From Phycisphaerae bacterium (GTDB taxonomy: Bacteria > Planctomycetota > Phycisphaerae > UBA1845 > Fen-1342): a DNA stretch of 64,000 nt. The DNA lies in NCBI GenBank assembly GCA_050115495.1, contig JASFQK010000025.1, positions 30,462 through 94,461 of the forward strand, in the 5' to 3' direction. Below the pieces are notes generated by a model, which saw only the letters and a list, made by a program, of their open reading frames with translations, made no database searches and was not told the origin of the DNA. This document shows, in pieces, positions 1 through 64,000 of this stretch. Made by a program: the position numbers and the translations under genes. Positions within the stretch are counted from its first letter, which is position 1. Each line of letters starts with the position of its first letter.

Positions 1-189
1 CCGGAAACGCCGCCGTTCGTCAACATCGGCGACCACGTGACGGCGGAATCGGTCGTCTGCCTCGTCGAGGCCATGAAGGTGTTCAACGAGATCAAGGCGG
101 ACGTGGCGGGCCGGATCACCAAGGTGCTGGTGAAGAACGCCCAGGCTGTAGAGTTCGACCAGCCCCTGTTCGCCGTGGCCGCGAGCTGA
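1..189 (+). CDS. accB: Acetyl-CoA carboxylase biotin carboxyl carrier protein, C-terminal part (5'-truncated by window)
   Basis: Frame 1 reads [13 protein letters not shown]...[15 protein letters not shown]...VEFDQPLF*, with the EAMK biotinylation motif; lies directly upstream of accC. Confidence 0.95.
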
Positions 190-217
190 ACGGCGCAACG
201 CAACGGACGCGAGTCGT

Positions 218-1582
218 ATGTTCAGACGGATCCTGGTGGCCAATCGAGGCGAGATCGCCCTGCGGATCATCCGGGCGTGTCGCGACATGGGCATCGAGGC
301 GGTGGCGGTGTACAGCCGCGCCGACCGCGACGCCGCCTACCTGAAGCTGGCCCACGATGCGATCTGCATCGGGCCCGAATCGCCGGCGCAGTCGTACCTC
401 AACGCGGCCGCCGTGATTTCGGCCGCCGAGGTGGCCGACGTGCAGGCCATCCACCCGGGCTACGGTTTTCTGGCCGAGAACCCGACCTTCGCCCAGATGT
501 GCCGCGATTGCTCGATCGAGTTCATCGGCCCCAGTGCCGAGTCGATGCGCCTGCTGGGCAACAAGCTCGAAGCCCGCAAGCTGGCCCGCACGGCCCGTGT
601 GCCCTCCGTCCCCGGCAGCCAGGACCCCGTGGCCAACGAGGACGAGGCCGTGGCCATCGCCGAGAAGATCGGCTTCCCCGTCATGATCAAGGCGGCGGCC
701 GGCGGCGGCGGGCGTGGCATGCGGCCGGCGCACAACGAAGCGACGCTGCGCACCAGCTTCCGCAACGCCCGTACCGAGGCCGAGACTTCCTTCAAGGACG
801 GCAGCCTGTACATCGAGAAGCTGCTCGAACGGCCGCGCCACGTCGAGGTCCAGTTCATCGCTGACCGCAAGGGCAACTGCGTGCACCTGTGGGAGCGTGA
901 CTGCTCGCTCCAGCGGCGGCACCAGAAGCTGGTCGAGGAATCGCCCTCGCCGCACATCTCGGCCCGCACGCGGCAGAAGCTCTGTACCGCCGCCGTGCGT
1001 CTGGCGAAGACGGCCGGCTATTACTCCGCCGGCACGTGCGAGTTCCTGGTGGACGCTGACGAGAATTTCTACTTCATCGAGGTCAACGCCCGCGTGCAGG
1101 TCGAGCACCCGGTGACAGAGATGGTCACCGGCGTCGATATCGTGCAATGGCAGATCCGCATCGCCGCCGGCGAGCCGCTCAAGCTGCGGCAGGATGCCGT
1201 CCCGCAGAACGGAGCGGCGATCGAGTGCCGCATCAACGCCGAGTCGCCGGAGCACGACTTCCGCCCCTGCCCCGGACGGATCGAGGAGTTCATCCTCCCC
1301 GGCGGGCCCGGGGTGCGCGTCGACACGCACGCCTACGCCGGCTACGTCGTCGGCCCGCACTACGATTCACTGGTGGCGAAGCTCCTCGTGCACCGTCCGA
1401 CGCGGTCCGAGGCGATCACCGCCATGCGGCGGGCCCTCGAGGAGTTCACGATCAGGCCCCTGTCCACGACGATGCCGCTCCACCAGGCTGTGATGGAGCA
1501 CGCCGACTTCGTCAAGGGCAACGTCGACACGCAGTTCATTGAGCGCACCTTCGCCCCCGGCGCACGCGGCCTCTCCGGCTAG
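218..1582 (+). CDS. accC: Acetyl-CoA carboxylase biotin carboxylase subunit
   Basis: [57 protein letters not shown]. Confidence 0.97.
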
Positions 1583-1720
1583 ACTCTCGGCGCGGCAGGT
1601 GCTCGGCGACGGAAGACAAGGAAGTACGCAGGCGGTAACCGACCGGCAATCGCGGTCGCGGGCTGCCGAACGGAATACGGCCACCCGCGCGATCGCGCGG
1701 GCCGTCGGAGGGCGTCGATC

Positions 1721-2923
1721 ATGAATATTCTGGTCACGTGTGAGCTGCCCGAGTTCGCCCTGGAGCAACTGCGCAGCCTCGGCTCCGTCGTCGACTACAA
1801 ACCGCAACTGCCCCCCGAGCAACTGCGCGACGCCATCCCCGGCATCAGCGTACTCGTCGTCGATTCGCGACGGGTCTCGCCGGAGACCATCGCCCGCGGC
1901 GACATGCTCCAGATGATCGTCCGGGCCGGGGCCGGTCCGGGCGACGTCGCCGTCGAGGAGGCATCCGCGCAGGGCGTCTTCGTCACCCACTGCCCGACAC
2001 AGCACGCCGTCGCCGTCGCCGAACTGACCTTCGGCCTGCTGCTGGCCCTCGATCGGCGGATCCTGGACATGACCGAGGCCACGCATGAAGGACGCTGGGT
2101 CCGCGGCAAGTTCAAGGATGCCCGCGGCCTCGCCGGCCGGACGCTCGGTGTCCTCGGGTACGGCGCGGCCGGGCGCGAAGTGGCCCGGCGGGCGACGGCT
2201 TTCGGCATGAAGGTGCTGGCCTGGTGCCCGACGCTGGCGGCTGAGGCCCCGCACGAGCCGGGTATCACGTTCTGCAACTGGCCACGCGAACTGGCCCGCC
2301 AGAGCGATTTCGTAACCGTTCACGTCCCCCCTGGGCCCGAGGAACGCATCGCCCTGGTCGACACCGAGTTCCTGGAGAGCATGCGACCGGGCGCCTGCCT
2401 GGTGCACGTGGGCCATCCAACCGCCGAAGAGGAGGCCGCCCTGGCCGACGCGGTGACCCGCCGGGGCCTGCGCGTCGCCCTGGACGCATACGGGGCGGCT
2501 CCGACGGCGGATTCGGCCCGGTACCGCTGCCCGCTGGCCGATCTGCCCGGGACGATCGTCACCCAGCACCAGGGCCCGCTGACGGAGCAGGCTCAGCACG
2601 CCATCGCGGCTGAGGTCGTCCGCATCGCGCGGTCGTTCATCGTTTCAGGGGACATCACGAATTGCCTGAACCTATTGGAGCGGAGCCCGGCGACATGGCA
2701 GCTCGTGCTGCGGGCCCGGGATGCGGTGGGCGTCATGGCCTCGATTCTGGAGGCGGTGCGTGCCGATGGCATCAACGTCGAGGAGATTTCCAGCCGCGTC
2801 TTCCTCGGAGCCCGGGCGGCCTGGTGCACGGTGGCCCTGGACGAACGTCCGAGTAATGAGGCCCTGGAAGCTATCCGCTCGCTCGACGAGGTGCTATACT
2901 TGGAACTTCGTGCCGTGGTCTGA
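1721..2923 (+). CDS. D-2-hydroxyacid/phosphoglycerate dehydrogenase-like protein with C-terminal ACT domain (catalytic motifs degenerate)
   Basis: RAGAG, AVAELTFGLLLALDR, GRTLGVLGYGAAG Rossmann motif, SDFVTVHVP; ACT-like C-terminus; GGAGG RBS. Confidence 0.85.
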   Translation: MNILVTCELPEFALEQLRSLGSVVDYKPQLPPEQLRDAIPGISVLVVDSRRVSPETIARGDMLQMIVRAGAGPGDVAVEEASAQGVFVTHCPTQHAVAVAELTFGLLLALDRRILDMTEATHEGRWVRGKFKDARGLAGRTLGVLGYGAAGREVARRATAFGMKVLAWCPTLAAEAPHEPGITFCNWPRELARQSDFVTVHVPPGPEERIALVDTEFLESMRPGACLVHVGHPTAEEEAALADAVTRRGLRVALDAYGAAPTADSARYRCPLADLPGTIVTQHQGPLTEQAQHAIAAEVVRIARSFIVSGDITNCLNLLERSPATWQLVLRARDAVGVMASILEAVRADGINVEEISSRVFLGARAAWCTVALDERPSNEALEAIRSLDEVLYLELRAVV

Positions 2924-3042
2924 GCGCGAAGCCGTGGCCGGTGTTCCAAACAGCGCAGGAAGTCGTGCGGAACCTGGGCCGGCGTGGCCGGTATAAGAGG
3001 GCGGAAATAGCCGGCGCCCGCGTCGGCCAGGGAGTATGTGTC

Positions 3043-4146
3043 GTGCGAGAGCCAGTCTCCGGTCGCAGCCGAGCATGGAATCTGCTGTTTCCGCTCATTC
3101 TGGCGGCGACGGCCGCCGCCCAGGAACCGGTCGGCGAGAGGGACGTCCAGCGCGAGCCGCTCTGTGCCGAGGTCGCGACGACCCACCACCTGCTTCCCAC
3201 CAACCAGCCCATTTGGATACGGTTTACCCTGCGCAATACATCCGATGAGCCCGTCCGCATTCCCCTGCCGGCGGGAGCGGCCACCAACGGCGGCATCGCC
3301 CTTCCCGCCGAAGTCGTCTTCGGCAGTGCGGACTCGCCGGCCCTGACCATCACGTACGAAGCCGAGCGTCCGGCCACCATCACGCCGCCGACGCCGGAAG
3401 AACCGGTCGGCGGAACCGACGTCCTCGTGCTGGCGCCGCGCGGCTCGATCGGCACCGAGATCGATCTGCGCGAGCACTTCCTCGGCTTGCGCTATGCTGG
3501 TCACTACCGGCTTGAATGGAGTCCGCTCGACGGACGGCTCGAGCCGGCGGTCGTGGAGTTCCGCGTCGAGCCCCGCAAGGAAGCCATCCTCGTCACCGAC
3601 AAGGGCAAGATCACCTTCACGCTCGCCTACGACACCGCCCCGCGCAACGTCGAGAACTTCCTCGACCTGGTTCGCGAGGGTTTCTACGACGGCAAGACGA
3701 TCCACCGCGTCATCCCCGGGTTCCTCTTCCAGGGTGGCTGCTCCAAGGGCGACGGCTCGGGCGTGCGGCCCGACGGCAAGCTGATCCCCGCCGAATTCAG
3801 CGACGCCCCGTTCGTGCTCGGTACGCTGGCGATGGCCCGCAAGCCGTCGGACCCGAACTCCGCGAGCTGCCAGTTCCTCGTGACGCTGGCCCGCGCGCCC
3901 GAGCTGGACGGCGAATACACCATCATCGGCCAGGCCACCGACGAAGAAAGCATGCGGACCCTGGCACAGATCGCCGCCGAACCGACTGATGGGAAATGGC
4001 GCCCGCGGCTTCCGCTCGTGATCCGCTCGATCAACCTGGTGGACGTGGATCAGTCCAGCGTCACCCACCTCGAGTTGAAGGGCAACAAACCCACGGCGCC
4101 CGCGACATCGACACCGGCGGCCGAGACCGAGCACGAAGAGCCCTGA
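3043..4146 (+). CDS. Exported cyclophilin-type peptidyl-prolyl cis-trans isomerase with N-terminal beta-sandwich-like domain
   Basis: APRNVENFLDLVREGFYDG..HRVIPGFLFQGG, GTLAMAR..PNSASCQF, LDGEYTIIGQ; signal peptide LLFPLILAATAAAQ; GTG start chosen after GGAG (start uncertain). Confidence 0.88.
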   Translation: MREPVSGRSRAWNLLFPLILAATAAAQEPVGERDVQREPLCAEVATTHHLLPTNQPIWIRFTLRNTSDEPVRIPLPAGAATNGGIALPAEVVFGSADSPALTITYEAERPATITPPTPEEPVGGTDVLVLAPRGSIGTEIDLREHFLGLRYAGHYRLEWSPLDGRLEPAVVEFRVEPRKEAILVTDKGKITFTLAYDTAPRNVENFLDLVREGFYDGKTIHRVIPGFLFQGGCSKGDGSGVRPDGKLIPAEFSDAPFVLGTLAMARKPSDPNSASCQFLVTLARAPELDGEYTIIGQATDEESMRTLAQIAAEPTDGKWRPRLPLVIRSINLVDVDQSSVTHLELKGNKPTAPATSTPAAETEHEEP

Positions 4147-4172
4147 GCTTAACCGGTCCGGCGCACTCCCCC

Positions 4173-4619
4173 CTACCGCCCGCCACCCCAGTCTCCGTAC
4201 AGGTATTCGTGCAGGTAGCGGATCGTCTGCTGGTGCTCGGCCTCGGTGACTTCGAGGATGTCGCCGATGGAGACGATGCCGTGCAGGCGTTCACCCTCGA
4301 CGACCGGCAGGTGCCGGATGCGTCGCTGGCGCATCACGGCGCGGCATTCGGCCCAGGTGGTGGCCGGCGTGCAGCAGGCGACCGGCGCGGTCATGACGTC
4401 GCGGACGTGAATGGACATCGGATCTCGCCGGGCGGCGACGACCCGGCAGAGGATGTCGCGCTCGGTGAAAATGCCCACGACCTTGTCGCCGGCGGTGACG
4501 ACCAGGCCGCCGATGCGGTGGTCGTTCATGAGGCTCGCGGCCTCGTGCACGGTGGCGTCAACGGACACACTGTGCACCCGCGTGCCCTTCTTCTCCAGAA
4601 TGTCACGAACGGTGGCCAT
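4173..4619 (-). CDS. Tandem CBS-domain protein
   Basis: MATVRDILEKKG, VVGIFTERDIL, VRDVMT, RIRHLPVVE, GIVSIGDI; AAGGGG RBS. Confidence 0.92.
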   Translation of the reverse strand: MATVRDILEKKGTRVHSVSVDATVHEAASLMNDHRIGGLVVTAGDKVVGIFTERDILCRVVAARRDPMSIHVRDVMTAPVACCTPATTWAECRAVMRQRRIRHLPVVEGERLHGIVSIGDILEVTEAEHQQTIRYLHEYLYGDWGGGR

Positions 4620-4707
4620 CGCTGTCCCCTTGTGGTGAAATCGCCGCATCGGCGGTGCGGCTCGGCCCGAAACTGACAGGGGAACCCGGCGGGCGCAGGC
4701 GGACGAC

Positions 4708-5577
4708 TCAGGGCGCTGCGGGCGATCCCGCGGCGGTATCCGCCGGCGTGGCGGCGGGTACGCCCGTCGCCATCCACCGGGCCTCGTTCTCCTGGATGAT
4801 AGGCGCGAGATAGCCGCGGACGAACGGCCGGTAGACCCAGCCCAGGTGGCCGCCGGCATTGCCGTATCGCCGCCAGAGCTCGGCGTTCCAGGCCACCTGC
4901 CGCAGCCGGCGGGCGTAAAGGGTCTTGCCGGCAGCGTCCAGACCCTCGGGCGGGCGGAAGCCCACCGCCCCGGCCGCGGGGCCCAGCTCCCGGTCGATCG
5001 TCCCGAACATGCTCGTGCCCGCCTTGAGCAGGAACACGTCGTTCGCCGAGTAGAAGTTGACCAGACGCGTGCGTACGTGCCGCAGGGCGCTGGTCAGGTC
5101 GTACTCCGGCGAGAGGGCCGGGGCCAACAACAGGGCCATCTCGACCTCGCGACCGGCGGGCAATGCTTCGAGCCCGAGCACCGTCACACCCCCACCGCCC
5201 GAATGGCCGATGATGTACACCGGCCGGCCCGGAAACTCGCGCTGGTAGTCGAGGATGCGCGTGGCCAGGCGGCTGCCTTCCCGGCGATTGCGTTCGAGGT
5301 CCATGAGGTTCTGCATGTAGCCCCCGGGCACGGTCGACGTCCAGTCCCACACCTCGACCGCCGACGCCACCCCGCCTTGCTCCAGGCCCAGGGCGACCTC
5401 GCGATCGGTGAAGCTCGGGCCGACAATGCCCGGCAGGACCAGCACCAGGCCGTACGCGTAACGCTGCGGTGCGGCCAGCCGCCGGGGCGGTTCGGCGCAG
5501 CCGGCGAGTGTCAGGCCGCCGATCAGCAGCAGCAGACCGCAACCCGGAGCACGGTGGTGCGTGAGCAGCCGCCTCAT
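4708..5577 (-). CDS. Alpha/beta-hydrolase fold lipoprotein
   Basis: Lipobox LAGC; VLVLPG oxyanion region; GHSGG nucleophile elbow; GGHLG candidate catalytic His. Confidence 0.8.
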   Translation of the reverse strand: MRRLLTHHRAPGCGLLLLIGGLTLAGCAEPPRRLAAPQRYAYGLVLVLPGIVGPSFTDREVALGLEQGGVASAVEVWDWTSTVPGGYMQNLMDLERNRREGSRLATRILDYQREFPGRPVYIIGHSGGGGVTVLGLEALPAGREVEMALLLAPALSPEYDLTSALRHVRTRLVNFYSANDVFLLKAGTSMFGTIDRELGPAAGAVGFRPPEGLDAAGKTLYARRLRQVAWNAELWRRYGNAGGHLGWVYRPFVRGYLAPIIQENEARWMATGVPAATPADTAAGSPAAP

Positions 5578-5592
5578 GTCAGCCCCTCGCCG

Positions 5593-6102
5593 TCAACCGC
5601 GTGACCAGGACGGTCCGTGCATCCCGTGCCGCTGCGCCAGGGGCACGATGAACGTGGCCAGTGCCGCCACCAGTGCTCCCGTCAGAGACAGCACCAACGC
5701 CGACACGAGCAGTCCGCCCAGACCGGCGCCGGTGGCATCGAGCACGTAGCGCAGGTGCAGACCAAGCAGTACCTGCCCCGGCAGCGCCGCCAGAAAGCAG
5801 ATCGCCAGTCGTATCCACCACAGCGTGCCGTTGACGCGCTCGCGCAGCACGGTCAGGAAATACGCGGTCAGCCCGAGCGCAAACGCGTGCGCCCCCAGCG
5901 GGCCCTCGGTCATCAGGTCGACACCGAAGCCGATGATCCAACCGGCCAGCCGCGCCTCGGCGAGCGGTGCGGCCAGCCCGTAGATCAGGGCCAGGGCGAG
6001 CAGCAGATCGACGCCGTACGGACTCGCCAGACCCAGCCAGTGCAGGCCGGTTTGCAGCACGAGCGATACCAGCAGCGCTGCCAGCAGTCCCAGCCAGGTC
6101 AT
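5593..6102 (-). CDS. mreD: Rod shape-determining protein MreD-like membrane protein
   Basis: 169 aa, multiple TM segments; VDLLL, GWIIGFGVDL..GPLGAHAFAL pattern typical of MreD. Confidence 0.75.
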   Translation of the reverse strand: MTWLGLLAALLVSLVLQTGLHWLGLASPYGVDLLLALALIYGLAAPLAEARLAGWIIGFGVDLMTEGPLGAHAFALGLTAYFLTVLRERVNGTLWWIRLAICFLAALPGQVLLGLHLRYVLDATGAGLGGLLVSALVLSLTGALVAALATFIVPLAQRHGMHGPSWSRG

Positions 6103-6716
6103 GGTGCCGGGCTCGCCGGCGGCGGCTCCGCGTTGGCCGGCTCATTCGGCTCCGCCGGCCGATAGCCGATGGGGACGGGCACACGGAAGCGACGCGGCGT
6201 ACCCTCGATCACCCGTTGGTCCAGCCGCTCATAGCCGAAGACGATCTCGACCTGCTTGCCGACGAGGTCGACGCCCGCCGGCCAGCGCAGGGGGAACCCG
6301 TACTGGTAGCCCAGCTTCCGCTCGTAGCGGACGCGCCACTGCATCGCGTCGTGCTCGTTCATTTCCCAGCCGTGGACGAAGTCGCGCGTGTAGCGTCCGT
6401 CCGAGCCGCGCTGCACCGTGTACAACCAGACGAGAACCTTCCCGGGGACGAACGCCCCGCGCTCGGTCGCCGCCGAGTGGAAGAAGACCGAGGACTTGAA
6501 GCCAATGACGATGCCGTCGTTGTCGCGCAGCCAGGGGTCGCGGGCGTAGAAGCAATAGACGGCGGTGATGTCGTCGTGCGTCTTGATGCGGTGCACGTCG
6601 ATCTCACCCATGCCCTGTCCGCCGCCGGACGGCGCGGTACAGGCCGACAACCCCAACAGGCAGGCGGCCGCGAGCGCGACCGCAACGCAGTTTCGGCAAG
6701 ACGTCAACGTGGGCAC
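6099..6716 (-). CDS. Hypothetical lipoprotein directly downstream of the secretin (pilotin candidate)
   Basis: Lipobox LSAC after a hydrophobic stretch; GGAGG RBS; 12 nt after the secretin stop; stop overlaps the mreD start (ATGA). Confidence 0.75.
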   Translation of the reverse strand: MPTLTSCRNCVAVALAAACLLGLSACTAPSGGGQGMGEIDVHRIKTHDDITAVYCFYARDPWLRDNDGIVIGFKSSVFFHSAATERGAFVPGKVLVWLYTVQRGSDGRYTRDFVHGWEMNEHDAMQWRVRYERKLGYQYGFPLRWPAGVDLVGKQVEIVFGYERLDQRVIEGTPRRFRVPVPIGYRPAEPNEPANAEPPPASPAP

Positions 6717-6728
6717 GGCGGCCTCCGG

Positions 6729-9700
6729 CTAGTCCTTGCTGGCAAACAGGCTCATCGGCACATCGTACGAGTTCGGGTCGTAACGCAGCCCCAGGTCCCG
6801 CGGCTCGAGCCGGACCGGCGGCAGCGGACCGTACTGCTCCTCTTCGGTGCCCTGATCGGTGGGCTCACCGCTGCGATAGGGCCCCAGCAATTCGCCGCCG
6901 TCGACCGGCATGAGCTCTTCCGGGCGAACGCGCAGGCCGCGCATCAGTGGATCGGTCTTCACCTTGTCCGGGATGATGCCGGCATGGTCGCGGGCCTCGA
7001 TGGAAAGCTCGCGGTAATCCTCGACGGTGCGCACCACGCGCGGCGTCAGGATGACCAGCAGCTCCGAGCGCTTGTGGTCGTCGGTCTGGAATCGGAACAG
7101 CGGCCCGAGCAGCGGCAGGTCGCCCACCAGGGGCACCTTCTGCTCGGTCTTCGACTCGCGCGTCTGGATCAGGCCACCGAGCACCACCGTCTCGTTGTCC
7201 TGCACGGTGACCACGGTCTCGGCGACGCGCTCGTTGAAGATGGGGGCGGTCAGGCCCTGGCCGACGGCGATCGTCGAATCGCTCAGGTCCGACACTTCCT
7301 GGCGGATCTCGAGGCGGACGTAGCCGTCGGGGTTAATCTGCGGCGTGACCTCGAGCTTGATACCGACGTCGGAGCGCTGCACCGAGGTCGAGATCTGCCC
7401 GCCGGTGGTGGTCTGCGTCCCGGTCACGTAGGGCACGCTGTCGGTGACGCTGATGCTGGCCGGCTGGTTGTCCATGGCCACGATGTGCGGGCGGCTGAGC
7501 ACGTTCAGGCTGTTCTCGCTCTGCAACGTGTGCAGCAGGAAGTTGAAGTCACGCCCGGTGATCGTGAAGGTGAACCCGCCGAGACCGGCCCCGGCGGCGC
7601 CCACGTCGGTCCCGCCGACGTAGTCGAACGTCGTCGTGTCGTCGAGCCCGGCTTTGACGTACTGGAGATCCTGGAAGGCGAACTCGACGCCCAGCTCGAG
7701 CGAGTTGCCCATGGACACCTCGACGATCAGCACCTCGATGCTGACCTGCGGCGGGCACTGGTCGAGCTCGCGCACCATGCGCAGGATCTCCTCCTCGCGC
7801 CGCGGGCTATAGCTGAGGATGATGCGGTTCGAGGCCTCGTAGGCGATCGCCCCGACCTCGCTCTCCTGCCGGACGGCCAGCGAGATGTCCTCGCCCAGCT
7901 CGTCCAGCCGCTGCTGCTCCTGGTCGCTCCAGTCCTTCACGGCGGTGGCCAGGTCGGCCGCCACCATGTTCCGCGGCGGATAGACGATCGTCTTGCGATC
8001 GACCATCGGCACCGTGTCCAGTTGCAGGATTAACTGCTCGACCAGGTCGAGATAGCCGGGCGTGCCGGCGGCGATCACCGAGTTCGTCCGCATGTCGGTG
8101 GTGAAGCTCACTTCTTCACGCCCACCGCCCGCTCCGCCGCCGAGCGTCAGCTCACGCTCCGATTCGTCGCTGCCGCTGCGGCTCCCGCCGGACTGGCCGG
8201 CCGTCCGCCGCTCGAACAGCTCGTTGAGCATGTTGACCGTTTCCTCGGCGTCGGCGTTCTTCAGGGCGAAGATGCGAATGCGGGCCGCGTCGGGCGGCAC
8301 GTCGATCACCGCCACCAGCGACTCCATCAGGGGCATGCTCTCCGGCGGCGCGATGATCACGAGCGAGTTCGTCCGCAGGTCACCGATGACGGTGACGTCG
8401 CCGCGCATGGCCTTCAGCGTCTCCAGGCCCTCGCCGGGATTCTCACGCTGGAAGAGCAGCATGACCTGCTTCTCGTTCGCCTGCGTCGAGCGGCCGCTGC
8501 TGCCGCCGCTGCTGCCACCCACCGAGCCGCCACGACCTTCGAGAATGTTGCTCAGCACGTCGCTGGCTGACTCGGCATCCGTCTGCTCCAGCTTGAAGAT
8601 CCGCACGATCGCCCCGGTGCCCGGATCGGTGTCGTCCAGACGCCGCGCGAAGTCGGCGATTTCGGCCACCAGGGCCGGCGGACCGAAGGCCACGACCGAA
8701 TTCGTCGAGGGATCCGACGTTACGGAGACGTCGACGTCGTTGTCGCCGACGTTTTTGAAGATGGTCTCCGCCGCCTTGGCGACGTCCTCCGCCGAACCAC
8801 GCCGCAGCGGCACGATCTTCATCATGCGGCCAAGCTCGTTGGGCCGATCCAGCAGATCGACCCAGCGGTCCAGGTTCACCATGTCCTCCGCCGACGCCGC
8901 CATCAACAGGCTTTCCGAGAGCGGATCGGAGGCGATGTGGATCGGCGTACCCTTGAGGTTCGAGTCCTGCTCCTTGAGCGCCGTGTCGACCAGGTCCTGG
9001 AGCAGCGTGGCGATGTTCGCCGCGCTGTTCAGCTTGATCGGCCGCACCTTCATGACCACCGTCGGGTCGAACTGCTGGTCGAGGTTGTCGATCAGCGCCT
9101 CGGCCTCGGCCAGGTAGTCACGCGTGCCGGTCAGGATCAGCGAATTGCTCCGCGCGTCGGCGATGACGCTGAGCACGTCCTTCGCCTCGGAAGACTGCTC
9201 CTTCTCGGCGTCCTTCTTGCGGTCGAAGAGCTCTTCGAGCAGCCCGGCGAGCTTCTGGGCGTCGGCGTGGCCCAGCCGCCGGTAGCGCGTCGCCACCACA
9301 CGGTACGGGTCCGGCGCGTCCAGCTCCATCGCCAGCTCCTCGATCATGTCGTACACGTCGCGGGTGGCGAAGACGACCAGCCGATTCGAGCGGTCGTCGG
9401 GGATGATCACGGCGTTGTCCCGTGACTCGTTCTTGCCACCCAGAGCCTGCGTGCGCTGCTCCAGCAGGTCGCTCAGCTTCTCCTGGAGCGACGTGGCCGG
9501 GATGTTCTTCAGCTCGATCACGTACGCCCGCATGCCCAGTTCCTGCGTGGGCTTGTCCAGTTCGGCGATCAGGCCGGCCGCCAGCAGCACCGCGTCCTGC
9601 CGCCCGATGACGATCACCGTGTTGCTGCGCACGTCGTGCTGCACCACCACGTTGTAGGGCAGACCCTTGCCAGTCACGCCCGGCGGCACCGGCGGCAACA

Positions 9701-12700
9701 CGCCTTCTTTGAAGCCCTGGCTGTCGCCCTCGCTGGGCCGCATCAGCGGGCTCTTGTCCTTGAACACTTCCTCGAGCAGGCTGGCCACGTCCTCGGCGCT
9801 CGCGTATTGCAGCGAGATCGCCCGCAGCTCCGTCTCCGCTCCGATCGGCAGCGTGTCGAACACCTGCACGATCTCGGTGAGGGCCTCGTTGTTCTTCGGC
9901 GTCGAGAAGATGATCAGCGAGTTCGTGCCTTCCTCGGCGACGATGCGGATCGGCCGCTCCAAATCGAGCTCGGGCAGCTCGCGCCCGTCCGGCATCCGCA
10001 GCTTGATGACGCTCACGTACGGCTTGGCGGCCCGGTCACCGCCGCTGCTCGCCTCGCGGGCGGCATCCTGCTCCGCCTCGATCATGTCGGTCAGCACCTT
10101 GGCGATGTCCGTGGCCTGACCGTTCTGGAGCTGGATAAGCATGGCGTCAGCCCGCACGAAGCTCGCCCGGGCCTCGTCATCCTTGATCTCCACGTCGTAC
10201 GCTTCGAGCATGCGCTCGATGTCGGCCACGTCCTGCAGCGTACCCACGACGAACACGCTGTTCGAACGGTCGTCGGCCTCGATCGTGGCCTGCGATTCCT
10301 TGGGCACCTCGCGCTGGTCGTTCAACTTCTCGATGATCGGCCGCAACTTGGCCACGGCCTCCGACGCCCGCACGTGCTGCAACGGCACGCAGCGGAAGTC
10401 GGTCCGGTCCGTCGGATCCAGATCCAGCTTCTCGATGAGCTCGGCGATCTGCTCCATGATCGTCTCCGAGGCGGCGACGATCAGGGCGTTGCTGCGACCC
10501 TCGGCGTTGATGCTGAACTGCTCGTCGATGCCGGTGACGTCGATGCGAGCCTTGATGGCCGTCTCGATGACCGGGGCCAGGGCCGTCGCCTTGGCGTTGT
10601 TCACGTAGAAGACCTCGACGAGGGCCTGCGGCGCGGTCGCCTCCATCATGATCAGAATCTGCTCGATGAAGTCGATGTCGGTTTCGTCGCCCGAGAGAAT
10701 GACCTGGTGGTCATCGATGGCCGTGACAATCACGTCGCCGCGCAATTCGCCGCTGATACCGGTGATGCCCTCGACGACGGGCTGCGTCTGCGGCGCGTCG
10801 GTGACCGGCTCTTCGGCGGCCGGCTTCGGCGTCGCCTTGACCGGCGTCGTTCGGACGGGCGCCGGCTGGGCCTTCGGCTGTTTGTCCGCTCCGGCGCGGG
10901 GCCGCTGGGGGCGAGCCGGCGTCGTGCCGCGCGGTCGCGGCTTCGGCCCGGCCTGCGGTGGGTCATCCTCGCTGTCGTCGCTCAGCCACTGCCCCACCAG
11001 CGCCGCCCCAACGCTCGGCTGGAGCATCGTGACGCTGACGTATGGCGCCAGGCCCGCCGGCGTCGGTGCCGGCCAGAGCGACTCGCGCGTCTCGCGCATG
11101 TTCGGCCAGGTGGCGTCGCCGCGGCCGCGCGACCGGCGGGACGACCCGCCCGAGCGCGTCGGCGTGCTGCGCGAACCGCCCGACGAGCCGCGGCGCTGCT
11201 GCAACTCGTTGATGAGATTCTGCACGTCCTGTGCAGAACGTCCGCGCAACTGAATGACGCGCGTTACCTGGCGATCAGCCTTAACCGCAGCGAGCTGGTC
11301 CACCACCATCTGAACGCGTCCGAACAGGATCTGGTCGCCGCCGACCATCAGAGTATTCGTGTAGAGCTCGGGTTCCACCGACACGCGACGCGCCGTACGG
11401 CCCGTGCGCTCGGCGTCCTGCTCCTCGCTTTCGTTGACGATGCGCTCGACGTTAGTGGCCAGCCGCTCGACGTCCTGACCCAGCGGCACCTTGATCACGG
11501 CGATGTTCGGGCTGATTACATCCGGGTGGTCGAAGCGCTCGACGAGTCCGCGAATCTCCTCGATGTCACGCGGCGTGCCACGCACGACCAGCGTCTGGTT
11601 GTTGTCAAAGGGGACCATCTGCGGGCCCGTGCTCTCGCCGGCCGCCCCGCGTCCACCGCTGCCCCGCCCACGACTGCTGCCACCGCTCTGCTCGCGCTGG
11701 TCGATGAACTGCCAGATGAACGAGGCGATCTCCGTCGGCTTGACGTTCTCCACGGGGATGGTCGCGATCTGGAACTGGATCGATTCCTCATACATGTCGA
11801 TGACCTTCTCGGCCACGAAGTCAATATCATCCGACCGGCCGAAGACCATCACGGCATTGGTGCTCACGTCCGCGGTGGCCTGTACATCCAGCTCCCGCGC
11901 GGACATCGACGTACCGCCACCCATCATGCTCATCATGCCCCGGCCGCCGCCGCGGCGCATCGAGCCGGCACTTTCGCTGGAGCCGCCGGAGGCGTAGCTG
12001 TTGATCGCCTCGGCGACGACTTCGGCGTCGGCCTTGTCGAGCACGAAGACGCGGAAGTCACGCCGCATGTCGGCCGGCGTCTCCACGTCGATCGTAGCCA
12101 GCACGCTCTCCACGAAAGCGAACGTCTGCTGCGAGCCGACGACGATGATGCTCTTGGTGCGCGTATCGGGCACCACGGTGAACGGGTCGAAGCCGAGCTC
12201 CATGCTGCGACCGCCGCCGCGCCCGCTGAAGCTGTTCATCTGCACGAACTGCATGAGCGCGTCCTGCAGCGTGGCTACCAGCGACTCGGGGTCGGCGTAT
12301 TGCACCGCGAAGCGGCGAAGCTGCATGCCCTCGTTCGGCTGATCCAGCGTGGCGACGACGTCCTCGATCTGGAGGAAGGTGGGATCGGGGGCGCGCACGA
12401 GGAGCTTCTTCGAGTTCTTGTCGCCGATGATGACGAGGGAACCGCCGGTGCTGCCACTACTACCACGCGGTCCGCGGCGGCTGCTGGTCGCCGCGCCGGT
12501 GCCGCCGAACATCTCCAGCAGCTTGTCGGCGAGCTCTTCCGGATTGGCGTAGATGACGTCGATTTCGCGGATATCGCGCTTGTCGCCCAGATCGAGCTCC
12601 TCGATCTTCTCCAGGACGATCGCCCGCTTGTCGGGCGTACCGAAGACGACGATGACGTTGCTAGTCGGCTCGGCCACGATGCGCAGATCCTGGCTCGCGA

Positions 12701-15700
12701 CCGAGGTGTTGCCGCCGCCGCCCCGCCCCGGGCGCCCCGTCGTTCCGCCGGCGTAGATCGAACTGACCACGTCGGCGATCGCCGACGCGTCGCCGTACTT
12801 GCAGGCGTACGTCTCGGCCTCGGCGATGGCGCCTTCGATGTCCAGGCGCTGGATCTGGTCGAGGACCTTCTCCACGTCCTTGGCTTCGGCGGTGAAGATG
12901 ATCGTGTTGGTGCGCGGGTCGCCGGAGATGGTCACCGGACCCAGGGACCCGGGCGAACCGGCGCTGCCGCGACCGCCGCGGCCACCGCCGCCGCTCGTCG
13001 CCGCCGCGAAGACTTCCTGAAGCAGCGGCAGCACGTCGTCGACGCGCTTGGCGTTCAGCAACTCGTAGTGGTAGATGCCCACCACGTCGCGGCCTTCGAG
13101 CTGCTCGAGCTCGGTAATGACCTCTTCAATAAGCTGCATGACCTCCGGCGGAGCGGAGACCATCAGCGAGTTGGTCACGGCGTTGGCCACAATCTCAACG
13201 CTCTCGACCTTGGCCCCGCCCTCCACGCCGGCGACGGCCACCGTTTGCTGCTGAAGCATCTCCAGCAACTGCTGCTGCGCGTTGCCGCCGCGTCGGTTCG
13301 TGCGGGGGGCGCTGCTGCCGCGCCGTTGCTGGACCTTGTTAATGCCCAGCACTTCCCTGATGTTCCCAGCCGTCTCCTGGGCATCGAGGTTGTACAACTG
13401 GAAGACCTTGATCTCGACCTTTCCCGGCGGAATGTCCAATTCGCGGAGAAGCTGCTTGATCTCGGGCAGGTCGCTCTCCTGGCACTTGATAATAAGGTAG
13501 TTGTGGCCCGGGTCGGTGGCGATGCGGACGCGCTCGCCGGAGGTGGTCCGGCCGCTCCGCCCGCCGGACTGCCGGCCACCGACCATGCCGCGGAACTGGT
13601 CCATCATGCCGCCCTGGTCGCGGCCCTGCTGATCGCCCCGGCCGCGCTGCATCATCTGCTGCATCTGCTGCTGCATTTGTTGCATCTGCTGCATCTGCTG
13701 CGGCAGGCGCAGCGTCTGCCGGTCGTTGAACATGATCTGCACGACCTCGGCGGCCGCGGCCACGTCGCCGTACTTGAACTGGAAGATGCGGATCACCTCG
13801 CCGAGGTCCATGTCCTCTTCGAGCATGTCGAGGACGTCCTCAACCTCGTCAACGTCTTCCTTGGGACCGTAGATGATCGCCGTGTTGTCCGGCTGTATGA
13901 CGATGCGCGTCTGCTCCTTCTCCAGCGGCGGCTCCTGGCCGGCGGCCGGCGGCTCGCGCTTCGGCGGCTCCTGGGCCGTAGCAGGCTTCGCTGTCGGGGG
14001 CGACGGCCGCCGTCCCGCCGGTTGCGTCGTCGGCGGCTGATCGTCGAACAACGCCTCTTCGAAGTCGTCGCCGAGCAGGGCCACGCTCACCGGCAGGCCC
14101 AGCTTGAACGGCTGCACGTCCTTGCCCGAAGAACTGCGCTGCGGTTTGTCCTGCCGCTCCCGGCGCGGCGTCCGCTCCGGCGCCGAGTTCTCTTCCTGCT
14201 CCCACGGCAGCGGCTCATCGTCCTCCCACAGCGGCTCGACGATCGTCTTCCGCTGCGTCGGCGCCGGCATGTACTGGACGTCGAGGGTGTCACCGCCCAT
14301 GCGCTCACGCAGGTACGCCACCGCCGCCTCTGTGTCGCCGGTCAGCTTGCGGATGCGCGCCACGTGCTCGGGGTGAATCCACCTCTCATGCTTGCGGATG
14401 GCGGCAACGATACGGTCGTACTCGTTCGGCCGGCACCGCACCTTGATGTACTCGCCGAACCAGTCGGCCTCGATCACCGGGCCGCCCTTGTCCTCCGGCG
14501 GGAACATCTGGCGCACGTCCCAGGCGAGATCGAAGGCGCTGCCGCGGAGAACCTCGACGAAGAAGAGCTCCCGCCCGTTCGGGTCGGTCAGCCCGTCGCC
14601 CATGTCGATCTCCGCATCCAACTGCGCAACGAAAGCCTCAATCTGACGCATCTTGCGCTTGTTCGCCGTTATCAGCAGCCGATTGGCCGATTCGTCCGGC
14701 GTGATGGTCACCTTGTCCATCGCGGCCCCGCGGCCGCCACTCGGGAACAACTGCCCCAGCGTGTCGGCCACGTCGTAGGCACTGCTGTTGCGAAGCTGAA
14801 AGATCTGGAGCTCGGGGATCACCTCGCTCTTCGATTCGAGCTCTTCGATCCACTTCTCCACTTTGGCCATGTCCTCCGGCATGCCCGCCAGGATGATCGA
14901 GTTGCTGGCGGCGTCGGCGGTGATCCGCACCGTGGCCGCGCCACTGCGGGCCCCGGGCGAGCCGGCAGACCGGCCCATCCCGGCAACCACCGTATTCAGC
15001 GACTGGCCCATCTGCACGGCATCCGCCTTCTCCAGGGCGATGATGTGCACGATGTCGCCGCTCTCCACCTCCTGGTCGACCATGTTGATCAGCTCTTCGG
15101 CGAGCTTCTGGTACTCCTCCGGCGCCATGACGAACAGCCGGTTGCCGACCATGTCGGCCAACACAGCGGTCTGGGCCTGGATCTGCCGAGCAAGCTGACC
15201 CTCCGACTGGGCGATGCGAGCCTTGAGCATGGTGTCCACGCTCTGGGCCACCTGCTCCGCACGCGAGTTCTTCAATACATACGTGCGGGCGTCGGACTCC
15301 GGCATCTTCTGGCTTTCAAACCCGTTGATCAGCCGGTCGATGAACGGCATGTGATCCGGCGGAGCGATGACCAGCAGCGTATTGGTGGTCGGCTCCGGGA
15401 ACGCTCCCGGCCGCATCTGCCCCCGCGCCGGCGCCGGCAGCACGCTGCTCAGATAAGCCTGCACCTGCCCCGCCACCTGCGCGGCATTGAGCACCTTCAA
15501 CTCGTACACCTGGATCTTCAGGTCGGCCGGGGCCACGGCATCGAGCTGCTCGATGATCGCGAGGATGTCAGTCATCCTGTCCGGCGGAGCCTGCACGACA
15601 ATGCTGCGGCCGCCCGTAACGTTGAAGGAGATCTCCTGCCCCAGTTGGTTCCGCTGGCCGACGCGCCGCGGAACGTATTGGGAATTGAGGATGTTGAGCA

Positions 15701-18700
15701 CCTCGTACGGATCAGCGGTCTTCAGCTCAACGATCTTCATCTCGCCCCGGTGCGGATCGACCCGGCTCTCCAGGTCCATCGCCCACTTCTCAATCTCGTG
15801 GAAGTCCTCATCCCCGCCGCCGACGATGAGTGAGTTCGTCAGCGGTTCAGCCGTGATCTGCAGCGTCTTCGCGCGGATCTTCTCGTTGAAGATGTTGTTC
15901 AGGACACCGGCCACCGCGTTTGCATCCGCCTTCACCAGCGAAATCGTGCGCAGACGACTCCCCGCCACCGGCGGCTGGTCCAACTGCGCGATCAGCGCTT
16001 TGGCCATGGGCATCACAAACTTCGGCACGTTCAGCACGACCTCATTCAGCCGTGGCTCAACCGTGATGCTGATCCGGTCCGCCACCGTCCGCGTTCGCGC
16101 CGATTGCGCGACCAGGATCTGGCGAAGCTGGTTACCGACGTGCGCCGCATCGGCGTTGACGATCTTCACAAACTCCTGTTCTAGCGCGAGGTCCGCCGTC
16201 TCCTTCTCAAACGACGTGATAACCTCGTTGATCCGATCGAACATGTCCTTCGGCGCACTGACGATCAGCATCTCCGTCGTCTCGTCGTAAGAGAACGTCG
16301 CCCGCAGCCTGTCGGGGCGCGGCGGTTCCTTGGAGAAGATGCTGTTCAGATTGCTCGCCAACTTGCGCACGTCCAACCCGACTAGCTTGATGGTCTTGTT
16401 GACAATGACCGGCTCCGGCTGCTTGACCGGCTCGATGTCGTACTGGTCGAGCAGTAACAGGCCCTGCTTGACCGCCACATCCGGGCCGTTGATCACCACG
16501 CGGTTGGTCCGGGCGTCCGCTGTCACCTTGATTTTCGAAGCCGCCTGGCGCCCCAGAATGCCCTGCATGTACGTCACGAGTTGCTCACGCAGCCAATTGG
16601 CCGCCTCGGTCGCCTGGGCGTAGTTCATCTGGCGAAACTCGATCCGCGGCTCCGTGCCCTTCTGCGCTTCGGCGTAGTCGGCGATGAGCCGGTCGATCTC
16701 CTCCTGCACATCCTTGGAGCATGTAACGACGATCGTCTCTGCCTGCGTATCCGCGTCAAAACGAGCCACGACGTTGTTGCGAGAACGGAAGGCGTTGCCC
16801 AGCTTGCTGGCGATCTGGGCCACGTCCGCCCCCTCCAGCTTGACCGTCCGAATGATGATCTCGCTACCCTTCGGATCGTCGAGCTGCGCGATGAAGGCCG
16901 AGATCTCAGGCATGACGTCCTTCGGCGCCTCGATCACGACCTGCGGCCCGGAGGCTACCGCCTTGATCTGCGGACCGACCGGTCGCCCCCCCTTCCGGGA
17001 TCCGCTACCGTACATGGCCTGCACGGCCGATGCCACTTCCCGCGACTGGGCGAAACGCAGCGTGAAGAAGCGCTGCTCGGGGAGCTGCGCCCCGACCGCC
17101 TCGTCGCGCTCCTGGGCGTAGGCCTTGATCTTTTCCAGCGTCGCCGTATCGGCCTGGACGATCAGCGAGTTCGTCACGGACTCGGCCTGAATGATGGCCC
17201 CGCCGCTTCCGCCGACGGCTCGCCCCGGACGACGGCCACTCATGACCCCGCCGAAGAGCTGCATGGCTTCGGTGGCCACCTGCGTGGCGTCGGCGTGGGC
17301 CAGGGGCAGAATCTCGTAGCGGCTGCTGTCCTCGCGATCGAGGGCCTCGATCAGCGGCTTGATCTCGTCGATCGCCGGCTTGATGGCGTACAGCAGCACC
17401 GTGCTGCCGTCGGCCTGAATCAAGACCGCCGAGCGGCCCAGCGCCGGGTGCACGTACTGCCCGCGATACATGTTGTTCAGCAGGCTGGCGATGGACATCG
17501 CGTCGCCGAACTGCAGGTCGATCGTCTCCAGGCGCGGCTTGTTCGAGACCACGCCCTCGTCGAGCACCTGGATGATCTCCTCCACCTTGGTCCAGTCCTC
17601 GTCCGAGCAGACCACGATGAGCGTCTGGGCCTCGTCCAGCGGGATGATCTGGACCTCGGTCGATACCGCCGCCGGCGTCGCTCCGCGCATCCGGTTGAAC
17701 CGTCCGCGCGTGGGCGTCATGCTGCGCGTGGTGCCGCCGGACATCAGAACGGGCGTGATGACCTCGGCCACGCGGCTTGGGGCGATGTTCTGGAGCTGCA
17801 CCATGTGCCGCAGGCCCTCGGGCGTGGCCACGTCCAGCTCGGCGATGACCTCCTCGATCTGCTGCATCGCCTCGCGCTCGGCGATGATGTGGAACTGATT
17901 GTTCGCCTCGTCCAGCACGATGCTGGCCCCACGGCCGCGGCCGCCGGCCCCGATGTTCTGCACGATCTGGCTGATCGTGGGGAAGACCTGGGCGGCGTCG
18001 GCCTGCTCCAGCTTGATCGTCTGGAAGTTGCTCGGCTGAACCTTGTCGATTGTCTCCAGCAGTTCGCGGACGCGCTTCTGACCTTCGGCGTTGGCGTAGA
18101 CGATCAACGAGTTTGTCCGCTCGTCCGCCGCCAGCCGGATCGTCTTCTTGGCCCGCTCGAACGTGCCCTCGGCCAGAATGTCCTCAGGCGAGGTCTGCGC
18201 CTGTGTGGGCGTCCGGGTCGTCCGTCGCGTCCGCGACGATCCTCGCTGCTGCAACTGCCGCAGGCGCTGCCAGGCCGGCGTCGTAGCTGTTGAACCCTGC
18301 TCCTGCGAAAAGATCTTGTTCAGCAGGTCGGCGACGTCCGAGGCGTTGGCGTTCTCGATCACGATGACTTCGGTCTTGAACTCGCCGATATCCGGCTTCG
18401 CGTCGACCTTGTCAATAAGGTCCTGAATCTCCTCGAGCTTGGACGGGATGGCCTTGGCGATGATCGTGTTCGTGCGCTCGTCCGCGACGATGCGGATGTC
18501 CCGATCGTCGCCGCCCCCCGTCGTCACTGGAATCATCCGTCCGGTGCGCGGGTCGCGCTGCAGTTGCATCTGCGGACCGCTGCTCACCTCCAGCAGTTCA
18601 CGGACGATCCGCTCGACCTCGCTCGCGTTGGTCTTGACGTTGAAGATCTTTACCTTTCGCGGGTCACCTTCCTTGATGGCGATGCGGTCCATCAGGTCCA

Positions 18701-19679
18701 GCACCTTCCGGATCTCCCGCACCGGGCCGGTCATCTTGAGCTGGTTGGTATCGTCCAGGGCCGAGATGGTCAGCCCCTCCGAAACCATCAGCTCGAACAT
18801 GGACTGCACACGCGCCGCTGGATGCCCGGTCACAGTCACGAACACCGTCACGAAGTCCATCGGCCGCGCCGTGGCCTTCTCGAACTCCTGCCGCGAACCG
18901 AAGATCTGTGATTCCTTCACATGCCAGGGCATCTCCGACAGCAGCACGACGTAGATGTGGTGCTCTTCCTCAACGAACCGGAAACCCCGCATCTGCATGA
19001 TGAGGTTCAGTTCGTCGATCGCCTCGTCCTTCGTGAACTTGTAGTCGCTGTGGTAGGTCAGCGTGCCGCCGATCGCCAGCATGTCCATGTCCGTCATCAG
19101 CGGCTTGCCGATGCGATCCGCGAAATACTGGATCACGTCCTCCCACGGCATGTCGTCGAAGTTGAACCACTCCTCGTCATCCGTGGCGTGGCTCACCGGC
19201 TTCGCCGGCCGCATCTCGACCTCGCGTGACCGCTGCATCTCATCCGGCCTGGGCACGGGCACCACCGGCTGCGTCGCGACGCCGTTCTCCGTCAAGAGCT
19301 CGCGCGGCGTGGCCGGCGGATATGGCGGACCGAAAAAGTCGTCATCCGGATCAACCGCCGGACGCTCCCCACGCGGCGTGACCACGTGCCCCGCCGGTTG
19401 TGAACCGGGTGCAGTCGGCGGCGGCTCGCCGGCTTCCTCCCGCTGCTTCTGCTCCTCAGCCTGCCGGGCCAGCTCCAGGAGGATCCGCATGTCCTCATCG
19501 GTATCCGGCTGGCTGGCCGGCTGCGAAGCCGGCGGCTGTTGCCCGCCGGCCTGCGCGTTCGGCGCCGCCGGCTGCGGTGGCTGGGTATCCTGCGCCGTCG
19601 CGAGGCCGATCAGGCCGATCGCAACGACCGCGCTGAGTATCGCGCCCCATGCACTGTGTCGAAGGTCTTGCCGCAACAT
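6729..19679 (-). CDS. Giant type II secretion secretin (GspD-like), ~4316 aa: signal peptide, N0 domain, ~41 Secretin_N-like repeats, C-terminal secretin domain
   Basis: N0: FNFDDMPWEDVIQYFADRIG; repeated (A)DxRTNSLIV-type motifs; C-terminal PQVSIEVLIVEV, NVLSRPHIVAMDNQPASI, VGIKLEVTPQIN, KVPLVGDLPLLGPLFR, ELLVILTPRVV; ATG 19679 with GAGG RBS. Confidence 0.95.
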   Translation of the reverse strand: MLRQDLRHSAWGAILSAVVAIGLIGLATAQDTQPPQPAAPNAQAGGQQPPASQPASQPDTDEDMRILLELARQAEEQKQREEAGEPPPTAPGSQPAGHVVTPRGERPAVDPDDDFFGPPYPPATPRELLTENGVATQPVVPVPRPDEMQRSREVEMRPAKPVSHATDDEEWFNFDDMPWEDVIQYFADRIGKPLMTDMDMLAIGGTLTYHSDYKFTKDEAIDELNLIMQMRGFRFVEEEHHIYVVLLSEMPWHVKESQIFGSRQEFEKATARPMDFVTVFVTVTGHPAARVQSMFELMVSEGLTISALDDTNQLKMTGPVREIRKVLDLMDRIAIKEGDPRKVKIFNVKTNASEVERIVRELLEVSSGPQMQLQRDPRTGRMIPVTTGGGDDRDIRIVADERTNTIIAKAIPSKLEEIQDLIDKVDAKPDIGEFKTEVIVIENANASDVADLLNKIFSQEQGSTATTPAWQRLRQLQQRGSSRTRRTTRTPTQAQTSPEDILAEGTFERAKKTIRLAADERTNSLIVYANAEGQKRVRELLETIDKVQPSNFQTIKLEQADAAQVFPTISQIVQNIGAGGRGRGASIVLDEANNQFHIIAEREAMQQIEEVIAELDVATPEGLRHMVQLQNIAPSRVAEVITPVLMSGGTTRSMTPTRGRFNRMRGATPAAVSTEVQIIPLDEAQTLIVVCSDEDWTKVEEIIQVLDEGVVSNKPRLETIDLQFGDAMSIASLLNNMYRGQYVHPALGRSAVLIQADGSTVLLYAIKPAIDEIKPLIEALDREDSSRYEILPLAHADATQVATEAMQLFGGVMSGRRPGRAVGGSGGAIIQAESVTNSLIVQADTATLEKIKAYAQERDEAVGAQLPEQRFFTLRFAQSREVASAVQAMYGSGSRKGGRPVGPQIKAVASGPQVVIEAPKDVMPEISAFIAQLDDPKGSEIIIRTVKLEGADVAQIASKLGNAFRSRNNVVARFDADTQAETIVVTCSKDVQEEIDRLIADYAEAQKGTEPRIEFRQMNYAQATEAANWLREQLVTYMQGILGRQAASKIKVTADARTNRVVINGPDVAVKQGLLLLDQYDIEPVKQPEPVIVNKTIKLVGLDVRKLASNLNSIFSKEPPRPDRLRATFSYDETTEMLIVSAPKDMFDRINEVITSFEKETADLALEQEFVKIVNADAAHVGNQLRQILVAQSARTRTVADRISITVEPRLNEVVLNVPKFVMPMAKALIAQLDQPPVAGSRLRTISLVKADANAVAGVLNNIFNEKIRAKTLQITAEPLTNSLIVGGGDEDFHEIEKWAMDLESRVDPHRGEMKIVELKTADPYEVLNILNSQYVPRRVGQRNQLGQEISFNVTGGRSIVVQAPPDRMTDILAIIEQLDAVAPADLKIQVYELKVLNAAQVAGQVQAYLSSVLPAPARGQMRPGAFPEPTTNTLLVIAPPDHMPFIDRLINGFESQKMPESDARTYVLKNSRAEQVAQSVDTMLKARIAQSEGQLARQIQAQTAVLADMVGNRLFVMAPEEYQKLAEELINMVDQEVESGDIVHIIALEKADAVQMGQSLNTVVAGMGRSAGSPGARSGAATVRITADAASNSIILAGMPEDMAKVEKWIEELESKSEVIPELQIFQLRNSSAYDVADTLGQLFPSGGRGAAMDKVTITPDESANRLLITANKRKMRQIEAFVAQLDAEIDMGDGLTDPNGRELFFVEVLRGSAFDLAWDVRQMFPPEDKGGPVIEADWFGEYIKVRCRPNEYDRIVAAIRKHERWIHPEHVARIRKLTGDTEAAVAYLRERMGGDTLDVQYMPAPTQRKTIVEPLWEDDEPLPWEQEENSAPERTPRRERQDKPQRSSSGKDVQPFKLGLPVSVALLGDDFEEALFDDQPPTTQPAGRRPSPPTAKPATAQEPPKREPPAAGQEPPLEKEQTRIVIQPDNTAIIYGPKEDVDEVEDVLDMLEEDMDLGEVIRIFQFKYGDVAAAAEVVQIMFNDRQTLRLPQQMQQMQQMQQQMQQMMQRGRGDQQGRDQGGMMDQFRGMVGGRQSGGRSGRTTSGERVRIATDPGHNYLIIKCQESDLPEIKQLLRELDIPPGKVEIKVFQLYNLDAQETAGNIREVLGINKVQQRRGSSAPRTNRRGGNAQQQLLEMLQQQTVAVAGVEGGAKVESVEIVANAVTNSLMVSAPPEVMQLIEEVITELEQLEGRDVVGIYHYELLNAKRVDDVLPLLQEVFAAATSGGGGRGGRGSAGSPGSLGPVTISGDPRTNTIIFTAEAKDVEKVLDQIQRLDIEGAIAEAETYACKYGDASAIADVVSSIYAGGTTGRPGRGGGGNTSVASQDLRIVAEPTSNVIVVFGTPDKRAIVLEKIEELDLGDKRDIREIDVIYANPEELADKLLEMFGGTGAATSSRRGPRGSSGSTGGSLVIIGDKNSKKLLVRAPDPTFLQIEDVVATLDQPNEGMQLRRFAVQYADPESLVATLQDALMQFVQMNSFSGRGGGRSMELGFDPFTVVPDTRTKSIIVVGSQQTFAFVESVLATIDVETPADMRRDFRVFVLDKADAEVVAEAINSYASGGSSESAGSMRRGGGRGMMSMMGGGTSMSARELDVQATADVSTNAVMVFGRSDDIDFVAEKVIDMYEESIQFQIATIPVENVKPTEIASFIWQFIDQREQSGGSSRGRGSGGRGAAGESTGPQMVPFDNNQTLVVRGTPRDIEEIRGLVERFDHPDVISPNIAVIKVPLGQDVERLATNVERIVNESEEQDAERTGRTARRVSVEPELYTNTLMVGGDQILFGRVQMVVDQLAAVKADRQVTRVIQLRGRSAQDVQNLINELQQRRGSSGGSRSTPTRSGGSSRRSRGRGDATWPNMRETRESLWPAPTPAGLAPYVSVTMLQPSVGAALVGQWLSDDSEDDPPQAGPKPRPRGTTPARPQRPRAGADKQPKAQPAPVRTTPVKATPKPAAEEPVTDAPQTQPVVEGITGISGELRGDVIVTAIDDHQVILSGDETDIDFIEQILIMMEATAPQALVEVFYVNNAKATALAPVIETAIKARIDVTGIDEQFSINAEGRSNALIVAASETIMEQIAELIEKLDLDPTDRTDFRCVPLQHVRASEAVAKLRPIIEKLNDQREVPKESQATIEADDRSNSVFVVGTLQDVADIERMLEAYDVEIKDDEARASFVRADAMLIQLQNGQATDIAKVLTDMIEAEQDAAREASSGGDRAAKPYVSVIKLRMPDGRELPELDLERPIRIVAEEGTNSLIIFSTPKNNEALTEIVQVFDTLPIGAETELRAISLQYASAEDVASLLEEVFKDKSPLMRPSEGDSQGFKEGVLPPVPPGVTGKGLPYNVVVQHDVRSNTVIVIGRQDAVLLAAGLIAELDKPTQELGMRAYVIELKNIPATSLQEKLSDLLEQRTQALGGKNESRDNAVIIPDDRSNRLVVFATRDVYDMIEELAMELDAPDPYRVVATRYRRLGHADAQKLAGLLEELFDRKKDAEKEQSSEAKDVLSVIADARSNSLILTGTRDYLAEAEALIDNLDQQFDPTVVMKVRPIKLNSAANIATLLQDLVDTALKEQDSNLKGTPIHIASDPLSESLLMAASAEDMVNLDRWVDLLDRPNELGRMMKIVPLRRGSAEDVAKAAETIFKNVGDNDVDVSVTSDPSTNSVVAFGPPALVAEIADFARRLDDTDPGTGAIVRIFKLEQTDAESASDVLSNILEGRGGSVGGSSGGSSGRSTQANEKQVMLLFQRENPGEGLETLKAMRGDVTVIGDLRTNSLVIIAPPESMPLMESLVAVIDVPPDAARIRIFALKNADAEETVNMLNELFERRTAGQSGGSRSGSDESERELTLGGGAGGGREEVSFTTDMRTNSVIAAGTPGYLDLVEQLILQLDTVPMVDRKTIVYPPRNMVAADLATAVKDWSDQEQQRLDELGEDISLAVRQESEVGAIAYEASNRIILSYSPRREEEILRMVRELDQCPPQVSIEVLIVEVSMGNSLELGVEFAFQDLQYVKAGLDDTTTFDYVGGTDVGAAGAGLGGFTFTITGRDFNFLLHTLQSENSLNVLSRPHIVAMDNQPASISVTDSVPYVTGTQTTTGGQISTSVQRSDVGIKLEVTPQINPDGYVRLEIRQEVSDLSDSTIAVGQGLTAPIFNERVAETVVTVQDNETVVLGGLIQTRESKTEQKVPLVGDLPLLGPLFRFQTDDHKRSELLVILTPRVVRTVEDYRELSIEARDHAGIIPDKVKTDPLMRGLRVRPEELMPVDGGELLGPYRSGEPTDQGTEEEQYGPLPPVRLEPRDLGLRYDPNSYDVPMSLFASKD
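13648..13700 (-). repeat. Imperfect 9-bp tandem repeat encoding QQMQQMQQMQQQMQQMMQ inside the secretin
   Basis: (tgcatctgc)n units visible on the + strand. Confidence 0.8.
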
Positions 19680-19913
19680 CCGTGCACCTCTTCCTGATAA
19701 GGCGTCTGAGCCGTCCGTTCCAGAGCGGCTCTCAGGCACTGTCATGAACGGCCGCCGCGCTGGCCGGCACGTCCCTCTCCCATCTCTCACAACAACTGAT
19801 CCGGTCGGGGCCGTCCCCGGAATCCGTCCCGCCCCGAGGCCCCGGCGACCCGTCAGGTCATCAACTTATACTCACCAACCGCGCCCGGGTCGCACGACCC
19901 GGACCCACTCTGC

Positions 19914-21047
19914 TTAACCCGGAGCCAGGGCCAGCTCCAGCGCCCGCTGAAGCTCCGGCTCGCTCGCCGGATCCAGCTCCCGGCGATCCGCAAACGTGGC
20001 TCCCAGGTCGTACACGTAGTACTTGTATCCGAACGATCCATCCCGCTCTTCCGCGGGCACCTGCTCCACCATGCCCCGCGGATAGACGAGCACCAGCGTC
20101 CCATCCCACACGGGCTCGTTGATGTGGATCCTCTCCGGCTCCAGGTCCAGCCGGTCATCGTCCCGCACGTACGCCGTCAACACGCCGTCCGTCGACGTCA
20201 CGCCGATCAGTGTCTTGTTCGGCGGCGGCTCCTCGCGCACCACCACTGGCCCCGGCTCCGGCCCGTCGTTGGCGATCGGCGGCGGGTCGGGCGGCGTTGG
20301 CGTTGTCCGCGTCGGCGTCCACAGTTTGAAGACGTTCTTGTCCAGAACGGCCGCGTACTCGTCCGACGGCCGCGGCAACCGCCCCTGCTGCGCCTCGTCC
20401 ACCGGCTCAGGCCGTTCGATCGCGGCCTGCTCTACATCCTTGATCTCCGGCAGCACTAGCGCCGTCGCCGTCAGGGTGATGTTGAGCGGCGGGCCGTCCG
20501 GTCCGGCGGCCACCGGCTGCTCGTTACGCCGGTTTGACGGCGCGTTACGTGCCCCGGGGCCGCGGCTCCGCGACGACCGCCTGCTCTCCACCGCCGACAG
20601 GTTGATCTGCTCCAGGCGGGCCGGGTACTCCCGGCGGTAGAAGTCGCACAGGAAGCCGAGCACCTGCTTGAACGTGCCGCGCGTGGTCACCGACAGGCGT
20701 ACCTCGGTGAAGTGCGTCGACTTCAGCGTGCGGGCCGGCAGGTTGCGGATCGTGCAGCTTTCGCCCAGCCCATGCGCATCGAGCAGGTTGCTCATGTCCT
20801 CGCGGAAGCGCCCCGCCCCGACACCTTCGTTGTGCGCCAGGGGCTGAATGGCCCCCCAGTCCTCGACTGCACGCTTGGCGTGCACTAGCCGCGTCTCCAG
20901 CTCCTGCTTGCGGCTGATCGCTGCCGTCATCTCTTTGTCGAGATTGTCCCAGCGGTCGATCACCCCCCACTGGATCGCCATCCAGAGCCCGCCGAGAACC
21001 AGGATGCCGGCCACACACGCAGCCAGGACTCTCTCGCGTGGATTCAT
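19914..21047 (-). CDS. PilO/GspM-like inner-membrane platform protein with extra C-terminal (GspC-like) region
   Basis: MNPRERVL start, single TM, coiled coil, GTFKQVLGFLCDF (PilO-like), Pro-rich linker, then TLIGVT...AYVRD beta domain. Confidence 0.65.
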   Translation of the reverse strand: MNPRERVLAACVAGILVLGGLWMAIQWGVIDRWDNLDKEMTAAISRKQELETRLVHAKRAVEDWGAIQPLAHNEGVGAGRFREDMSNLLDAHGLGESCTIRNLPARTLKSTHFTEVRLSVTTRGTFKQVLGFLCDFYRREYPARLEQINLSAVESRRSSRSRGPGARNAPSNRRNEQPVAAGPDGPPLNITLTATALVLPEIKDVEQAAIERPEPVDEAQQGRLPRPSDEYAAVLDKNVFKLWTPTRTTPTPPDPPPIANDGPEPGPVVVREEPPPNKTLIGVTSTDGVLTAYVRDDDRLDLEPERIHINEPVWDGTLVLVYPRGMVEQVPAEERDGSFGYKYYVYDLGATFADRRELDPASEPELQRALELALAPG

Positions 21048-21077
21048 CAACACACTCCGTAGGCAACCACCGTGGGC

Positions 21078-22673
21078 CTAGAGCTTCTTGAGCTTCTGCT
21101 TGCGGGCCTTCTCGCGCGCTTCCCGCTCTTCCAGGTGCTTCTGCAGGGTGCGCAGCTGCACCTCGACGTCCACCGCCTTGCGGAAGTCGCCGTCGCGGCT
21201 GGTCACCGTTCGCAGGCTGCCCTGCTTGGCCAGGTACGGCCGCACGCCGTCGACCTCGAGAGCGTTCAGCGCCGCCACGAACTGGCCCGGCACCTCCCAC
21301 TCCGTCGCCAGCACCTTCTTCAGCGTCATCTTCGCCTGCCGCGCGTCCAGGGACATCTGCTGCACCAGCATGTCCTTGCCCGGCTCCACGGCCGCTTCGG
21401 CCAACTGCCGCAGGTGCTCCGGCCAGACGGCGTCCACCTGCCAGTCCTCCACGGACTCGACCATGTTCTCGATCTTGACGTAGCTCTCCAGCTCTTTGCG
21501 AATCTTGGATGACTCGCTCCGGATGGTCCGCAACTCGGCGCTGCGCCGCATGTAGAGCGACGCGTCCGTCACCGCCGCCGCCACCAGCACGACCCCCGCC
21601 GCCATCGCCCCCATCCGCAGCCGGCGCTTCAGCACCGCCCGCGGCGGAACCGGCTTCTTCGGATTCAGAAAGTCGATCGCCAGCGAGCCGTCCCGCCCCA
21701 GTCCCCAGGCCAGGCCCAGCGGTGCGGCGAAGGAACGCAGCTTGACCGAGTCCTCCACCGGCGCGCCCAACGCTTCCGTCGGGTCGAACAGCATGCCGCG
21801 CACGCCGAAGCGGCGATCCGCCGCCTCCAGCAGCGCCGCCTCCACGCCCGTTCCGCCGGCCACGACGATGCGGTCGATGACCGCCTCCGGCTCGTTGGCC
21901 CGGTAGGCCTGCAACGTGCGGGTGATCTCGACGGTGAGCTCGCGTACTGCCGCCTCGACAGCGTCGTCGGCGCCTTCCAGGTCGGTCACGTCGGCCAGCG
22001 ACGTCAGCCGCGAATCCTCGGTCGACGCCTCCGCCGCCATCGGTACGGTCACGTTGGCCGAGCGGGCGAAGACCAGTTGCCCGCTGATCATGATGTCGAT
22101 CTCGGCCGTGGTCGGGCCGACGTTCACGAAGAGCACGCGCTGGTCGGCGAGACCGGCCAGATGATTGACGCTGACCAGGCTCGAATAGGGCCGCAGGCCA
22201 ACACGGGCCGCGGTCAGCCCGGCCGCCGTGCAGGTGGCCTGCACCGCTTCGAGCGCCTCGCGCGGCACCGCCGCCAGCAGCACCTCCGTGGTCAGGCCGC
22301 GGTCATCGCGGGCCCGCACCACGTAGTCGATGGCCGCCCCTTCCAGCGGGAAGGGCAGCTCCTTCATCGCCTGGAACCGCACCGCTGCGGCCACCTCATG
22401 GGCCGGCGTCGGCGGCAGCGTCAGCCGATTGATCACCGCCTTCTCACGCGGGATGTCCACCACTGCCCGCGTGTGGTGCCAGTGGTGGCGGCGCACCATC
22501 TGCTGAATGAACTCGCCCAGCGCCTCCGGGTTCTCCACGTCCACCGTCTTCGGAATGCGGTGCGAGTGGGCGTCCTCCAGCGTCATCTGCCCGCTACCCA
22601 GGCGAGCCACGACCAACCGGAGCGACGACGCGTCCCAGTCGAGGCACAGCACTTTCCGCGGAAGTTTCGTCAC
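21078..22673 (-). CDS. PilM (actin-like)-PilN fusion, functional GspL equivalent
   Basis: VLCLDWD, AVRFQAMKELPF, IDY, EVLLAAV, VNVGPTTAEI, VVAGG, then DFLNPKK + TM + coiled coil; GTG start with AAAGGGA RBS. Confidence 0.85.
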   Translation of the reverse strand: MTKLPRKVLCLDWDASSLRLVVARLGSGQMTLEDAHSHRIPKTVDVENPEALGEFIQQMVRRHHWHHTRAVVDIPREKAVINRLTLPPTPAHEVAAAVRFQAMKELPFPLEGAAIDYVVRARDDRGLTTEVLLAAVPREALEAVQATCTAAGLTAARVGLRPYSSLVSVNHLAGLADQRVLFVNVGPTTAEIDIMISGQLVFARSANVTVPMAAEASTEDSRLTSLADVTDLEGADDAVEAAVRELTVEITRTLQAYRANEPEAVIDRIVVAGGTGVEAALLEAADRRFGVRGMLFDPTEALGAPVEDSVKLRSFAAPLGLAWGLGRDGSLAIDFLNPKKPVPPRAVLKRRLRMGAMAAGVVLVAAAVTDASLYMRRSAELRTIRSESSKIRKELESYVKIENMVESVEDWQVDAVWPEHLRQLAEAAVEPGKDMLVQQMSLDARQAKMTLKKVLATEWEVPGQFVAALNALEVDGVRPYLAKQGSLRTVTSRDGDFRKAVDVEVQLRTLQKHLEEREAREKARKQKLKKL

Positions 22674-22707
22674 CGCCTGTCCCTTTCTGCACGCCACGGC
22701 AAACGCA

Positions 22708-24267
22708 TCACGGCTCGGTCCCGCCCATCTCCACGCCCGTGCCGGCAATCTCCTCGTTGTCGATCGGCCACGCCGGCCCCAGCCGGTTCAGGTCGCGGTA
22801 GTAGCGCACCTGGTCCAGCGGCCCGGCCATCTCGATCACCCATTCAATCCGCTGTATCGCCTGCTGATGGTCGGCGTAGCCCAGCACTTCGACGTGGAAC
22901 TGGTACGCCTTCGTCGTGATGTACGGAGCGATGGCGTGGAACGTCGCCACGTCCACCGCTTCGGCCATCATCGGCCAGGCCGTCGTCCGCCGGGCGTCGG
23001 CCGACAGTTGCGCCCGCGTCTCCACGAGCATCGCCGCCCCCTCCGCCGGCAGCCCCGGGATCAGCGCCAGCACGCGAACCGGCGCCGTGTTGACGTTGAT
23101 CAGTCCCTCCAGCGCTTCCTGGGCCGCTTCGGTCGAACGCGTAGTGAAACGGTCCATCAGGTAGGGCAGCTCCTCGAGCGTCACCGGGCTCCCGGCGAGC
23201 GCCCCGCCGCCCTGGCCCTCTTCGGCCGCGAGCGCGTCCGCCCCCTGGTACAGCTCCGCCGGGCTCTGAAGCTGGCTGAAATTGAAGTTCTCTCCCTTGA
23301 GCTGGAGGATGTAGTTGATGGCCCCCTGGCACACGGCCAAGTCATCCTCGCTGAAGCACACGGCGATCTGCGCCTGGATCGACGCCGCGTCGAGGTTCAG
23401 GTTGATCCGTGGCTTGTTGTCCAGCGCGGTGTCCGGCTCGCTCGACCAGACCGTCAGGAACGGCGCGATGCCGCGGTTCAGGATCCCGTCCGCGTTGTCG
23501 TAGTACGGGAACGATCCCTCGCCATCGTCCTCGTTCGGATCGAGGATGCCGTTGCGGTTGACGTCCTCGCCCCACAGCACCGCGGCGTTGAAGCCCTTCA
23601 CCAGCAGCAGTTCCTCGATCGAATCGAACCGCCCGTTCTTCGCCTGGTACGGCGGCTCGAGCGTGTTGTAGTAGTCGCTGCTCTCCGCTCCGCCGTCGCG
23701 CGTGTCGTCGTCCTCGTCCCGCCAGTCCAGCAGGGCGTTGATCAGGTCTTCCGGATTCTCGACCTCCAGGTCGAACAGCAGCGGCCCCAGCAGTTCGCCG
23801 ATCTGATCTTCCGTCGCCGTGTTCAGGTTCAGCTTGCTCGCCTCGGGCGTGACGCCGAAGCGCATCGAAGGCGTCTCGGAACCCGCCGGATCCTGGTAGC
23901 GGTCGGCCACGACGCTGAAGCGCCAGGCCGGCTCCGGCACGTTCTGCGTGCGAAACAGCTCGGCCCGCGAACCTGTCTGCCGCACCGGATCGCTCTCGCG
24001 ATCGTACGACCGCGCCCAGATCAGGGCGTGCCGAAAACGGCTCGGCCGGTCGAACCATGCCGACGCATCGTGCGGGCTCTCCCGCAGGATCGAGATCACC
24101 TCTTCCATCCCCGACTGCGCCGCCAGCCGCGCCTGCTGCCCCTCGCCGAAGGCCACCGTGCCGGCGTTTTCCGCCCGCACGAAAAAGATGAACCCCGCCA
24201 TGGTCAGGGCCAGCAGCCCGATCAGCACGAGCACGATCGGCAGAATGATGCCGCGGCGATGGGCCAT
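22708..24267 (-). CDS. gspK: Type II secretion minor pseudopilin GspK
   Basis: RRGIILPIVLV prepilin-like N-terminus, EASKLNLN, LLDWRD, FDSIEELLLVKG, LINVNTAP. Confidence 0.92.
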   Translation of the reverse strand: MAHRRGIILPIVLVLIGLLALTMAGFIFFVRAENAGTVAFGEGQQARLAAQSGMEEVISILRESPHDASAWFDRPSRFRHALIWARSYDRESDPVRQTGSRAELFRTQNVPEPAWRFSVVADRYQDPAGSETPSMRFGVTPEASKLNLNTATEDQIGELLGPLLFDLEVENPEDLINALLDWRDEDDDTRDGGAESSDYYNTLEPPYQAKNGRFDSIEELLLVKGFNAAVLWGEDVNRNGILDPNEDDGEGSFPYYDNADGILNRGIAPFLTVWSSEPDTALDNKPRINLNLDAASIQAQIAVCFSEDDLAVCQGAINYILQLKGENFNFSQLQSPAELYQGADALAAEEGQGGGALAGSPVTLEELPYLMDRFTTRSTEAAQEALEGLINVNTAPVRVLALIPGLPAEGAAMLVETRAQLSADARRTTAWPMMAEAVDVATFHAIAPYITTKAYQFHVEVLGYADHQQAIQRIEWVIEMAGPLDQVRYYRDLNRLGPAWPIDNEEIAGTGVEMGGTEP

Positions 24268-25097
24268 CAGAAGTTACCCTCCACGCCGAGCTGCTCCCCG
24301 AACTCCTTGCCCACGCGCTGCAACCGGCTCGAGAAGAACCGGTCGGCCGCCGGAATCCGCACGATGATGCTGTAGCGGTCCGGATGGACCTGGTCGTCAC
24401 CCAGCGGATAGTCGGCGATGGGGTACGTCGTCAGGTCCTGGTCTTCGTACTCCTCACGCAGCAACGGGTCGAACCCCACCGTGACCTGCACCAGTTGCGG
24501 CAGCGGGTTGCCCTCTTCCAGGTCCCACGTCGTCGTCCATTCCACGCCGTCGAAGTAGCGGAACTCGAGGTAGTGCAGTTCCGGCGACCACAGATCATGG
24601 CGAAGCTGCTCCGGGTCCTCCTCGTCCACCAGGAACTGGTTCAGCGTCTTCTTCTCGACACGCAGCAGACCCTCCACCACCGGGTCGCCGTCTTCCGTCT
24701 CCTCGTCCGGGTTGATGTGCAGCATGTAGCTGAGCTCGACCAGGTCGTGCTGGCCGGGCGGCAGCGTGTCGAACTCGCTGTAGAACTGGTACTGCTCGTC
24801 GGCCGGCAGCGCCGTCGTCACGAAGTGGATGCTGCGCCGGTCCCCTGTGAGCCGCGGCTCGACCGGAAAGCCAAACTGCTCCGTGCCCAGACAGCCGCGC
24901 AGCTCGGCGGCGATGCGGCTCAGCACCAGGCGGGCGACCTCCGTACGGTCGGCGATCGCCGCGGCCTGCTGCCGCATGTTGAGGCTCCCGAAGTAGAAGG
25001 TCAGCAGCGCACCGACGAGCATGGTGATCAGCGTGATGGAGATCACCACTTCGAGCAGGGTGAGGCCCCGCGTCGGCCGTCGGGCGCACTGCGTCAT
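24267..25097 (-). CDS. Minor pseudopilin (GspJ-like)
   Basis: RGLTLLEVVISI N-methylation motif; LEFRYFDG..W...W..LPQLVQVTV C-terminus. Confidence 0.82.
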   Translation of the reverse strand: MTQCARRPTRGLTLLEVVISITLITMLVGALLTFYFGSLNMRQQAAAIADRTEVARLVLSRIAAELRGCLGTEQFGFPVEPRLTGDRRSIHFVTTALPADEQYQFYSEFDTLPPGQHDLVELSYMLHINPDEETEDGDPVVEGLLRVEKKTLNQFLVDEEDPEQLRHDLWSPELHYLEFRYFDGVEWTTTWDLEEGNPLPQLVQVTVGFDPLLREEYEDQDLTTYPIADYPLGDDQVHPDRYSIIVRIPAADRFFSSRLQRVGKEFGEQLGVEGNF

Positions 25098-26086
25098 CTG
25101 CCGCCTCTCTGCTGGCGCTCGAACTCGTCGCGCATGCGAATGAGGTCCTCGATGGTGTACTCCGGCTCGCCGCCGGACTGCCCCTGCCCGCCGCCGCGGG
25201 CCGCGCCGGGACGCCCCTGTCCGCCGGCCGTGCCGCCGCCGCGCGTTCCTGACCGACCGCCTCGGCCGGCAGCGCCGCCCGCCACCGCCCCCTGGCCACC
25301 GCGACCGCCCTGGCCGCCACGACCACCGGGACCGCCGCCGCGCCCGATGTCCTGGAGGAACTGCCCGGTGATGTTGTCGCCCGAGCCTTCGTCCATGTCA
25401 TTGACCATGCCCGTGATCTGTTCCTGGAGCGCGGCCAGGTCACCCATGCCACCGCCCTCGGCCCCGCCGAACTGCTGGAACAGCGGCAGGAGCGACGGCG
25501 CCATCTCCAGCAGCCCCGCCAACAGCTCCGGATTCTCCGTAAGCAGCGCGACCAGTTGCTGCGGATCGACGTTCGTCGGATCGAAGTCGGCCAGCGGCAG
25601 CAGCGCCTCGAACTCGGCCAGTTGCTCCTCGCCGACGCCGAAGTCCTCCACCAGGTTGATCCGCCCCGGCACCGCCTTCAGCAGGGCGACGCGGCGGACG
25701 AGCGAGCCGCCCTCCCGCGTTCCGTGCTGGTTCGGATCCTCCTGGTAATACACCTCGACCGTCACCAGCCCGAGCCCCGTCGCGTCCACGATGGGCTCCG
25801 ACTCGATGCGCCAGTACCAGCCCGGGTACTGATCGCCGAAGTCGCCGTCGGTCTCTTCCTCGACCTGAAGCATCTCCTGGACCTCGGGATCGAGCTCGAC
25901 CAGGGCCAGCAGCCGGTCGACGAACGCCGTCCCGCGGGTCGTGCGATCCATCGCCGCCGTCATGCGCAGCCCGCCGACGAGCTGTGCCCCGAGCACGCCC
26001 ATCGCCGCCACCATGATCGTGAGGGCCACCACTACTTCGAGGAGCAGTGCGGCCCTCCGCCGATCGACACCGATCTGACCGGTCAT
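25094..26086 (-). CDS. Minor pseudopilin (GspI-like) with long acidic and Gly/Arg-rich C-terminal extension
   Basis: RRRAALLLEVVVAL prepilin motif; GDFGD.YPGWYWRI; ATGA overlaps on both sides. Confidence 0.78.
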   Translation of the reverse strand: MTGQIGVDRRRAALLLEVVVALTIMVAAMGVLGAQLVGGLRMTAAMDRTTRGTAFVDRLLALVELDPEVQEMLQVEEETDGDFGDQYPGWYWRIESEPIVDATGLGLVTVEVYYQEDPNQHGTREGGSLVRRVALLKAVPGRINLVEDFGVGEEQLAEFEALLPLADFDPTNVDPQQLVALLTENPELLAGLLEMAPSLLPLFQQFGGAEGGGMGDLAALQEQITGMVNDMDEGSGDNITGQFLQDIGRGGGPGGRGGQGGRGGQGAVAGGAAGRGGRSGTRGGGTAGGQGRPGAARGGGQGQSGGEPEYTIEDLIRMRDEFERQQRGGR

Positions 26087-26781
26087 TGCCATGGCCCGCC
26101 CTCCAGCTCTTCCCAATCGTCCCAGGCGTCGTAGTCCGCGTTCGGGTCGTCCCACGGCTCCGGACGTTCCACCGACTCCGGGTCCAGCGGCTCGACCGGC
26201 ACCACGCTGATCCGCCCCAGCCGACCGTCCAGCGTCATCTCCACGCCCCGGCCCTGCTGCTCGCGCAGGACCCAGCGCAGCGACGTGCTCGTCCCGTCCG
26301 GGCGAAACTCGATCAGCACGGGCCCGTCGTACTCCTCCATCGGGATCGGCTCGAGCTCCAGGTCGTAGTCGTACCCGCGATCCTCGTACTCGACCACCTC
26401 GTCATCCAGGAGCACCGGCGGCGGCCCTTCCGGCAGCGGCGTCACCGACTCGACCCACACCGAGTCCAGCAGGATCGCCAGCCGCACCCAGTCGCTGCGC
26501 ACGCGTCCGTAGAGCTGCGGCGCCCGGATCGGGTGCACCTGCTGCTCGACCTTCAGCGTGCCGTCCGGATGGATCGCCACGCGGTACATCCGCGACTGGT
26601 TCATGGCCTCCGCCCGGCACATGGCCACCAGCGAACGCATGCGGCCCGTGGACTCGTCGAGCTGCCGGCTGCGGCTGACCGAATCAAAGTTCGGCCAGAG
26701 CACCATCGCCAGGACCGCCAGCAGGCTGATCACCAGCAGCAGTTCGACGAGCGTGAAGCCTTGCCGCATGCCTCTGGCCAC
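26083..26781 (-). CDS. Minor pseudopilin (GspH/FimT-like)
   Basis: QGFTLVELLLVISLLAVLA, CRAEA, IEFRPDGTS; AAGGAG RBS. Confidence 0.85.
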   Translation of the reverse strand: MARGMRQGFTLVELLLVISLLAVLAMVLWPNFDSVSRSRQLDESTGRMRSLVAMCRAEAMNQSRMYRVAIHPDGTLKVEQQVHPIRAPQLYGRVRSDWVRLAILLDSVWVESVTPLPEGPPPVLLDDEVVEYEDRGYDYDLELEPIPMEEYDGPVLIEFRPDGTSTSLRWVLREQQGRGVEMTLDGRLGRISVVPVEPLDPESVERPEPWDDPNADYDAWDDWEELEGGPWQ

Positions 26782-26871
26782 GATGGCTCCTTGTGCCGAA
26801 TGACGCCGGACCCCGGCGCCGTGCCGGGGTCCTCCGCGCCGGCGATGCCGGTCTGCGCCGGCTCGCCGGCG

Positions 26872-27327
26872 TTACTCTTCCGTCCAGTTCTTGATGTCGT
26901 CTTCGGTGCCGGACTCGCGGTCGGGGCCGGCGCTGGAGAGGTCGTAGCTGTTTTCGTTGTACGTGCCGGGGCACTCATAGATATAGTCGATGCCCCAGGA
27001 GTCCTTCAGATCGTCGGCCTTCTTGACGTACGGGCCGTGCCACTTCTTGGCTTCCTCGTCGTCATCCGGCTGCTCGTACAGAGCCATCAGCCCGCCGTCG
27101 TCCTCGCGGGGGTAACGACCCATGTCGACCTTGTACAGGTCGAGGGCGCCGTTCAGCCCACGGTCCACCGTGGACTGCACGAGACTGACCTGGGCGGCCT
27201 CGCGCCTCCCAAACAGGTTGGGCACCACGAACGCCGCCAGCAGCCCGATGATGGCCACGACCATCAGCACTTCCAGCAGCGTGAACGCCCGACGAATTCG
27301 CCTCACCCGCTTCTGCCTGCTCATCAT
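26872..27327 (-). CDS. gspG: Major pseudopilin GspG
   Basis: RAFTLLEVLMVVAIIGLLAAFVVPNL, ALDLYKVDMGRYP, WHGPY, DSWG, SAGPD..GTEDDI.NW. Confidence 0.95.
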   Translation of the reverse strand: MMSRQKRVRRIRRAFTLLEVLMVVAIIGLLAAFVVPNLFGRREAAQVSLVQSTVDRGLNGALDLYKVDMGRYPREDDGGLMALYEQPDDDEEAKKWHGPYVKKADDLKDSWGIDYIYECPGTYNENSYDLSSAGPDRESGTEDDIKNWTEE

Positions 27328-27354
27328 GTTCTCTCCTGCTGGGCCACGCCTCGC

Positions 27355-28563
27355 CTACTGCTTCAACTGCGATGTCGCCATCAGCAGGATGGGCAGCAAC
27401 AGGGCGATGGCAATGAAACCGATCATCACACCCATGAGTAACAACATCAGCGGCTCGAGCAGCCGCACCACGAAATCGATCTGCTGCGACGTGCGCTGTT
27501 CCTGCGTCTCGGCGATCTCGACCAACACCTTGTCGAGCGTGTTGCTCTCCTCGGCGACCGAGATCATGTCCACGATCACCGGCGGGAAGACCTTGCTCGC
27601 CGCCAGCGGTGCCGCCAGCGGCTCGCCGTGCCGCACGTTCTCCGCGGCCCGGTCCACCACCTCGGCCAGGATCGGGTTGCCCGTCGAGTCCTTGGCGATC
27701 TTCAGTGATTGCAGAATCGGAATCCCGTTCGCCAGCAGCGTGCCGAACACCCGGCAGAACCGGCACAGGGACACCATCGTGTACACGCGACCGAAGCCCG
27801 GCGCCCGCAGCTTCACCCGCGCCATGATCGCCTGCCCCATCGCGCTCCGCAGGTAGGCCACGACCGCGCCGACGACCACCACCGCCGCACCCAGGATCAC
27901 CAGGTAGTGCTGACGCAGCGCGTCGCTGACCCCGAACACCACCCTCGTCGCCCAGGGCAGGGTCTGCCCCTCGAGCACGCCGCGCATCCCGGGCACCACG
28001 AAGGTCATGATGAACACGACCGCTCCGATCGCGCCCAGCAGCAGCACGCACGGATAGATCATCGCGCCGATGAACTTGTTCCGCAGCATGTCCTGCCGGT
28101 GCACGAACTCGGCCAGTCGCGAGAGCACGTCCTCGAGGAAGCCGCCCTTCTCGCCGGCGCGGATCATCGACGCGTGCAGTTCGGGGAAGGCGTGCGGGTG
28201 ACGCGCCATGGCGTCCGCCAGCGAGTCACCGCCCGACACATCCTCTCGCAACTCGCGCAGGACGCGCGACAGCGCCGGCGACGCGCTCTGCTCGCACAGC
28301 ACGCTCAGCGCCCGCAGCATCGGCACGCCGGCCCGCAGCAGGTCGGCCAGTTGCTCGTACATCAGACCGATCTTCGCCAGCTTCACCCGCCGCGCCCGGC
28401 CGGTCAGCAACGATCGATCCGCCGTCTGCACTTCGTCGACCGCCACCGGCATCAGCGAACGGTCGCCCAGCAAACGGGTGGCGGCAGCCACCGTGTCGGC
28501 GACGAGGGTGCCTCGCGTCTCCTGTCCGGATAGGTCTCGGGCTCGATAACTGAACGTCGGCAT
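27355..28563 (-). CDS. gspF: Type II secretion system F family protein (GspF/PilC)
   Basis: MPTFSYRA, QLADLLRAGVP, AGEKGGFL, AMIYP, GTLLANGIPIL, LEP. Confidence 0.95.
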   Translation of the reverse strand: MPTFSYRARDLSGQETRGTLVADTVAAATRLLGDRSLMPVAVDEVQTADRSLLTGRARRVKLAKIGLMYEQLADLLRAGVPMLRALSVLCEQSASPALSRVLRELREDVSGGDSLADAMARHPHAFPELHASMIRAGEKGGFLEDVLSRLAEFVHRQDMLRNKFIGAMIYPCVLLLGAIGAVVFIMTFVVPGMRGVLEGQTLPWATRVVFGVSDALRQHYLVILGAAVVVVGAVVAYLRSAMGQAIMARVKLRAPGFGRVYTMVSLCRFCRVFGTLLANGIPILQSLKIAKDSTGNPILAEVVDRAAENVRHGEPLAAPLAASKVFPPVIVDMISVAEESNTLDKVLVEIAETQEQRTSQQIDFVVRLLEPLMLLLMGVMIGFIAIALLLPILLMATSQLKQ

Positions 28564-28864
28564 CGGCCTGCCTGGCTCCTGGGGCCGCCCCTACGGGCCC
28601 AATAACTATATACTCCCGCCGCACTTTATACCCATCGGCCGGCCCGTGGGTTGCACTGGCCCTCTCTGGTCGCCGTCTATCGGCCCGTACACGCTCCCGG
28701 CCGCCCGGCCGCGGCCGTCCACCAATGGTCCACTCGCCCCCGCCGGAACGCTTGTGCTTCCCGGCGAGGCGGCTAGATTATGGCCCAGAATCGCACCCGT
28801 GAGAAGCTGGCCCGACCCGAAGTCCTTATCGGCCGTCCAGCTTACCGTACAAGGAATATCCGTG

Positions 28865-30181
28865 ATGGAGCACATGCAAGACGCCCCTTCCTCCGAGGTC
28901 GGAACCTGGGAGGAGCTCGGCCTCAGTGCCGAATTGCTGGCCGCGGTCGGCGACGCCGGCTTCAAGGCCCCCTCCGACATCCAGTGGGCCCTCATCCCCC
29001 CGGCCCTGGCCGGCCGCGACTGTCTCGGTCAGGCCAAGACCGGCACCGGCAAGACGGCCGCCTTCGCCATCCCCATCCTCCAGATGGTGACGCCCCGGCA
29101 GCCCGTGCAGGCCCTGGTCCTCGTCCCCACGCGCGAGCTCGCCGCCCAGGTCGATGAGCACGTCCGCACGCTCGCCGGCCGCCGCAAGTTTCGGACGGCC
29201 CTCGTCTACGGCGGGCAGCGCATCCAGACGCAGATCCGCCAGCTCAAGGCCGGCGCGGAGATCGTCATCGGAACGCCCGGTCGCATCCTCGATCTCATGC
29301 ACCGCAGGGAGCTGGACATCGCGAACGTTCGCTTCGCCGTGCTCGACGAGGTGGACCGGATGCTCGACATCGGCTTCCGCGACGACATCCGCCGAATCCT
29401 CCGGGCGATCAAGGCGCCGCATCAGACGCTCTTCGTCTCGGCGACGATCACCGAGGACATCCGCCGGCTGGCCAAGTCGTACATGGAGAACCCCCTCGAA
29501 CTGAACGTCTCGCAGGACGACCACCTCACCGTCGAGACGATCGACCAGGCATACGTCACCGTCGATCCGCGCGACAAGGCCCAGACGCTGATCGGCTTCC
29601 TCCAGCACGAGAAGCCGAAGCTGGCCATCGTCTTCACCAACACGAAGCACGCCGCCCGCCGCACGGCCGAGCGTCTGAAGATGGCCGGCATCAACTGCAA
29701 GGAGATCCACGGTGATCTGATGCAGTCCCGTCGCGAGCGCGTGATGAAGAGCTTCCGCAGCGCGAAGATCCAGGTGCTGGTGGCCACCGACCTCGCCTCG
29801 CGCGGCCTCGACGTGATGGAGGTCTCGCACATCGTCAACTACGATGTGCCCGCCGACGCGGCGGCGTACGTCCACCGCATCGGTCGCACCGCCCGCATGG
29901 GCAAGCAGGGCTACGCCATCACCTTCGTCCGCCCGGACGAGGGCAATTTCCTGACCGAGATCGAGAAGCTGATCAACAAGGAGCTGCGTAAGCTCGACGC
30001 GCCCTGGATCGTGCCGCTGGCCCCGCAGCCGGTTGCACCGCCGGCGGCCGACGACGAGGAGCAGCGCTCGACCCGGTTCGCGGAGACGTTGCGTCGCTGC
30101 CGCGTGCTGGACGCGCACGGCGTCCAGCCGGTCCCGCGCACGCTGGGCAGCCGTTTCCGCAGCAGCCGACGACGACGCTGA
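28865..30181 (+). CDS. DEAD/DExD-box RNA helicase
   Basis: Q motif FKAPSDIQ, AKTGTGKT, PTRELA, TPGR, DEVD, SAT, SRGLD, HRIGRTAR; AAGGA RBS. Confidence 0.95.
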   Translation: MEHMQDAPSSEVGTWEELGLSAELLAAVGDAGFKAPSDIQWALIPPALAGRDCLGQAKTGTGKTAAFAIPILQMVTPRQPVQALVLVPTRELAAQVDEHVRTLAGRRKFRTALVYGGQRIQTQIRQLKAGAEIVIGTPGRILDLMHRRELDIANVRFAVLDEVDRMLDIGFRDDIRRILRAIKAPHQTLFVSATITEDIRRLAKSYMENPLELNVSQDDHLTVETIDQAYVTVDPRDKAQTLIGFLQHEKPKLAIVFTNTKHAARRTAERLKMAGINCKEIHGDLMQSRRERVMKSFRSAKIQVLVATDLASRGLDVMEVSHIVNYDVPADAAAYVHRIGRTARMGKQGYAITFVRPDEGNFLTEIEKLINKELRKLDAPWIVPLAPQPVAPPAADDEEQRSTRFAETLRRCRVLDAHGVQPVPRTLGSRFRSSRRRR

Positions 30182-30196
30182 GAGAAAGGCCGTATT

Positions 30197-30319
30197 CCCC
30201 TCGGGTGGGTCGGGCGTCCCGCCCGACATTCGTTGGTCTCAAGGCAAGATTGGCGGGCGAGACGCCCGCCCCACCCGGGGTTGAGGATTGTCTCACAGGC
30301 TCAGACGCCCGCTCCACCC
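30197..30319. repeat. REP-like inverted repeat pair plus a partial third copy between convergent genes
   Basis: GGGTGGGTCGGGCGTCCCGCCCGACA vs TGGCGGGCGAGACGCCCGCCCCACCC (near reverse complements); partial AGACGCCCGCTCCACCC at 30303. Confidence 0.8.
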
Positions 30320-30378
30320 AGAGTGGGGGTTGTCACACGTGCCCTCTCGCCTGCCCCTCGCGCAACATCTGCGCGACG

Positions 30379-30816
30379 TTACGCCTCTGGTTCGGCACCG
30401 CCCTCGGGGGCGTTGGGCCGCTGGATCACCTGGAACCGCCGACGGCCAAGCAGCTCGCTCGCGCACAGCACCTCGAACGCATACTGCCCCGGGGCGGTGA
30501 TCCGCGTGCCGCGCATCGTGAACACCAAGTCCACGATCGCCAGCGGCGACGGCGCAGCGATCGGCCCGTGCGTGTGGAACAGCACCTGGTTGTCCGCATC
30601 GCGCACCAGCCGCAACTCGAGCTCGATCCGTGACTCGATTTCCGTCAGGCTGGCCAGCACGACCATCTGGTTGATCGTCGCCGGCATCTTCGGCACCAGG
30701 ATCGCGTTGAACAGCCCGATCGCGCTCTTCTTGCTGGTGATCTTGTCGTCGATCACCTGATCGCAGATCAGCAGGGATACGAGCGTCGGCGGGGCGATCG
30801 GGGCACGTTCATCCAT
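30379..30816 (-). CDS. Conserved hypothetical beta-rich protein (DUF6941-like)
   Basis: SLLICDQVI.D..T.KKSAIGLFN ... PGQYAFEV; AAGGAGG RBS. Confidence 0.7.
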   Translation of the reverse strand: MDERAPIAPPTLVSLLICDQVIDDKITSKKSAIGLFNAILVPKMPATINQMVVLASLTEIESRIELELRLVRDADNQVLFHTHGPIAAPSPLAIVDLVFTMRGTRITAPGQYAFEVLCASELLGRRRFQVIQRPNAPEGGAEPEA

Positions 30817-30904
30817 ACCAGCCTCCTTGTCCTGTGCCCTATGATACTGCGGAGCGCGCCGGGACGCGCGGCCTTGCCCACCCGGCCGTATGGAGGACGA
30901 TGCG

Positions 30905-31978
30905 ATGCCGTACCGCTGTCGGTTGCTTTGCTGTCTGTTGCCCGTCGTCGCTACCTGGCCCGCCCTCATCGGCTGCAACAGCAGCGCGCTGTACATCATC
31001 CAGCAGGGCTACGGCCAAGTCATGATCGTCACCCACACGGTGAGCATCGACGACGCCCTCGCCGGCGATACGCTCACCGCCGAGCAGCAGCGCAAGCTCA
31101 CGCTCGTGACCGAGGCCCGCGACTTCGCCCGCGACGTCCTCGGGCTCAGCGTCGGCGACAGCTTCCAGGACTACCACGACACCGGCGGCGAGCCCGTCGC
31201 CTGGAACCTGTCGTCCGCCCGCCGCGACGCCCTCGTCTCGCGCGAGTGGTGGTTCCCGATCATCGGCGACATCGCCTACCTCGGCTTCTTCTCGCGTGAC
31301 GACGCCGACCGCGCCGCGGAGCGCCTCGCCGACGCCGGCGAGGACACGTACATCTACGGCGTCGACGCCTACAGCACGCTCGGCTGGTTCCCCGACCCGG
31401 TGCACACACCGTTCCTGAACCGCAGCGACGGCTCGGTGGTCGAAACGGTCATCCACGAGCTCGCCCACAACACGATCTACGCCCCCGGCCAGAGCACGTT
31501 CAACGAAAGCCTGGCCACGTACATCGGCCGCCTCGGCGTGCAGCTCTTCTACGCTCAACAGGGCGACGCCGGCCAGGAGATCGTTACCGCCCTCGAGCGC
31601 ACCTACGGCGACCAGGAGAAGATCACAGCCTGGATGACGCAGTTCGAGACCGACCTGCGGGCGTACTACGCGAGTGACCTGTCGTCCGAGGAAAAGATCG
31701 CCGGCCGTGAAGCCGTCTTCCAGGCCGCCCGCGACCGCTTCGTCGACGAGGTCCAGCCGCAACTGGCCGAACCGCAGCGCTACGCCGGCTGGGCCAACCT
31801 GCCGACCAATAACGCCTACGTCCTGCTCCACCGGCGATATCACCTGGATCTCGACGTCTTCGCCGATCGCTATGCGGGCTGCGATGGAGACTTCGCCGCC
31901 TTCCTGAACGTGCTGCGTCAGGCGGCGGCGGCCGACGACCCCTTCGCCGCCCTCCGCGAAGGCGCGGGTTCACCATAA
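30905..31978 (+). CDS. Predicted zinc aminopeptidase lipoprotein
   Basis: Lipobox LIGC; WWFPIIG...YLGFF, AYSTLGWF.DP, HELAH..., FNESLA zincin motif; GGAGG RBS. Confidence 0.88.
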   Translation: MPYRCRLLCCLLPVVATWPALIGCNSSALYIIQQGYGQVMIVTHTVSIDDALAGDTLTAEQQRKLTLVTEARDFARDVLGLSVGDSFQDYHDTGGEPVAWNLSSARRDALVSREWWFPIIGDIAYLGFFSRDDADRAAERLADAGEDTYIYGVDAYSTLGWFPDPVHTPFLNRSDGSVVETVIHELAHNTIYAPGQSTFNESLATYIGRLGVQLFYAQQGDAGQEIVTALERTYGDQEKITAWMTQFETDLRAYYASDLSSEEKIAGREAVFQAARDRFVDEVQPQLAEPQRYAGWANLPTNNAYVLLHRRYHLDLDVFADRYAGCDGDFAAFLNVLRQAAAADDPFAALREGAGSP

Positions 31979-32055
31979 GGGCGGCGAGGCATAAAATCCG
32001 ACCGGAACGGGGACGGCCGACCGTCCACATGGAGTAAACACCGGAGGTATCCCGC

Positions 32056-33834
32056 GTGCGTCCGCGAACCGCTGGCCCAGGACTGGCACTTTCGCTCGCC
32101 CTCCTGCTCTGCGCCCTCGCGGCGCCAGCCGGCCACGCTCAACCCACCGTCTCCCTCGCGGTGGACAGCACCGACGCCTTCATCAACGAGCCTGTGACTG
32201 TCCTGCTCCGCATCTCGGATTTCGAAACCGCTGAACCGCCCATCTTCCCCGAGATTCCCAACGCGACGGTGAGCGGGCCGCAGGGGCCGATGGACTCATC
32301 GTTCACACTGGGCCTGAACAGGCGCAAGACCGTCTCGCGCACCCGTAGCTACACCTACGAGGTCACGCCGCAGGCCGCGGGCGAGCTGGTCATTCCGCCC
32401 GTGCAGGTCAAGGTCGACGGCCGCGTGCTCGAGACCGAGCCGGTGCACCTCCAGGTGCGCTCCAGCGACGCCGACGAGCTCATCTCCGTCGAGATCTCCT
32501 GCGACCGCCAGCGTCTCTACGTCGGCCAGCGCATCCGCGTCATCATGACCATCTGGATCAAGCCGTTCGTCTGGCGCAACCAGCCGCTCGGCGTGGACGA
32601 CATGACCCGCTTGTTCGATCCCCGCGGCATGAACCTCGGCCCTTTCCCCGCCAACGTCAGCCACGACATCCGCCGCCTCGACGACGCCCAGGGCAACAGC
32701 CAGATTTACTACACGTACACGACCTCCGTCGATTACGTGCCGACGGTGCCCGGGACGCTGTCCTTCGACGACGTCGTCATCGGCTATCAGTATCCGACGC
32801 AGCTTGCCCGAGGTATCTTCGGACGCCTCGAAGTCCAGGCCGTCCGCCGCCTACGGGTCCGCCCCAAGGTCCAGCAGATCGAGGTCCTTCCCCTGCCCAC
32901 GGGCGGCCGGCCCGACAACTTCACCGGCGCCGTCGGCACCTTCGGCATCACCGCCTCCGCCGAGCCCACCACCGTCCGCGTCGGCGACCCGATCACGCTC
33001 ACCGTCCAGATCCGCGGCTCCGGCGATCTCGACACGCTACCGCCCCCCAACCTCAGCGCCGACCCCCGGCTCACCCAGTCCTTCCGCGTGCCCCGCGAGG
33101 AGCTCGCCGGCGAAGTCGTCGGCAGCTTCAAGCGCTTCACGCAAGTCATCCGCGCCACGCGCGCCGACGTCGAGGAAATCCCCGCCATCGAGTATCCCTA
33201 CTTCGACCCCGACCGCGGCATGTACGTCGTCGCCCTCAGCGCGCCGATCCCCGTCGCCGTCCTGCCCGCTGTCGAGCTCAGCACCGAGAGCCTCATCACT
33301 CCCTCCAAAGTCTCCGGCAAGGCGGGCGGCGGCGAGCTGCGCGCCCTCGACGGCCTTCGCGGCGATGAGACCCGCGAGAGCGTGCTGCTCCAGCCGGTGG
33401 CCGGCGTCTCCGTCCGCGACCTGGCTCTCGTCACCGCCGCCCCGCCGGGCGTCTTCGCCCTCGCCTGCGTCGCGACGCTCTACACGCAGTCGCGCAGCCC
33501 CGCGCAGCGCCGCCGACAGAAGGCCCTGCGTCGCGCACAGCGGCGCCTTGCACAGGCCGGCCGCCTGGACGCCCGCACGGCCGCCGTCGAAATCTCCGCC
33601 GCCCTGAGCGGCTATCTCGCCGACCGTCTCGACGAGCCGCCCGCCCGCCTCATCGGTCGCGCCGCGGTCGACACGCTCGCCGAGCACCACGTCGCCGCCG
33701 AAACGTGCACACGCTGGGCCGCGCTGCTCGAGCAGTGCGAGCTCGCCTCGTTCGGCGGAACCGACGCCAACACGGCCGCCCTCGTCACCGAAGCGCAGGC
33801 CAACCTGCGAGCCCTGGCTCAGGAGCGGCTGTGA
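32056..33834 (+). CDS. batD: BatD family protein
   Basis: Signal peptide, Ig-like repeats, F.GAVG.F, VGDPITLTV.I.G.G, YPYFDP, C-terminal TM plus helical domain. Confidence 0.82.
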   Translation: MRPRTAGPGLALSLALLLCALAAPAGHAQPTVSLAVDSTDAFINEPVTVLLRISDFETAEPPIFPEIPNATVSGPQGPMDSSFTLGLNRRKTVSRTRSYTYEVTPQAAGELVIPPVQVKVDGRVLETEPVHLQVRSSDADELISVEISCDRQRLYVGQRIRVIMTIWIKPFVWRNQPLGVDDMTRLFDPRGMNLGPFPANVSHDIRRLDDAQGNSQIYYTYTTSVDYVPTVPGTLSFDDVVIGYQYPTQLARGIFGRLEVQAVRRLRVRPKVQQIEVLPLPTGGRPDNFTGAVGTFGITASAEPTTVRVGDPITLTVQIRGSGDLDTLPPPNLSADPRLTQSFRVPREELAGEVVGSFKRFTQVIRATRADVEEIPAIEYPYFDPDRGMYVVALSAPIPVAVLPAVELSTESLITPSKVSGKAGGGELRALDGLRGDETRESVLLQPVAGVSVRDLALVTAAPPGVFALACVATLYTQSRSPAQRRRQKALRRAQRRLAQAGRLDARTAAVEISAALSGYLADRLDEPPARLIGRAAVDTLAEHHVAAETCTRWAALLEQCELASFGGTDANTAALVTEAQANLRALAQERL

Positions 33835-34640
33835 TGCGCGTGCGGCTGGCCGCTTTGCTCCTGGTCCTGTTCAGCGCCACCCTCGGCCGCGCCGCCGGCA
33901 TCACGCCCGAGCGCCAGCGCGAGATTCTGCGCGAAGCGCTCCAGGCGCTCGATCAGGCAGTCGCCGTCACCCGTGACAACCCGGCCGCCGCCGAGCAGCA
34001 GTATCGCCAGGCCGCAGCCTGTTTCGAGACGCTCGCCGCGGCGGGGCTGGGCAACGCCGCCATCGAGTTCAACCTCGGCAACACGTACTTCCGGCTGGGC
34101 CAGTCGGGCAAGGCGATCCTGCACTACCGGCGGGCCGCCCGGCTCGATCCCGCCAACAGCCAGCTCCTGGCCAACCTGGCCTTCGCCCGCCGACAGGTCG
34201 AGCCGCAGATCGAGCCCACCGGTCAGCGCCGCCTGTGGCGTCAGCTCATGTTCTGGCACTATGCGACGTCGCCCGTCGCCCGCTTTCGCGCTGCCGCCGG
34301 CGCGTCGATCCTCGGCTGGCTGCTGCTCGTGTGCTGGCTGCGCTGGCGCATGCGCCCGCTGGCCGTGACCGGCGCCGTGGCCGTCGGGATCGGGCTCATC
34401 TGCGCCGCGTCCGTCGCCTGGCAGCTCCATGACGAATCGCACACCCCACCCGCCGTCATCGTGGGCACCGAGCAGACCCTGCGTCTCGGCCGCGGCGAGA
34501 CGTACGAACCGGCACTGCGTCAGCCCCTCGGGGCCGGCGTCGAGGTGCGCATCCTCCAGCAGCGTGCCGGCTGGGCCGAGGTCCGCCTCACCAACGATCA
34601 GACCGGCTGGCTGCCGGCCACGTCGCTCGAACGCATCTGA
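33834..34640 (+). CDS. BatE-like TPR + SH3 protein
   Basis: FNLGNTYFRLG..GKAILHYRRA, two TM segments, GVEVRIL...GWAEVRL...TGWL. Confidence 0.8.
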   Translation: MRVRLAALLLVLFSATLGRAAGITPERQREILREALQALDQAVAVTRDNPAAAEQQYRQAAACFETLAAAGLGNAAIEFNLGNTYFRLGQSGKAILHYRRAARLDPANSQLLANLAFARRQVEPQIEPTGQRRLWRQLMFWHYATSPVARFRAAAGASILGWLLLVCWLRWRMRPLAVTGAVAVGIGLICAASVAWQLHDESHTPPAVIVGTEQTLRLGRGETYEPALRQPLGAGVEVRILQQRAGWAEVRLTNDQTGWLPATSLERI

Positions 34641-34658
34641 CGGCGCGGCCGGCGACGT

Positions 34659-34687
34659 TAGACACACGCGCACACGCCGCCTATCAT
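34659..34687 (+). promoter_or_regulatory. Sigma70-like promoter for the APC/USP transporter
   Basis: TAGACA-N17-TATCAT. Confidence 0.55.
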
Positions 34688-34737
34688 GCCCGCACTGTCA
34701 GCGCGGTTTATCCCTCCGAAAGTGAGGCTTCCCGCCC

Positions 34738-36546
34738 GTGGCTATGCTGGTTCGCCACGACCGACCACGTGATCTTCGCTGGTACCTGGCCGGCCCGATG
34801 TTCTTCGGTGACCTGGGCACCAGCCGCCTCTACGTCCTCGGCCTGGCCTTCCTGTACGCCGGCATGGCCGCCCCCTGGTTCGTCGCGGCCATCTGCGTCC
34901 TCGTCGTCCTGGTCGGCTGGGCCTACACCGTCGTCTGCCGGGTAAACCCGGACGGCGGCGGCGTCTACTCCTCCGGCCGGCTGATCCATCCCACGCTCGG
35001 CGCCGTTGGCGCCTTTCTGCTCTTCGCGAACTACGTCGTCACCGCCGCGATCTCCACGTACGAGGCCATTATCTACATCGGTGTGCCGCTGGGCATGGAC
35101 CGCGCCCTGGCGCCAGTCATCAGCGTGCTGGCCATCGGCCTGATCGCCGCGCTCAACTTCGTCGGCCCCAAGCGAGCCGGCACCTTCGCGCTCCTCGTCG
35201 CCCTCGCCTCCGTGGGCATCACCGCCGTCCTGGCCGCCCTGACCATCCACCACTTGCCCGCCGGCTGGCAGGCCTTCACGCATCACGGTGCGTTCCAGGG
35301 CGCCCCGCTTGACGCCTGGCTCACGCTCGTTGCCGTCGTCCTCGCTCTCTCCGGCGTCGAGTCCATCGCCAACATGACCGGCATCATGGTCAAACCCGTG
35401 GCCCGCACGGCGAAGCTGGCCATCTGGCCGGTCGTCGGCGAGGTCCTGGTACTCAACATCATTCTCGTCCTCATTGTGTGCAGTCTGCCCGGCTTGCCCG
35501 ACCTCGGCATCCTCGCCCACAAGGACGAACTGACCCACTACGAACACGCCCTCACCGAACAGATCCTCGAGGTCGCCGCCCGCACCTATGTCGGCCCGAT
35601 CTTCGCCATTGTCGCCAGCGTCATCTTCGGCCTGTTGCTGCTCTCGGCGACGAACACCGCCGTCATCGCCATGATCAGCATCCAGTACGCCATGAGCCGC
35701 AACGGCGACCTGCCGGAGCACTTCTCCCGGGTGAACCGCTTCGGCGTGCCCGCCTACGGCCTGGTCGGAGCGTGCGCCCTGCCTGCCGTCATCGTCCTGC
35801 TAACCGGCGAGATGCAGGCGCTGGCCAAGCTGTACGCCATCGGCGTCGTCGGCGCCATCGCCATCAACCTCGGCTCCTGCGCGTACAACCGCCAGCTCAA
35901 CATCGGCCGGTTCGAGCGCCCCGCGCTGTGGATCATCGGCACAATCATGGCCGCCATCTGGATCACCATCCCCTTCAGCTATCTGCCGGCCCTGCTCTTC
36001 CTGGGCGTGATGGTCGGCGGCGGCATGGCCCTGCGCCTGGTGGCGCAGCGTGTGCCGGTCCTCCTACCGCGGGCCGCCGCTGCCGAGGAACTGGCCGCCG
36101 CGACCGACGAGACCGGTCTGCCGCCGTTCGATCCGGGCAAGGGCCGCATCCTGGTCGCCACGCAGCGCAACGTGAAGCTGCTGCGCTTCGCCTTCGACGA
36201 GGCCCGCCGGCGCGGCGCCAACATCTTCGTCCTCTTCGTCCGCGACATCGCCGGCGTCCTGCCCGGCACCGAGCGCCCGCTCACGCCCGACGAAGATGCG
36301 GCCGCGGCCAAGCTCTTCCGCCACGCCACGGAGCTATCCCGCGAGCACAGCGTCCCGCTCCAGCGCATCTACTGCGTGAACCCCGACCCCGCCGACGTGA
36401 TCCTCGACTTCGCCGCCACGTACGCGGCCGACCTGGTCATGATGGGTGTTTCGCGCCGCGGCGTGCTGCGGGCCCTGCGCGGCAACGTCATCCAGTCCGT
36501 CGCCGACCACCTGCCCGAGGAATCCACCCTGCTCATCCACGCCTGA
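34738..36546 (+). CDS. APC-superfamily permease with C-terminal USP-like domain (KimA/KUP-like potassium transporter candidate)
   Basis: FGDLGTSRLY (TM1), GGGVY, SGVESIAN (TM6), ~12 TM; USP-like RILVAT...ADLVMMGVSRRG. Confidence 0.8.
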   Translation: MAMLVRHDRPRDLRWYLAGPMFFGDLGTSRLYVLGLAFLYAGMAAPWFVAAICVLVVLVGWAYTVVCRVNPDGGGVYSSGRLIHPTLGAVGAFLLFANYVVTAAISTYEAIIYIGVPLGMDRALAPVISVLAIGLIAALNFVGPKRAGTFALLVALASVGITAVLAALTIHHLPAGWQAFTHHGAFQGAPLDAWLTLVAVVLALSGVESIANMTGIMVKPVARTAKLAIWPVVGEVLVLNIILVLIVCSLPGLPDLGILAHKDELTHYEHALTEQILEVAARTYVGPIFAIVASVIFGLLLLSATNTAVIAMISIQYAMSRNGDLPEHFSRVNRFGVPAYGLVGACALPAVIVLLTGEMQALAKLYAIGVVGAIAINLGSCAYNRQLNIGRFERPALWIIGTIMAAIWITIPFSYLPALLFLGVMVGGGMALRLVAQRVPVLLPRAAAAEELAAATDETGLPPFDPGKGRILVATQRNVKLLRFAFDEARRRGANIFVLFVRDIAGVLPGTERPLTPDEDAAAAKLFRHATELSREHSVPLQRIYCVNPDPADVILDFAATYAADLVMMGVSRRGVLRALRGNVIQSVADHLPEESTLLIHA

Positions 36547-36552
36547 GCGCGG

Positions 36553-37398
36553 TTACGCCGGCAGCCCTCCGCGGCGAATCTCCACGCCCGCATCGGCCAG
36601 CATCTGCATGACCTCGCGGGCGATCTCCTCGATCCCCTTATACGACGCGTCGAGGCACTGCCAGCCGTGCTTCTCCATCTGCTCGTGACTGGCCCGCAAC
36701 TCCCGCGCGATCTGCATGCGGCTGGCGTAATCGTCGCCGAGATCCATCCCCCACCCGCGCAGCCGCGCCTCACGCACGCTTTGCAGCCGGTACGGATTCA
36801 CGATCAGCCCGATCACCCGCCGCGGGTCCAGCCGCAGCAGTTCCGGCGGCGGCGGGCTGTCGGCCATCAGCGGCACGTTCGCCGCCCGCACGCCGCTGTA
36901 CGCCAGGTAGAAGCACGTCGTGCTCTTCGCCGACCGGGACACGCCGACCAGCACGACGTCCGCGTCGGCCAATTCTCCCGCCCGGCAGCCGTCATCGTGG
37001 TTCAGCGTGTACTCGACGGCGTCGATCCGGTCGAAGTACTCCTGGTTCGACTTGTACAACATGCCCGGCCGGGCTCGCGGCGCGTTGCCGAACAGATCGA
37101 ACAGCGCGATCAGCACCGGCCCCAGCACGTCCACCGCCGGCACCATGTGCTCGCGCGTCGCCTGGTGCATGGCCTCACGGGCCCGGTCGTACACCAGCGT
37201 GTAGAAGATGATGGCATCGTCCTCGGCGGCTTTGCGCACGAGTTCGAGCACTTTCTGCGGTCGCCGCACGTGCGCCTTCCGCACGATGCGCACGTCGGCC
37301 CGGTCGAACTGCACGAGCACGGCCTTGACCACCGTGTCGCACGTGCGGCAGGTCCCGTCGGAAATGAGATAGATCGTCTGGGTGTTCGCGCCGGCCAT
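36553..37398 (-). CDS. ppsR: PEP synthase/pyruvate phosphate dikinase regulatory protein (DUF299)
   Basis: IYLISDGT, YFDRIDAVEYTLNHDDG, ADVVLVGVSRSAKS, AANVP. Confidence 0.9.
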   Translation of the reverse strand: MAGANTQTIYLISDGTCRTCDTVVKAVLVQFDRADVRIVRKAHVRRPQKVLELVRKAAEDDAIIFYTLVYDRAREAMHQATREHMVPAVDVLGPVLIALFDLFGNAPRARPGMLYKSNQEYFDRIDAVEYTLNHDDGCRAGELADADVVLVGVSRSAKSTTCFYLAYSGVRAANVPLMADSPPPPELLRLDPRRVIGLIVNPYRLQSVREARLRGWGMDLGDDYASRMQIARELRASHEQMEKHGWQCLDASYKGIEEIAREVMQMLADAGVEIRRGGLPA

Positions 37399-37517
37399 GC
37401 TCTGCTCCCACCGTCGCGGCGCCCCGCGTCGTCAGGCGGATCACCGGCGCCGAACCACATGACGCGGCCTGCGACCACCGCGGCAAGCCCGTTGTTATGT
37501 CCGCCGCACCCGGCCGA

Positions 37518-38714
37518 TCAGGCCAGCACGCGGCGCAAGCGCTCCAGCGCCCAGCCCAGCTCGTCCTTCGTGATGCACAAGGGCGGCGCCAGGCGCATCG
37601 TCTGCTCGTGCGTGTCCTTGCAGAGCATGCCTTCCTGCAAGAGCTTCTCGCAGTAGTCGCGCGCCCGCCCGGCCTTCGTGTGGAACTCGATCCCCACCCA
37701 CAGGCCACGACCGCGAACCTCTTTCACCTTGTCCGTGCGGATCGCCCGCAACTGCTCCATCAGCCACGTGCCCAGTTCGCGAGCGTTCGCCTGGTAGCGG
37801 TCGGTCTTCAGAATCTCGACCACCTTGCGGCCGACCGCGCAGGCCAGCGGGTTGCCGCCGAACGTGCTGCCGTGGTTGCCCGGCTTGAAAACGCTCAGGA
37901 TCTCGCGCGACGAGACGACCGCCGAGATCGGCATGATCCCGCCGCCCAGCGCCTTGCCCAGGATGAAGATGTCCGGCTGCACGCCTTCGTGCTCGCAGGC
38001 GAACGTGCGCCCGGTCCGGCCCAGGCCCGACTGAATCTCGTCCGCGATCATCAGGATGCCCCGCTCGGTGCACAGCTCGCGCACCTGCCGCAGGTATCCC
38101 TCCGGCGGAACGATGATCCCCGCCTCGCCCTGGATCGGCTCGACCAGGAAGGCCGCCGTGTTCTCGTCGATCGCCGCCCGCAGCGCCTCGATGTCGCCAT
38201 AGTTGACGAGCTCGAAGCCGGGCGTGAACGGGCCGAAGCCCTCGCGGCAGAGCGGATCGTTGCTGAAGCTGATGATCGTCGTGGTCCGCCCGTGGAAGTT
38301 CTCTTTGCAGCAGATGATCTTCGCCTGGTTGGGGGCCACGCCCTTCTTCGTGTAGCCCCACTTGCGGGCCGTCTTCAGCGCCGTCTCGACGCCCTCGGCA
38401 CCGGTGTTCATCGGCAGCACGGCTTCCATCCGGCACAGCTCGGCCAGCCCCTGGCAGAACGGGCCGAGCTGGTCGTTCTGGAACGCCCGCGAGGTCAGTG
38501 TCACCCGGTCGAGCTGGGCCTGCGCCGCGGCGATCAGCTCCTTGTGCCGGTGTCCGAAGTTCACCGCCGAGTACGCCGCCAGCATGTCCATGTACTTCTT
38601 GCCGTCCGCGTCCTCGACCCACACGCCTTCGGCCTGGGCCACGACGACGGGCAACGGGTGATAGTTGTGTGCCGTGAAGCGATCGACGAGCTGGATGTGC
38701 TCCGCACCGGTCAT
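37518..38714 (-). CDS. rocD: Ornithine--oxo-acid transaminase
   Basis: AHNYHPLPVV, YSAVNFGH, LTSRAF, PMNTGAE, EPIQGEAG, DEIQSGLGRTG, LGKALGGG, HGSTFGGNPL. Confidence 0.95.
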   Translation of the reverse strand: MTGAEHIQLVDRFTAHNYHPLPVVVAQAEGVWVEDADGKKYMDMLAAYSAVNFGHRHKELIAAAQAQLDRVTLTSRAFQNDQLGPFCQGLAELCRMEAVLPMNTGAEGVETALKTARKWGYTKKGVAPNQAKIICCKENFHGRTTTIISFSNDPLCREGFGPFTPGFELVNYGDIEALRAAIDENTAAFLVEPIQGEAGIIVPPEGYLRQVRELCTERGILMIADEIQSGLGRTGRTFACEHEGVQPDIFILGKALGGGIMPISAVVSSREILSVFKPGNHGSTFGGNPLACAVGRKVVEILKTDRYQANARELGTWLMEQLRAIRTDKVKEVRGRGLWVGIEFHTKAGRARDYCEKLLQEGMLCKDTHEQTMRLAPPLCITKDELGWALERLRRVLA

Positions 38715-38897
38715 ACGCTGTTCCTTTCCGACCTCGGGAATGCTGATCCCGCTGGGCTTGATCCACCGGCGTGTCTTGCTCAAGGCGCGGCCCGCCCCGC
38801 CGGAAAACCGCGGCGGACGCGCGGCCTCACTATACCCGACCGCCGCCGCCGTTCCAATCCGCGTGGGAATCCCCCCGCCGGCCCGCCGGTCGCCGCC

Positions 38898-41800
38898 TCA
38901 GAGGCGGCTCGTCAACAGACGGACGAAGGTGGAAATATCGTAGTTATCCACGACGCCGTCGCCGTTGCAGTCCGCCCACTGCCGGCTGCAGCCGGGATAG
39001 GCCAGGGCGTAGGCCTCGGGATCCAGCAGGGCGAGCACGAACGGCCCCAGGTCGAGGTTGTTCACCAGGCCGTCGCAGTTCAGGTCCCCGCGCCGCGGAT
39101 ACACGCCGTCGGCCAGCAGCAGCATGTCGCGCTGGTCGAGCCAGCCGTCACCGTTGAGGTCGCCGACAGCCAAGTCGCCCTGTCCCGTCTCCTGCAGCTC
39201 GGCCACCGAGATCGTCGCCCGCGGCTCGTCCGTCGTCCGCTGCTGATCCGCGCAGCACGGCGGCTCGGCCGTGGTCAGGAAGTGATAGTGGATGTACATG
39301 TAGTCTTCCTGCCACACCCGGCCGTCGCCGCTGAAGTCGGCGTGCCGGTCGAACATCCCGCAGGGCGTGTGCCCGTCGTCCAGCTCGTCACCGTCGCTGT
39401 CGTAGTGCCGGCCCCACTCGGCCACCAGCACGCCGTAATCGCGGATGTCGATGTACGGGTCGTCGTTGGCGTTCCCGCCTAACAGCACCTTGCCGGCGGC
39501 AACGAAGTCGGCCACGTACACGCCATCCTCGATGCGGAAGTCCGGCGCCGTCAGCGTCGCCGACAGCGTGTGCAGCGCGTCCCGCACCGTCAGGCACGTG
39601 TACGACCCGCACGGCACATCCGTCAGCAGCGCGCTGGCCTCCGCCCAACCCGACTCGTCGCCCTCACTGAAGCTCAGCGCCGTGGCGTATTCCACCGGCA
39701 CCGGCTCGGACTCGGAGCAGTCCCATAACGCAAACGTGATACACCGCTCCAGCGTATCCTGCCCCTCCGGCAACTCGCCCACCTCGATCGCAACCGTCAC
39801 CGCCATCGTGTTGACCGGCTGCACCGTCACCATCTGCCCGCACGTGCGCTCGTTCCCGCAGGCATCGCGGGCCAGCCAGGTGATCTCCGTCGTCCCCGCC
39901 GGGTAGGGATCGTTCCACAGGTCCAGCCCGTCGTCCCGCCAGCCGACGACAGTTGGTGACAGATCGCACGCGTCCACGGCAGTCGGCGGCTCCTGATGCA
40001 CGAACGCCGCACACGTACCCGCTTCCGCCGACACGACGATATCGGCGGGACACGTGAATTCCGGAGCCGTCGCGTCCACCACTTCGATCAACTGCACGCA
40101 CTCGGCCGAGTTGCCGCAGGCGTCGGTCGCCGTCCACGTTCGGCGGAGCACGTACTCATGCGGGCAACTGCCGGCAATCTGATGCTCGACGAAAATCACG
40201 CCCGGCGCCGGGTCGCAGTTGTCCTGCACCGCGGGCATCGACGCCGCCGGCACATCGTCACAGGCCACGGTCACATCCTCCGGGCAATCCGCGAACGTCG
40301 GCGGCTCGGCGTCGACCACGGAGATATGTTGTACGTGCGTGCAGGCGTTACCGCAGCCGTCGTCCCACGTCCACGTGCGCGTGATCGTATACGTCTCGCA
40401 CGCCCCGTGCTCGCTCTCGTCCTCGGTATACGTCAGCGTCGGCTCCACCGCGCAGTCGTCGCTGACCGGCGGATCGACACGCGGCGGAATCTCGCCGCAC
40501 GGCACAACGACGTGGCCCGGCAGCCCCGCCGGATCGTCCCACGTCGGCGGCGTGTCGTCGTACACGTCGTACACGCGCGTGCACAGGGCCGTGTTGCCGC
40601 AGGCGTCCCGTGCCGTCCACGTGCGCGTCAGCGTATACGTACCCTGGCACGCCGGATCGGGCCGCTCGATCTGCTCGGCCAGCGTCACCACCGGGTCCGG
40701 ATCGCAGTTGTCCGTCGCCGTCACGAGCAGGTTGCCAAACTCGTCATACACCGGATACAGCACGTCGAGATCGGCACAAGCCACCGCCCCGTCCGGCGGA
40801 CAACCGATCAACTCCGGCGTAACCGTGTCCACCACGTGCAGGATCAGCACGGCCGTCTGGCTGTTCCCGCACGAATCCGTCGCCGTCCAGGTCCGCGTCA
40901 ACGTGCACTCCGCCGGACAGTCGCCGTCGTCGCGTTGTTCGTCGAACATCACCACGACGTCATCCGCCGGATCGTCCGGATCGTCGCACGCGTCGAACGC
41001 CCCGGCCAGCAGGCCACCTTCGACGTCGTACACCGGGTAGAGCGTGTCCACCTCGTCGCACTGCACAACAGCCTCAACCGGCGTCCCCACACCACCCGGA
41101 CAGTCCACCAGCGCCGGTGGCGTGGCGTCGATCTCGACCCACGCCCTATCCATCATCAGCGGGCAGACGTCCCCGGCGTCCATCGTGACCAGCAGCGACG
41201 GCGGGCCGTGCTGCCGGAACGTCACCAGCCCGTTCGTGGCGCACACCTCGTTCAGCGCCGTGAACGTGATCACCGCCATCGTCCGGTCCGCCGACGTACC
41301 GTGCCCGCCCAGCGCAAGCCCGACGGCGTAGTCGATCGTGCCCGCCAGCGGATCGACGTCCTCGTAGATCTCCGCGACAAACGGGTCCTCGCCCGGCGTC
41401 ATGCTCTCGAAGCGCAGCCGCCCGGGATCGAACGACAGGAAGAACTGCCCGCCGCCGATCGTGTACGCCTCGTCCACGCCGCTCATGCGTACGTGCACGA
41501 CGACCGTATCATCCGGCCCCACCCCTTCCGGAACGCAGCAGATCGCGTCACCCGCCGCGTTCAGCAGCGACAGCGTCCCCACCCGCGCGCAGTCACCCGC
41601 CACCCGCGCGTTCGCCCACGGTGACCCGCCGGTGAGCGTCCACATCGAGCCGTCCCAAGTCGCCGTGACCTCGGACAGCATCACGTCATCCGCGCTCCAT
41701 TCCTGGTAGTAGAACACCAGCGGCTCACTCGGCGGTGTCACAAACACCACGCGGAACTCGAGCAGCTCTGTCGGCGGCCCGTCGGCGATCAGCAGTGTGC

Positions 41801-42062
41801 CGTCGTTGAACGTCTGCCCCCACGTGTCCGGCACGAAGCCCGCCGGATCGAAGCCGTCCGGCTGCGCAAACACTCCGTCGGCCATGGCCAGTTGGATGTG
41901 ATCCCAAGGGAGCGCGTGGTAGGTGACGAAGCGCTGCGACCACCCGCCGCACGTCGCCTCGGCGGCGCCGATCGGCTCCAGCGCCGCCGCCTGCTCACAA
42001 GAGAGTACGGCCCCCGCCGCGAGCATCGCGGCCAGCGTCAACGTCCTTCGAACCGTCGGCAT
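38898..42062 (-). CDS. Secreted Cys-rich protein: cohesin-like domain, five HYR-like repeats, multiple dockerin/EF-hand-like repeats
   Basis: Signal peptide; GGQFFLSFDP...GTIDYAVG (cohesin-like); five TRTWTATDxCGN-type repeats; GDLNGDG, GDLNCDG...ADCNGDGVVDNYDI C-terminus. Confidence 0.85.
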   Translation of the reverse strand: MPTVRRTLTLAAMLAAGAVLSCEQAAALEPIGAAEATCGGWSQRFVTYHALPWDHIQLAMADGVFAQPDGFDPAGFVPDTWGQTFNDGTLLIADGPPTELLEFRVVFVTPPSEPLVFYYQEWSADDVMLSEVTATWDGSMWTLTGGSPWANARVAGDCARVGTLSLLNAAGDAICCVPEGVGPDDTVVVHVRMSGVDEAYTIGGGQFFLSFDPGRLRFESMTPGEDPFVAEIYEDVDPLAGTIDYAVGLALGGHGTSADRTMAVITFTALNEVCATNGLVTFRQHGPPSLLVTMDAGDVCPLMMDRAWVEIDATPPALVDCPGGVGTPVEAVVQCDEVDTLYPVYDVEGGLLAGAFDACDDPDDPADDVVVMFDEQRDDGDCPAECTLTRTWTATDSCGNSQTAVLILHVVDTVTPELIGCPPDGAVACADLDVLYPVYDEFGNLLVTATDNCDPDPVVTLAEQIERPDPACQGTYTLTRTWTARDACGNTALCTRVYDVYDDTPPTWDDPAGLPGHVVVPCGEIPPRVDPPVSDDCAVEPTLTYTEDESEHGACETYTITRTWTWDDGCGNACTHVQHISVVDAEPPTFADCPEDVTVACDDVPAASMPAVQDNCDPAPGVIFVEHQIAGSCPHEYVLRRTWTATDACGNSAECVQLIEVVDATAPEFTCPADIVVSAEAGTCAAFVHQEPPTAVDACDLSPTVVGWRDDGLDLWNDPYPAGTTEITWLARDACGNERTCGQMVTVQPVNTMAVTVAIEVGELPEGQDTLERCITFALWDCSESEPVPVEYATALSFSEGDESGWAEASALLTDVPCGSYTCLTVRDALHTLSATLTAPDFRIEDGVYVADFVAAGKVLLGGNANDDPYIDIRDYGVLVAEWGRHYDSDGDELDDGHTPCGMFDRHADFSGDGRVWQEDYMYIHYHFLTTAEPPCCADQQRTTDEPRATISVAELQETGQGDLAVGDLNGDGWLDQRDMLLLADGVYPRRGDLNCDGLVNNLDLGPFVLALLDPEAYALAYPGCSRQWADCNGDGVVDNYDISTFVRLLTSRL

Positions 42063-42156
42063 CGTCCGCCTCCGGAATTATCGTGTGCCGCCCAGCCCTG
42101 CTGTTATCGCCCGCTAAAACTGCCCGACGGGAACCTGGGAAAGTGATATGCTGTCC

Positions 42157-42186
42157 ATTGTAGACATATAGCCACTGCATTGTCCA
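42157..42186 (-). promoter_or_regulatory. Sigma70-like promoter of the cohesin/dockerin gene with overlapping GACA-N14-TGTC palindrome
   Basis: Minus strand TGGACA-N18-TACAAT in an AT-rich intergenic region. Confidence 0.55.
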
Positions 42187-42268
42187 GTTAATACGCGGCG
42201 GACGTGTTATCGGGTCTATGTAGTGTTGCTTGGCCGAAGAGGATATTCGGACCTTCCCTAGTCCGGAC

Positions 42269-44047
42269 TCAGCGCGTGGCCTCTGCCGTCTCGGGCGCGA
42301 CCAGCGTTTCCGCCCCGGCCGCCTGCTGCGCCACGATGTCCTCCCAGTGCCGGGCGTTGAACAGGCAGCCCGGGTCCCCCGCGTTCAGCACGCCGTAGTA
42401 CGCGTCCGATCGGGCCAAACAGCCGCCGCAGTAGTGCTTGAACGCACACACCTCGCAGTGCCCCAGCCGTCGCGTGCGGTCGCAGGCGATCTCCCAGAAC
42501 GGGTTGTCGCGGAACATCTCGCTCAGCCGCCGCTGCCGGATGTTGCCCAGCACACGGTGCGGCAGGTACACGCACGGCGTGATGTCGCCGTTCGGCTCCA
42601 CCGCGACGTAGCATCGCCCCGCCCCGCAGCCACCGAGATACTTGGCCACGACGCGAGCCTTCCAACCCGCGCCGCTGCCAGCGTGGCTCGCCGCCGTCCG
42701 CCCCTCCACCGGTGCGTGCGCCAGGCACACCCGCCCGAGCTGCGGCGCCGTCGACAGCACGCCGATCCGCCCGGACTGCATCCACTCGTTCAGCGTGCGC
42801 AGCACCCGCTCACGCTGCTGCGGGTCCAGGTCCTCGCCGCTCATCTCCAGCCCACGGCCCACCGGGATGAAGTTGAAGTGCGCGAACGTGCTCGCCCCGA
42901 TGTCCACCGCGAAGCGGATCATGTCGTCGAGCTCGTCGACGTTGCTCCGGTGCACGCACATGGCCACGCCGAGCCGCAACCCTTCCTGCGCAACCACGTT
43001 GCGCATCCCCCGCACCGTCCGCTCCCACATCCCCGGCTGCCCGCGGAAGGCGTCGTGCCGCTCGGCGTGCACCGAGTCCAGCGACACCTCCACGTACTTC
43101 ACGCCCGCCTCGGCGAGTTGCCCCGCCAGCTTTGGCGTCATCGTCCCGCCGTGCGTCGCCAGGCTGGTGTGAATGCCCCACTGCTGGCAGCGCTTCAGCA
43201 CCGTCAGCAAGTCGCAGTCGATCGTCGGCTCGCCGCCGGCGAAGGCGATCATCGGTACGTACAGCCGGCCCGCCTGGTCGACCAGGTCCAGCTTCTCTTC
43301 CAGCGTCAGCTCGTCGCTCAGCCGGCGATGCGCCGTGTCCTGGTAGCAGTGCTTGCACCGCAGGTTGCACTGGTTCGTGAAGTTCCACACCATGAACATC
43401 GGCGCCGAGAAGCGCTGCGGCACCGTGATGCCGAACTCCGCCACGCTCCGCGCCGTCAGCACCAGCCCCCGCACCGTGCTGCTGTGCTCCGCTACGCGCC
43501 GCCGGAACGTCTCCACCGGCGTCTGCCCCTTCAGTCGGCGGATGAGCAGGTGAAACGGCCAGAACAGGATGCGCTGCCGCCACGTGGCCTGCGGATTGCC
43601 GTACGAGGTGATGACCTCTTCGAGCAGCGTCGCCCGCCCGCGTCGCGACCGCGTCAGCATGCGCAGCACGCCGCGCATCCACCACTGCCCTAGGACGCGT
43701 TCGAGCCAGTGGTGATAGTCGAGATCGAACCGCACGCCGGCGGCCCCGTCCCCCTTCCCCGCCATCTGCCGCAAGGTCTCGGAGCTGCGCAGGTAGTCCA
43801 GCGACGTGATATGCCCATCATCCGGGCGGTCGGCCCGCTTGTCCGGGTTGGTCGAGACGGGCCACTGCTCGTGGTATTGCTTGCCCAGCCGGAAGGCGGT
43901 CGAGTGCGTCGGTGGCGCGGTGCGGCTCCCGCCGACGGATGGTCGCCCCGTCTCCGCCTCGGGTCCGACCTCGCTCAGCGGGACAGTCCGCGCGGTGGGT
44001 CGGTCGGGTGCTTCGTGGTCGCTCGGCCGGCCGGAGTGCTGGCCCAT
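42269..44047 (-). CDS. Radical SAM/SPASM domain protein with long N-terminal extension
   Basis: CNLRCKHC, AGGEP, VSLDS, SPASM CGAG...PC...CEVC...CGGC..R...DPGC; GGAGG RBS. Confidence 0.92.
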   Translation of the reverse strand: MGQHSGRPSDHEAPDRPTARTVPLSEVGPEAETGRPSVGGSRTAPPTHSTAFRLGKQYHEQWPVSTNPDKRADRPDDGHITSLDYLRSSETLRQMAGKGDGAAGVRFDLDYHHWLERVLGQWWMRGVLRMLTRSRRGRATLLEEVITSYGNPQATWRQRILFWPFHLLIRRLKGQTPVETFRRRVAEHSSTVRGLVLTARSVAEFGITVPQRFSAPMFMVWNFTNQCNLRCKHCYQDTAHRRLSDELTLEEKLDLVDQAGRLYVPMIAFAGGEPTIDCDLLTVLKRCQQWGIHTSLATHGGTMTPKLAGQLAEAGVKYVEVSLDSVHAERHDAFRGQPGMWERTVRGMRNVVAQEGLRLGVAMCVHRSNVDELDDMIRFAVDIGASTFAHFNFIPVGRGLEMSGEDLDPQQRERVLRTLNEWMQSGRIGVLSTAPQLGRVCLAHAPVEGRTAASHAGSGAGWKARVVAKYLGGCGAGRCYVAVEPNGDITPCVYLPHRVLGNIRQRRLSEMFRDNPFWEIACDRTRRLGHCEVCAFKHYCGGCLARSDAYYGVLNAGDPGCLFNARHWEDIVAQQAAGAETLVAPETAEATR

Positions 44048-44127
44048 GGCAGTCCTCCGCAGCGTACTGGCGCGCCGCAAGCGAGCACTATAGGGGATCC
44101 CCCCACCCAACGCGAGACCGCCCCCTT

Positions 44128-45360
44128 CTATGCCTGGTTGCCTCGTCGCCTCGTTGCGTCGTTGCCTTCTTCCCCATTGGCATGCGTCACGACTTCAAGC
44201 CGCGGCGTCAGCGGCCAGCCCGAGACGTGCACCTCGCTCCGCCCGTCGAGCAGCCCCAACAACCGCTGCCCGATGAACTGCCCCCGCCATCCGCGCAGCA
44301 GCGCCGGCGGATCATTGATCCGGCCCGCCCGGTACGCCAGCAGCTCGCGCAGCCGCTGACTGTTCCCCACCAGTTCGTGGCTGACGTTCTCTTCGTAGCA
44401 CGCCGCCCGCGTCACCGCCGACAGCACGTCCAGCATGACCTTGCTCATGGGCAGCTCTTCGGGCGTGCGATGTGGCTCCGGGTACTGGCTCTTCGGAACC
44501 TTCTGGGCTTCCTCGATAATGTCGAGGATCTCGCGGATGATTTTCGGATTCCGCGCCTGCGGAAAGCCCCGCAACACCGAGAGGTCCGACGCCTGCTTCG
44601 GCCGCCGCCGGGCGATCTCCACCAGCACGTCATCTCGCATCAGCGCCCGCAGCGGCCGGTTCCGCTGCTGCGCCCACCGGTCCCGCCAGTCGATCAACAG
44701 CGCCAGCACGACCAGTCCCAACCCATCCAGCCGCTTCGTACCCCGCAGCCGGAAGAGCCGGTCTTCCACCGGCGGCTGGTAATACTCGGGCTCCTCGAGC
44801 CGTCGGAAGTCCTCCGCCGCCCACGACGTCCGCCCGGTGCGTTCCAGTTCCGCCGCCAGCCGGTCATGAATCACCGGCAGGTGAATCACGTCCTCGACGG
44901 CGTAGCGTAGCTGGGCTTCGGTCAGCGGCCGGCGCAGCCAGTCGGTCAACGTCTGCGCCTTGCTGATCCGCCGCCGGGCGATCTCCCCCACCAAACGCAC
45001 CAGGCTCATCGGATAGCCGTACCCGACGAAGCCGGCGGCAATCTGCACATCGAAGACGTTCCGTGGCGGCTTCCCGGTCGCCCGCAGGCAGACCTCGAAG
45101 TCCTCCTTGCCGGCGTGGACGACCGTCAGCACATCCTCGTCGGTGACCAGATCCCAGAACGGCGCCAGATCCAGGTTCCCGGTCGGATCGACCAGGACGA
45201 CCTCGTCGCCGCCGGCCACCTGGACCAGACACAGCTTTGATTCGTACGTCTCGTCGCGGATGAACTCGGTGTCGAAGGCGAAACGCCCCGCCCGGCGCCA
45301 AGCGCTACAATGCGCCTCCAGCGCTCCCTGGTCGGTGACAATCTCAACCTCTGCCATCAT
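44128..45360 (-). CDS. rnd: Ribonuclease D
   Basis: AFDTEFIRDETY, HAGKED, FDVQIAA, TDWLRRPL..QLRYAVEDV, HRDC region, GWR. Confidence 0.93.
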   Translation of the reverse strand: MMAEVEIVTDQGALEAHCSAWRRAGRFAFDTEFIRDETYESKLCLVQVAGGDEVVLVDPTGNLDLAPFWDLVTDEDVLTVVHAGKEDFEVCLRATGKPPRNVFDVQIAAGFVGYGYPMSLVRLVGEIARRRISKAQTLTDWLRRPLTEAQLRYAVEDVIHLPVIHDRLAAELERTGRTSWAAEDFRRLEEPEYYQPPVEDRLFRLRGTKRLDGLGLVVLALLIDWRDRWAQQRNRPLRALMRDDVLVEIARRRPKQASDLSVLRGFPQARNPKIIREILDIIEEAQKVPKSQYPEPHRTPEELPMSKVMLDVLSAVTRAACYEENVSHELVGNSQRLRELLAYRAGRINDPPALLRGWRGQFIGQRLLGLLDGRSEVHVSGWPLTPRLEVVTHANGEEGNDATRRRGNQA

Positions 45361-45768
45361 CTTCCCTGTCGCGCGCCGGCCCGTTCTGGCGGTCGATACC
45401 TCGAACGAGCATCGGCGGATGGGCTGGACCGCGCACAGCCACCCGAAGGCAGCCGGCAGATTATAACCGCTGCCGATCCCCGCGCATCTCGGGCGGCACC
45501 GGTCGCATCTGCCGGCGGCCCGCAATCATCGGCCCTTGGTGGCGAGGGGCGGTGCCCGCGGTGCTGGCCTCCGTGCCCGCGCCGTGGACCCGGCCAAGGC
45601 ATCCTGCCCAGGCCCAGGCCCGCTCGCCCGCAAGGGTTCGTGCCCTCCTTGGCACGCTACGCCGGGCCGCGCCAGGCAGCCCGCCGATAACTGCGGATAT
45701 CGTCGAACCTTGCGCGGAGTAGTGAACCATAATCGGCAAACAACAGCCTGTTGCGCGGGAATTGCGCG

Positions 45769-45805
45769 AACAAAACGGGCGGCCACGCTCCTCGTGGCCG
45801 CCCGT
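45769..45805 (-). terminator. Intrinsic terminator of rpsB-tsf
   Basis: 13-bp perfect stem ACGGGCGGCCACG/CGTGGCCGCCCGT followed by a T-rich tail on the minus strand. Confidence 0.8.
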
Positions 45806-45835
45806 CATCAGACTACTGTCGTGTCGTCGGACGCT

Positions 45836-46663
45836 CTACTCGCCCCCGACCTCGTACCGGATGTACTGCCGGACGCTCAGGCCGGCGGCGACGTTGCCGA
45901 GCATCGCCCCCACCGACACCTTGTCATCCTTCACGAAGGGCTGCTCGAGCAGCACGATGTCCGAGTACCAGCGATTGAGCTTGCCCTCGACAATCTTGTC
46001 GACGATGTTCGCCGGCTTGCCCTGGACCTGCTCCTGGGCCACCTTGCGCTCCTGCTCCACGAGCGCCGGATCGACCTCTTCCCGCCGCGTACAGGCCGGC
46101 CGCATCGCCGCAATGTGCATGCAGACGTCGGTCTTCGCCTCGACGGGACAGTCGGCGGTCATCTCGACCACCACGCCCACCTGCCCGTTGTGGTGCAGGT
46201 AGTGCCCGACGTGCCCGGCGAGCCGGCCCACGCGGGCGACGCGGATGTTCTCCCGCAGCCGGTTCACCACGTCGGTCATCAGGTCCTGGATCGTCCGACC
46301 GGGCTCGTCCGGCAGCGGCTGGCTGAGCACGCTCTCGGGCGTGGGATTGTCCATCTTCGCCGCCACCCGCGCGATCGCATCGGCGAGCGTCGTGAAGTCG
46401 GCGGTGTTGGCCACCGGGGCCGTCTCACACTGCAGCTCGACGATGCCGCCGCAGCCGGTTCCCGGATCCACCACGCAGGCCACGCGGCCTTCGGAGGTGT
46501 CGCGCGCGCTGCGCTTGCCGACCTGGCCGAGCCCCTTCTTGCGCAGCAGCTCGATGGCCTTGGCCTCGTCGCCGCCGGCCTCGTCCAGGGCCTGCTTGCA
46601 CTCCATCATGGGCAGACCCGTCTTCTCGCGGAGGGCCTTCACCATCCCGGCTGTGATCGCCAT
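45836..46663 (-). CDS. tsf: Translation elongation factor Ts
   Basis: VKALREKTGLPMMECKQAL, LRKKG, SEG, ENI, MHIAAM, LLEQPFVKD; AGGAG RBS. Confidence 0.97.
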   Translation of the reverse strand: MAITAGMVKALREKTGLPMMECKQALDEAGGDEAKAIELLRKKGLGQVGKRSARDTSEGRVACVVDPGTGCGGIVELQCETAPVANTADFTTLADAIARVAAKMDNPTPESVLSQPLPDEPGRTIQDLMTDVVNRLRENIRVARVGRLAGHVGHYLHHNGQVGVVVEMTADCPVEAKTDVCMHIAAMRPACTRREEVDPALVEQERKVAQEQVQGKPANIVDKIVEGKLNRWYSDIVLLEQPFVKDDKVSVGAMLGNVAAGLSVRQYIRYEVGGE

Positions 46664-46756
46664 GCCTCAACTCCTTCTTGGGGGGCGCTACACCCCGCGC
46701 CTCGCCGGCAATGCCGCGAACCACCCCCCAAATACTCTCTGCCCAGTCGAAACCCG

Positions 46757-47743
<987 letters not shown>

Positions 47744-47865
47744 GCGTCACCTCCTCTGGACAGGCTCTCCGCCCACGCCGCCGGGGCTCAGCCCGGGGGC
47801 GTAGCTTCACGCTACAAACGGCCTTACGTACAGCATCCGCTGGCGCCCACGCCGCGGAATCGCGC

Positions 47866-47895
47866 ATGCTACCGCCGTCCGCCCCGTCCCGTCAA
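47866..47895 (-). promoter_or_regulatory. Sigma70-like promoter of rpsB-tsf
   Basis: Minus strand TTGACG-N18-TAGCAT. Confidence 0.5.
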
Positions 47896-48100
47896 GCCCC
47901 CCGTTGGCCCCTTTGCCCCTATACGCCTCTGCCCCTTCCCCCCCACCGCGCAGTCCTTGCCTGCTTCCCCGCCGCCCCGGGCCTCCCCGCCACCCTCCAT
48001 CAAGCGCCGCCGGCCCGGTTCCGATAGTACCTGTCGGCGGGTGCTGCGCGCCAGGGACGGGTACGCTCCCGGACCTGGGCTGATTCCCCGCCGACACAAA

Positions 48101-49117
48101 ATGTCCGAAGTACTCGACCAGAGCGAAATCGACGCCCTACTGGCCTCCGTGGCCAGCGACGAAGCCCCCAGTGCCGTCGCGACCGCGGGAGTGGACATCC
48201 CCGATGCGCCCGTCCATACCGAGCGCGAGTTCACCACCTACGACTTCAAGCGGCCGGAGCGGGTCAGCAAGGACCAGATACGGGCCCTCGGCTCCCTCCA
48301 CGACGGCTTCGCCCGGAACTTTGGCGCCACCCTGTCCGGCTTCCTGCGGACGATCATCGACGTCCGGGTCATCGGCGTCGAGCAGCTCACGTACAGCGAG
48401 TTCGTCCATTCGCTGCCCAATCCGACCTGCTTCATCATCGTCCACGCTCCCCCGCTCGAAGGCCAGATGTGCCTCGAGCTCAGCCCGCTCATCGTCTTCC
48501 CGATCATCGACCGCCTGCTCGGCGGCAGCAGCGCCGAGCTCTTCATCCCCCAGCGGCCGCTGACCTCCATCGAATGGCGGCTCATCAACCGCCTCGTCGA
48601 GCGGGCCCTCGAACACCTCTCCGAAGTGTGGCGCAACCTGATCGATGCCCGCTTCGAGGTCGTCGAGGTCGAGAGTAACCCGCAGCTCGTGCACATCGTC
48701 GCCCCCACCGAGGTGGTGGTCTTCATCACCTTCGAGATCAAGATGGGGCAGTGCGCCGGCACGATGAGCATGTGCATCCCCTTCAACACCATCGAGTCGG
48801 TGTTGAGCAAGCTCACCACGCAGTCCTGGTTCGGCTATCGCGCCAAGGGCGCCACCCCCGCCGAACAGCAGCGTGTCCTGCGCAACCTCACTCGCGGCAA
48901 GGTCCATCTGTCCGCCTTCCTTGGCCAGACCCGCGTCCGTCTCAGCGAGCTGCGCAGCCTCCGCCCCGGCGACATCATCCAGCTCGACAAACACGCCTCG
49001 GAAGAGCTGATCCTCCAGATCGAGGGGCACAACAAGTTCGCCGCCCGCGTCGGCCAGCTCCGCGGCCGCCGCGCCCTTTGCCTCACCCGCCGCGCCGAAG
49101 GCGACGAACGCCTCTAA
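48101..49117 (+). CDS. fliM: Flagellar motor switch protein FliM
   Basis: MSEVLDQSEIDALL CheY-binding peptide, YDFKRPERVSKDQ, IDRLLGG, ESNPQ, SpoA-like C-terminus. Confidence 0.95.
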   Translation: MSEVLDQSEIDALLASVASDEAPSAVATAGVDIPDAPVHTEREFTTYDFKRPERVSKDQIRALGSLHDGFARNFGATLSGFLRTIIDVRVIGVEQLTYSEFVHSLPNPTCFIIVHAPPLEGQMCLELSPLIVFPIIDRLLGGSSAELFIPQRPLTSIEWRLINRLVERALEHLSEVWRNLIDARFEVVEVESNPQLVHIVAPTEVVVFITFEIKMGQCAGTMSMCIPFNTIESVLSKLTTQSWFGYRAKGATPAEQQRVLRNLTRGKVHLSAFLGQTRVRLSELRSLRPGDIIQLDKHASEELILQIEGHNKFAARVGQLRGRRALCLTRRAEGDERL

Positions 49118-49965
49118 CCCCCCTCACCCCCGCCCTCCTCCACTTGCCAGCCGGCCTGTTCGTCCCCCGGCAGCGCCGCCCGGCACACGGTCGCCGCGTA
49201 GATCCGCCGAGCCCCCGCCCGCCGCACCGCCTTGGCCATCTCGTGCATCGTCGCCCCCGAAACCAGCACGTTGTCCACGATGCACACGCACTTGCCGGCC
49301 AGCCGCTTCTCCATCCCCGGCCGGACGGCGAAGCAACCGCGCACGTTATCGAACCGCCCCGCCTGCGACGGCACGCGCGTCTGGCTCTGGCTGTGCCGGA
49401 CTCGCCGGACGGCGCGCAGCATCGGCCGGTCCAGCCTGCCGGCCAGCGCCGCCGCCAGCACGGCCGCGTGGTCACAGCGCCGTTGCCAGCGCCGCAGCAG
49501 CGTAGTCGGCACGGGAATGACGTAGTCCAGCTCCGCCCGCCAGCCGCGCTTCACGATCGCCGCCGCCAGCAGCTCCGCCAGTAGCGCCACACCCCGCTCG
49601 TCCCCGCCGTACTTCAGGCCCGTGACCAATCGCTCCAGCGGCGGCTCATACAGCCCCAGCCGCACCAGACCGGCGATGTTCCAGAACTTCTCGTGCAGGC
49701 AGCGGGCGCACCCCTCCTCGTGAATCGCGGTCGAGGCCAGGGCCCGTCCGCATCGCGGGCAATACGTCCACCGGATGCTCCGCACCACGCGCCGCCGGCA
49801 ACCTTCACATAGCACGCCCTCCGTCGCCGGAATCCAAGCCCCGCACCCCGCGCACGTCTGCGGCACCAGCGCGTCCCACGCTGCCGCGACCACCCCGGTG
49901 ACCACCCTCCGCAGCGTTCGGGCTCGGCACCGGACGTCTTCGGCGGGCCTTGAATCTTGCGCCAT
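49114..49965 (-). CDS. comF: ComF family double zinc ribbon/phosphoribosyltransferase-like protein
   Basis: CxxC pairs, LKY, IPVP, R..NVRGCF, IVDNVLVSGAT. Confidence 0.85.
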   Translation of the reverse strand: MAQDSRPAEDVRCRARTLRRVVTGVVAAAWDALVPQTCAGCGAWIPATEGVLCEGCRRRVVRSIRWTYCPRCGRALASTAIHEEGCARCLHEKFWNIAGLVRLGLYEPPLERLVTGLKYGGDERGVALLAELLAAAIVKRGWRAELDYVIPVPTTLLRRWQRRCDHAAVLAAALAGRLDRPMLRAVRRVRHSQSQTRVPSQAGRFDNVRGCFAVRPGMEKRLAGKCVCIVDNVLVSGATMHEMAKAVRRAGARRIYAATVCRAALPGDEQAGWQVEEGGGEGG

Positions 49966-50021
49966 GAGCCTTGAGCCCCAGGCGGGATGCCGCGTTGCCC
50001 AGCGCGCCGAGCCGCCGGACC

Positions 50022-50288
50022 TTACGCCCCCGCCTCGTCCTCCTCCGCGGCCGGCTCCGCCTCGAACGGCACCGCTCGCGGCGGCCCTCCGGCCTCCAAC
50101 TGAATCTTCTGGATCCGCTGCTCGGCCTGGTCCAGAACCTCTCGGCAATGCGCGGCGAGCTGCATGGCCTCCTCGTACCGGGCCAGCGACTCCTCGATAC
50201 CGATCTCGCCCGACTCCATCGCCGCCACGATGGCGTCCAGCCGCTCCATCGCCTGTTCGAATTTCAGCGTTTTGACCGACTTGGCCAT
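50022..50288 (-). CDS. xseB: Exodeoxyribonuclease VII small subunit
   Basis: FEQAMERLDAIVAAMESGE..IEESLARYEE..L..HC..L..AEQRI. Confidence 0.93.
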   Translation of the reverse strand: MAKSVKTLKFEQAMERLDAIVAAMESGEIGIEESLARYEEAMQLAAHCREVLDQAEQRIQKIQLEAGGPPRAVPFEAEPAAEEDEAGA

Positions 50289-50406
50289 GGGATCTGCTCC
50301 AGCCGCACCGCGAGGAAGGTGGCTGCCCGCCGCCGGCGAACCGCAGGACATGATGACCGCCGCCGGTGGCGCCGGTCAAGCGCCGGGCCGTCCCGGAAAA
50401 CGGCTT

Positions 50407-50435
50407 TTGACAACCGGCGCCGCTTCACCCATACT
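50407..50435 (+). promoter_or_regulatory. Sigma70-like promoter
   Basis: TTGACA-N17-CATACT upstream of the CDS at 50539. Confidence 0.6.
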
Positions 50436-50538
50436 CCGGCAAACCGCGTGTTCGCGGGCCGGTTACCCGTCGGGCAAAGGCCCGGCGACGCGAACACGCC
50501 GCCGACGGGCGTGGTTTTCGACCCTTAGGAGTATGCGC

Positions 50539-51957
50539 ATGGCCGGTCGTCCAGCAACAGTCCGCGGCGGCGGACTGACCGGGCTTCATTATGGCCTGAT
50601 CGCCTTCGTCGTTATCAGCCTGGTCTCGCTGGCCGGGTTCATCCTCCAGCTCACCAAGGTGAAGGAGGCCACCGAGCGGGCTGCCAGTGTCCAGCGCCGC
50701 CTCGACAAGTACGGCCGCCCTCCGGCCCCGATCGGCACCTACTGCGAGAACGAGGCCACCGCCCGCGGCACCACCGTCTTCAGCGTGCTCGGCACCGACC
50801 GCGACAAGATGGCCGAGCTCATCGCCGGCACCAAGGACACGATCGCCCCCTCTCTCGAAGAAGAGGTGAATGGGCTCCTCGCCCAGATCGCCGACAACAA
50901 GCCCGGCGTGGTCAACCCCGGCGACACCCTGCTCACGGCGGTCCGCAAGCTCGACGAGCAGCTCACCCAGGCAAACAACACCAACCACGCCACGGCCACC
51001 GAGCTGGCCGAGAAGAAGCTCGATGTCGAGTCGCTCACGCAGCAGCTCAAGGCCGCCCGCGACCAGTACGAATCCCAGGTTGAGCAGCTCACCGCGCAGC
51101 ACGAGCAGGACCGGCAGAACTTCGCCGACCAGCTCAGCGAGAAAGAGACCCAGCTCGCTGACATCCAGAACACGCTCGAGGTCCGCGAGCAGCAGCTTCA
51201 GCAGCTCCAGCGTGAAGGCGCCACAGATCTGCGTGAGAAGCAGCTCGAGCTCGATCGGGCCAACCGCCAGATCGCCGACCTGCAGAAGAACATCCAGGCC
51301 CTCAAGGGCAGCTTCGACGCCGACGCCATCCTGAAGAAGGCTGACGGCCGTGTCCGCCGCGCCCTGCCCGGCAGCGACGTCGTCTACATCGACCTCGGCG
51401 CCAAGGAGGGCATCAACGTGGGCATGACCTTCGAGGTCTACCCGCAACTGGGCGGCCCCACCCAGTCCATCCGCGGCAAGGCCTCCCTCGAGGTCGCCAC
51501 GGTCATGGAAGACACCGCCGAGTGCCGCGTCACCCGCACGACCGCCGGCCAGCCGATCATTGAGGGCGACATCGTCGTCAACATCGCCTACGAACAGAAC
51601 CGCAAGCCCAAGTTCGTCGTCCGCGGCGACTTCGACCTCAACTACGACGGCCAGATCGACGCCTTCGGCGGCGTCGACCAGATCGAGGCCATCATCCGCC
51701 AGTGGGGCGGTCAGGTCGTCCCCGAGCTCGACGAGAGCATCGACTTCGTCGTCATCGGCGTGCCGCCGCGACCGGGCGAGGTGCCCGCCGGGGCGAGTGA
51801 CATCGTCCGCGACCAGGCCGAGCGCCGCCTGCTCGAGCGCACCGAGTTCGGCCGCCTGATCGACCAGGCCCGCTCGATGTACATCCCGGTCATCACGCAG
51901 AACCAGTTCCTGTTCCTAACCGGCTACGCCGGCGACGGCGTCACCCGCGAGCGGTAA
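50539..51957 (+). CDS. Membrane-anchored coiled-coil protein with beta-barrel and C-terminal BRCT-like domain
   Basis: N-terminal TM, long Q/E/L coiled coil, VYIDLG...GMTFEVY, KFVVRG...IRQWGG.V...IDFVVIG...ARSMYIPVI; AGGAG RBS. Confidence 0.75.
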   Translation: MAGRPATVRGGGLTGLHYGLIAFVVISLVSLAGFILQLTKVKEATERAASVQRRLDKYGRPPAPIGTYCENEATARGTTVFSVLGTDRDKMAELIAGTKDTIAPSLEEEVNGLLAQIADNKPGVVNPGDTLLTAVRKLDEQLTQANNTNHATATELAEKKLDVESLTQQLKAARDQYESQVEQLTAQHEQDRQNFADQLSEKETQLADIQNTLEVREQQLQQLQREGATDLREKQLELDRANRQIADLQKNIQALKGSFDADAILKKADGRVRRALPGSDVVYIDLGAKEGINVGMTFEVYPQLGGPTQSIRGKASLEVATVMEDTAECRVTRTTAGQPIIEGDIVVNIAYEQNRKPKFVVRGDFDLNYDGQIDAFGGVDQIEAIIRQWGGQVVPELDESIDFVVIGVPPRPGEVPAGASDIVRDQAERRLLERTEFGRLIDQARSMYIPVITQNQFLFLTGYAGDGVTRER

Positions 51958-51985
51958 GGCGAGAGCCCGCATCAACGCAACTTCC

Positions 51986-52023
51986 GCGGGGCGCGGCCCA
52001 CCAGCCGCGCCCCGCTGTGTTTT
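51986..52023 (+). terminator. Intrinsic terminator
   Basis: 12-bp stem GCGGGGCGCGGC/GCCGCGCCCCGC followed by TGTGTTTT. Confidence 0.75.
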
Positions 52024-52128
52024 GCCGGCCCGATCGTCCACGCCACGACAATGCCGCCGTCAGCGGGCGCGGCCTATCTACCGGGAACTCGGCCGGGGAT
52101 TGCGCGTACAGGAAACGAGGCCCGCCGG

Positions 52129-53361
52129 TCAGGAAGGCGGAGCAGCATCAAACGCCATTCCGACCTGCGCGCTCAGGATGGGATAGTCGATGCGGCAACG
52201 AAAGCCGCGGAATCTGGAACCGTCCCAATGCGTCTTCTCACACACGTGGTTCAGGATCGCCGCGTAATTGGGAATGTCAGCCGTCCTGAACCTCGACAGT
52301 CCGCACCCCAACGCCTGAATCGTCTCGCGAATATCCAGACGATCCACATCGCGCGATCGGTCGTTCACGTCGGCCAGACCGCAGATGCCGGGGAGGTACT
52401 GGATCAATGTCGGCGACGAGCCGCACTCCACGTCCTCGTGCAGCAGGACATCAAGGTTGTAGACGCGTGCGGGATTCTGTATGTCGCCCCCGGCGGCCCT
52501 CTGGCCCTTCGGTTCGTAACGAGGTTGCATGCGGTAATTGACTTCCGCCATGATCAGATCCGAGGCCGAATGCAGGCCCAGGCCGCGATCCCCCAGCATG
52601 TAATGCACAACGTCGCCCGAGCGTTGCGCTTCGAGCGACGCCAACGGCGCGGTGCAGAACTGCTCCAGCACAGCGTTTTCCATCGATGTGATCGCGACAC
52701 CGTCGAGCGTGCGGGGAACGCGCGGCGTATCGGGCTGGGGCAGCCGCATCGTCGTCAGCTTCACGGAGCTGCCGGGACGCAGCCGGCGAAGCCCGAGCAT
52801 TCCGCATAGAAAGACCGAATCGAGATGCTCGCCATCCTCAGAGGGATGGAGAATGATCGTCTCGAACAGGATGTCGACGGCAGCCCCCAACAACTCGCTC
52901 ATCGCCCGAAACGCGGCCTGCTTCCTCTTGAATTCGAACTCCTGCCGCGAGGCCGGCAGCCAGACGCTCAGGATGGCGTCCAGTGCACTGCGGCCGCCCA
53001 CTTCGTTCTCAATGAGCGCTTGGAACTGGTCAATCGCCCTCTCGGCCGGCGTGATGTACTCCTCGGGCACGCTCTTCCGGCTCGCCGCTGACACTAGGCG
53101 GCGTAGTGGCTCCGGGCCGGGGGTGCTGCTCAGCGTCGCCAGCGGCTCCGCATGTCGAACAGCCTTGACCACCCGCGACGTCAGGACCTTGTCGATCCCG
53201 AGCCGGCGTGCGAGGCCCGCCGGTCGATACGGCCCACCAGGAACCGCATCGATCACGTCCTGTATGGTGCGTCTCAGGTCGTCGCCGATGCGGCAGAGCC
53301 TCTCCTCTGCGTCACTCGCATCCAGGCCGGAGAACTCCGACGTTTCCTTGAGATCAGCCAC
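52129..53361 (-). CDS. Hypothetical protein with N-terminal HTH-like motif (putative transcriptional regulator)
   Basis: PAGLARRLGIDKVLTSRVVK HTH-like segment; AAAGGA RBS before GTG; divergent from the PEP-CTERM gene. Confidence 0.7.
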   Translation of the reverse strand: MADLKETSEFSGLDASDAEERLCRIGDDLRRTIQDVIDAVPGGPYRPAGLARRLGIDKVLTSRVVKAVRHAEPLATLSSTPGPEPLRRLVSAASRKSVPEEYITPAERAIDQFQALIENEVGGRSALDAILSVWLPASRQEFEFKRKQAAFRAMSELLGAAVDILFETIILHPSEDGEHLDSVFLCGMLGLRRLRPGSSVKLTTMRLPQPDTPRVPRTLDGVAITSMENAVLEQFCTAPLASLEAQRSGDVVHYMLGDRGLGLHSASDLIMAEVNYRMQPRYEPKGQRAAGGDIQNPARVYNLDVLLHEDVECGSSPTLIQYLPGICGLADVNDRSRDVDRLDIRETIQALGCGLSRFRTADIPNYAAILNHVCEKTHWDGSRFRGFRCRIDYPILSAQVGMAFDAAPPS

Positions 53362-53397
53362 TCGCGGATTCCTTTGAACAACTGCCCGTACAACAGC

Positions 53398-53508
53398 ATC
53401 TTAGCAGGATCCGGACCGGATGCAACCGTAATGATTGAGTGTCCCGGAAGGTGGTATGAGAATATCCCCGATATTCGATTGACACTGCCGTCCCCGCTTG
53501 TCTACAAT
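53398..53508. promoter_or_regulatory. Divergent promoter region with palindromic operator candidates
   Basis: Minus strand TTGCAT-N16-TAAGAT (53398-53425) with ATCCGG-A-CCGGAT; GAATATC-CCC-GATATTC (53460-53476); plus strand TTGACA-N18-TACAAT (53479-53508). Confidence 0.65.
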
Positions 53509-53738
53509 GAACCCGGTCGCCAAAGGTCCTCCGTCGCGAGCCCCGGGGCTCGACGTACTGCACCGGCCATCGCTCACGCAGCGAGATTCCGCAGACGGCC
53601 ATTCGCAGGACGGGTGATCTCGGCGAGCGTCGAGAGGGTCGGATGAGGCGAAATCGCTCCCGCCTATGTTGTCGGGGCTATTCGACGATGTGCCTCACCG
53701 GCCCGGAGCACACCGGGGGAGGAGAGAGTGAGGAGACT

Positions 53739-54428
53739 ATGAGTAGCACACGCAGGCACGGAGCGGTTCAGTTTGCACTCGGTCTTGCGGTGGTCCTGAC
53801 GCTCACGACAACCACATCAGCCGACGTGCTCTGGGATCAGAGCAACTACATCGCCGGCGAGTCCATCATGGAACACGAGTTCACTGACGCCGTTGAGATG
53901 AACACCTATGTCGTTACGGATGTCATATCCACCGGCTGGGTGGTTGACAGCGTCAGCACCTACTTCACCTCGTTCGCCGGCGACTGGAATGGCGTTACCG
54001 AGGCCCGCTTGAACGTGTTCAGCTTCGTCCGCGAAGCCCCGCTGCCCCTGAGTTCGGATGATCCAACCACGGGCACGGTCGTCCCGGTCACGATGACGGA
54101 AATGGGGGATCAGACCTGGAAGGTCACGGCCTCCGGCCTCGACCTGGATCTGCCTGCCGGCGCCTACTGGGTCGGTCTGACGCCGCTCGCCGGGACCATT
54201 ACCGAAAACCGGCAGGAATTCCGCGTCGCCGCTCCCAAGATCGGCTACGAGTCCGCCTTCCGTAATCCCGGCGGCGTCTTCGGCTTCACCGACTGGTATT
54301 ACGTCCACGCCTTCGGCGGGGAGTGGCCGAACTACGACCCTGCCATCCTGATCGAGGGTGTCCCCGAACCTGCCACAGCGAGTCTGCTGGCCCTGGGTGC
54401 CCTCGCCGTGTTGCGACGCCGCCGGTAG
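53739..54428 (+). CDS. PEP-CTERM sorting domain surface protein
   Basis: Signal peptide ending TTSA-DVLWDQ; C-terminal VPEPATASLLALGALAVLRRRR; AGGAG RBS. Confidence 0.93.
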   Translation: MSSTRRHGAVQFALGLAVVLTLTTTTSADVLWDQSNYIAGESIMEHEFTDAVEMNTYVVTDVISTGWVVDSVSTYFTSFAGDWNGVTEARLNVFSFVREAPLPLSSDDPTTGTVVPVTMTEMGDQTWKVTASGLDLDLPAGAYWVGLTPLAGTITENRQEFRVAAPKIGYESAFRNPGGVFGFTDWYYVHAFGGEWPNYDPAILIEGVPEPATASLLALGALAVLRRRR

Positions 54429-54498
54429 CACGCCACCCGCTGGACAGCGATGCCCCGTCACGCTCAGACGCGGGCATGATGAGTTCCGCCTGGCTCCA

Positions 54499-54550
54499 GA
54501 AGTACTCTCGGTTAGCCCTTTCCGGGCGAACCGGGAGTACTTCGCTTGTT
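54499..54550 (+). terminator. Long hairpin after the PEP-CTERM gene (probable terminator)
   Basis: GAAGTACTCTCGGTT/AACCGGGAGTACTTC 15-bp stem plus GCCC/GGGC, followed by GCTTGTT. Confidence 0.6.
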
Positions 54551-54643
54551 ACGTCGACACACCGAAGACTGCTGCCGGACGCAAGGAAGTGCAGCCGCCC
54601 GCCCCCCCCCTGCTGCACCGCAAGCCAAACCTCCGAACCCCTC

Positions 54644-54672
54644 TTGACTATTCGGTTTTTGTTAGGTATACT
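54644..54672 (+). promoter_or_regulatory. Near-consensus sigma70 promoter ~575 nt upstream of dnaE2
   Basis: TTGACT-N17-TATACT. Confidence 0.7.
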
Positions 54673-54729
54673 TCCCTTGACGAAAACAGCTGTGCAGCCG
54701 TCCAAGCTGGTGTGTGGCCTGTCCCAGGC

Positions 54730-55173
54730 GTAGGGCGGGCTCTGCCCACCGACTGCTCAGCAGCCGACACAGTGTTGGTCTGCGCGAACACCTCGCTGTG
54801 TGCCACTGCTCTTGAGCAGTGCGCGTCGCAGTGCGTGAAAACGAAGGTCTCTCGACGACCTGATGATACGTTCGGCTGAGCGGGCACAGATTGCGCTGTC
54901 GGGCAGCACTGCTCAAGAGCAGTGGCACACCGGGGCGTTCATCGACGATCGACGTCGGCCACAGGGGGTCGACGCTACGGAGTGTGGCATGCCGAAGCCT
55001 CAGGCGCCGGCATGTCTTTCTTCGGCGCCGGGGAGCACATGCCGGCGCTGCGCTTCGGCATGCCACACTCCGAAGACGTTCGACATCCCGGCGCGCCGGG
55101 ATCGGCCGCTACGAAGACGTCCGGTGCAGAGCCCGGACGCTACAAGACGGCCGGCACGGAGACCGGCCGCTAC
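54730..55173. repeat. Mosaic cluster of REP-like hairpins and inverted-repeat pairs
   Basis: GTGTGCCACTGCTCTTGAGCAGTGC and its exact reverse complement; GTGTGGCATGCCGAAGC / GCTTCGGCATGCCACAC; four minus-strand GTAGCG-headed hairpins; GTAGGGCGGGCTCTGCCCACC. Confidence 0.85.
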
Positions 55174-55222
55174 GGCTCATGGCTCATGGCAGAAAGCTGA
55201 TGGCTGACGGCTGACGGCTAAA
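55174..55222. repeat. Seven imperfect tandem heptamers (GGCTSAY-like)
   Basis: ggctcat ggctcat ggcagaa agctgat ggctgac ggctgac ggctaaa. Confidence 0.8.
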
Positions 55223-55249
55223 GACCCAACCGACGCCACCAATGTCACG

Positions 55250-58200
55250 ATGCCCGACACACCCCCACCCAACCTGCGCATCCGCCCCGACCCGGCGTTG
55301 CCCCTCGACCCCGCCGGCGATGCGTCCCACTCCGCCCCCTACGCCGAGCTCCACTGCCTCTCCAACTTCTCGTTCCTCCGCGGCGCCTCGCATCCCGAGG
55401 AGCTCGTCGCCCGCGCCGCCGAACTCGGCTACGCCGCCCTGGCCATCACCGACCGCGATTCTCTCGCCGGCGTCGTCCGCGCTCACCTCGCCGCCCGCGA
55501 GCACAACCTGCCGCTGATCATCGGCGCCGAGATCACGCCCCTGGACGCCCCCGCCGCCGTCCTCCTCGCTCCCACTCGCCAGGCCTACGCCAACCTCGCC
55601 CGCCTCATCACGCTCGGCCGCCGCCGCGCCGCCAAGGGCGACTGCATCCTCTACCTCCAGGACGTCAGCGATCTCGCCGCCGGCCTGCAGGCCATCGTCC
55701 GCCCCGGCGACACCCCGAGCATTCCCGCCCTGTCGACTTACCGCGACATCTTCGCCGACCGCGCCTTCCTCGCCGCCGAGCTGACCTGCGATCTGCCCGA
55801 CGACGCCCGCCTGGCCCAACTGGCCACCCTCGCCCGCGACGTGCACCTCCCGCTCGTCGCCGCCAACGACGTCCACTACCACGTCCCGCAGCGCCGCTAT
55901 CTCCAGGACGTCCTCACCTGCATCCGCGAACAATGCCCGCTCACCGAAGCCGGCGCCCGCCTCTTCGCCAACGCCGAACGCCACCTGCGTCCCCGCGATG
56001 AAATCACCCGCCGCTACGCCGCCCATCCCGCCGCCCTCGCCCGCACGGTGGCCATCGCCCAATCCTGCACCTTCTCCCTCGACGAACTGCGTTACGAGTA
56101 TCCGCCCGAGCTCTGCCCGCCCGGCCGCACGCCGCTCGCTCATCTCACCGAGCTCATCTGGCAGGGCGCCCGCCGGCGATACGCCGACGGCCTGCCGGAC
56201 AAGATCCGCCGTCAACTCGAACGCGAATTGGCGCTCATCGCCGAGCTCCAGTACGAGCACTATTTCCTTACCGTCTGGGACCTCGTCCGTTTCGCCCGCG
56301 AGCGCGGCATCGTCTGCCAGGGCCGCGGCTCGGCGGCGAACTCCGCCGTCTGCTATTGCCTCGGCGTGACCGCCGTCGATCCCGCCCGCTGTGACCTGCT
56401 CTTCGAGCGTTTCATCAGCCGCGAGCGCGACGAGCCGCCCGACATCGACGTCGACTTCGAGCACGAACGCCGCGAGGAGGTCTTCCAGTACATCTACGGC
56501 AAGTACGGCCGCGAGCGGGCCGCCCTCACCGCCGAGGTCATCACCTACCGCCCTCGCTCGGCGGTGCGCGACGTCGGCAAGGTCCTCGGCCTCTCGCTCG
56601 ACCGCGTCGACGCTTTGGCCAAGGCCCTCGACTGGTGGAGCGACGAGCCCGTCCCCGCCGAGGCGCTCGCCACCGCCGGCCTCGACCCCGCGTCTCGCAC
56701 CGTCCGCATGCTCATCCGCCTCGTGCAGCAACTGCTCGGCTTTCCACGCCATCTCTCGCAGCACGTCGGCGGCTTCGTCATCACCGCCACGCCGCTCTGC
56801 GAAATCGTCCCCCTCGAAAACGCCGCCATGCCCGACCGCACCTTCATCGAGTGGGACAAAAACGACATCGACGCACTCGGCATTCTCAAGATCGACTGCC
56901 TCGCTCTCGGCATGCTGACGGCGATCAGCAAGTGTTTCGGCCTGCTCGCCGCCCGCGATGGCGCCGCCCCGACGACCCTCGCCGCCATCCCCGCCGAGGA
57001 CCCCGCCGTCTACGACATGATCTGCGCCGCCGACACGATCGGCGTTTTCCAGATCGAAAGCCGCGCCCAGATGAGCATGCTGCCGCGTCTGCGGCCGCGC
57101 AATTTCTACGACCTGGTCATCGAGGTGGCCATCGTCCGCCCCGGCCCCATCCAGGGCGGCATGGTCCACCCTTTCCTCCGCCGCCGACACGGCGAGGAAA
57201 CCGTCACCTACCCTAGCCCCGCCGTCCGCGAGGTCCTCCAGAAGACGCTCGGTGTACCGCTCTTCCAGGAGCAGGTCATGCGCATCGCCGTCGTCGCCGC
57301 CGGCTTCTCTCCCGGCGAGGCCGACCAGCTCCGCCGCTCGATGGGTGCCTGGCGGCGTAGCGGCGCGTTGCACCATTTCCAGATCAAGCTGATCGAGGGC
57401 ATGCTGACCAACGGCTACGGCCGCGAATTCGCCGAGCAGATCTACAAGCAGATTCGCGGCTTTGGCGAATACGGCTTCCCCGAGAGCCACGCTGCTTCGT
57501 TCGCCCTGCTCGTCTACGCGTCGGCGTGGCTGAAGCATTACCACCCCGCCGCCTTCTGCGCCGCCCTGCTGAACGCCCAGCCGCTCGGCTTCTACACGCC
57601 CGGCCAGCTCGTCCGCGACGCCCGCGTTCACGGCGTGACCGTGCGCGGCGCCGACGTGAACTACAGCAACTGGGACTGCACGCTCGAAGACAGCGGCGAC
57701 GCCCCCACCCTGCGTCTCGGCTTTCGCGTCATCCGCGGGCTGAGCGCCGAGAAGGTTCGCGGCGTCGTGGCCGCTCGCGACGCCGGCCCGCTCCGCTCCG
57801 TCGAACGTCTCGCCCATCGCCCGGACGTCACTCGCGACACGCTGCTCCGTCTGGCAGCGGCGGACGCCTTCCGCTCACTCGGCCTCGACCGCCGACAGGC
57901 GCTATGGCAACTGCTCGCCACCGACGATACCGACCCGCCGCTGCTGGCCGGACTCGAGCCCGACGAGCCACCGGCCGCCCTGCCGGCGATGACGCTCGAC
58001 GAGACGGTCGTTCGCGACTACGATTCCGTCGGCTTCTCGCTCAACGCCCATCCCTTCGACCTGATCCGCGCCGAGCTCAACACGATGAAGGTCACGCCGA
58101 ACGGGCGTCTGCGCCACCTGCCCAACGGCCGCCCCGTCACCGTCGCCGGCCTGGTCACCGTCCGGCAGCGCCCCGGCACGGCCCGCGGCATCGTCTTTAT

Positions 58201-58411
58201 GACGCTCGAGGACGAGACCGGCACGGCGAACCTCGTCGTCCATCCGCCGATCTGGGAGCGTGACAAGCGCTCCGCCCGTGGCCGGCTGGCTGTCCTGGCC
58301 CGCGGCCACATCGAGCGCCAGGGCGAAGTGATCCACGTCGTCGTCCGCCAACTGGAGGATCTCTCCCCCCGCCTCGCCACCCTGGCGCACCGTTCCCGCG
58401 ATTTCCACTAA
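55250..58411 (+). CDS. dnaE2: Error-prone DNA polymerase DnaE2 (ImuC)
   Basis: YAELHCLSNFSFLRGASHPEELV, QGRGSAANS, PPDIDVDFEH, FPRHLSQHVGG, GVFQIESRAQM, C-terminal SRDFH. Confidence 0.97.
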   Translation: MPDTPPPNLRIRPDPALPLDPAGDASHSAPYAELHCLSNFSFLRGASHPEELVARAAELGYAALAITDRDSLAGVVRAHLAAREHNLPLIIGAEITPLDAPAAVLLAPTRQAYANLARLITLGRRRAAKGDCILYLQDVSDLAAGLQAIVRPGDTPSIPALSTYRDIFADRAFLAAELTCDLPDDARLAQLATLARDVHLPLVAANDVHYHVPQRRYLQDVLTCIREQCPLTEAGARLFANAERHLRPRDEITRRYAAHPAALARTVAIAQSCTFSLDELRYEYPPELCPPGRTPLAHLTELIWQGARRRYADGLPDKIRRQLERELALIAELQYEHYFLTVWDLVRFARERGIVCQGRGSAANSAVCYCLGVTAVDPARCDLLFERFISRERDEPPDIDVDFEHERREEVFQYIYGKYGRERAALTAEVITYRPRSAVRDVGKVLGLSLDRVDALAKALDWWSDEPVPAEALATAGLDPASRTVRMLIRLVQQLLGFPRHLSQHVGGFVITATPLCEIVPLENAAMPDRTFIEWDKNDIDALGILKIDCLALGMLTAISKCFGLLAARDGAAPTTLAAIPAEDPAVYDMICAADTIGVFQIESRAQMSMLPRLRPRNFYDLVIEVAIVRPGPIQGGMVHPFLRRRHGEETVTYPSPAVREVLQKTLGVPLFQEQVMRIAVVAAGFSPGEADQLRRSMGAWRRSGALHHFQIKLIEGMLTNGYGREFAEQIYKQIRGFGEYGFPESHAASFALLVYASAWLKHYHPAAFCAALLNAQPLGFYTPGQLVRDARVHGVTVRGADVNYSNWDCTLEDSGDAPTLRLGFRVIRGLSAEKVRGVVAARDAGPLRSVERLAHRPDVTRDTLLRLAAADAFRSLGLDRRQALWQLLATDDTDPPLLAGLEPDEPPAALPAMTLDETVVRDYDSVGFSLNAHPFDLIRAELNTMKVTPNGRLRHLPNGRPVTVAGLVTVRQRPGTARGIVFMTLEDETGTANLVVHPPIWERDKRSARGRLAVLARGHIERQGEVIHVVVRQLEDLSPRLATLAHRSRDFH

Positions 58412-58498
58412 CTGTCCGCCCGCCGCCGCGGTATGCTCCCCGTCGTGCGCCCCCGACGGGCGCTGCCCCATCTCCGAAACGCCGTGGGAGGTACAACG

Positions 58499-59305
58499 AT
58501 GCGTCTCATCCCGGCCCTGTGCCTTGCCACAGCGCTCCTGCCGACCGTTCTCACTGCCGACAACGCCACCCCTCAGCCAACCGCCCTCGCACAGCAGGCC
58601 GCCAGCCGGCCCGCCCGGCCACCCACGATGCAACCCGTGATCGACCCTGCGAAGCGCGTCGAACTCGACAAAGCCTCCGCCCTGCTGAAAACTTCGAAGA
58701 AGCTCACGTACGACTGGTTCGAGCGCGGCGAGAAGGTCGGCACCGTCGTCATGACCAACGAACTCGTTGAGGTCGACGGCCGGCAGATGCTCCGCATGAC
58801 GACCGAGCTGAGACCCGGCGATCCCAGGGACGGCCACCTGAAGTGCGTCGCCCTCTGCGATCCGCAGGAGCCGCTCAGCCTCACCCAGCTCGAGATTGCG
58901 GGCGAGGGCGAATTTCGCACTTGGCGCACCTCGAAGCTGACCGTCGCCGACGGGCGTGTCACCGGTGTGTCCCGCAGCAAGCCGTACAGACGCGATGTGC
59001 CCGCCGGCGCCGTGCTCAGCTTATTCGAGGTCCTGCGGGCGGTAACGCTCATGCCGGACAAGCCCGACACCTGGTTCATCTTCAATTACCTCGACACATA
59101 CTACACCGACACCGACTGGCAGCGTGCCATCCACTGCGCGGAGGCCGGCGAAACGACGGTCGGCGGCAAACCGATCCGCGCCTGGAAGTTCGAGTTCGTC
59201 TGGCCCGACGACAAGACCGACGAGTTCTGGGTCGACGAGGACCACGTCCTCCGGCGGGCCTGGATCGACGAACAGATGGAATGGGTGCTGATCGGCCAGG
59301 ACTGA
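58499..59305 (+). CDS. Secreted hypothetical beta-rich protein
   Basis: Signal peptide MRLIPALCLATALLPTVLTA; GGAGG RBS; typical codon usage. Confidence 0.75.
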   Translation: MRLIPALCLATALLPTVLTADNATPQPTALAQQAASRPARPPTMQPVIDPAKRVELDKASALLKTSKKLTYDWFERGEKVGTVVMTNELVEVDGRQMLRMTTELRPGDPRDGHLKCVALCDPQEPLSLTQLEIAGEGEFRTWRTSKLTVADGRVTGVSRSKPYRRDVPAGAVLSLFEVLRAVTLMPDKPDTWFIFNYLDTYYTDTDWQRAIHCAEAGETTVGGKPIRAWKFEFVWPDDKTDEFWVDEDHVLRRAWIDEQMEWVLIGQD

Positions 59306-59366
59306 CGCCCGCGCCCGTGCCCGTGCCCCGTTCCCCCGCGGCCCGCGCGCGGTTACCCTTTCAGGT

Positions 59367-60272
59367 ATGCAAGACCGCGGCCACCTGCTCACCGAGCAGC
59401 ACAACCCCGCGTCGGCCGACCTCGACGGCCTCTCCCTCGACCAGGCCTTCGACGTCATGAACGCCGAGGACCGCCGCATCGCCGAGGCCGTCGCCGAGGC
59501 CAAGCCCCACATCATCGCCGCCGTCGTCCTCGTCACCGCCGCCCTCCAGCGCGGCGGCCGGCTCATCTACGTCGGCGCCGGAACCAGCGGCCGGCTCGGC
59601 GTGCTCGACGCGGCCGAATGCCCGCCCACGTTCCTCGTCGACCCGCAGATGATCCAGGGCGTCATCGCCGGCGGCGACGTCGCCCTCAAACGCAGCGCCG
59701 AGCACGCCGAGGATGATCCCGCCACCGGTGCCGATCGCATCGACGACCTCGCCGTCGGCGAGAACGACGTCGTCTTCGGTATCGCCGCCGGCGGCACGAC
59801 CCCGTTCGTCCACGGCGCCATCCGCCGAGCCCGCGAGCGCAAGGCCCGCACCGTCTTCCTCGGCTGCGTCACCTCGCAGGACGTCTCCGACGAGGCCGAC
59901 GTTTCGATCCGCGTACTCACCGGCCCCGAGGTCGTCAGCGGCTCCACCCGTCTCAAAGCCGGCCTCGCCACGAAGATGGTCCTGAACCTGGTCAGCACGC
60001 TGGCCATGGTCCGCCTCGGCAAGGTCTACGGCAATCTCATGGTCGACGTGAACGCCCGCGGCTGCGCCAAGCTCACCGACCGCGCCATCCGCACCACGAT
60101 GGCCGCCACCGATCTGCCCCGCGACGAGGCCGAGAAACTCCTCGCCGCCGCCGACTGGCACGTCAAGACCGCCATCGTCATGCACCACCTGTCCATCGGC
60201 GCCAACGACGCCCGCCGCCGACTCGCCGCCGCCGACGGCTTCGTCCGCACCGTCATCAGCGAAGCGGAGTAA
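59367..60272 (+). CDS. murQ: N-acetylmuramic acid 6-phosphate etherase
   Basis: TEQHNP, GRLIYVGAGTSGRLGVLDAAECPPTF, TGPEVVSGSTRLKAG, GKVYGNLMVDV. Confidence 0.96.
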   Translation: MQDRGHLLTEQHNPASADLDGLSLDQAFDVMNAEDRRIAEAVAEAKPHIIAAVVLVTAALQRGGRLIYVGAGTSGRLGVLDAAECPPTFLVDPQMIQGVIAGGDVALKRSAEHAEDDPATGADRIDDLAVGENDVVFGIAAGGTTPFVHGAIRRARERKARTVFLGCVTSQDVSDEADVSIRVLTGPEVVSGSTRLKAGLATKMVLNLVSTLAMVRLGKVYGNLMVDVNARGCAKLTDRAIRTTMAATDLPRDEAEKLLAAADWHVKTAIVMHHLSIGANDARRRLAAADGFVRTVISEAE

Positions 60273-60277
60273 CCCCC

Positions 60278-61375
60278 GTGCGCGTCGTCCTGCTCGTGAC
60301 CGACCTCGAGCGCGGCGGAACGCCCTTGCGCCTAGCCCGGCTGGCCCGCGGCCTGCTCGGCGCCGGGGTCGAAGTCCACGTCGGCTGCCTCGCCCCGTCC
60401 GGCCCCGTCAGCGAGCAGCTCACCGCCGCCGGCGTCCCCACGTTCGCCTGCGACGCACGCAGCGCCCGCGACCTGTCCGCTCTTCGGCGGCTCGACGAGC
60501 ACATCCGCCGGATCCACCCCGACCTCATCCACGCCACGCTGACGCACGCCAACGTCGCGGCCCGCCTGATCGGCCTGCTCCGCCGCATTCCGGTCATCGG
60601 CTCGACGGCCACGATCGAGGTCGAGCGCCGCTGGCACCGCTGGGCCGAGTTACTCACCGCTCGCGTGGACCGCCGGCACATCGTCACGAGTGTGGCCCTG
60701 GCCGATCACGTGGCCCGCGCGTTCCTGCTACCGCGCCGTCGCATCCGCATTGTCCCGCCGGCGCTCGACCCGCCCGCGCAACGCGTCGACCGCGCCGCCG
60801 CCCGCGCGGCGTTGGGCGTGCTCCCGCAGGAGTTCGTCGTCCTGTGGGCCGGGCGCTTCGACCCGGTCAAACGCGTCGATCTCGTGATCCGCTGTGCCGA
60901 GATCATGAGCGTGGTGCCGTCGCGGTTCCTCATCGCCGGCGACGGTCCCGACCGCCTGCGTGTCGAGCAGGCTGTGCGTCTGGGCAGCGCCGCCGGCCGC
61001 GTGCATCTGCTCGGCTGGCGTGACGATCTCGACCCGCTCTTCGCCGCGGCGGATTGCCTGTTGTTCCCCTCGCGCACCGAGGGCATGCCGAATGTCGTGT
61101 TACAGGCAATGGCCGCCGGCCTGCCCGTCGTGGCCAGCGACATCCCCGCCCTGCGCGACCTGTCCGCCGGTGGCCGGCGTCTCGTCCTCGTCGCCGGCGA
61201 TGAGCCGCAGCCATTCGCCCGCGCCCTGCTCGACCTGCGTGAACATCCCGCCGAGCGCACGGCCCTGGCCCGCGCCGCCGCCAACTGGGCCGCCGCCAAC
61301 CTCGACCCCCAGCGCACCCTCACCGCCCTCACGCGCGTCTACCGCCAGACCCTCCGCACCCGCCGCCACTGTTGA
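60278..61375 (+). CDS. GT4 family glycosyltransferase
   Basis: AGRFDPVKR, AGDGP, LLGWR, PSRTEGMPNVVLQAMAAGLPVVASD. Confidence 0.9.
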   Translation: MRVVLLVTDLERGGTPLRLARLARGLLGAGVEVHVGCLAPSGPVSEQLTAAGVPTFACDARSARDLSALRRLDEHIRRIHPDLIHATLTHANVAARLIGLLRRIPVIGSTATIEVERRWHRWAELLTARVDRRHIVTSVALADHVARAFLLPRRRIRIVPPALDPPAQRVDRAAARAALGVLPQEFVVLWAGRFDPVKRVDLVIRCAEIMSVVPSRFLIAGDGPDRLRVEQAVRLGSAAGRVHLLGWRDDLDPLFAAADCLLFPSRTEGMPNVVLQAMAAGLPVVASDIPALRDLSAGGRRLVLVAGDEPQPFARALLDLREHPAERTALARAAANWAAANLDPQRTLTALTRVYRQTLRTRRHC

Positions 61376-61492
61376 TTCGTTCCGAATTCGCCGCGGGGAT
61401 TTCGAAGAACGACAATTGGGAAGCCCCAAAGGGACAACAAGCGGCATTCCAGCACGCGATACCGAGAGCAACGCCCCGCACGTCGGAGGACC

Positions 61493-61698
61493 AGTGCCGT
61501 AGGCACGGCTGATTGTAGCCCAGCACGCAGTGCTGGGATTCCGACAGACCACGAATCGGAAGTCCCGTAGGGACGACTGAAGGACGAGATGCGCGACGCA
61601 ACCTTCAGTCGTCCTTACAGGACTCAAGATGGAGAAGGCCGTCGCCCGCGGGTCCCAGCAGTTCCTGCTGGGCTACAATCAGCCGTCCCTGCGGGACT
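61493..61698. repeat. Nested REP/BIME-like inverted repeat element
   Basis: Outer 33-bp IR (3 mismatches) AGTGCCGTAGGCACGGCTGATTGTAGCCCAGCA; inner 23-bp IR (2 mismatches) AGTCCCGTAGGGACGACTGAAGG. Confidence 0.85.
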
Positions 61699-61726
61699 AA
61701 TCACTTGGCGTACGTGGCCGTTCACC

Positions 61727-61805
61727 GTGCCGAGCGCCGCACCTCCGGACGTGCCGAGCACCGCACCTCCGGACGTGCCGAGCGCCGAACCTCCTGACGT
61801 GCCGA
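61727..61805. repeat. 24-bp tandem repeat, ~3.3 copies
   Basis: GTGCCGAGCGCCGCACCTCCGGAC units head to tail with no spacers. Confidence 0.9.
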
Positions 61806-61980
61806 TCCCCGTGCCGTCCCCTTGCTTCCGCGGCGTCACATGTCGTAACGCGCTCACCCCGCTTTCGCGGTAATCTTCCCCCGCCCCACCACGCTCGGTG
61901 CCACTGGTGGCTTGCCCACCAGTGCCGTCGCGTGCCGACGGCCGGCATCCCGGCGCGCCGGGAACCGCCACTTCTCCGCC

Positions 61981-62406
61981 CTAGTCTTCCCCCGCCCCAC
62001 CGCGGCGACGCATCTGCTTGACGGCGCCGCGTTGTCGCTTCGCCCGCAAACGCCGCTCACGCGAGCCGGCCGTCGGCCGCGTCGGCCGCCGCGGCACGCG
62101 TGGCCGCAGCGCATCGGCGATCAACTCCGCCAACCTCTCCCCGGCGGCCCGCCGATTCGCAACCTGTGTGCGCCACTGCTGCGCCACGATGCGCAGCCGC
62201 CCATCCCGGCTGATCCGCCCGCCCAGCTTCGCCCGAATCCGCGAACGCTCGTGCGCCGAAAGCAGCGCGCACGCCTCAAAATCAAACAGAAGCGTAGCCC
62301 GCGCCGCCACCTTGTTGACGTTCTGACCCCCCGGCCCTTCGGCGCGGTCGTAGCGCCACTCGATCCACGCCGCCAACGCTTCGCTGTCCAGTCGTCGCCC
62401 CGTCAT
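61981..62406 (-). CDS. arfB: Alternative ribosome rescue peptidyl-tRNA hydrolase ArfB
   Basis: GPGGQNVNKV, RTQVANR, basic tail RRPTRPT..SRERRL..KRQRG..K. Confidence 0.93.
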   Translation of the reverse strand: MTGRRLDSEALAAWIEWRYDRAEGPGGQNVNKVAARATLLFDFEACALLSAHERSRIRAKLGGRISRDGRLRIVAQQWRTQVANRRAAGERLAELIADALRPRVPRRPTRPTAGSRERRLRAKRQRGAVKQMRRRGGAGED

Positions 62407-62443
62407 TCAGCTCCGTCGCGTATCGCCCGCTCGCACCTTCGCA

Positions 62444-62518
62444 CTAACAAAGGGCAATATACGCCGCCACGAAGTAAATCACGATCCGAATCCGCTGAGG
62501 AGTCCATACGAAGAACAT
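62444..62518 (-). CDS. Small hydrophobic 24-aa ORF (MFFVWTPQRIRIVIYFVAAYIALC)
   Basis: AGGAGG 6 nt before ATG; below the ORF-track cutoff; 37 nt upstream of arfB. Confidence 0.55.
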   Translation of the reverse strand: MFFVWTPQRIRIVIYFVAAYIALC

Positions 62519-62795
62519 CTTTCGCCTCCTAAGGCTTGCCGCGATCCCCATGCCACTCGGGGACCGTCTCGCGGCCGGCGAGCCCGGCTGACCGGGCCGC
62601 CTCCACTCTACTCATATGCGGGGCAGGCCCCGCACATCAAGCCTTTTCCGCAGCCCAAACAAACAGGGCCGCTCTTCGGCGACAGACCGCACTCTTATGG
62701 GATCATACGTGCGACTTGCCCCCAGGTTCCGATAGAAGTCACGTCCAGGCGCAAGTCCTGCCGGACTTCCCGATTCCACGCCTCGGCAACCCGCC

Positions 62796-63599
62796 TTACG
62801 CCGCCCCGTCGTCGACCACCTGCACCGGCCGAGCGTGCATGATCTCGGACGCAAACCCGCAGAACGCCCCCGCCAGGTAGTTCAACGGCCGAAAACCCAG
62901 CCGCTGACCGATCTCCAGGATCACCTCGTGCACTTCCGGCGGCAGGTGCACCGTGCGCGTGTTGCGCGAGAAGTACTTCTCGTGCGTCGGCGTACACATC
63001 TCCGGCGGATCGAGGCTGAAGAAGTACCGGCAGGCGATCGGCCGCACCGGGTAGATCCGGCAACACCCCGTCTCCGCATCCAGGAAGCCGCACCGCCGAT
63101 TCAGCCGGTTGTACTCCCGGTGCGATTCGAGCACACGCTCGTCGCTCCCGCCGAACTCGAACTCTCCCGGCCGCAGCTTCGATTCGAGGATCTCCATGAA
63201 CTGCTCCGCCGAGTCGCGGAGATATTCGAAGATCTGCTTCACGTCCGGCCACGACCGCACGTGGTGGTAGATGTTGATGGTCTCCGGGGTGTTGATGCCG
63301 CGCACCAGGTCGATGCAGCAGTTGGCGCAACCCTTGCGGCACTGGATCAGGCCGGTCGTACCGGTGAAATCCAGCACGAAGTCGATCAGCACGTCGACTT
63401 CCGCCAGCGCGGCGTTGAACTCCGTGAAGAAAGCGGCGGGCAGGCGGTGGGTCTCTTTGAACTGCCCGAGCCCGGGCAGGTCGCGGACCGCTTCGAGGTG
63501 CCCCCGGATACGCGATACGATCTCGACGAACTGCGGCTGCGCCTCAACCTCGCCGGCCCCCGCCGGCTGTTCGCTGACATCGCGCTCATCCTGACTCAC
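62796..63599 (-). CDS. YkgJ family cysteine-cluster (CxxGCxxCC) zinc/iron-chelating protein
   Basis: CRKGCANCC, CGFLD, CRIYPVRPIACR. Confidence 0.88.
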   Translation of the reverse strand: MSQDERDVSEQPAGAGEVEAQPQFVEIVSRIRGHLEAVRDLPGLGQFKETHRLPAAFFTEFNAALAEVDVLIDFVLDFTGTTGLIQCRKGCANCCIDLVRGINTPETINIYHHVRSWPDVKQIFEYLRDSAEQFMEILESKLRPGEFEFGGSDERVLESHREYNRLNRRCGFLDAETGCCRIYPVRPIACRYFFSLDPPEMCTPTHEKYFSRNTRTVHLPPEVHEVILEIGQRLGFRPLNYLAGAFCGFASEIMHARPVQVVDDGAA

Positions 63600-63674
63600 G
63601 GCCTTCTCGCTCCATTACTCGCTGCGCGTGGAGATGCGTCTCTTCATTCACTATCCGCGGCCAGCGCTTCACGG

Positions 63675-63703
63675 ATTCTACCAGCCGGCCACAGAGGGCT
63701 CAA
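63675..63703 (-). promoter_or_regulatory. Sigma70-like promoter of the YkgJ-family gene
   Basis: Minus strand TTGAGC-N17-TAGAAT. Confidence 0.55.
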
Positions 63704-63909
63704 CGGGAGGACTGCGATCGAAGTGCACGACGTGCTCATCGTCACACCGTCTGCGAGCACTGACTTGAATCGCCGGCCAACTGCACCTATGATGACGCTG
63801 GTTTGTCACAGGTGCATCTTGCGAGGGGCGCCTGCTGACCGGGGTGTTCTCGGTGCAGGTGGCAACTGCGCGGAGCGAGCTATAACCGAATTTCGTTGAT
63901 GGCGGGATG

Positions 63910-63979
63910 AAAAAAGGCGGCGTACTCTCGGGATCAAGATTGGTTCCGAGCCGCCCACGCTGGGCAGAGGAGTACGCCG
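63910..63979 (-). terminator. Branched hairpin followed by T6 (terminator or 3' end of a structured RNA)
   Basis: 10-bp closing stem CGGCGTACTC/GAGTACGCCG enclosing two hairpins; A6 on the + strand at 63910-63915. Confidence 0.5.
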
Positions 63980-64000
63980 ATGCACGAGAGTAACGACGCG

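Follow-up and report, generated by a model that had tools for sequence, protein, structure and literature searches.

The giant secretin gene and its operon

The window, by which we refer to the whole stretch of DNA that was analysed (64,000 nucleotides), carries on its reverse strand a gspF-G-H-I-J-K-L-M-D operon, whose last large gene encodes a giant secretin and is followed by a gene for a conserved lipoprotein (Table 1). A DEAD-box helicase gene lies on the + strand upstream of gspF. The secretin gene consists of a single unbroken frame at 6729..19790 of the reverse strand, with zero internal stops, which yields 4353 aa when read from the first GTG. The version present in the database (P0002) starts at M38, window position 19679, and has 4316 aa, which are the coordinates of the original prediction.

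Table 1. Features of the secretin operon and of the giant secretin within the window. Residues are numbered on the 4353-aa frame.
Feature	Position	Strand	Remarks
GspF inner-membrane platform protein, 402 aa	27355..28563	-	First operon gene; PF00482 E 5.9e-62; TIGR02120 354.6 bits, cut-off 424
Major pseudopilin GspG, 151 aa	26872..27327	-	TIGR01710 122.4 bits, above cut-off 88.85
GspH-like pseudopilin, 232 aa	26083..26781	-	N_methyl; TIGR01708 E 3.3e-8, below cut-off
GspI-like pseudopilin, 353 aa, weak	25094..26155	-	XpsI model E 4e-6, far below cut-off
GspJ-like pseudopilin, 276 aa	24267..25097	-	N_methyl motif; T2SSJ 18.6 bits, weak
GspK-like minor pseudopilin, 519 aa	22708..24267	-	PF21687 E 2e-16; NF037980 81 bits, below cut-off 130
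PilM/GspL-like platform protein, 556 aa	21078..22748	-	PF11104 E 2e-22; TIGR01175 103 bits, below cut-off 133
P0123, inner-membrane protein	19914..21053	-	TM helix, PilO/GspM-like domain, Pro-rich linker, PilP/GspC-HR-like beta domain
Giant secretin gene	6729..19679	-	4316 aa from ATG at 19679; frame open further to GTG at 19790
Sec signal peptide, predicted	19590..19679	-	Residues 38 to ~67; read from translation
N0-like domain	18921..19169	-	Residues ~208-290; PF21305 and weak phmmer alignment
Block 1, 18 Secretin_N-type domains	14616..18917	-	Residues 292-1725; own-repeat HMM, orthologues colinear in close homologues
Divergent domain, presumed first half-domain and disordered Pro-rich linker 1	13923..14615	-	Residues 1726-1956
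Block 2, 11 units	11112..13922	-	Residues 1957-2893; starts with second half-domain, ends with first half-domain
Disordered basic/Pro-rich linker 2	10764..11111	-	Residues 2894-3009; in alpha1-beta2 loop of a domain
Block 3, 12 units	7761..10763	-	Residues 3010-4010; most conserved third
Secretin barrel domain PF00263	7029..7526	-	Residues 4089-4254
C-terminal tail, ~100 aa	6732..7028	-	Modelled disordered (pLDDT <50)
P0122, conserved lipoprotein, candidate pilotin or accessory	6099..6716	-	Lipobox read from sequence

Judged by its sequence, the gene encodes a true GspD-type secretin, belonging to the type II secretion system of an uncultured Phycisphaerae bacterium. The curated GspD equivalog TIGR02517 scores 1082.3 bits against a cut-off of 351.35, a value inflated by 18 matched stretches, the best of which covers model positions 148-600; the PilQ and SctC models reach 336 and 297 bits, below the TIGR02517 score. 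The barrel domain matches the full PF00263 profile (2-169) with 175.9 bits and an E value of 6.7e-52, above the Pfam gathering score.

With regard to the integrity of the gene, a second assembly (Logan contig, 31,934 nt) covers window positions 6000-21100 with 0 differences, and may come from the source sample. A tandem repeat search of the gene at the DNA level found no domain-length repeat, the longest period being 30 bases. An apparent 'joint' of 12372 to 14324 in the contig comparison was disregarded, since it consists only of 22-base side matches of an unrelated contig. RNA-library contigs, for which DNA carry-over is possible, are identical to the gene over its 5', middle and 3' parts; they are separate pieces, with 16 of 30 gene bins lacking any, and are uninformative on those bins or on a full-length transcript.

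No gspE, gspC or prepilin peptidase gene is evident in the operon, and the 14 T2SSE matches found genome-wide all lie outside the window's contig. The GspC model had no match, and it is the GspM-like P0123 that carries an HR/PilP-like domain. First, the PilO/GspM-like domain of the P0123 model matched 2rjz_B (Z 12.0), EpsM (9.1) and PulM (9.0). Second, its C-terminal beta domain (model 256-339, VIA-align), which has no match in Pfam at E<=10, aligned with five PilP chains (Z 6.5-7.5) and with GspC-HR in the GspC-GspD complex, 3oss_C (Z 7.2, rmsd 2.4, 61/65 residues), in a middling range around Z 7 where unrelated small beta domains score too. Compared with the PilO-PilP / GspM-GspC alignment subcomplex (2rjz, 2lc4, 2y4y, 3oss), the predicted model of P0123 has a PilO/GspM-like fold and a candidate PilP/GspC-HR-like domain, and differs in fusing the two through a ~65-residue Pro-rich linker. 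The PilP/GspC-HR beta domain binds the secretin N0 in known systems (3oss; PilP-PilQ), and that of P0123, whose gene is next to the 5' end of the secretin gene in 24/24 genomes of the same family, is a candidate dock for the N0 of the giant secretin.

On the other side of the secretin gene, a P0122-type lipoprotein is encoded directly downstream in 39 of 41 related genomes. P0122 has no match in Pfam and NCBIfam, and an Atlas search returned unnamed Planctomycetota clusters of hypotheticals with a beta-sandwich fold, and no named pilotin family; this protein may be a pilotin or an accessory of the secretin.

Domain architecture of the giant secretin

To the N-terminal side, the GspD N0 model PF21305 matches residues 210-280 with 21.2 bits (E 2.7e-4), below its cut-off of 27, and the alignment of this region with N0-N1 of E. 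coli GspD (5wq7, phmmer) is colinear and weak, at 12.6 bits; PF21305 is also carried in the precomputed annotation of several distant homologues. Downstream, Pfam Secretin_N scores 990 bits over 33 stretches at E<=0.01, and 33 of the 37 Secretin_N matches in a whole-genome Pfam scan fall in the giant frame. Iterating an HMM on the repeats of the protein itself, an approach circular by construction, recovered 41 units at i-E<0.01 and one weak unit, in agreement with the earlier manual count, where Pfam alone gives 33. Of these 41, two units together make up a single domain, and the weak unit is a divergent full domain, so that the figure of about 41 domains stands. This HMMER count, which the original prediction had proposed, bears out its architecture of one N0-like domain, here weakly matched, about 41 N-domains and one PF00263 barrel.

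The gaps between these domains have a median of 9.5 aa and range from 6 to 18 at 38 of 40 junctions. Directly before the barrel, the Pfam stretches, the secondary structure of the model and the GspD fold matches agree on N1-N3-type domains. The last ~31% of the protein has 53-59% identity to homologues, and Y1125 and P1128 (segment numbering), near the end of the C-terminal tail, are invariant across them.

An AF2 monomer model of residues 3218-4353, built from a 17-row alignment, shows repeated beta-alpha-beta-beta-alpha units (core pLDDT 70-87) and a barrel domain with barrel strands. Its best solved fold matches are GspD chains of type II secretion systems, namely, 5zdh, 6i1x, 5wq8, 5wq7 and 6hcg, with E values from 1e-24 to 1e-21. 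The pTM of this model is 0.32, and its inter-domain geometry is therefore unusable.

Three features go beyond the original prediction: the PilO/PilP-like partner gene described above, two linkers that fall inside domains, and relatives in which the gene is split. Linker 2 leaves an 82-aa gap between domain envelopes, against the median of 9.5, and is flanked by half-units that match hmm 1-52 (37.3 bits) and hmm 46-85 (18.8 bits). After linker 1 comes a second half-domain (hmm 51-87, 27 bits); the first half-domain was undetected by the own-repeat HMM (-0.7 bits), and is presumed from its position and from the split point of a relative, G038.

Homologues and split relatives

Database searches returned 232 long homologues of 3000-6200 aa. 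Among the 121 homologues examined, 118 have at least 3000 aa, with 30-64 units, and the named ones all come from Phycisphaerae or Planctomycetota metagenome genomes, so that the planctomycete affiliation originally suspected is supported by homologue names pointing to this phylum and class. No description of the family was found in the literature searched, which included few subscription journals, and the word 'secretin' occurs 0 times in a 2025 review (PMC12673574); this agrees with the original prediction, in which long secretins are annotated yet uncharacterised.

When the units were compared with those of four close homologues, the orthologue outscored the best paralogue for 40, 36, 39 and 37 of the 41 units, in colinear order. 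Because each domain has its own colinear orthologue in the close clade, these alignments establish that the periplasmic array, with its about 41 N1-N3-type domains, is old and specific to position. A separate alignment, of the N-terminal 266 aa against homologues in full length, scattered the last ~60 residues over distant repeats, leaving columns 1-178 usable.

Within the genomes sampled, the class to which the window belongs was the only one with giant fused forms. Other families of the same order have, in place of the single gene, two or three genes divided at the linker sites, each with a signal peptide. G026 has a barrel-less 5512-aa array with 54 units and an 1888-aa secretin, G038 has three genes (1355, 1215 and 1605 aa), and G039 and G040 are similar. 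The upstream ORFs stop on hmm 1-26/32, and the downstream ORFs resume on hmm 42/49/52/53-87 after their own signal peptide. The N-domains in the barrel-bearing gene of these relatives are the counterpart of block 3. The N0 region and the segment at the first junction had no phmmer match to their ORFs at E<=1e-3 with these queries. Split and giant systems have orthologous arrays and barrel and a common gene neighbourhood, and the breaks of the split ones coincide with the two loops that hold the linkers; they differ in that the split ones consist of two or three genes rather than one polypeptide.

To place the split forms we built a tree from the C-terminal 700 aa of 35 long and four split forms (674 columns, IQ-TREE quick, LG+G4), with a root on P0079/P0080 of our own choice and 'fused' labels taken from length and Pfam annotation only. 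A clade with 100% support unites the split forms with several fused clades, and the outer lineages are all fused; the monophyly of the split forms is supported at 28% only. Since the split forms are nested among fused ones and the outer lineages are fused, fission is the more parsimonious direction, which suggests that the split genes arose from a fused gene. The idea of 'fossil signal peptides' in the linkers, which would imply an origin by gene fusion, was rejected: the hydrophobic patches of the linkers have KD values of 1.79 and 1.39, at the background of the protein (median 1.38, maximum 2.27), against 2.15-2.81 for real signal peptides. For the predicted signal peptide of the giant secretin itself, the strongest hydrophobic 12-mer has a KD of 2.81.

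Comparison with known secretins

Canonical GspD proteins have ~650-750 aa, with N0 and three N1-N3-type domains. The giant secretin has in common with GspD (PulD, EpsD, XcpQ; 15-mers 5wq7, 5wq8, 5zdh, 6hcg and 5wln) the barrel, the N1-N3-type domains, a putative N-terminal N0-like domain and the association with gspF-M genes, and GspD provides its best sequence-model and fold matches. It differs in having ~41 N-domains instead of three and 4316 aa, in its two long intra-domain loop-outs, in a C-terminal tail with a conserved end of its own, and in an operon without gspC and gspE whose adjacent lipoprotein is unlike any family in the libraries searched. 'Undescribed machine', for which the original prediction saw a candidate here, is too strong a term for what is an extreme variant of a known one, a GspD-type secretin in a type II secretion operon.

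A type IV pilus secretin PilQ, expected to bring N-terminal AMIN or other peptidoglycan-binding domains, a pilMNOPQ operon and extension and retraction ATPases, does not fit. The Pfam matches on the giant secretin include no AMIN family, and its operon encodes GspG- and GspK-type pseudopilins and no ATPase; PilM and PilO/PilP-like folds are common to type IV pili and to GspL, M and C. PilQ of Thermus thermophilus (757 aa) is a 13-mer with six stacked rings, N0-N5, and a length of 350 A, in which beta-alpha-beta-beta-alpha ring domains lengthen the channel to span a wide periplasm (PMC5745081). It is thus a precedent for the lengthening of a secretin, albeit with six rings against ~41 and in a type IV pilus/DNA-uptake machine rather than with a type II secretion gene set. 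Thermus PilQ is moreover one polypeptide, without intra-domain linkers or split-gene forms.

A proposed ring stack across the periplasm and its alternatives

We propose, with belief and doubt in equal measure, that the giant secretin forms a stacked-ring conduit with its N0 end docked at the inner-membrane platform, and that this conduit serves the pseudopilus-driven export of folded exoproteins. As in all solved secretins, 12-15 protomers would form the outer-membrane barrel, which would place 12-15 copies of each N-domain around one axis, and hence give a stack of rings and a continuous conduit. At ~3-4.5 nm per ring its length would be ~120-185 nm. The tube about ten times longer than usual that the original prediction envisaged would likewise follow by analogy with solved secretins. 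The disordered linkers would be loop-outs within single domains, and the stack would therefore be uninterrupted; in the split relatives, the cut domain would be rebuilt from two polypeptides. The far N0 end would dock on the platform by means of the PilP/GspC-HR-like domain of P0123, and a GspG pseudopilus, powered by an ATPase encoded elsewhere, would push folded exoproteins through tube and gate. Such an arrangement could maintain the coupling of the platform to the pore in the outer membrane where the periplasm is enlarged or variable. However, the width of an ordinary periplasm falls far short of a rigid tube of 120-185 nm, which counts against the ring stack; no published measurement of the periplasm width of Phycisphaerae was found.

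One alternative is a looser arrangement, in which the barrel and a few barrel-proximal domains form a vestibule, and the other 30-odd domains form beads-on-a-string arms or an open cage with no sealed conduit. We consider this arrangement unlikely, with about one chance in four, and give the same standing to its functional counterpart, that the arms reach out to the inner-membrane platform and grip it across a variable distance. The clear conservation maximum in the barrel-proximal third, the AF2 monomer without fixed inter-domain packing and the two long disordered linkers in the array are in keeping with it, as is the ring stack of Thermus PilQ, which was described as flexible and hinged, the distances between its rings being variable (PMC5745081). 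Yet the linkers between domains are short and very uniform, every unit is conserved by position across families, and the long linkers lie inside domains rather than between them, so that an ordered stack fits better than loose arms; in solved secretins, N1-N3-type domains all sit in rings.

A further alternative concerns the product rather than the fold. If the protein were cut in its linkers, or if its barrel third were made separately, a ~1400-aa secretin and separate array proteins would result, which we regard as decidedly improbable, as we do the related notion that such parts assemble into something other than one coaxial tube. In relatives the same parts are indeed two or three secreted proteins, split at the same loops; moreover, the linkers are long, exposed and basic or Pro-rich, and linker 2 contains a Met at residue 2898, replaced by Leu in two homologues. 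Nevertheless, at least 20 of 41 related genomes and more than 100 database homologues have kept the frame open through both linkers, and, since the KD of the linker patches is at background and well short of that of real signal peptides, a product started internally would have no export signal. Half-domain complementation, furthermore, would hold the parts together even after cutting.

With the structure left as proposed, the cargo or its direction could still differ, in the form of polysaccharide or slime extrusion, a long pilus-like fibre, or the uptake of macromolecules, although we hold the chances of this to be slim. GspD/PilQ secretins were reported as slime nozzles in cyanobacteria and myxobacteria (PMC12475490), and planctomycete dextran uptake proceeds via fibres from crateriform structures joining both membranes (PMC5394234). 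In addition, the platform genes match the PilM, PilO and PilP models at least as well as those of GspL, M and C. Against this, the major pseudopilin scores above the GspG equivalog cut-off, a GspK-type minor pseudopilin is present, and the operon has no retraction ATPase or polysaccharide synthesis gene; giant fused forms are confined, in our sample, to the window's class, whereas the crateriform structures were described from another class (PMC5394234). The uptake of large cargo, which the original prediction had entertained next to export, finds no support in an operon that is a type II secretion, that is, export, gene set.

Lastly, an assembly fusion, a repeat mis-assembly or a decaying pseudogene retains practically no probability and is effectively refuted, despite a source that is a metagenome-assembled genome of 85 contigs and a second assembly which, its best DNA match being possibly the source sample, is not independent: 13 kb are free of stops and frameshifts, the repeats are only distantly alike in protein and unrepeated in DNA, the same architecture recurs in the 232 database proteins, whose many source assemblies include one contig of 4.5 Mb, with four independent 5037-aa copies and giant frames of 3449-5029 aa around the best secretin domain in 20/41 related genomes, and the neighbouring genes are conserved too.

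Implications for secretins and for the planctomycete envelope

Secretins are among the best-studied outer-membrane machines, and to our knowledge all those characterised carry 3-6 ring domains in the periplasm, in keeping with its width of ~25-35 nm. A conserved family with 30-64 domains bears on the means by which a nanomachine of two membranes remains coupled across an enlarged periplasm, and on whether domain number alone sets channel length. Its split relatives reveal a class of barrel-less Secretin_N array proteins and suggest an assembly principle, whereby a domain is severed at its alpha1-beta2 loop and presumably restored by the joining of two polypeptides.

Taking the ring-stack proposal further, it is tempting to speculate that fused and split arrays alike build one 12-15-fold ring stack of more than 100 nm, in which cut domains re-form by half-domain complementation, and which as a multi-megadalton pipe staples the outer to the cytoplasmic membrane over the enlarged periplasm of planctomycetes; we see this as possible but rather doubtful. 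If true, it would require a pseudopilus of matching length, and would surpass in length every trans-envelope conduit known from bacterial secretion systems. It would also be a candidate molecular basis for envelope 'press-stud' connections. The crateriform structures of Planctomycetia connect outer and cytoplasmic membranes like press studs, and belong to another class; the word 'secretin' occurs 0 times in their description (PMC5394234).

The route by which folded enzymes are exported is ecologically relevant in the Planctomycetota, since they are major degraders of complex polysaccharides. The giant secretin and its operon provide a genetically defined target for cryo-ET and cryo-EM in a phylum with envelope complexes of largely unknown composition.

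An intact gene for a giant secretin

The giant secretin gene is not an artefact. It forms a single open frame that contains no internal stops, and the same product is catalogued in the protein collection as P0002, whose start (M38), extent and length are those given in the original prediction (see the table; residue numbers below follow the longer frame). The assembly fusion named there as a possible flaw is contradicted by the integrity of the gene in a second assembly and by the lack of repeats at the DNA level. First, Tandem Repeats Finder detected no repeat with a period above 30 bases, and paralogous units are only distantly similar (best local scores 48-104). Second, one 31,934-nt contig assembled from a wetland metagenome run, which may be the source sample, spans window positions 6000-21100 with no differences, and scattered identical contigs occur in two further runs. 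Thirteen contigs of a metatranscriptome library, at least 99% identical, fall on the gene in its 5', central and 3' portions and on the gene upstream of it (14 of 30 bins); since they could stem from DNA carry-over, they hint at transcription only weakly. The three open frames antisense to the gene are most likely shadow ORFs of its 65-70% G+C sequence, not genes.

Features of the window around the giant secretin gene
Feature	Position	Strand	Remarks
201-aa frame	5579-6184	-	no family match; shares ~85 bases with the lipoprotein gene's 3' end region; possible further operon gene
Antisense frame	5967-8033	+	688 aa
Lipoprotein gene (P0122)	6099-6716	-	205 aa; directly downstream of giant secretin
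Giant secretin, open frame	6729-19790	-	4353 codons from first GTG
Giant secretin, P0002	6729-19679	-	4316 aa
Antisense frame	9636-15833	+	2065 aa
Antisense frame	16581-18293	+	570 aa
GspM-like gene (P0123)	19914-21053	-	last before giant secretin
PilM/GspL-like gene		-	after GspK-like gene
Minor pseudopilin genes	22708-26781	-	unusually long against model lengths
GspK-like gene		-	after GspJ-like; 519 aa, model 307 positions
GspJ-like pseudopilin		-	after gspG; 276 aa, gspJ model 192
GspI-like pseudopilin		-	after gspG; 353 aa, model 132
GspH-like pseudopilin		-	after gspG; 232 aa, model 169
gspG	26872-27327	-	122 bits, above cut-off
gspF	27355-28563	-	
DUF6941, putative aminopeptidase (PF10023) and BatD-domain proteins	30379-33834	-, +, +	upstream of helicase

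Domain composition and assignment to GspD

The predicted architecture is supported. Pfam places a complete, single Secretin domain at residues 4089-4254 (E 6.7e-52). The N0-like domain was recovered below threshold (GspD N0 at 210-280, 21.2 bits against a cut-off of 27), and the repeat count differs between models. Pfam gave 33 Secretin_N stretches (990 bits), which account for 33 of the 37 such matches in a whole-genome scan, versus 41 units with i-E<0.01 plus one weak unit by an HMM seeded with one repeat and iterated on the same protein; the latter reproduces the manual count of about 41 but is circular by construction. The median unit spans 70 aa. Of the 40 junctions, 38 are short, with a median spacing of 9.5 residues (range 6-18), and the two remaining gaps are 191 and 82 residues.

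Residues 3218-4353 were modelled with AF2 from a 17-row alignment (mean pLDDT 65, pTM 0.32). The inter-domain geometry of the model is not trustworthy; its domain cores (pLDDT 70-87) form nine to ten beta-alpha-beta-beta-alpha units in succession and then the barrel, with loops and the last ~60 residues modelled as disordered. The top Foldseek ranks are type II secretion system (T2SS) GspD chains (5zdh, 6i1x, 5wq9, 5wq8, 6i1y, 6hcg and 5wq7; E 9e-24 to 6e-21), followed by injectisome InvG and PilQ. Among the NCBIfam models, the protein reaches 1082 bits with the GspD equivalog, whose cut-off is 351, versus 336 with PilQ and 297 with SctC.

Interrupted domains and naturally split relatives

The HMM matches indicate that the two long gaps are interruptions inside domains rather than spacers between them. 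Linker 2 (residues 2894-3009) is preceded by a unit matching only HMM positions 1-52 (37.3 bits) and followed by one matching only 46-85 (18.8 bits). After linker 1 comes a unit that covers 51-87 (27 bits), and the presumed first half before the linker is too divergent for the HMM (-0.7 bits). In the HMM consensus, the break point is a variable Gly/Arg/Ser-rich loop leading from helix 1 to strand 2.

Four genomes that belong to the same order but to other families encode their best secretin in a complete frame of only 1605-1888 aa, which has a signal peptide of its own and 14-15 units and lies directly downstream of barrel-less array genes. G026 has one such gene (5512 aa, 54 units, own signal peptide); G038 has a pair (1355 aa with 7 units and 1215 aa with 14); G039 has one of at least 1900 aa with 21 units, where the contig ends; and G040 has genes of at least 2770 and at least 855 aa. 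Upstream genes close with a terminal first half-unit (HMM 1-26, 1-32 or 2-32), a short basic tail and a stop, and downstream genes open with a signal peptide and then a second half-unit (from HMM 42, 49, 52 or 53 to 87). The cuts in G038 coincide with both linkers of the window protein. In a further genome (G033, contig C21) the barrel frame is only 1492 aa, yet a GspM-like gene lies ~13.4 kb upstream on the same strand; this giant system is probably also split, or frameshifted.

Fossil signal peptides in the window's linkers were considered and rejected, the hydrophobic patches being no more hydrophobic than the protein background. In a tree of the C-terminal 700 aa, the split forms are nested among fused lineages, with the root placed on P0079/P0080 by our choice, 28% support for split-form monophyly, and the label 'fused' taken from length and Pfam annotation. 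On both grounds, fission within pre-existing loops appears the better reading. Whether or not fission occurred, covalent continuity across the linker loops is dispensable; the simplest account would be that the two halves build one domain, in cis in the window protein and in trans in the split relatives.

Distribution and age of the array

A homologue search limited to proteins of 2394-7618 aa, with 1662 candidates scored, yielded 232 proteins at E<=1e-3. Among the 120 matches listed, names, where given, are 'type II secretion system protein D' or 'secretin N-terminal domain-containing protein', and sources are Phycisphaerae or Planctomycetota metagenome genomes, one filed under another genus. 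The unit HMM found 30-64 units in 118 of 121 proteins examined, those of at least 3000 aa, and 19-22 in the three of ~2400 aa; one cluster member reaches 6241 aa, and a 5037-aa form recurs in four independent assemblies. A frame of 3449-5029 aa surrounds the best secretin domain in 20 of 41 genomes (the window's own and 40 relatives of the same family and order). In 150 genomes drawn evenly from the phylum (matches at E<=1e-42), the only frames of at least 3000 aa belong to the window's genome and, among the six same-class genomes listed, to three (4490, 4754 and 5073 aa), and no listed match from other classes exceeds 1353 aa. Named loci found in the species-genome collection were likewise only from Phycisphaerae or Planctomycetota MAGs. 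One relative, G024, carries two giant frames (4022 and 4649 aa) on separate contigs, each followed by a lipoprotein homologue: either paralogous giant systems or a mixed bin (contamination given as 6%).

The 41 units were compared one by one with those of four homologues that are 32-46% identical. For 40, 36, 39 and 37 units, the top match in the other protein outscored the best paralogue, and match order was colinear (35, 34, 37 and 35 of 40 steps increasing); therefore, the array is old and position-specific, its domains conserved one by one, and not a recently amplified, homogenised repeat. Against two distant-clade members, the inter-protein match wins in only 26 of 41 units, with partial colinearity. 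By eye, the 5010-aa homologue P0020 contains a block of several consecutive domains twice, near-identical, which suggests recent tandem duplication of a multi-domain block as one route to a changed domain number.

Operon and partner proteins

Upstream of the giant secretin, on the same strand, lie gspF, gspG, and H-, I-, J-, K-, PilM/GspL- and GspM-like genes, bounded by a divergent DEAD-box helicase gene, beyond which the genes are, as far as seen, unrelated to this operon. The unusual length of the minor pseudopilins may go with a pseudopilus tip that is longer or wider. No T2SSE ATPase was found on the window's contig; 14 matches lie elsewhere in the genome. Besides the giant secretin, the genome has five of its six secretin-domain matches in ordinary-sized frames of 370-988 aa, one below cut-off. 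Since several of the ATPases have no adjoining secretin, that of the giant system is probably among these orphans.

The downstream lipoprotein has no family match in Pfam or NCBIfam, and in the protein atlas resembles Planctomycetota hypotheticals only, with a beta-sandwich model. Its gene directly follows the secretin in 39 of 41 related genomes, and we consider it a candidate pilotin or accessory protein.

The GspM-like protein P0123 is conserved at full length in 24 of 24 same-family genomes, its gene lying, where contigs allow, on the secretin's strand and ~13 kb upstream of the barrel (e.g. G007, G005, G004 and G013). Its AF2 model (7-row alignment, pLDDT 69) comprises a TM helix, an alpha/beta domain (58-193), a disordered Pro-rich stretch and a six-stranded beta domain (267-336, pLDDT 80-92). 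By VIA-align, the first domain matches PilO (Z 12.0, rmsd 1.8, 92 residues), EpsM (9.1) and PulM (9.0). The last matches PilP (Z 7.5, 7.0, 6.9 and 6.5) and the HR domain of GspC bound to GspD (3oss; Z 7.2, rmsd 2.4, 61 of 65 residues), Z ~7 being middling. All matches of this last domain come from the family that binds secretin N0 domains, which is suggestive, not proof, that the modelled domain binds N0.

A proposed trans-periplasmic conduit

Every solved secretin known to us has a barrel of 12-15 protomers, with its N1-N3-type domains arranged in stacked rings. Oligomerisation of the barrel would gather 12-15 copies of all ~41 domains about a common axis, giving a conduit of ~120-185 nm and ~5.6-7 MDa at roughly 3-4.5 nm per ring, our own estimate from Thermus dimensions. 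Its N0 end would meet the PilP/HR-like domain of P0123 at the inner membrane, folded exoproteins would be pushed through it by an equally long GspG pseudopilus, powered by an ATPase supplied from elsewhere in the genome, and the lipoprotein may pilot or cap the barrel. Thermus PilQ is a 13-mer of six stacked rings, 350 A long, spanning a wide periplasm (PMC5745081). Our literature search found no measured periplasm width for Phycisphaerae; Planctomycetia are reported to have a periplasm that is enlarged and 'press stud-like' structures of unknown composition that join the outer and cytoplasmic membranes, in a paper that does not mention secretins (PMC5394234).

Three other readings bear on this conduit. 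Instead of a sealed tube, the domains far from the barrel may make up a cage or hang as flexible arms. The protein may be cut, or made in part from an internal start. The cargo may be a polymer or fibre, in keeping with secretins described as slime nozzles (PMC12475490).

The original view that long secretins are annotated but not characterised agrees with their routine GspD annotation in public databases; full-text searches, covering few subscription journals, turned up no account of a secretin having tens of N-domains, and the word 'secretin' is absent from a 2025 review of the phylum (PMC12673574). The giant secretin is an apparently unstudied, extreme and conserved form of the T2SS secretin, to which this analysis adds intra-domain loop-outs, naturally split forms and a PilO-PilP-like fusion partner.
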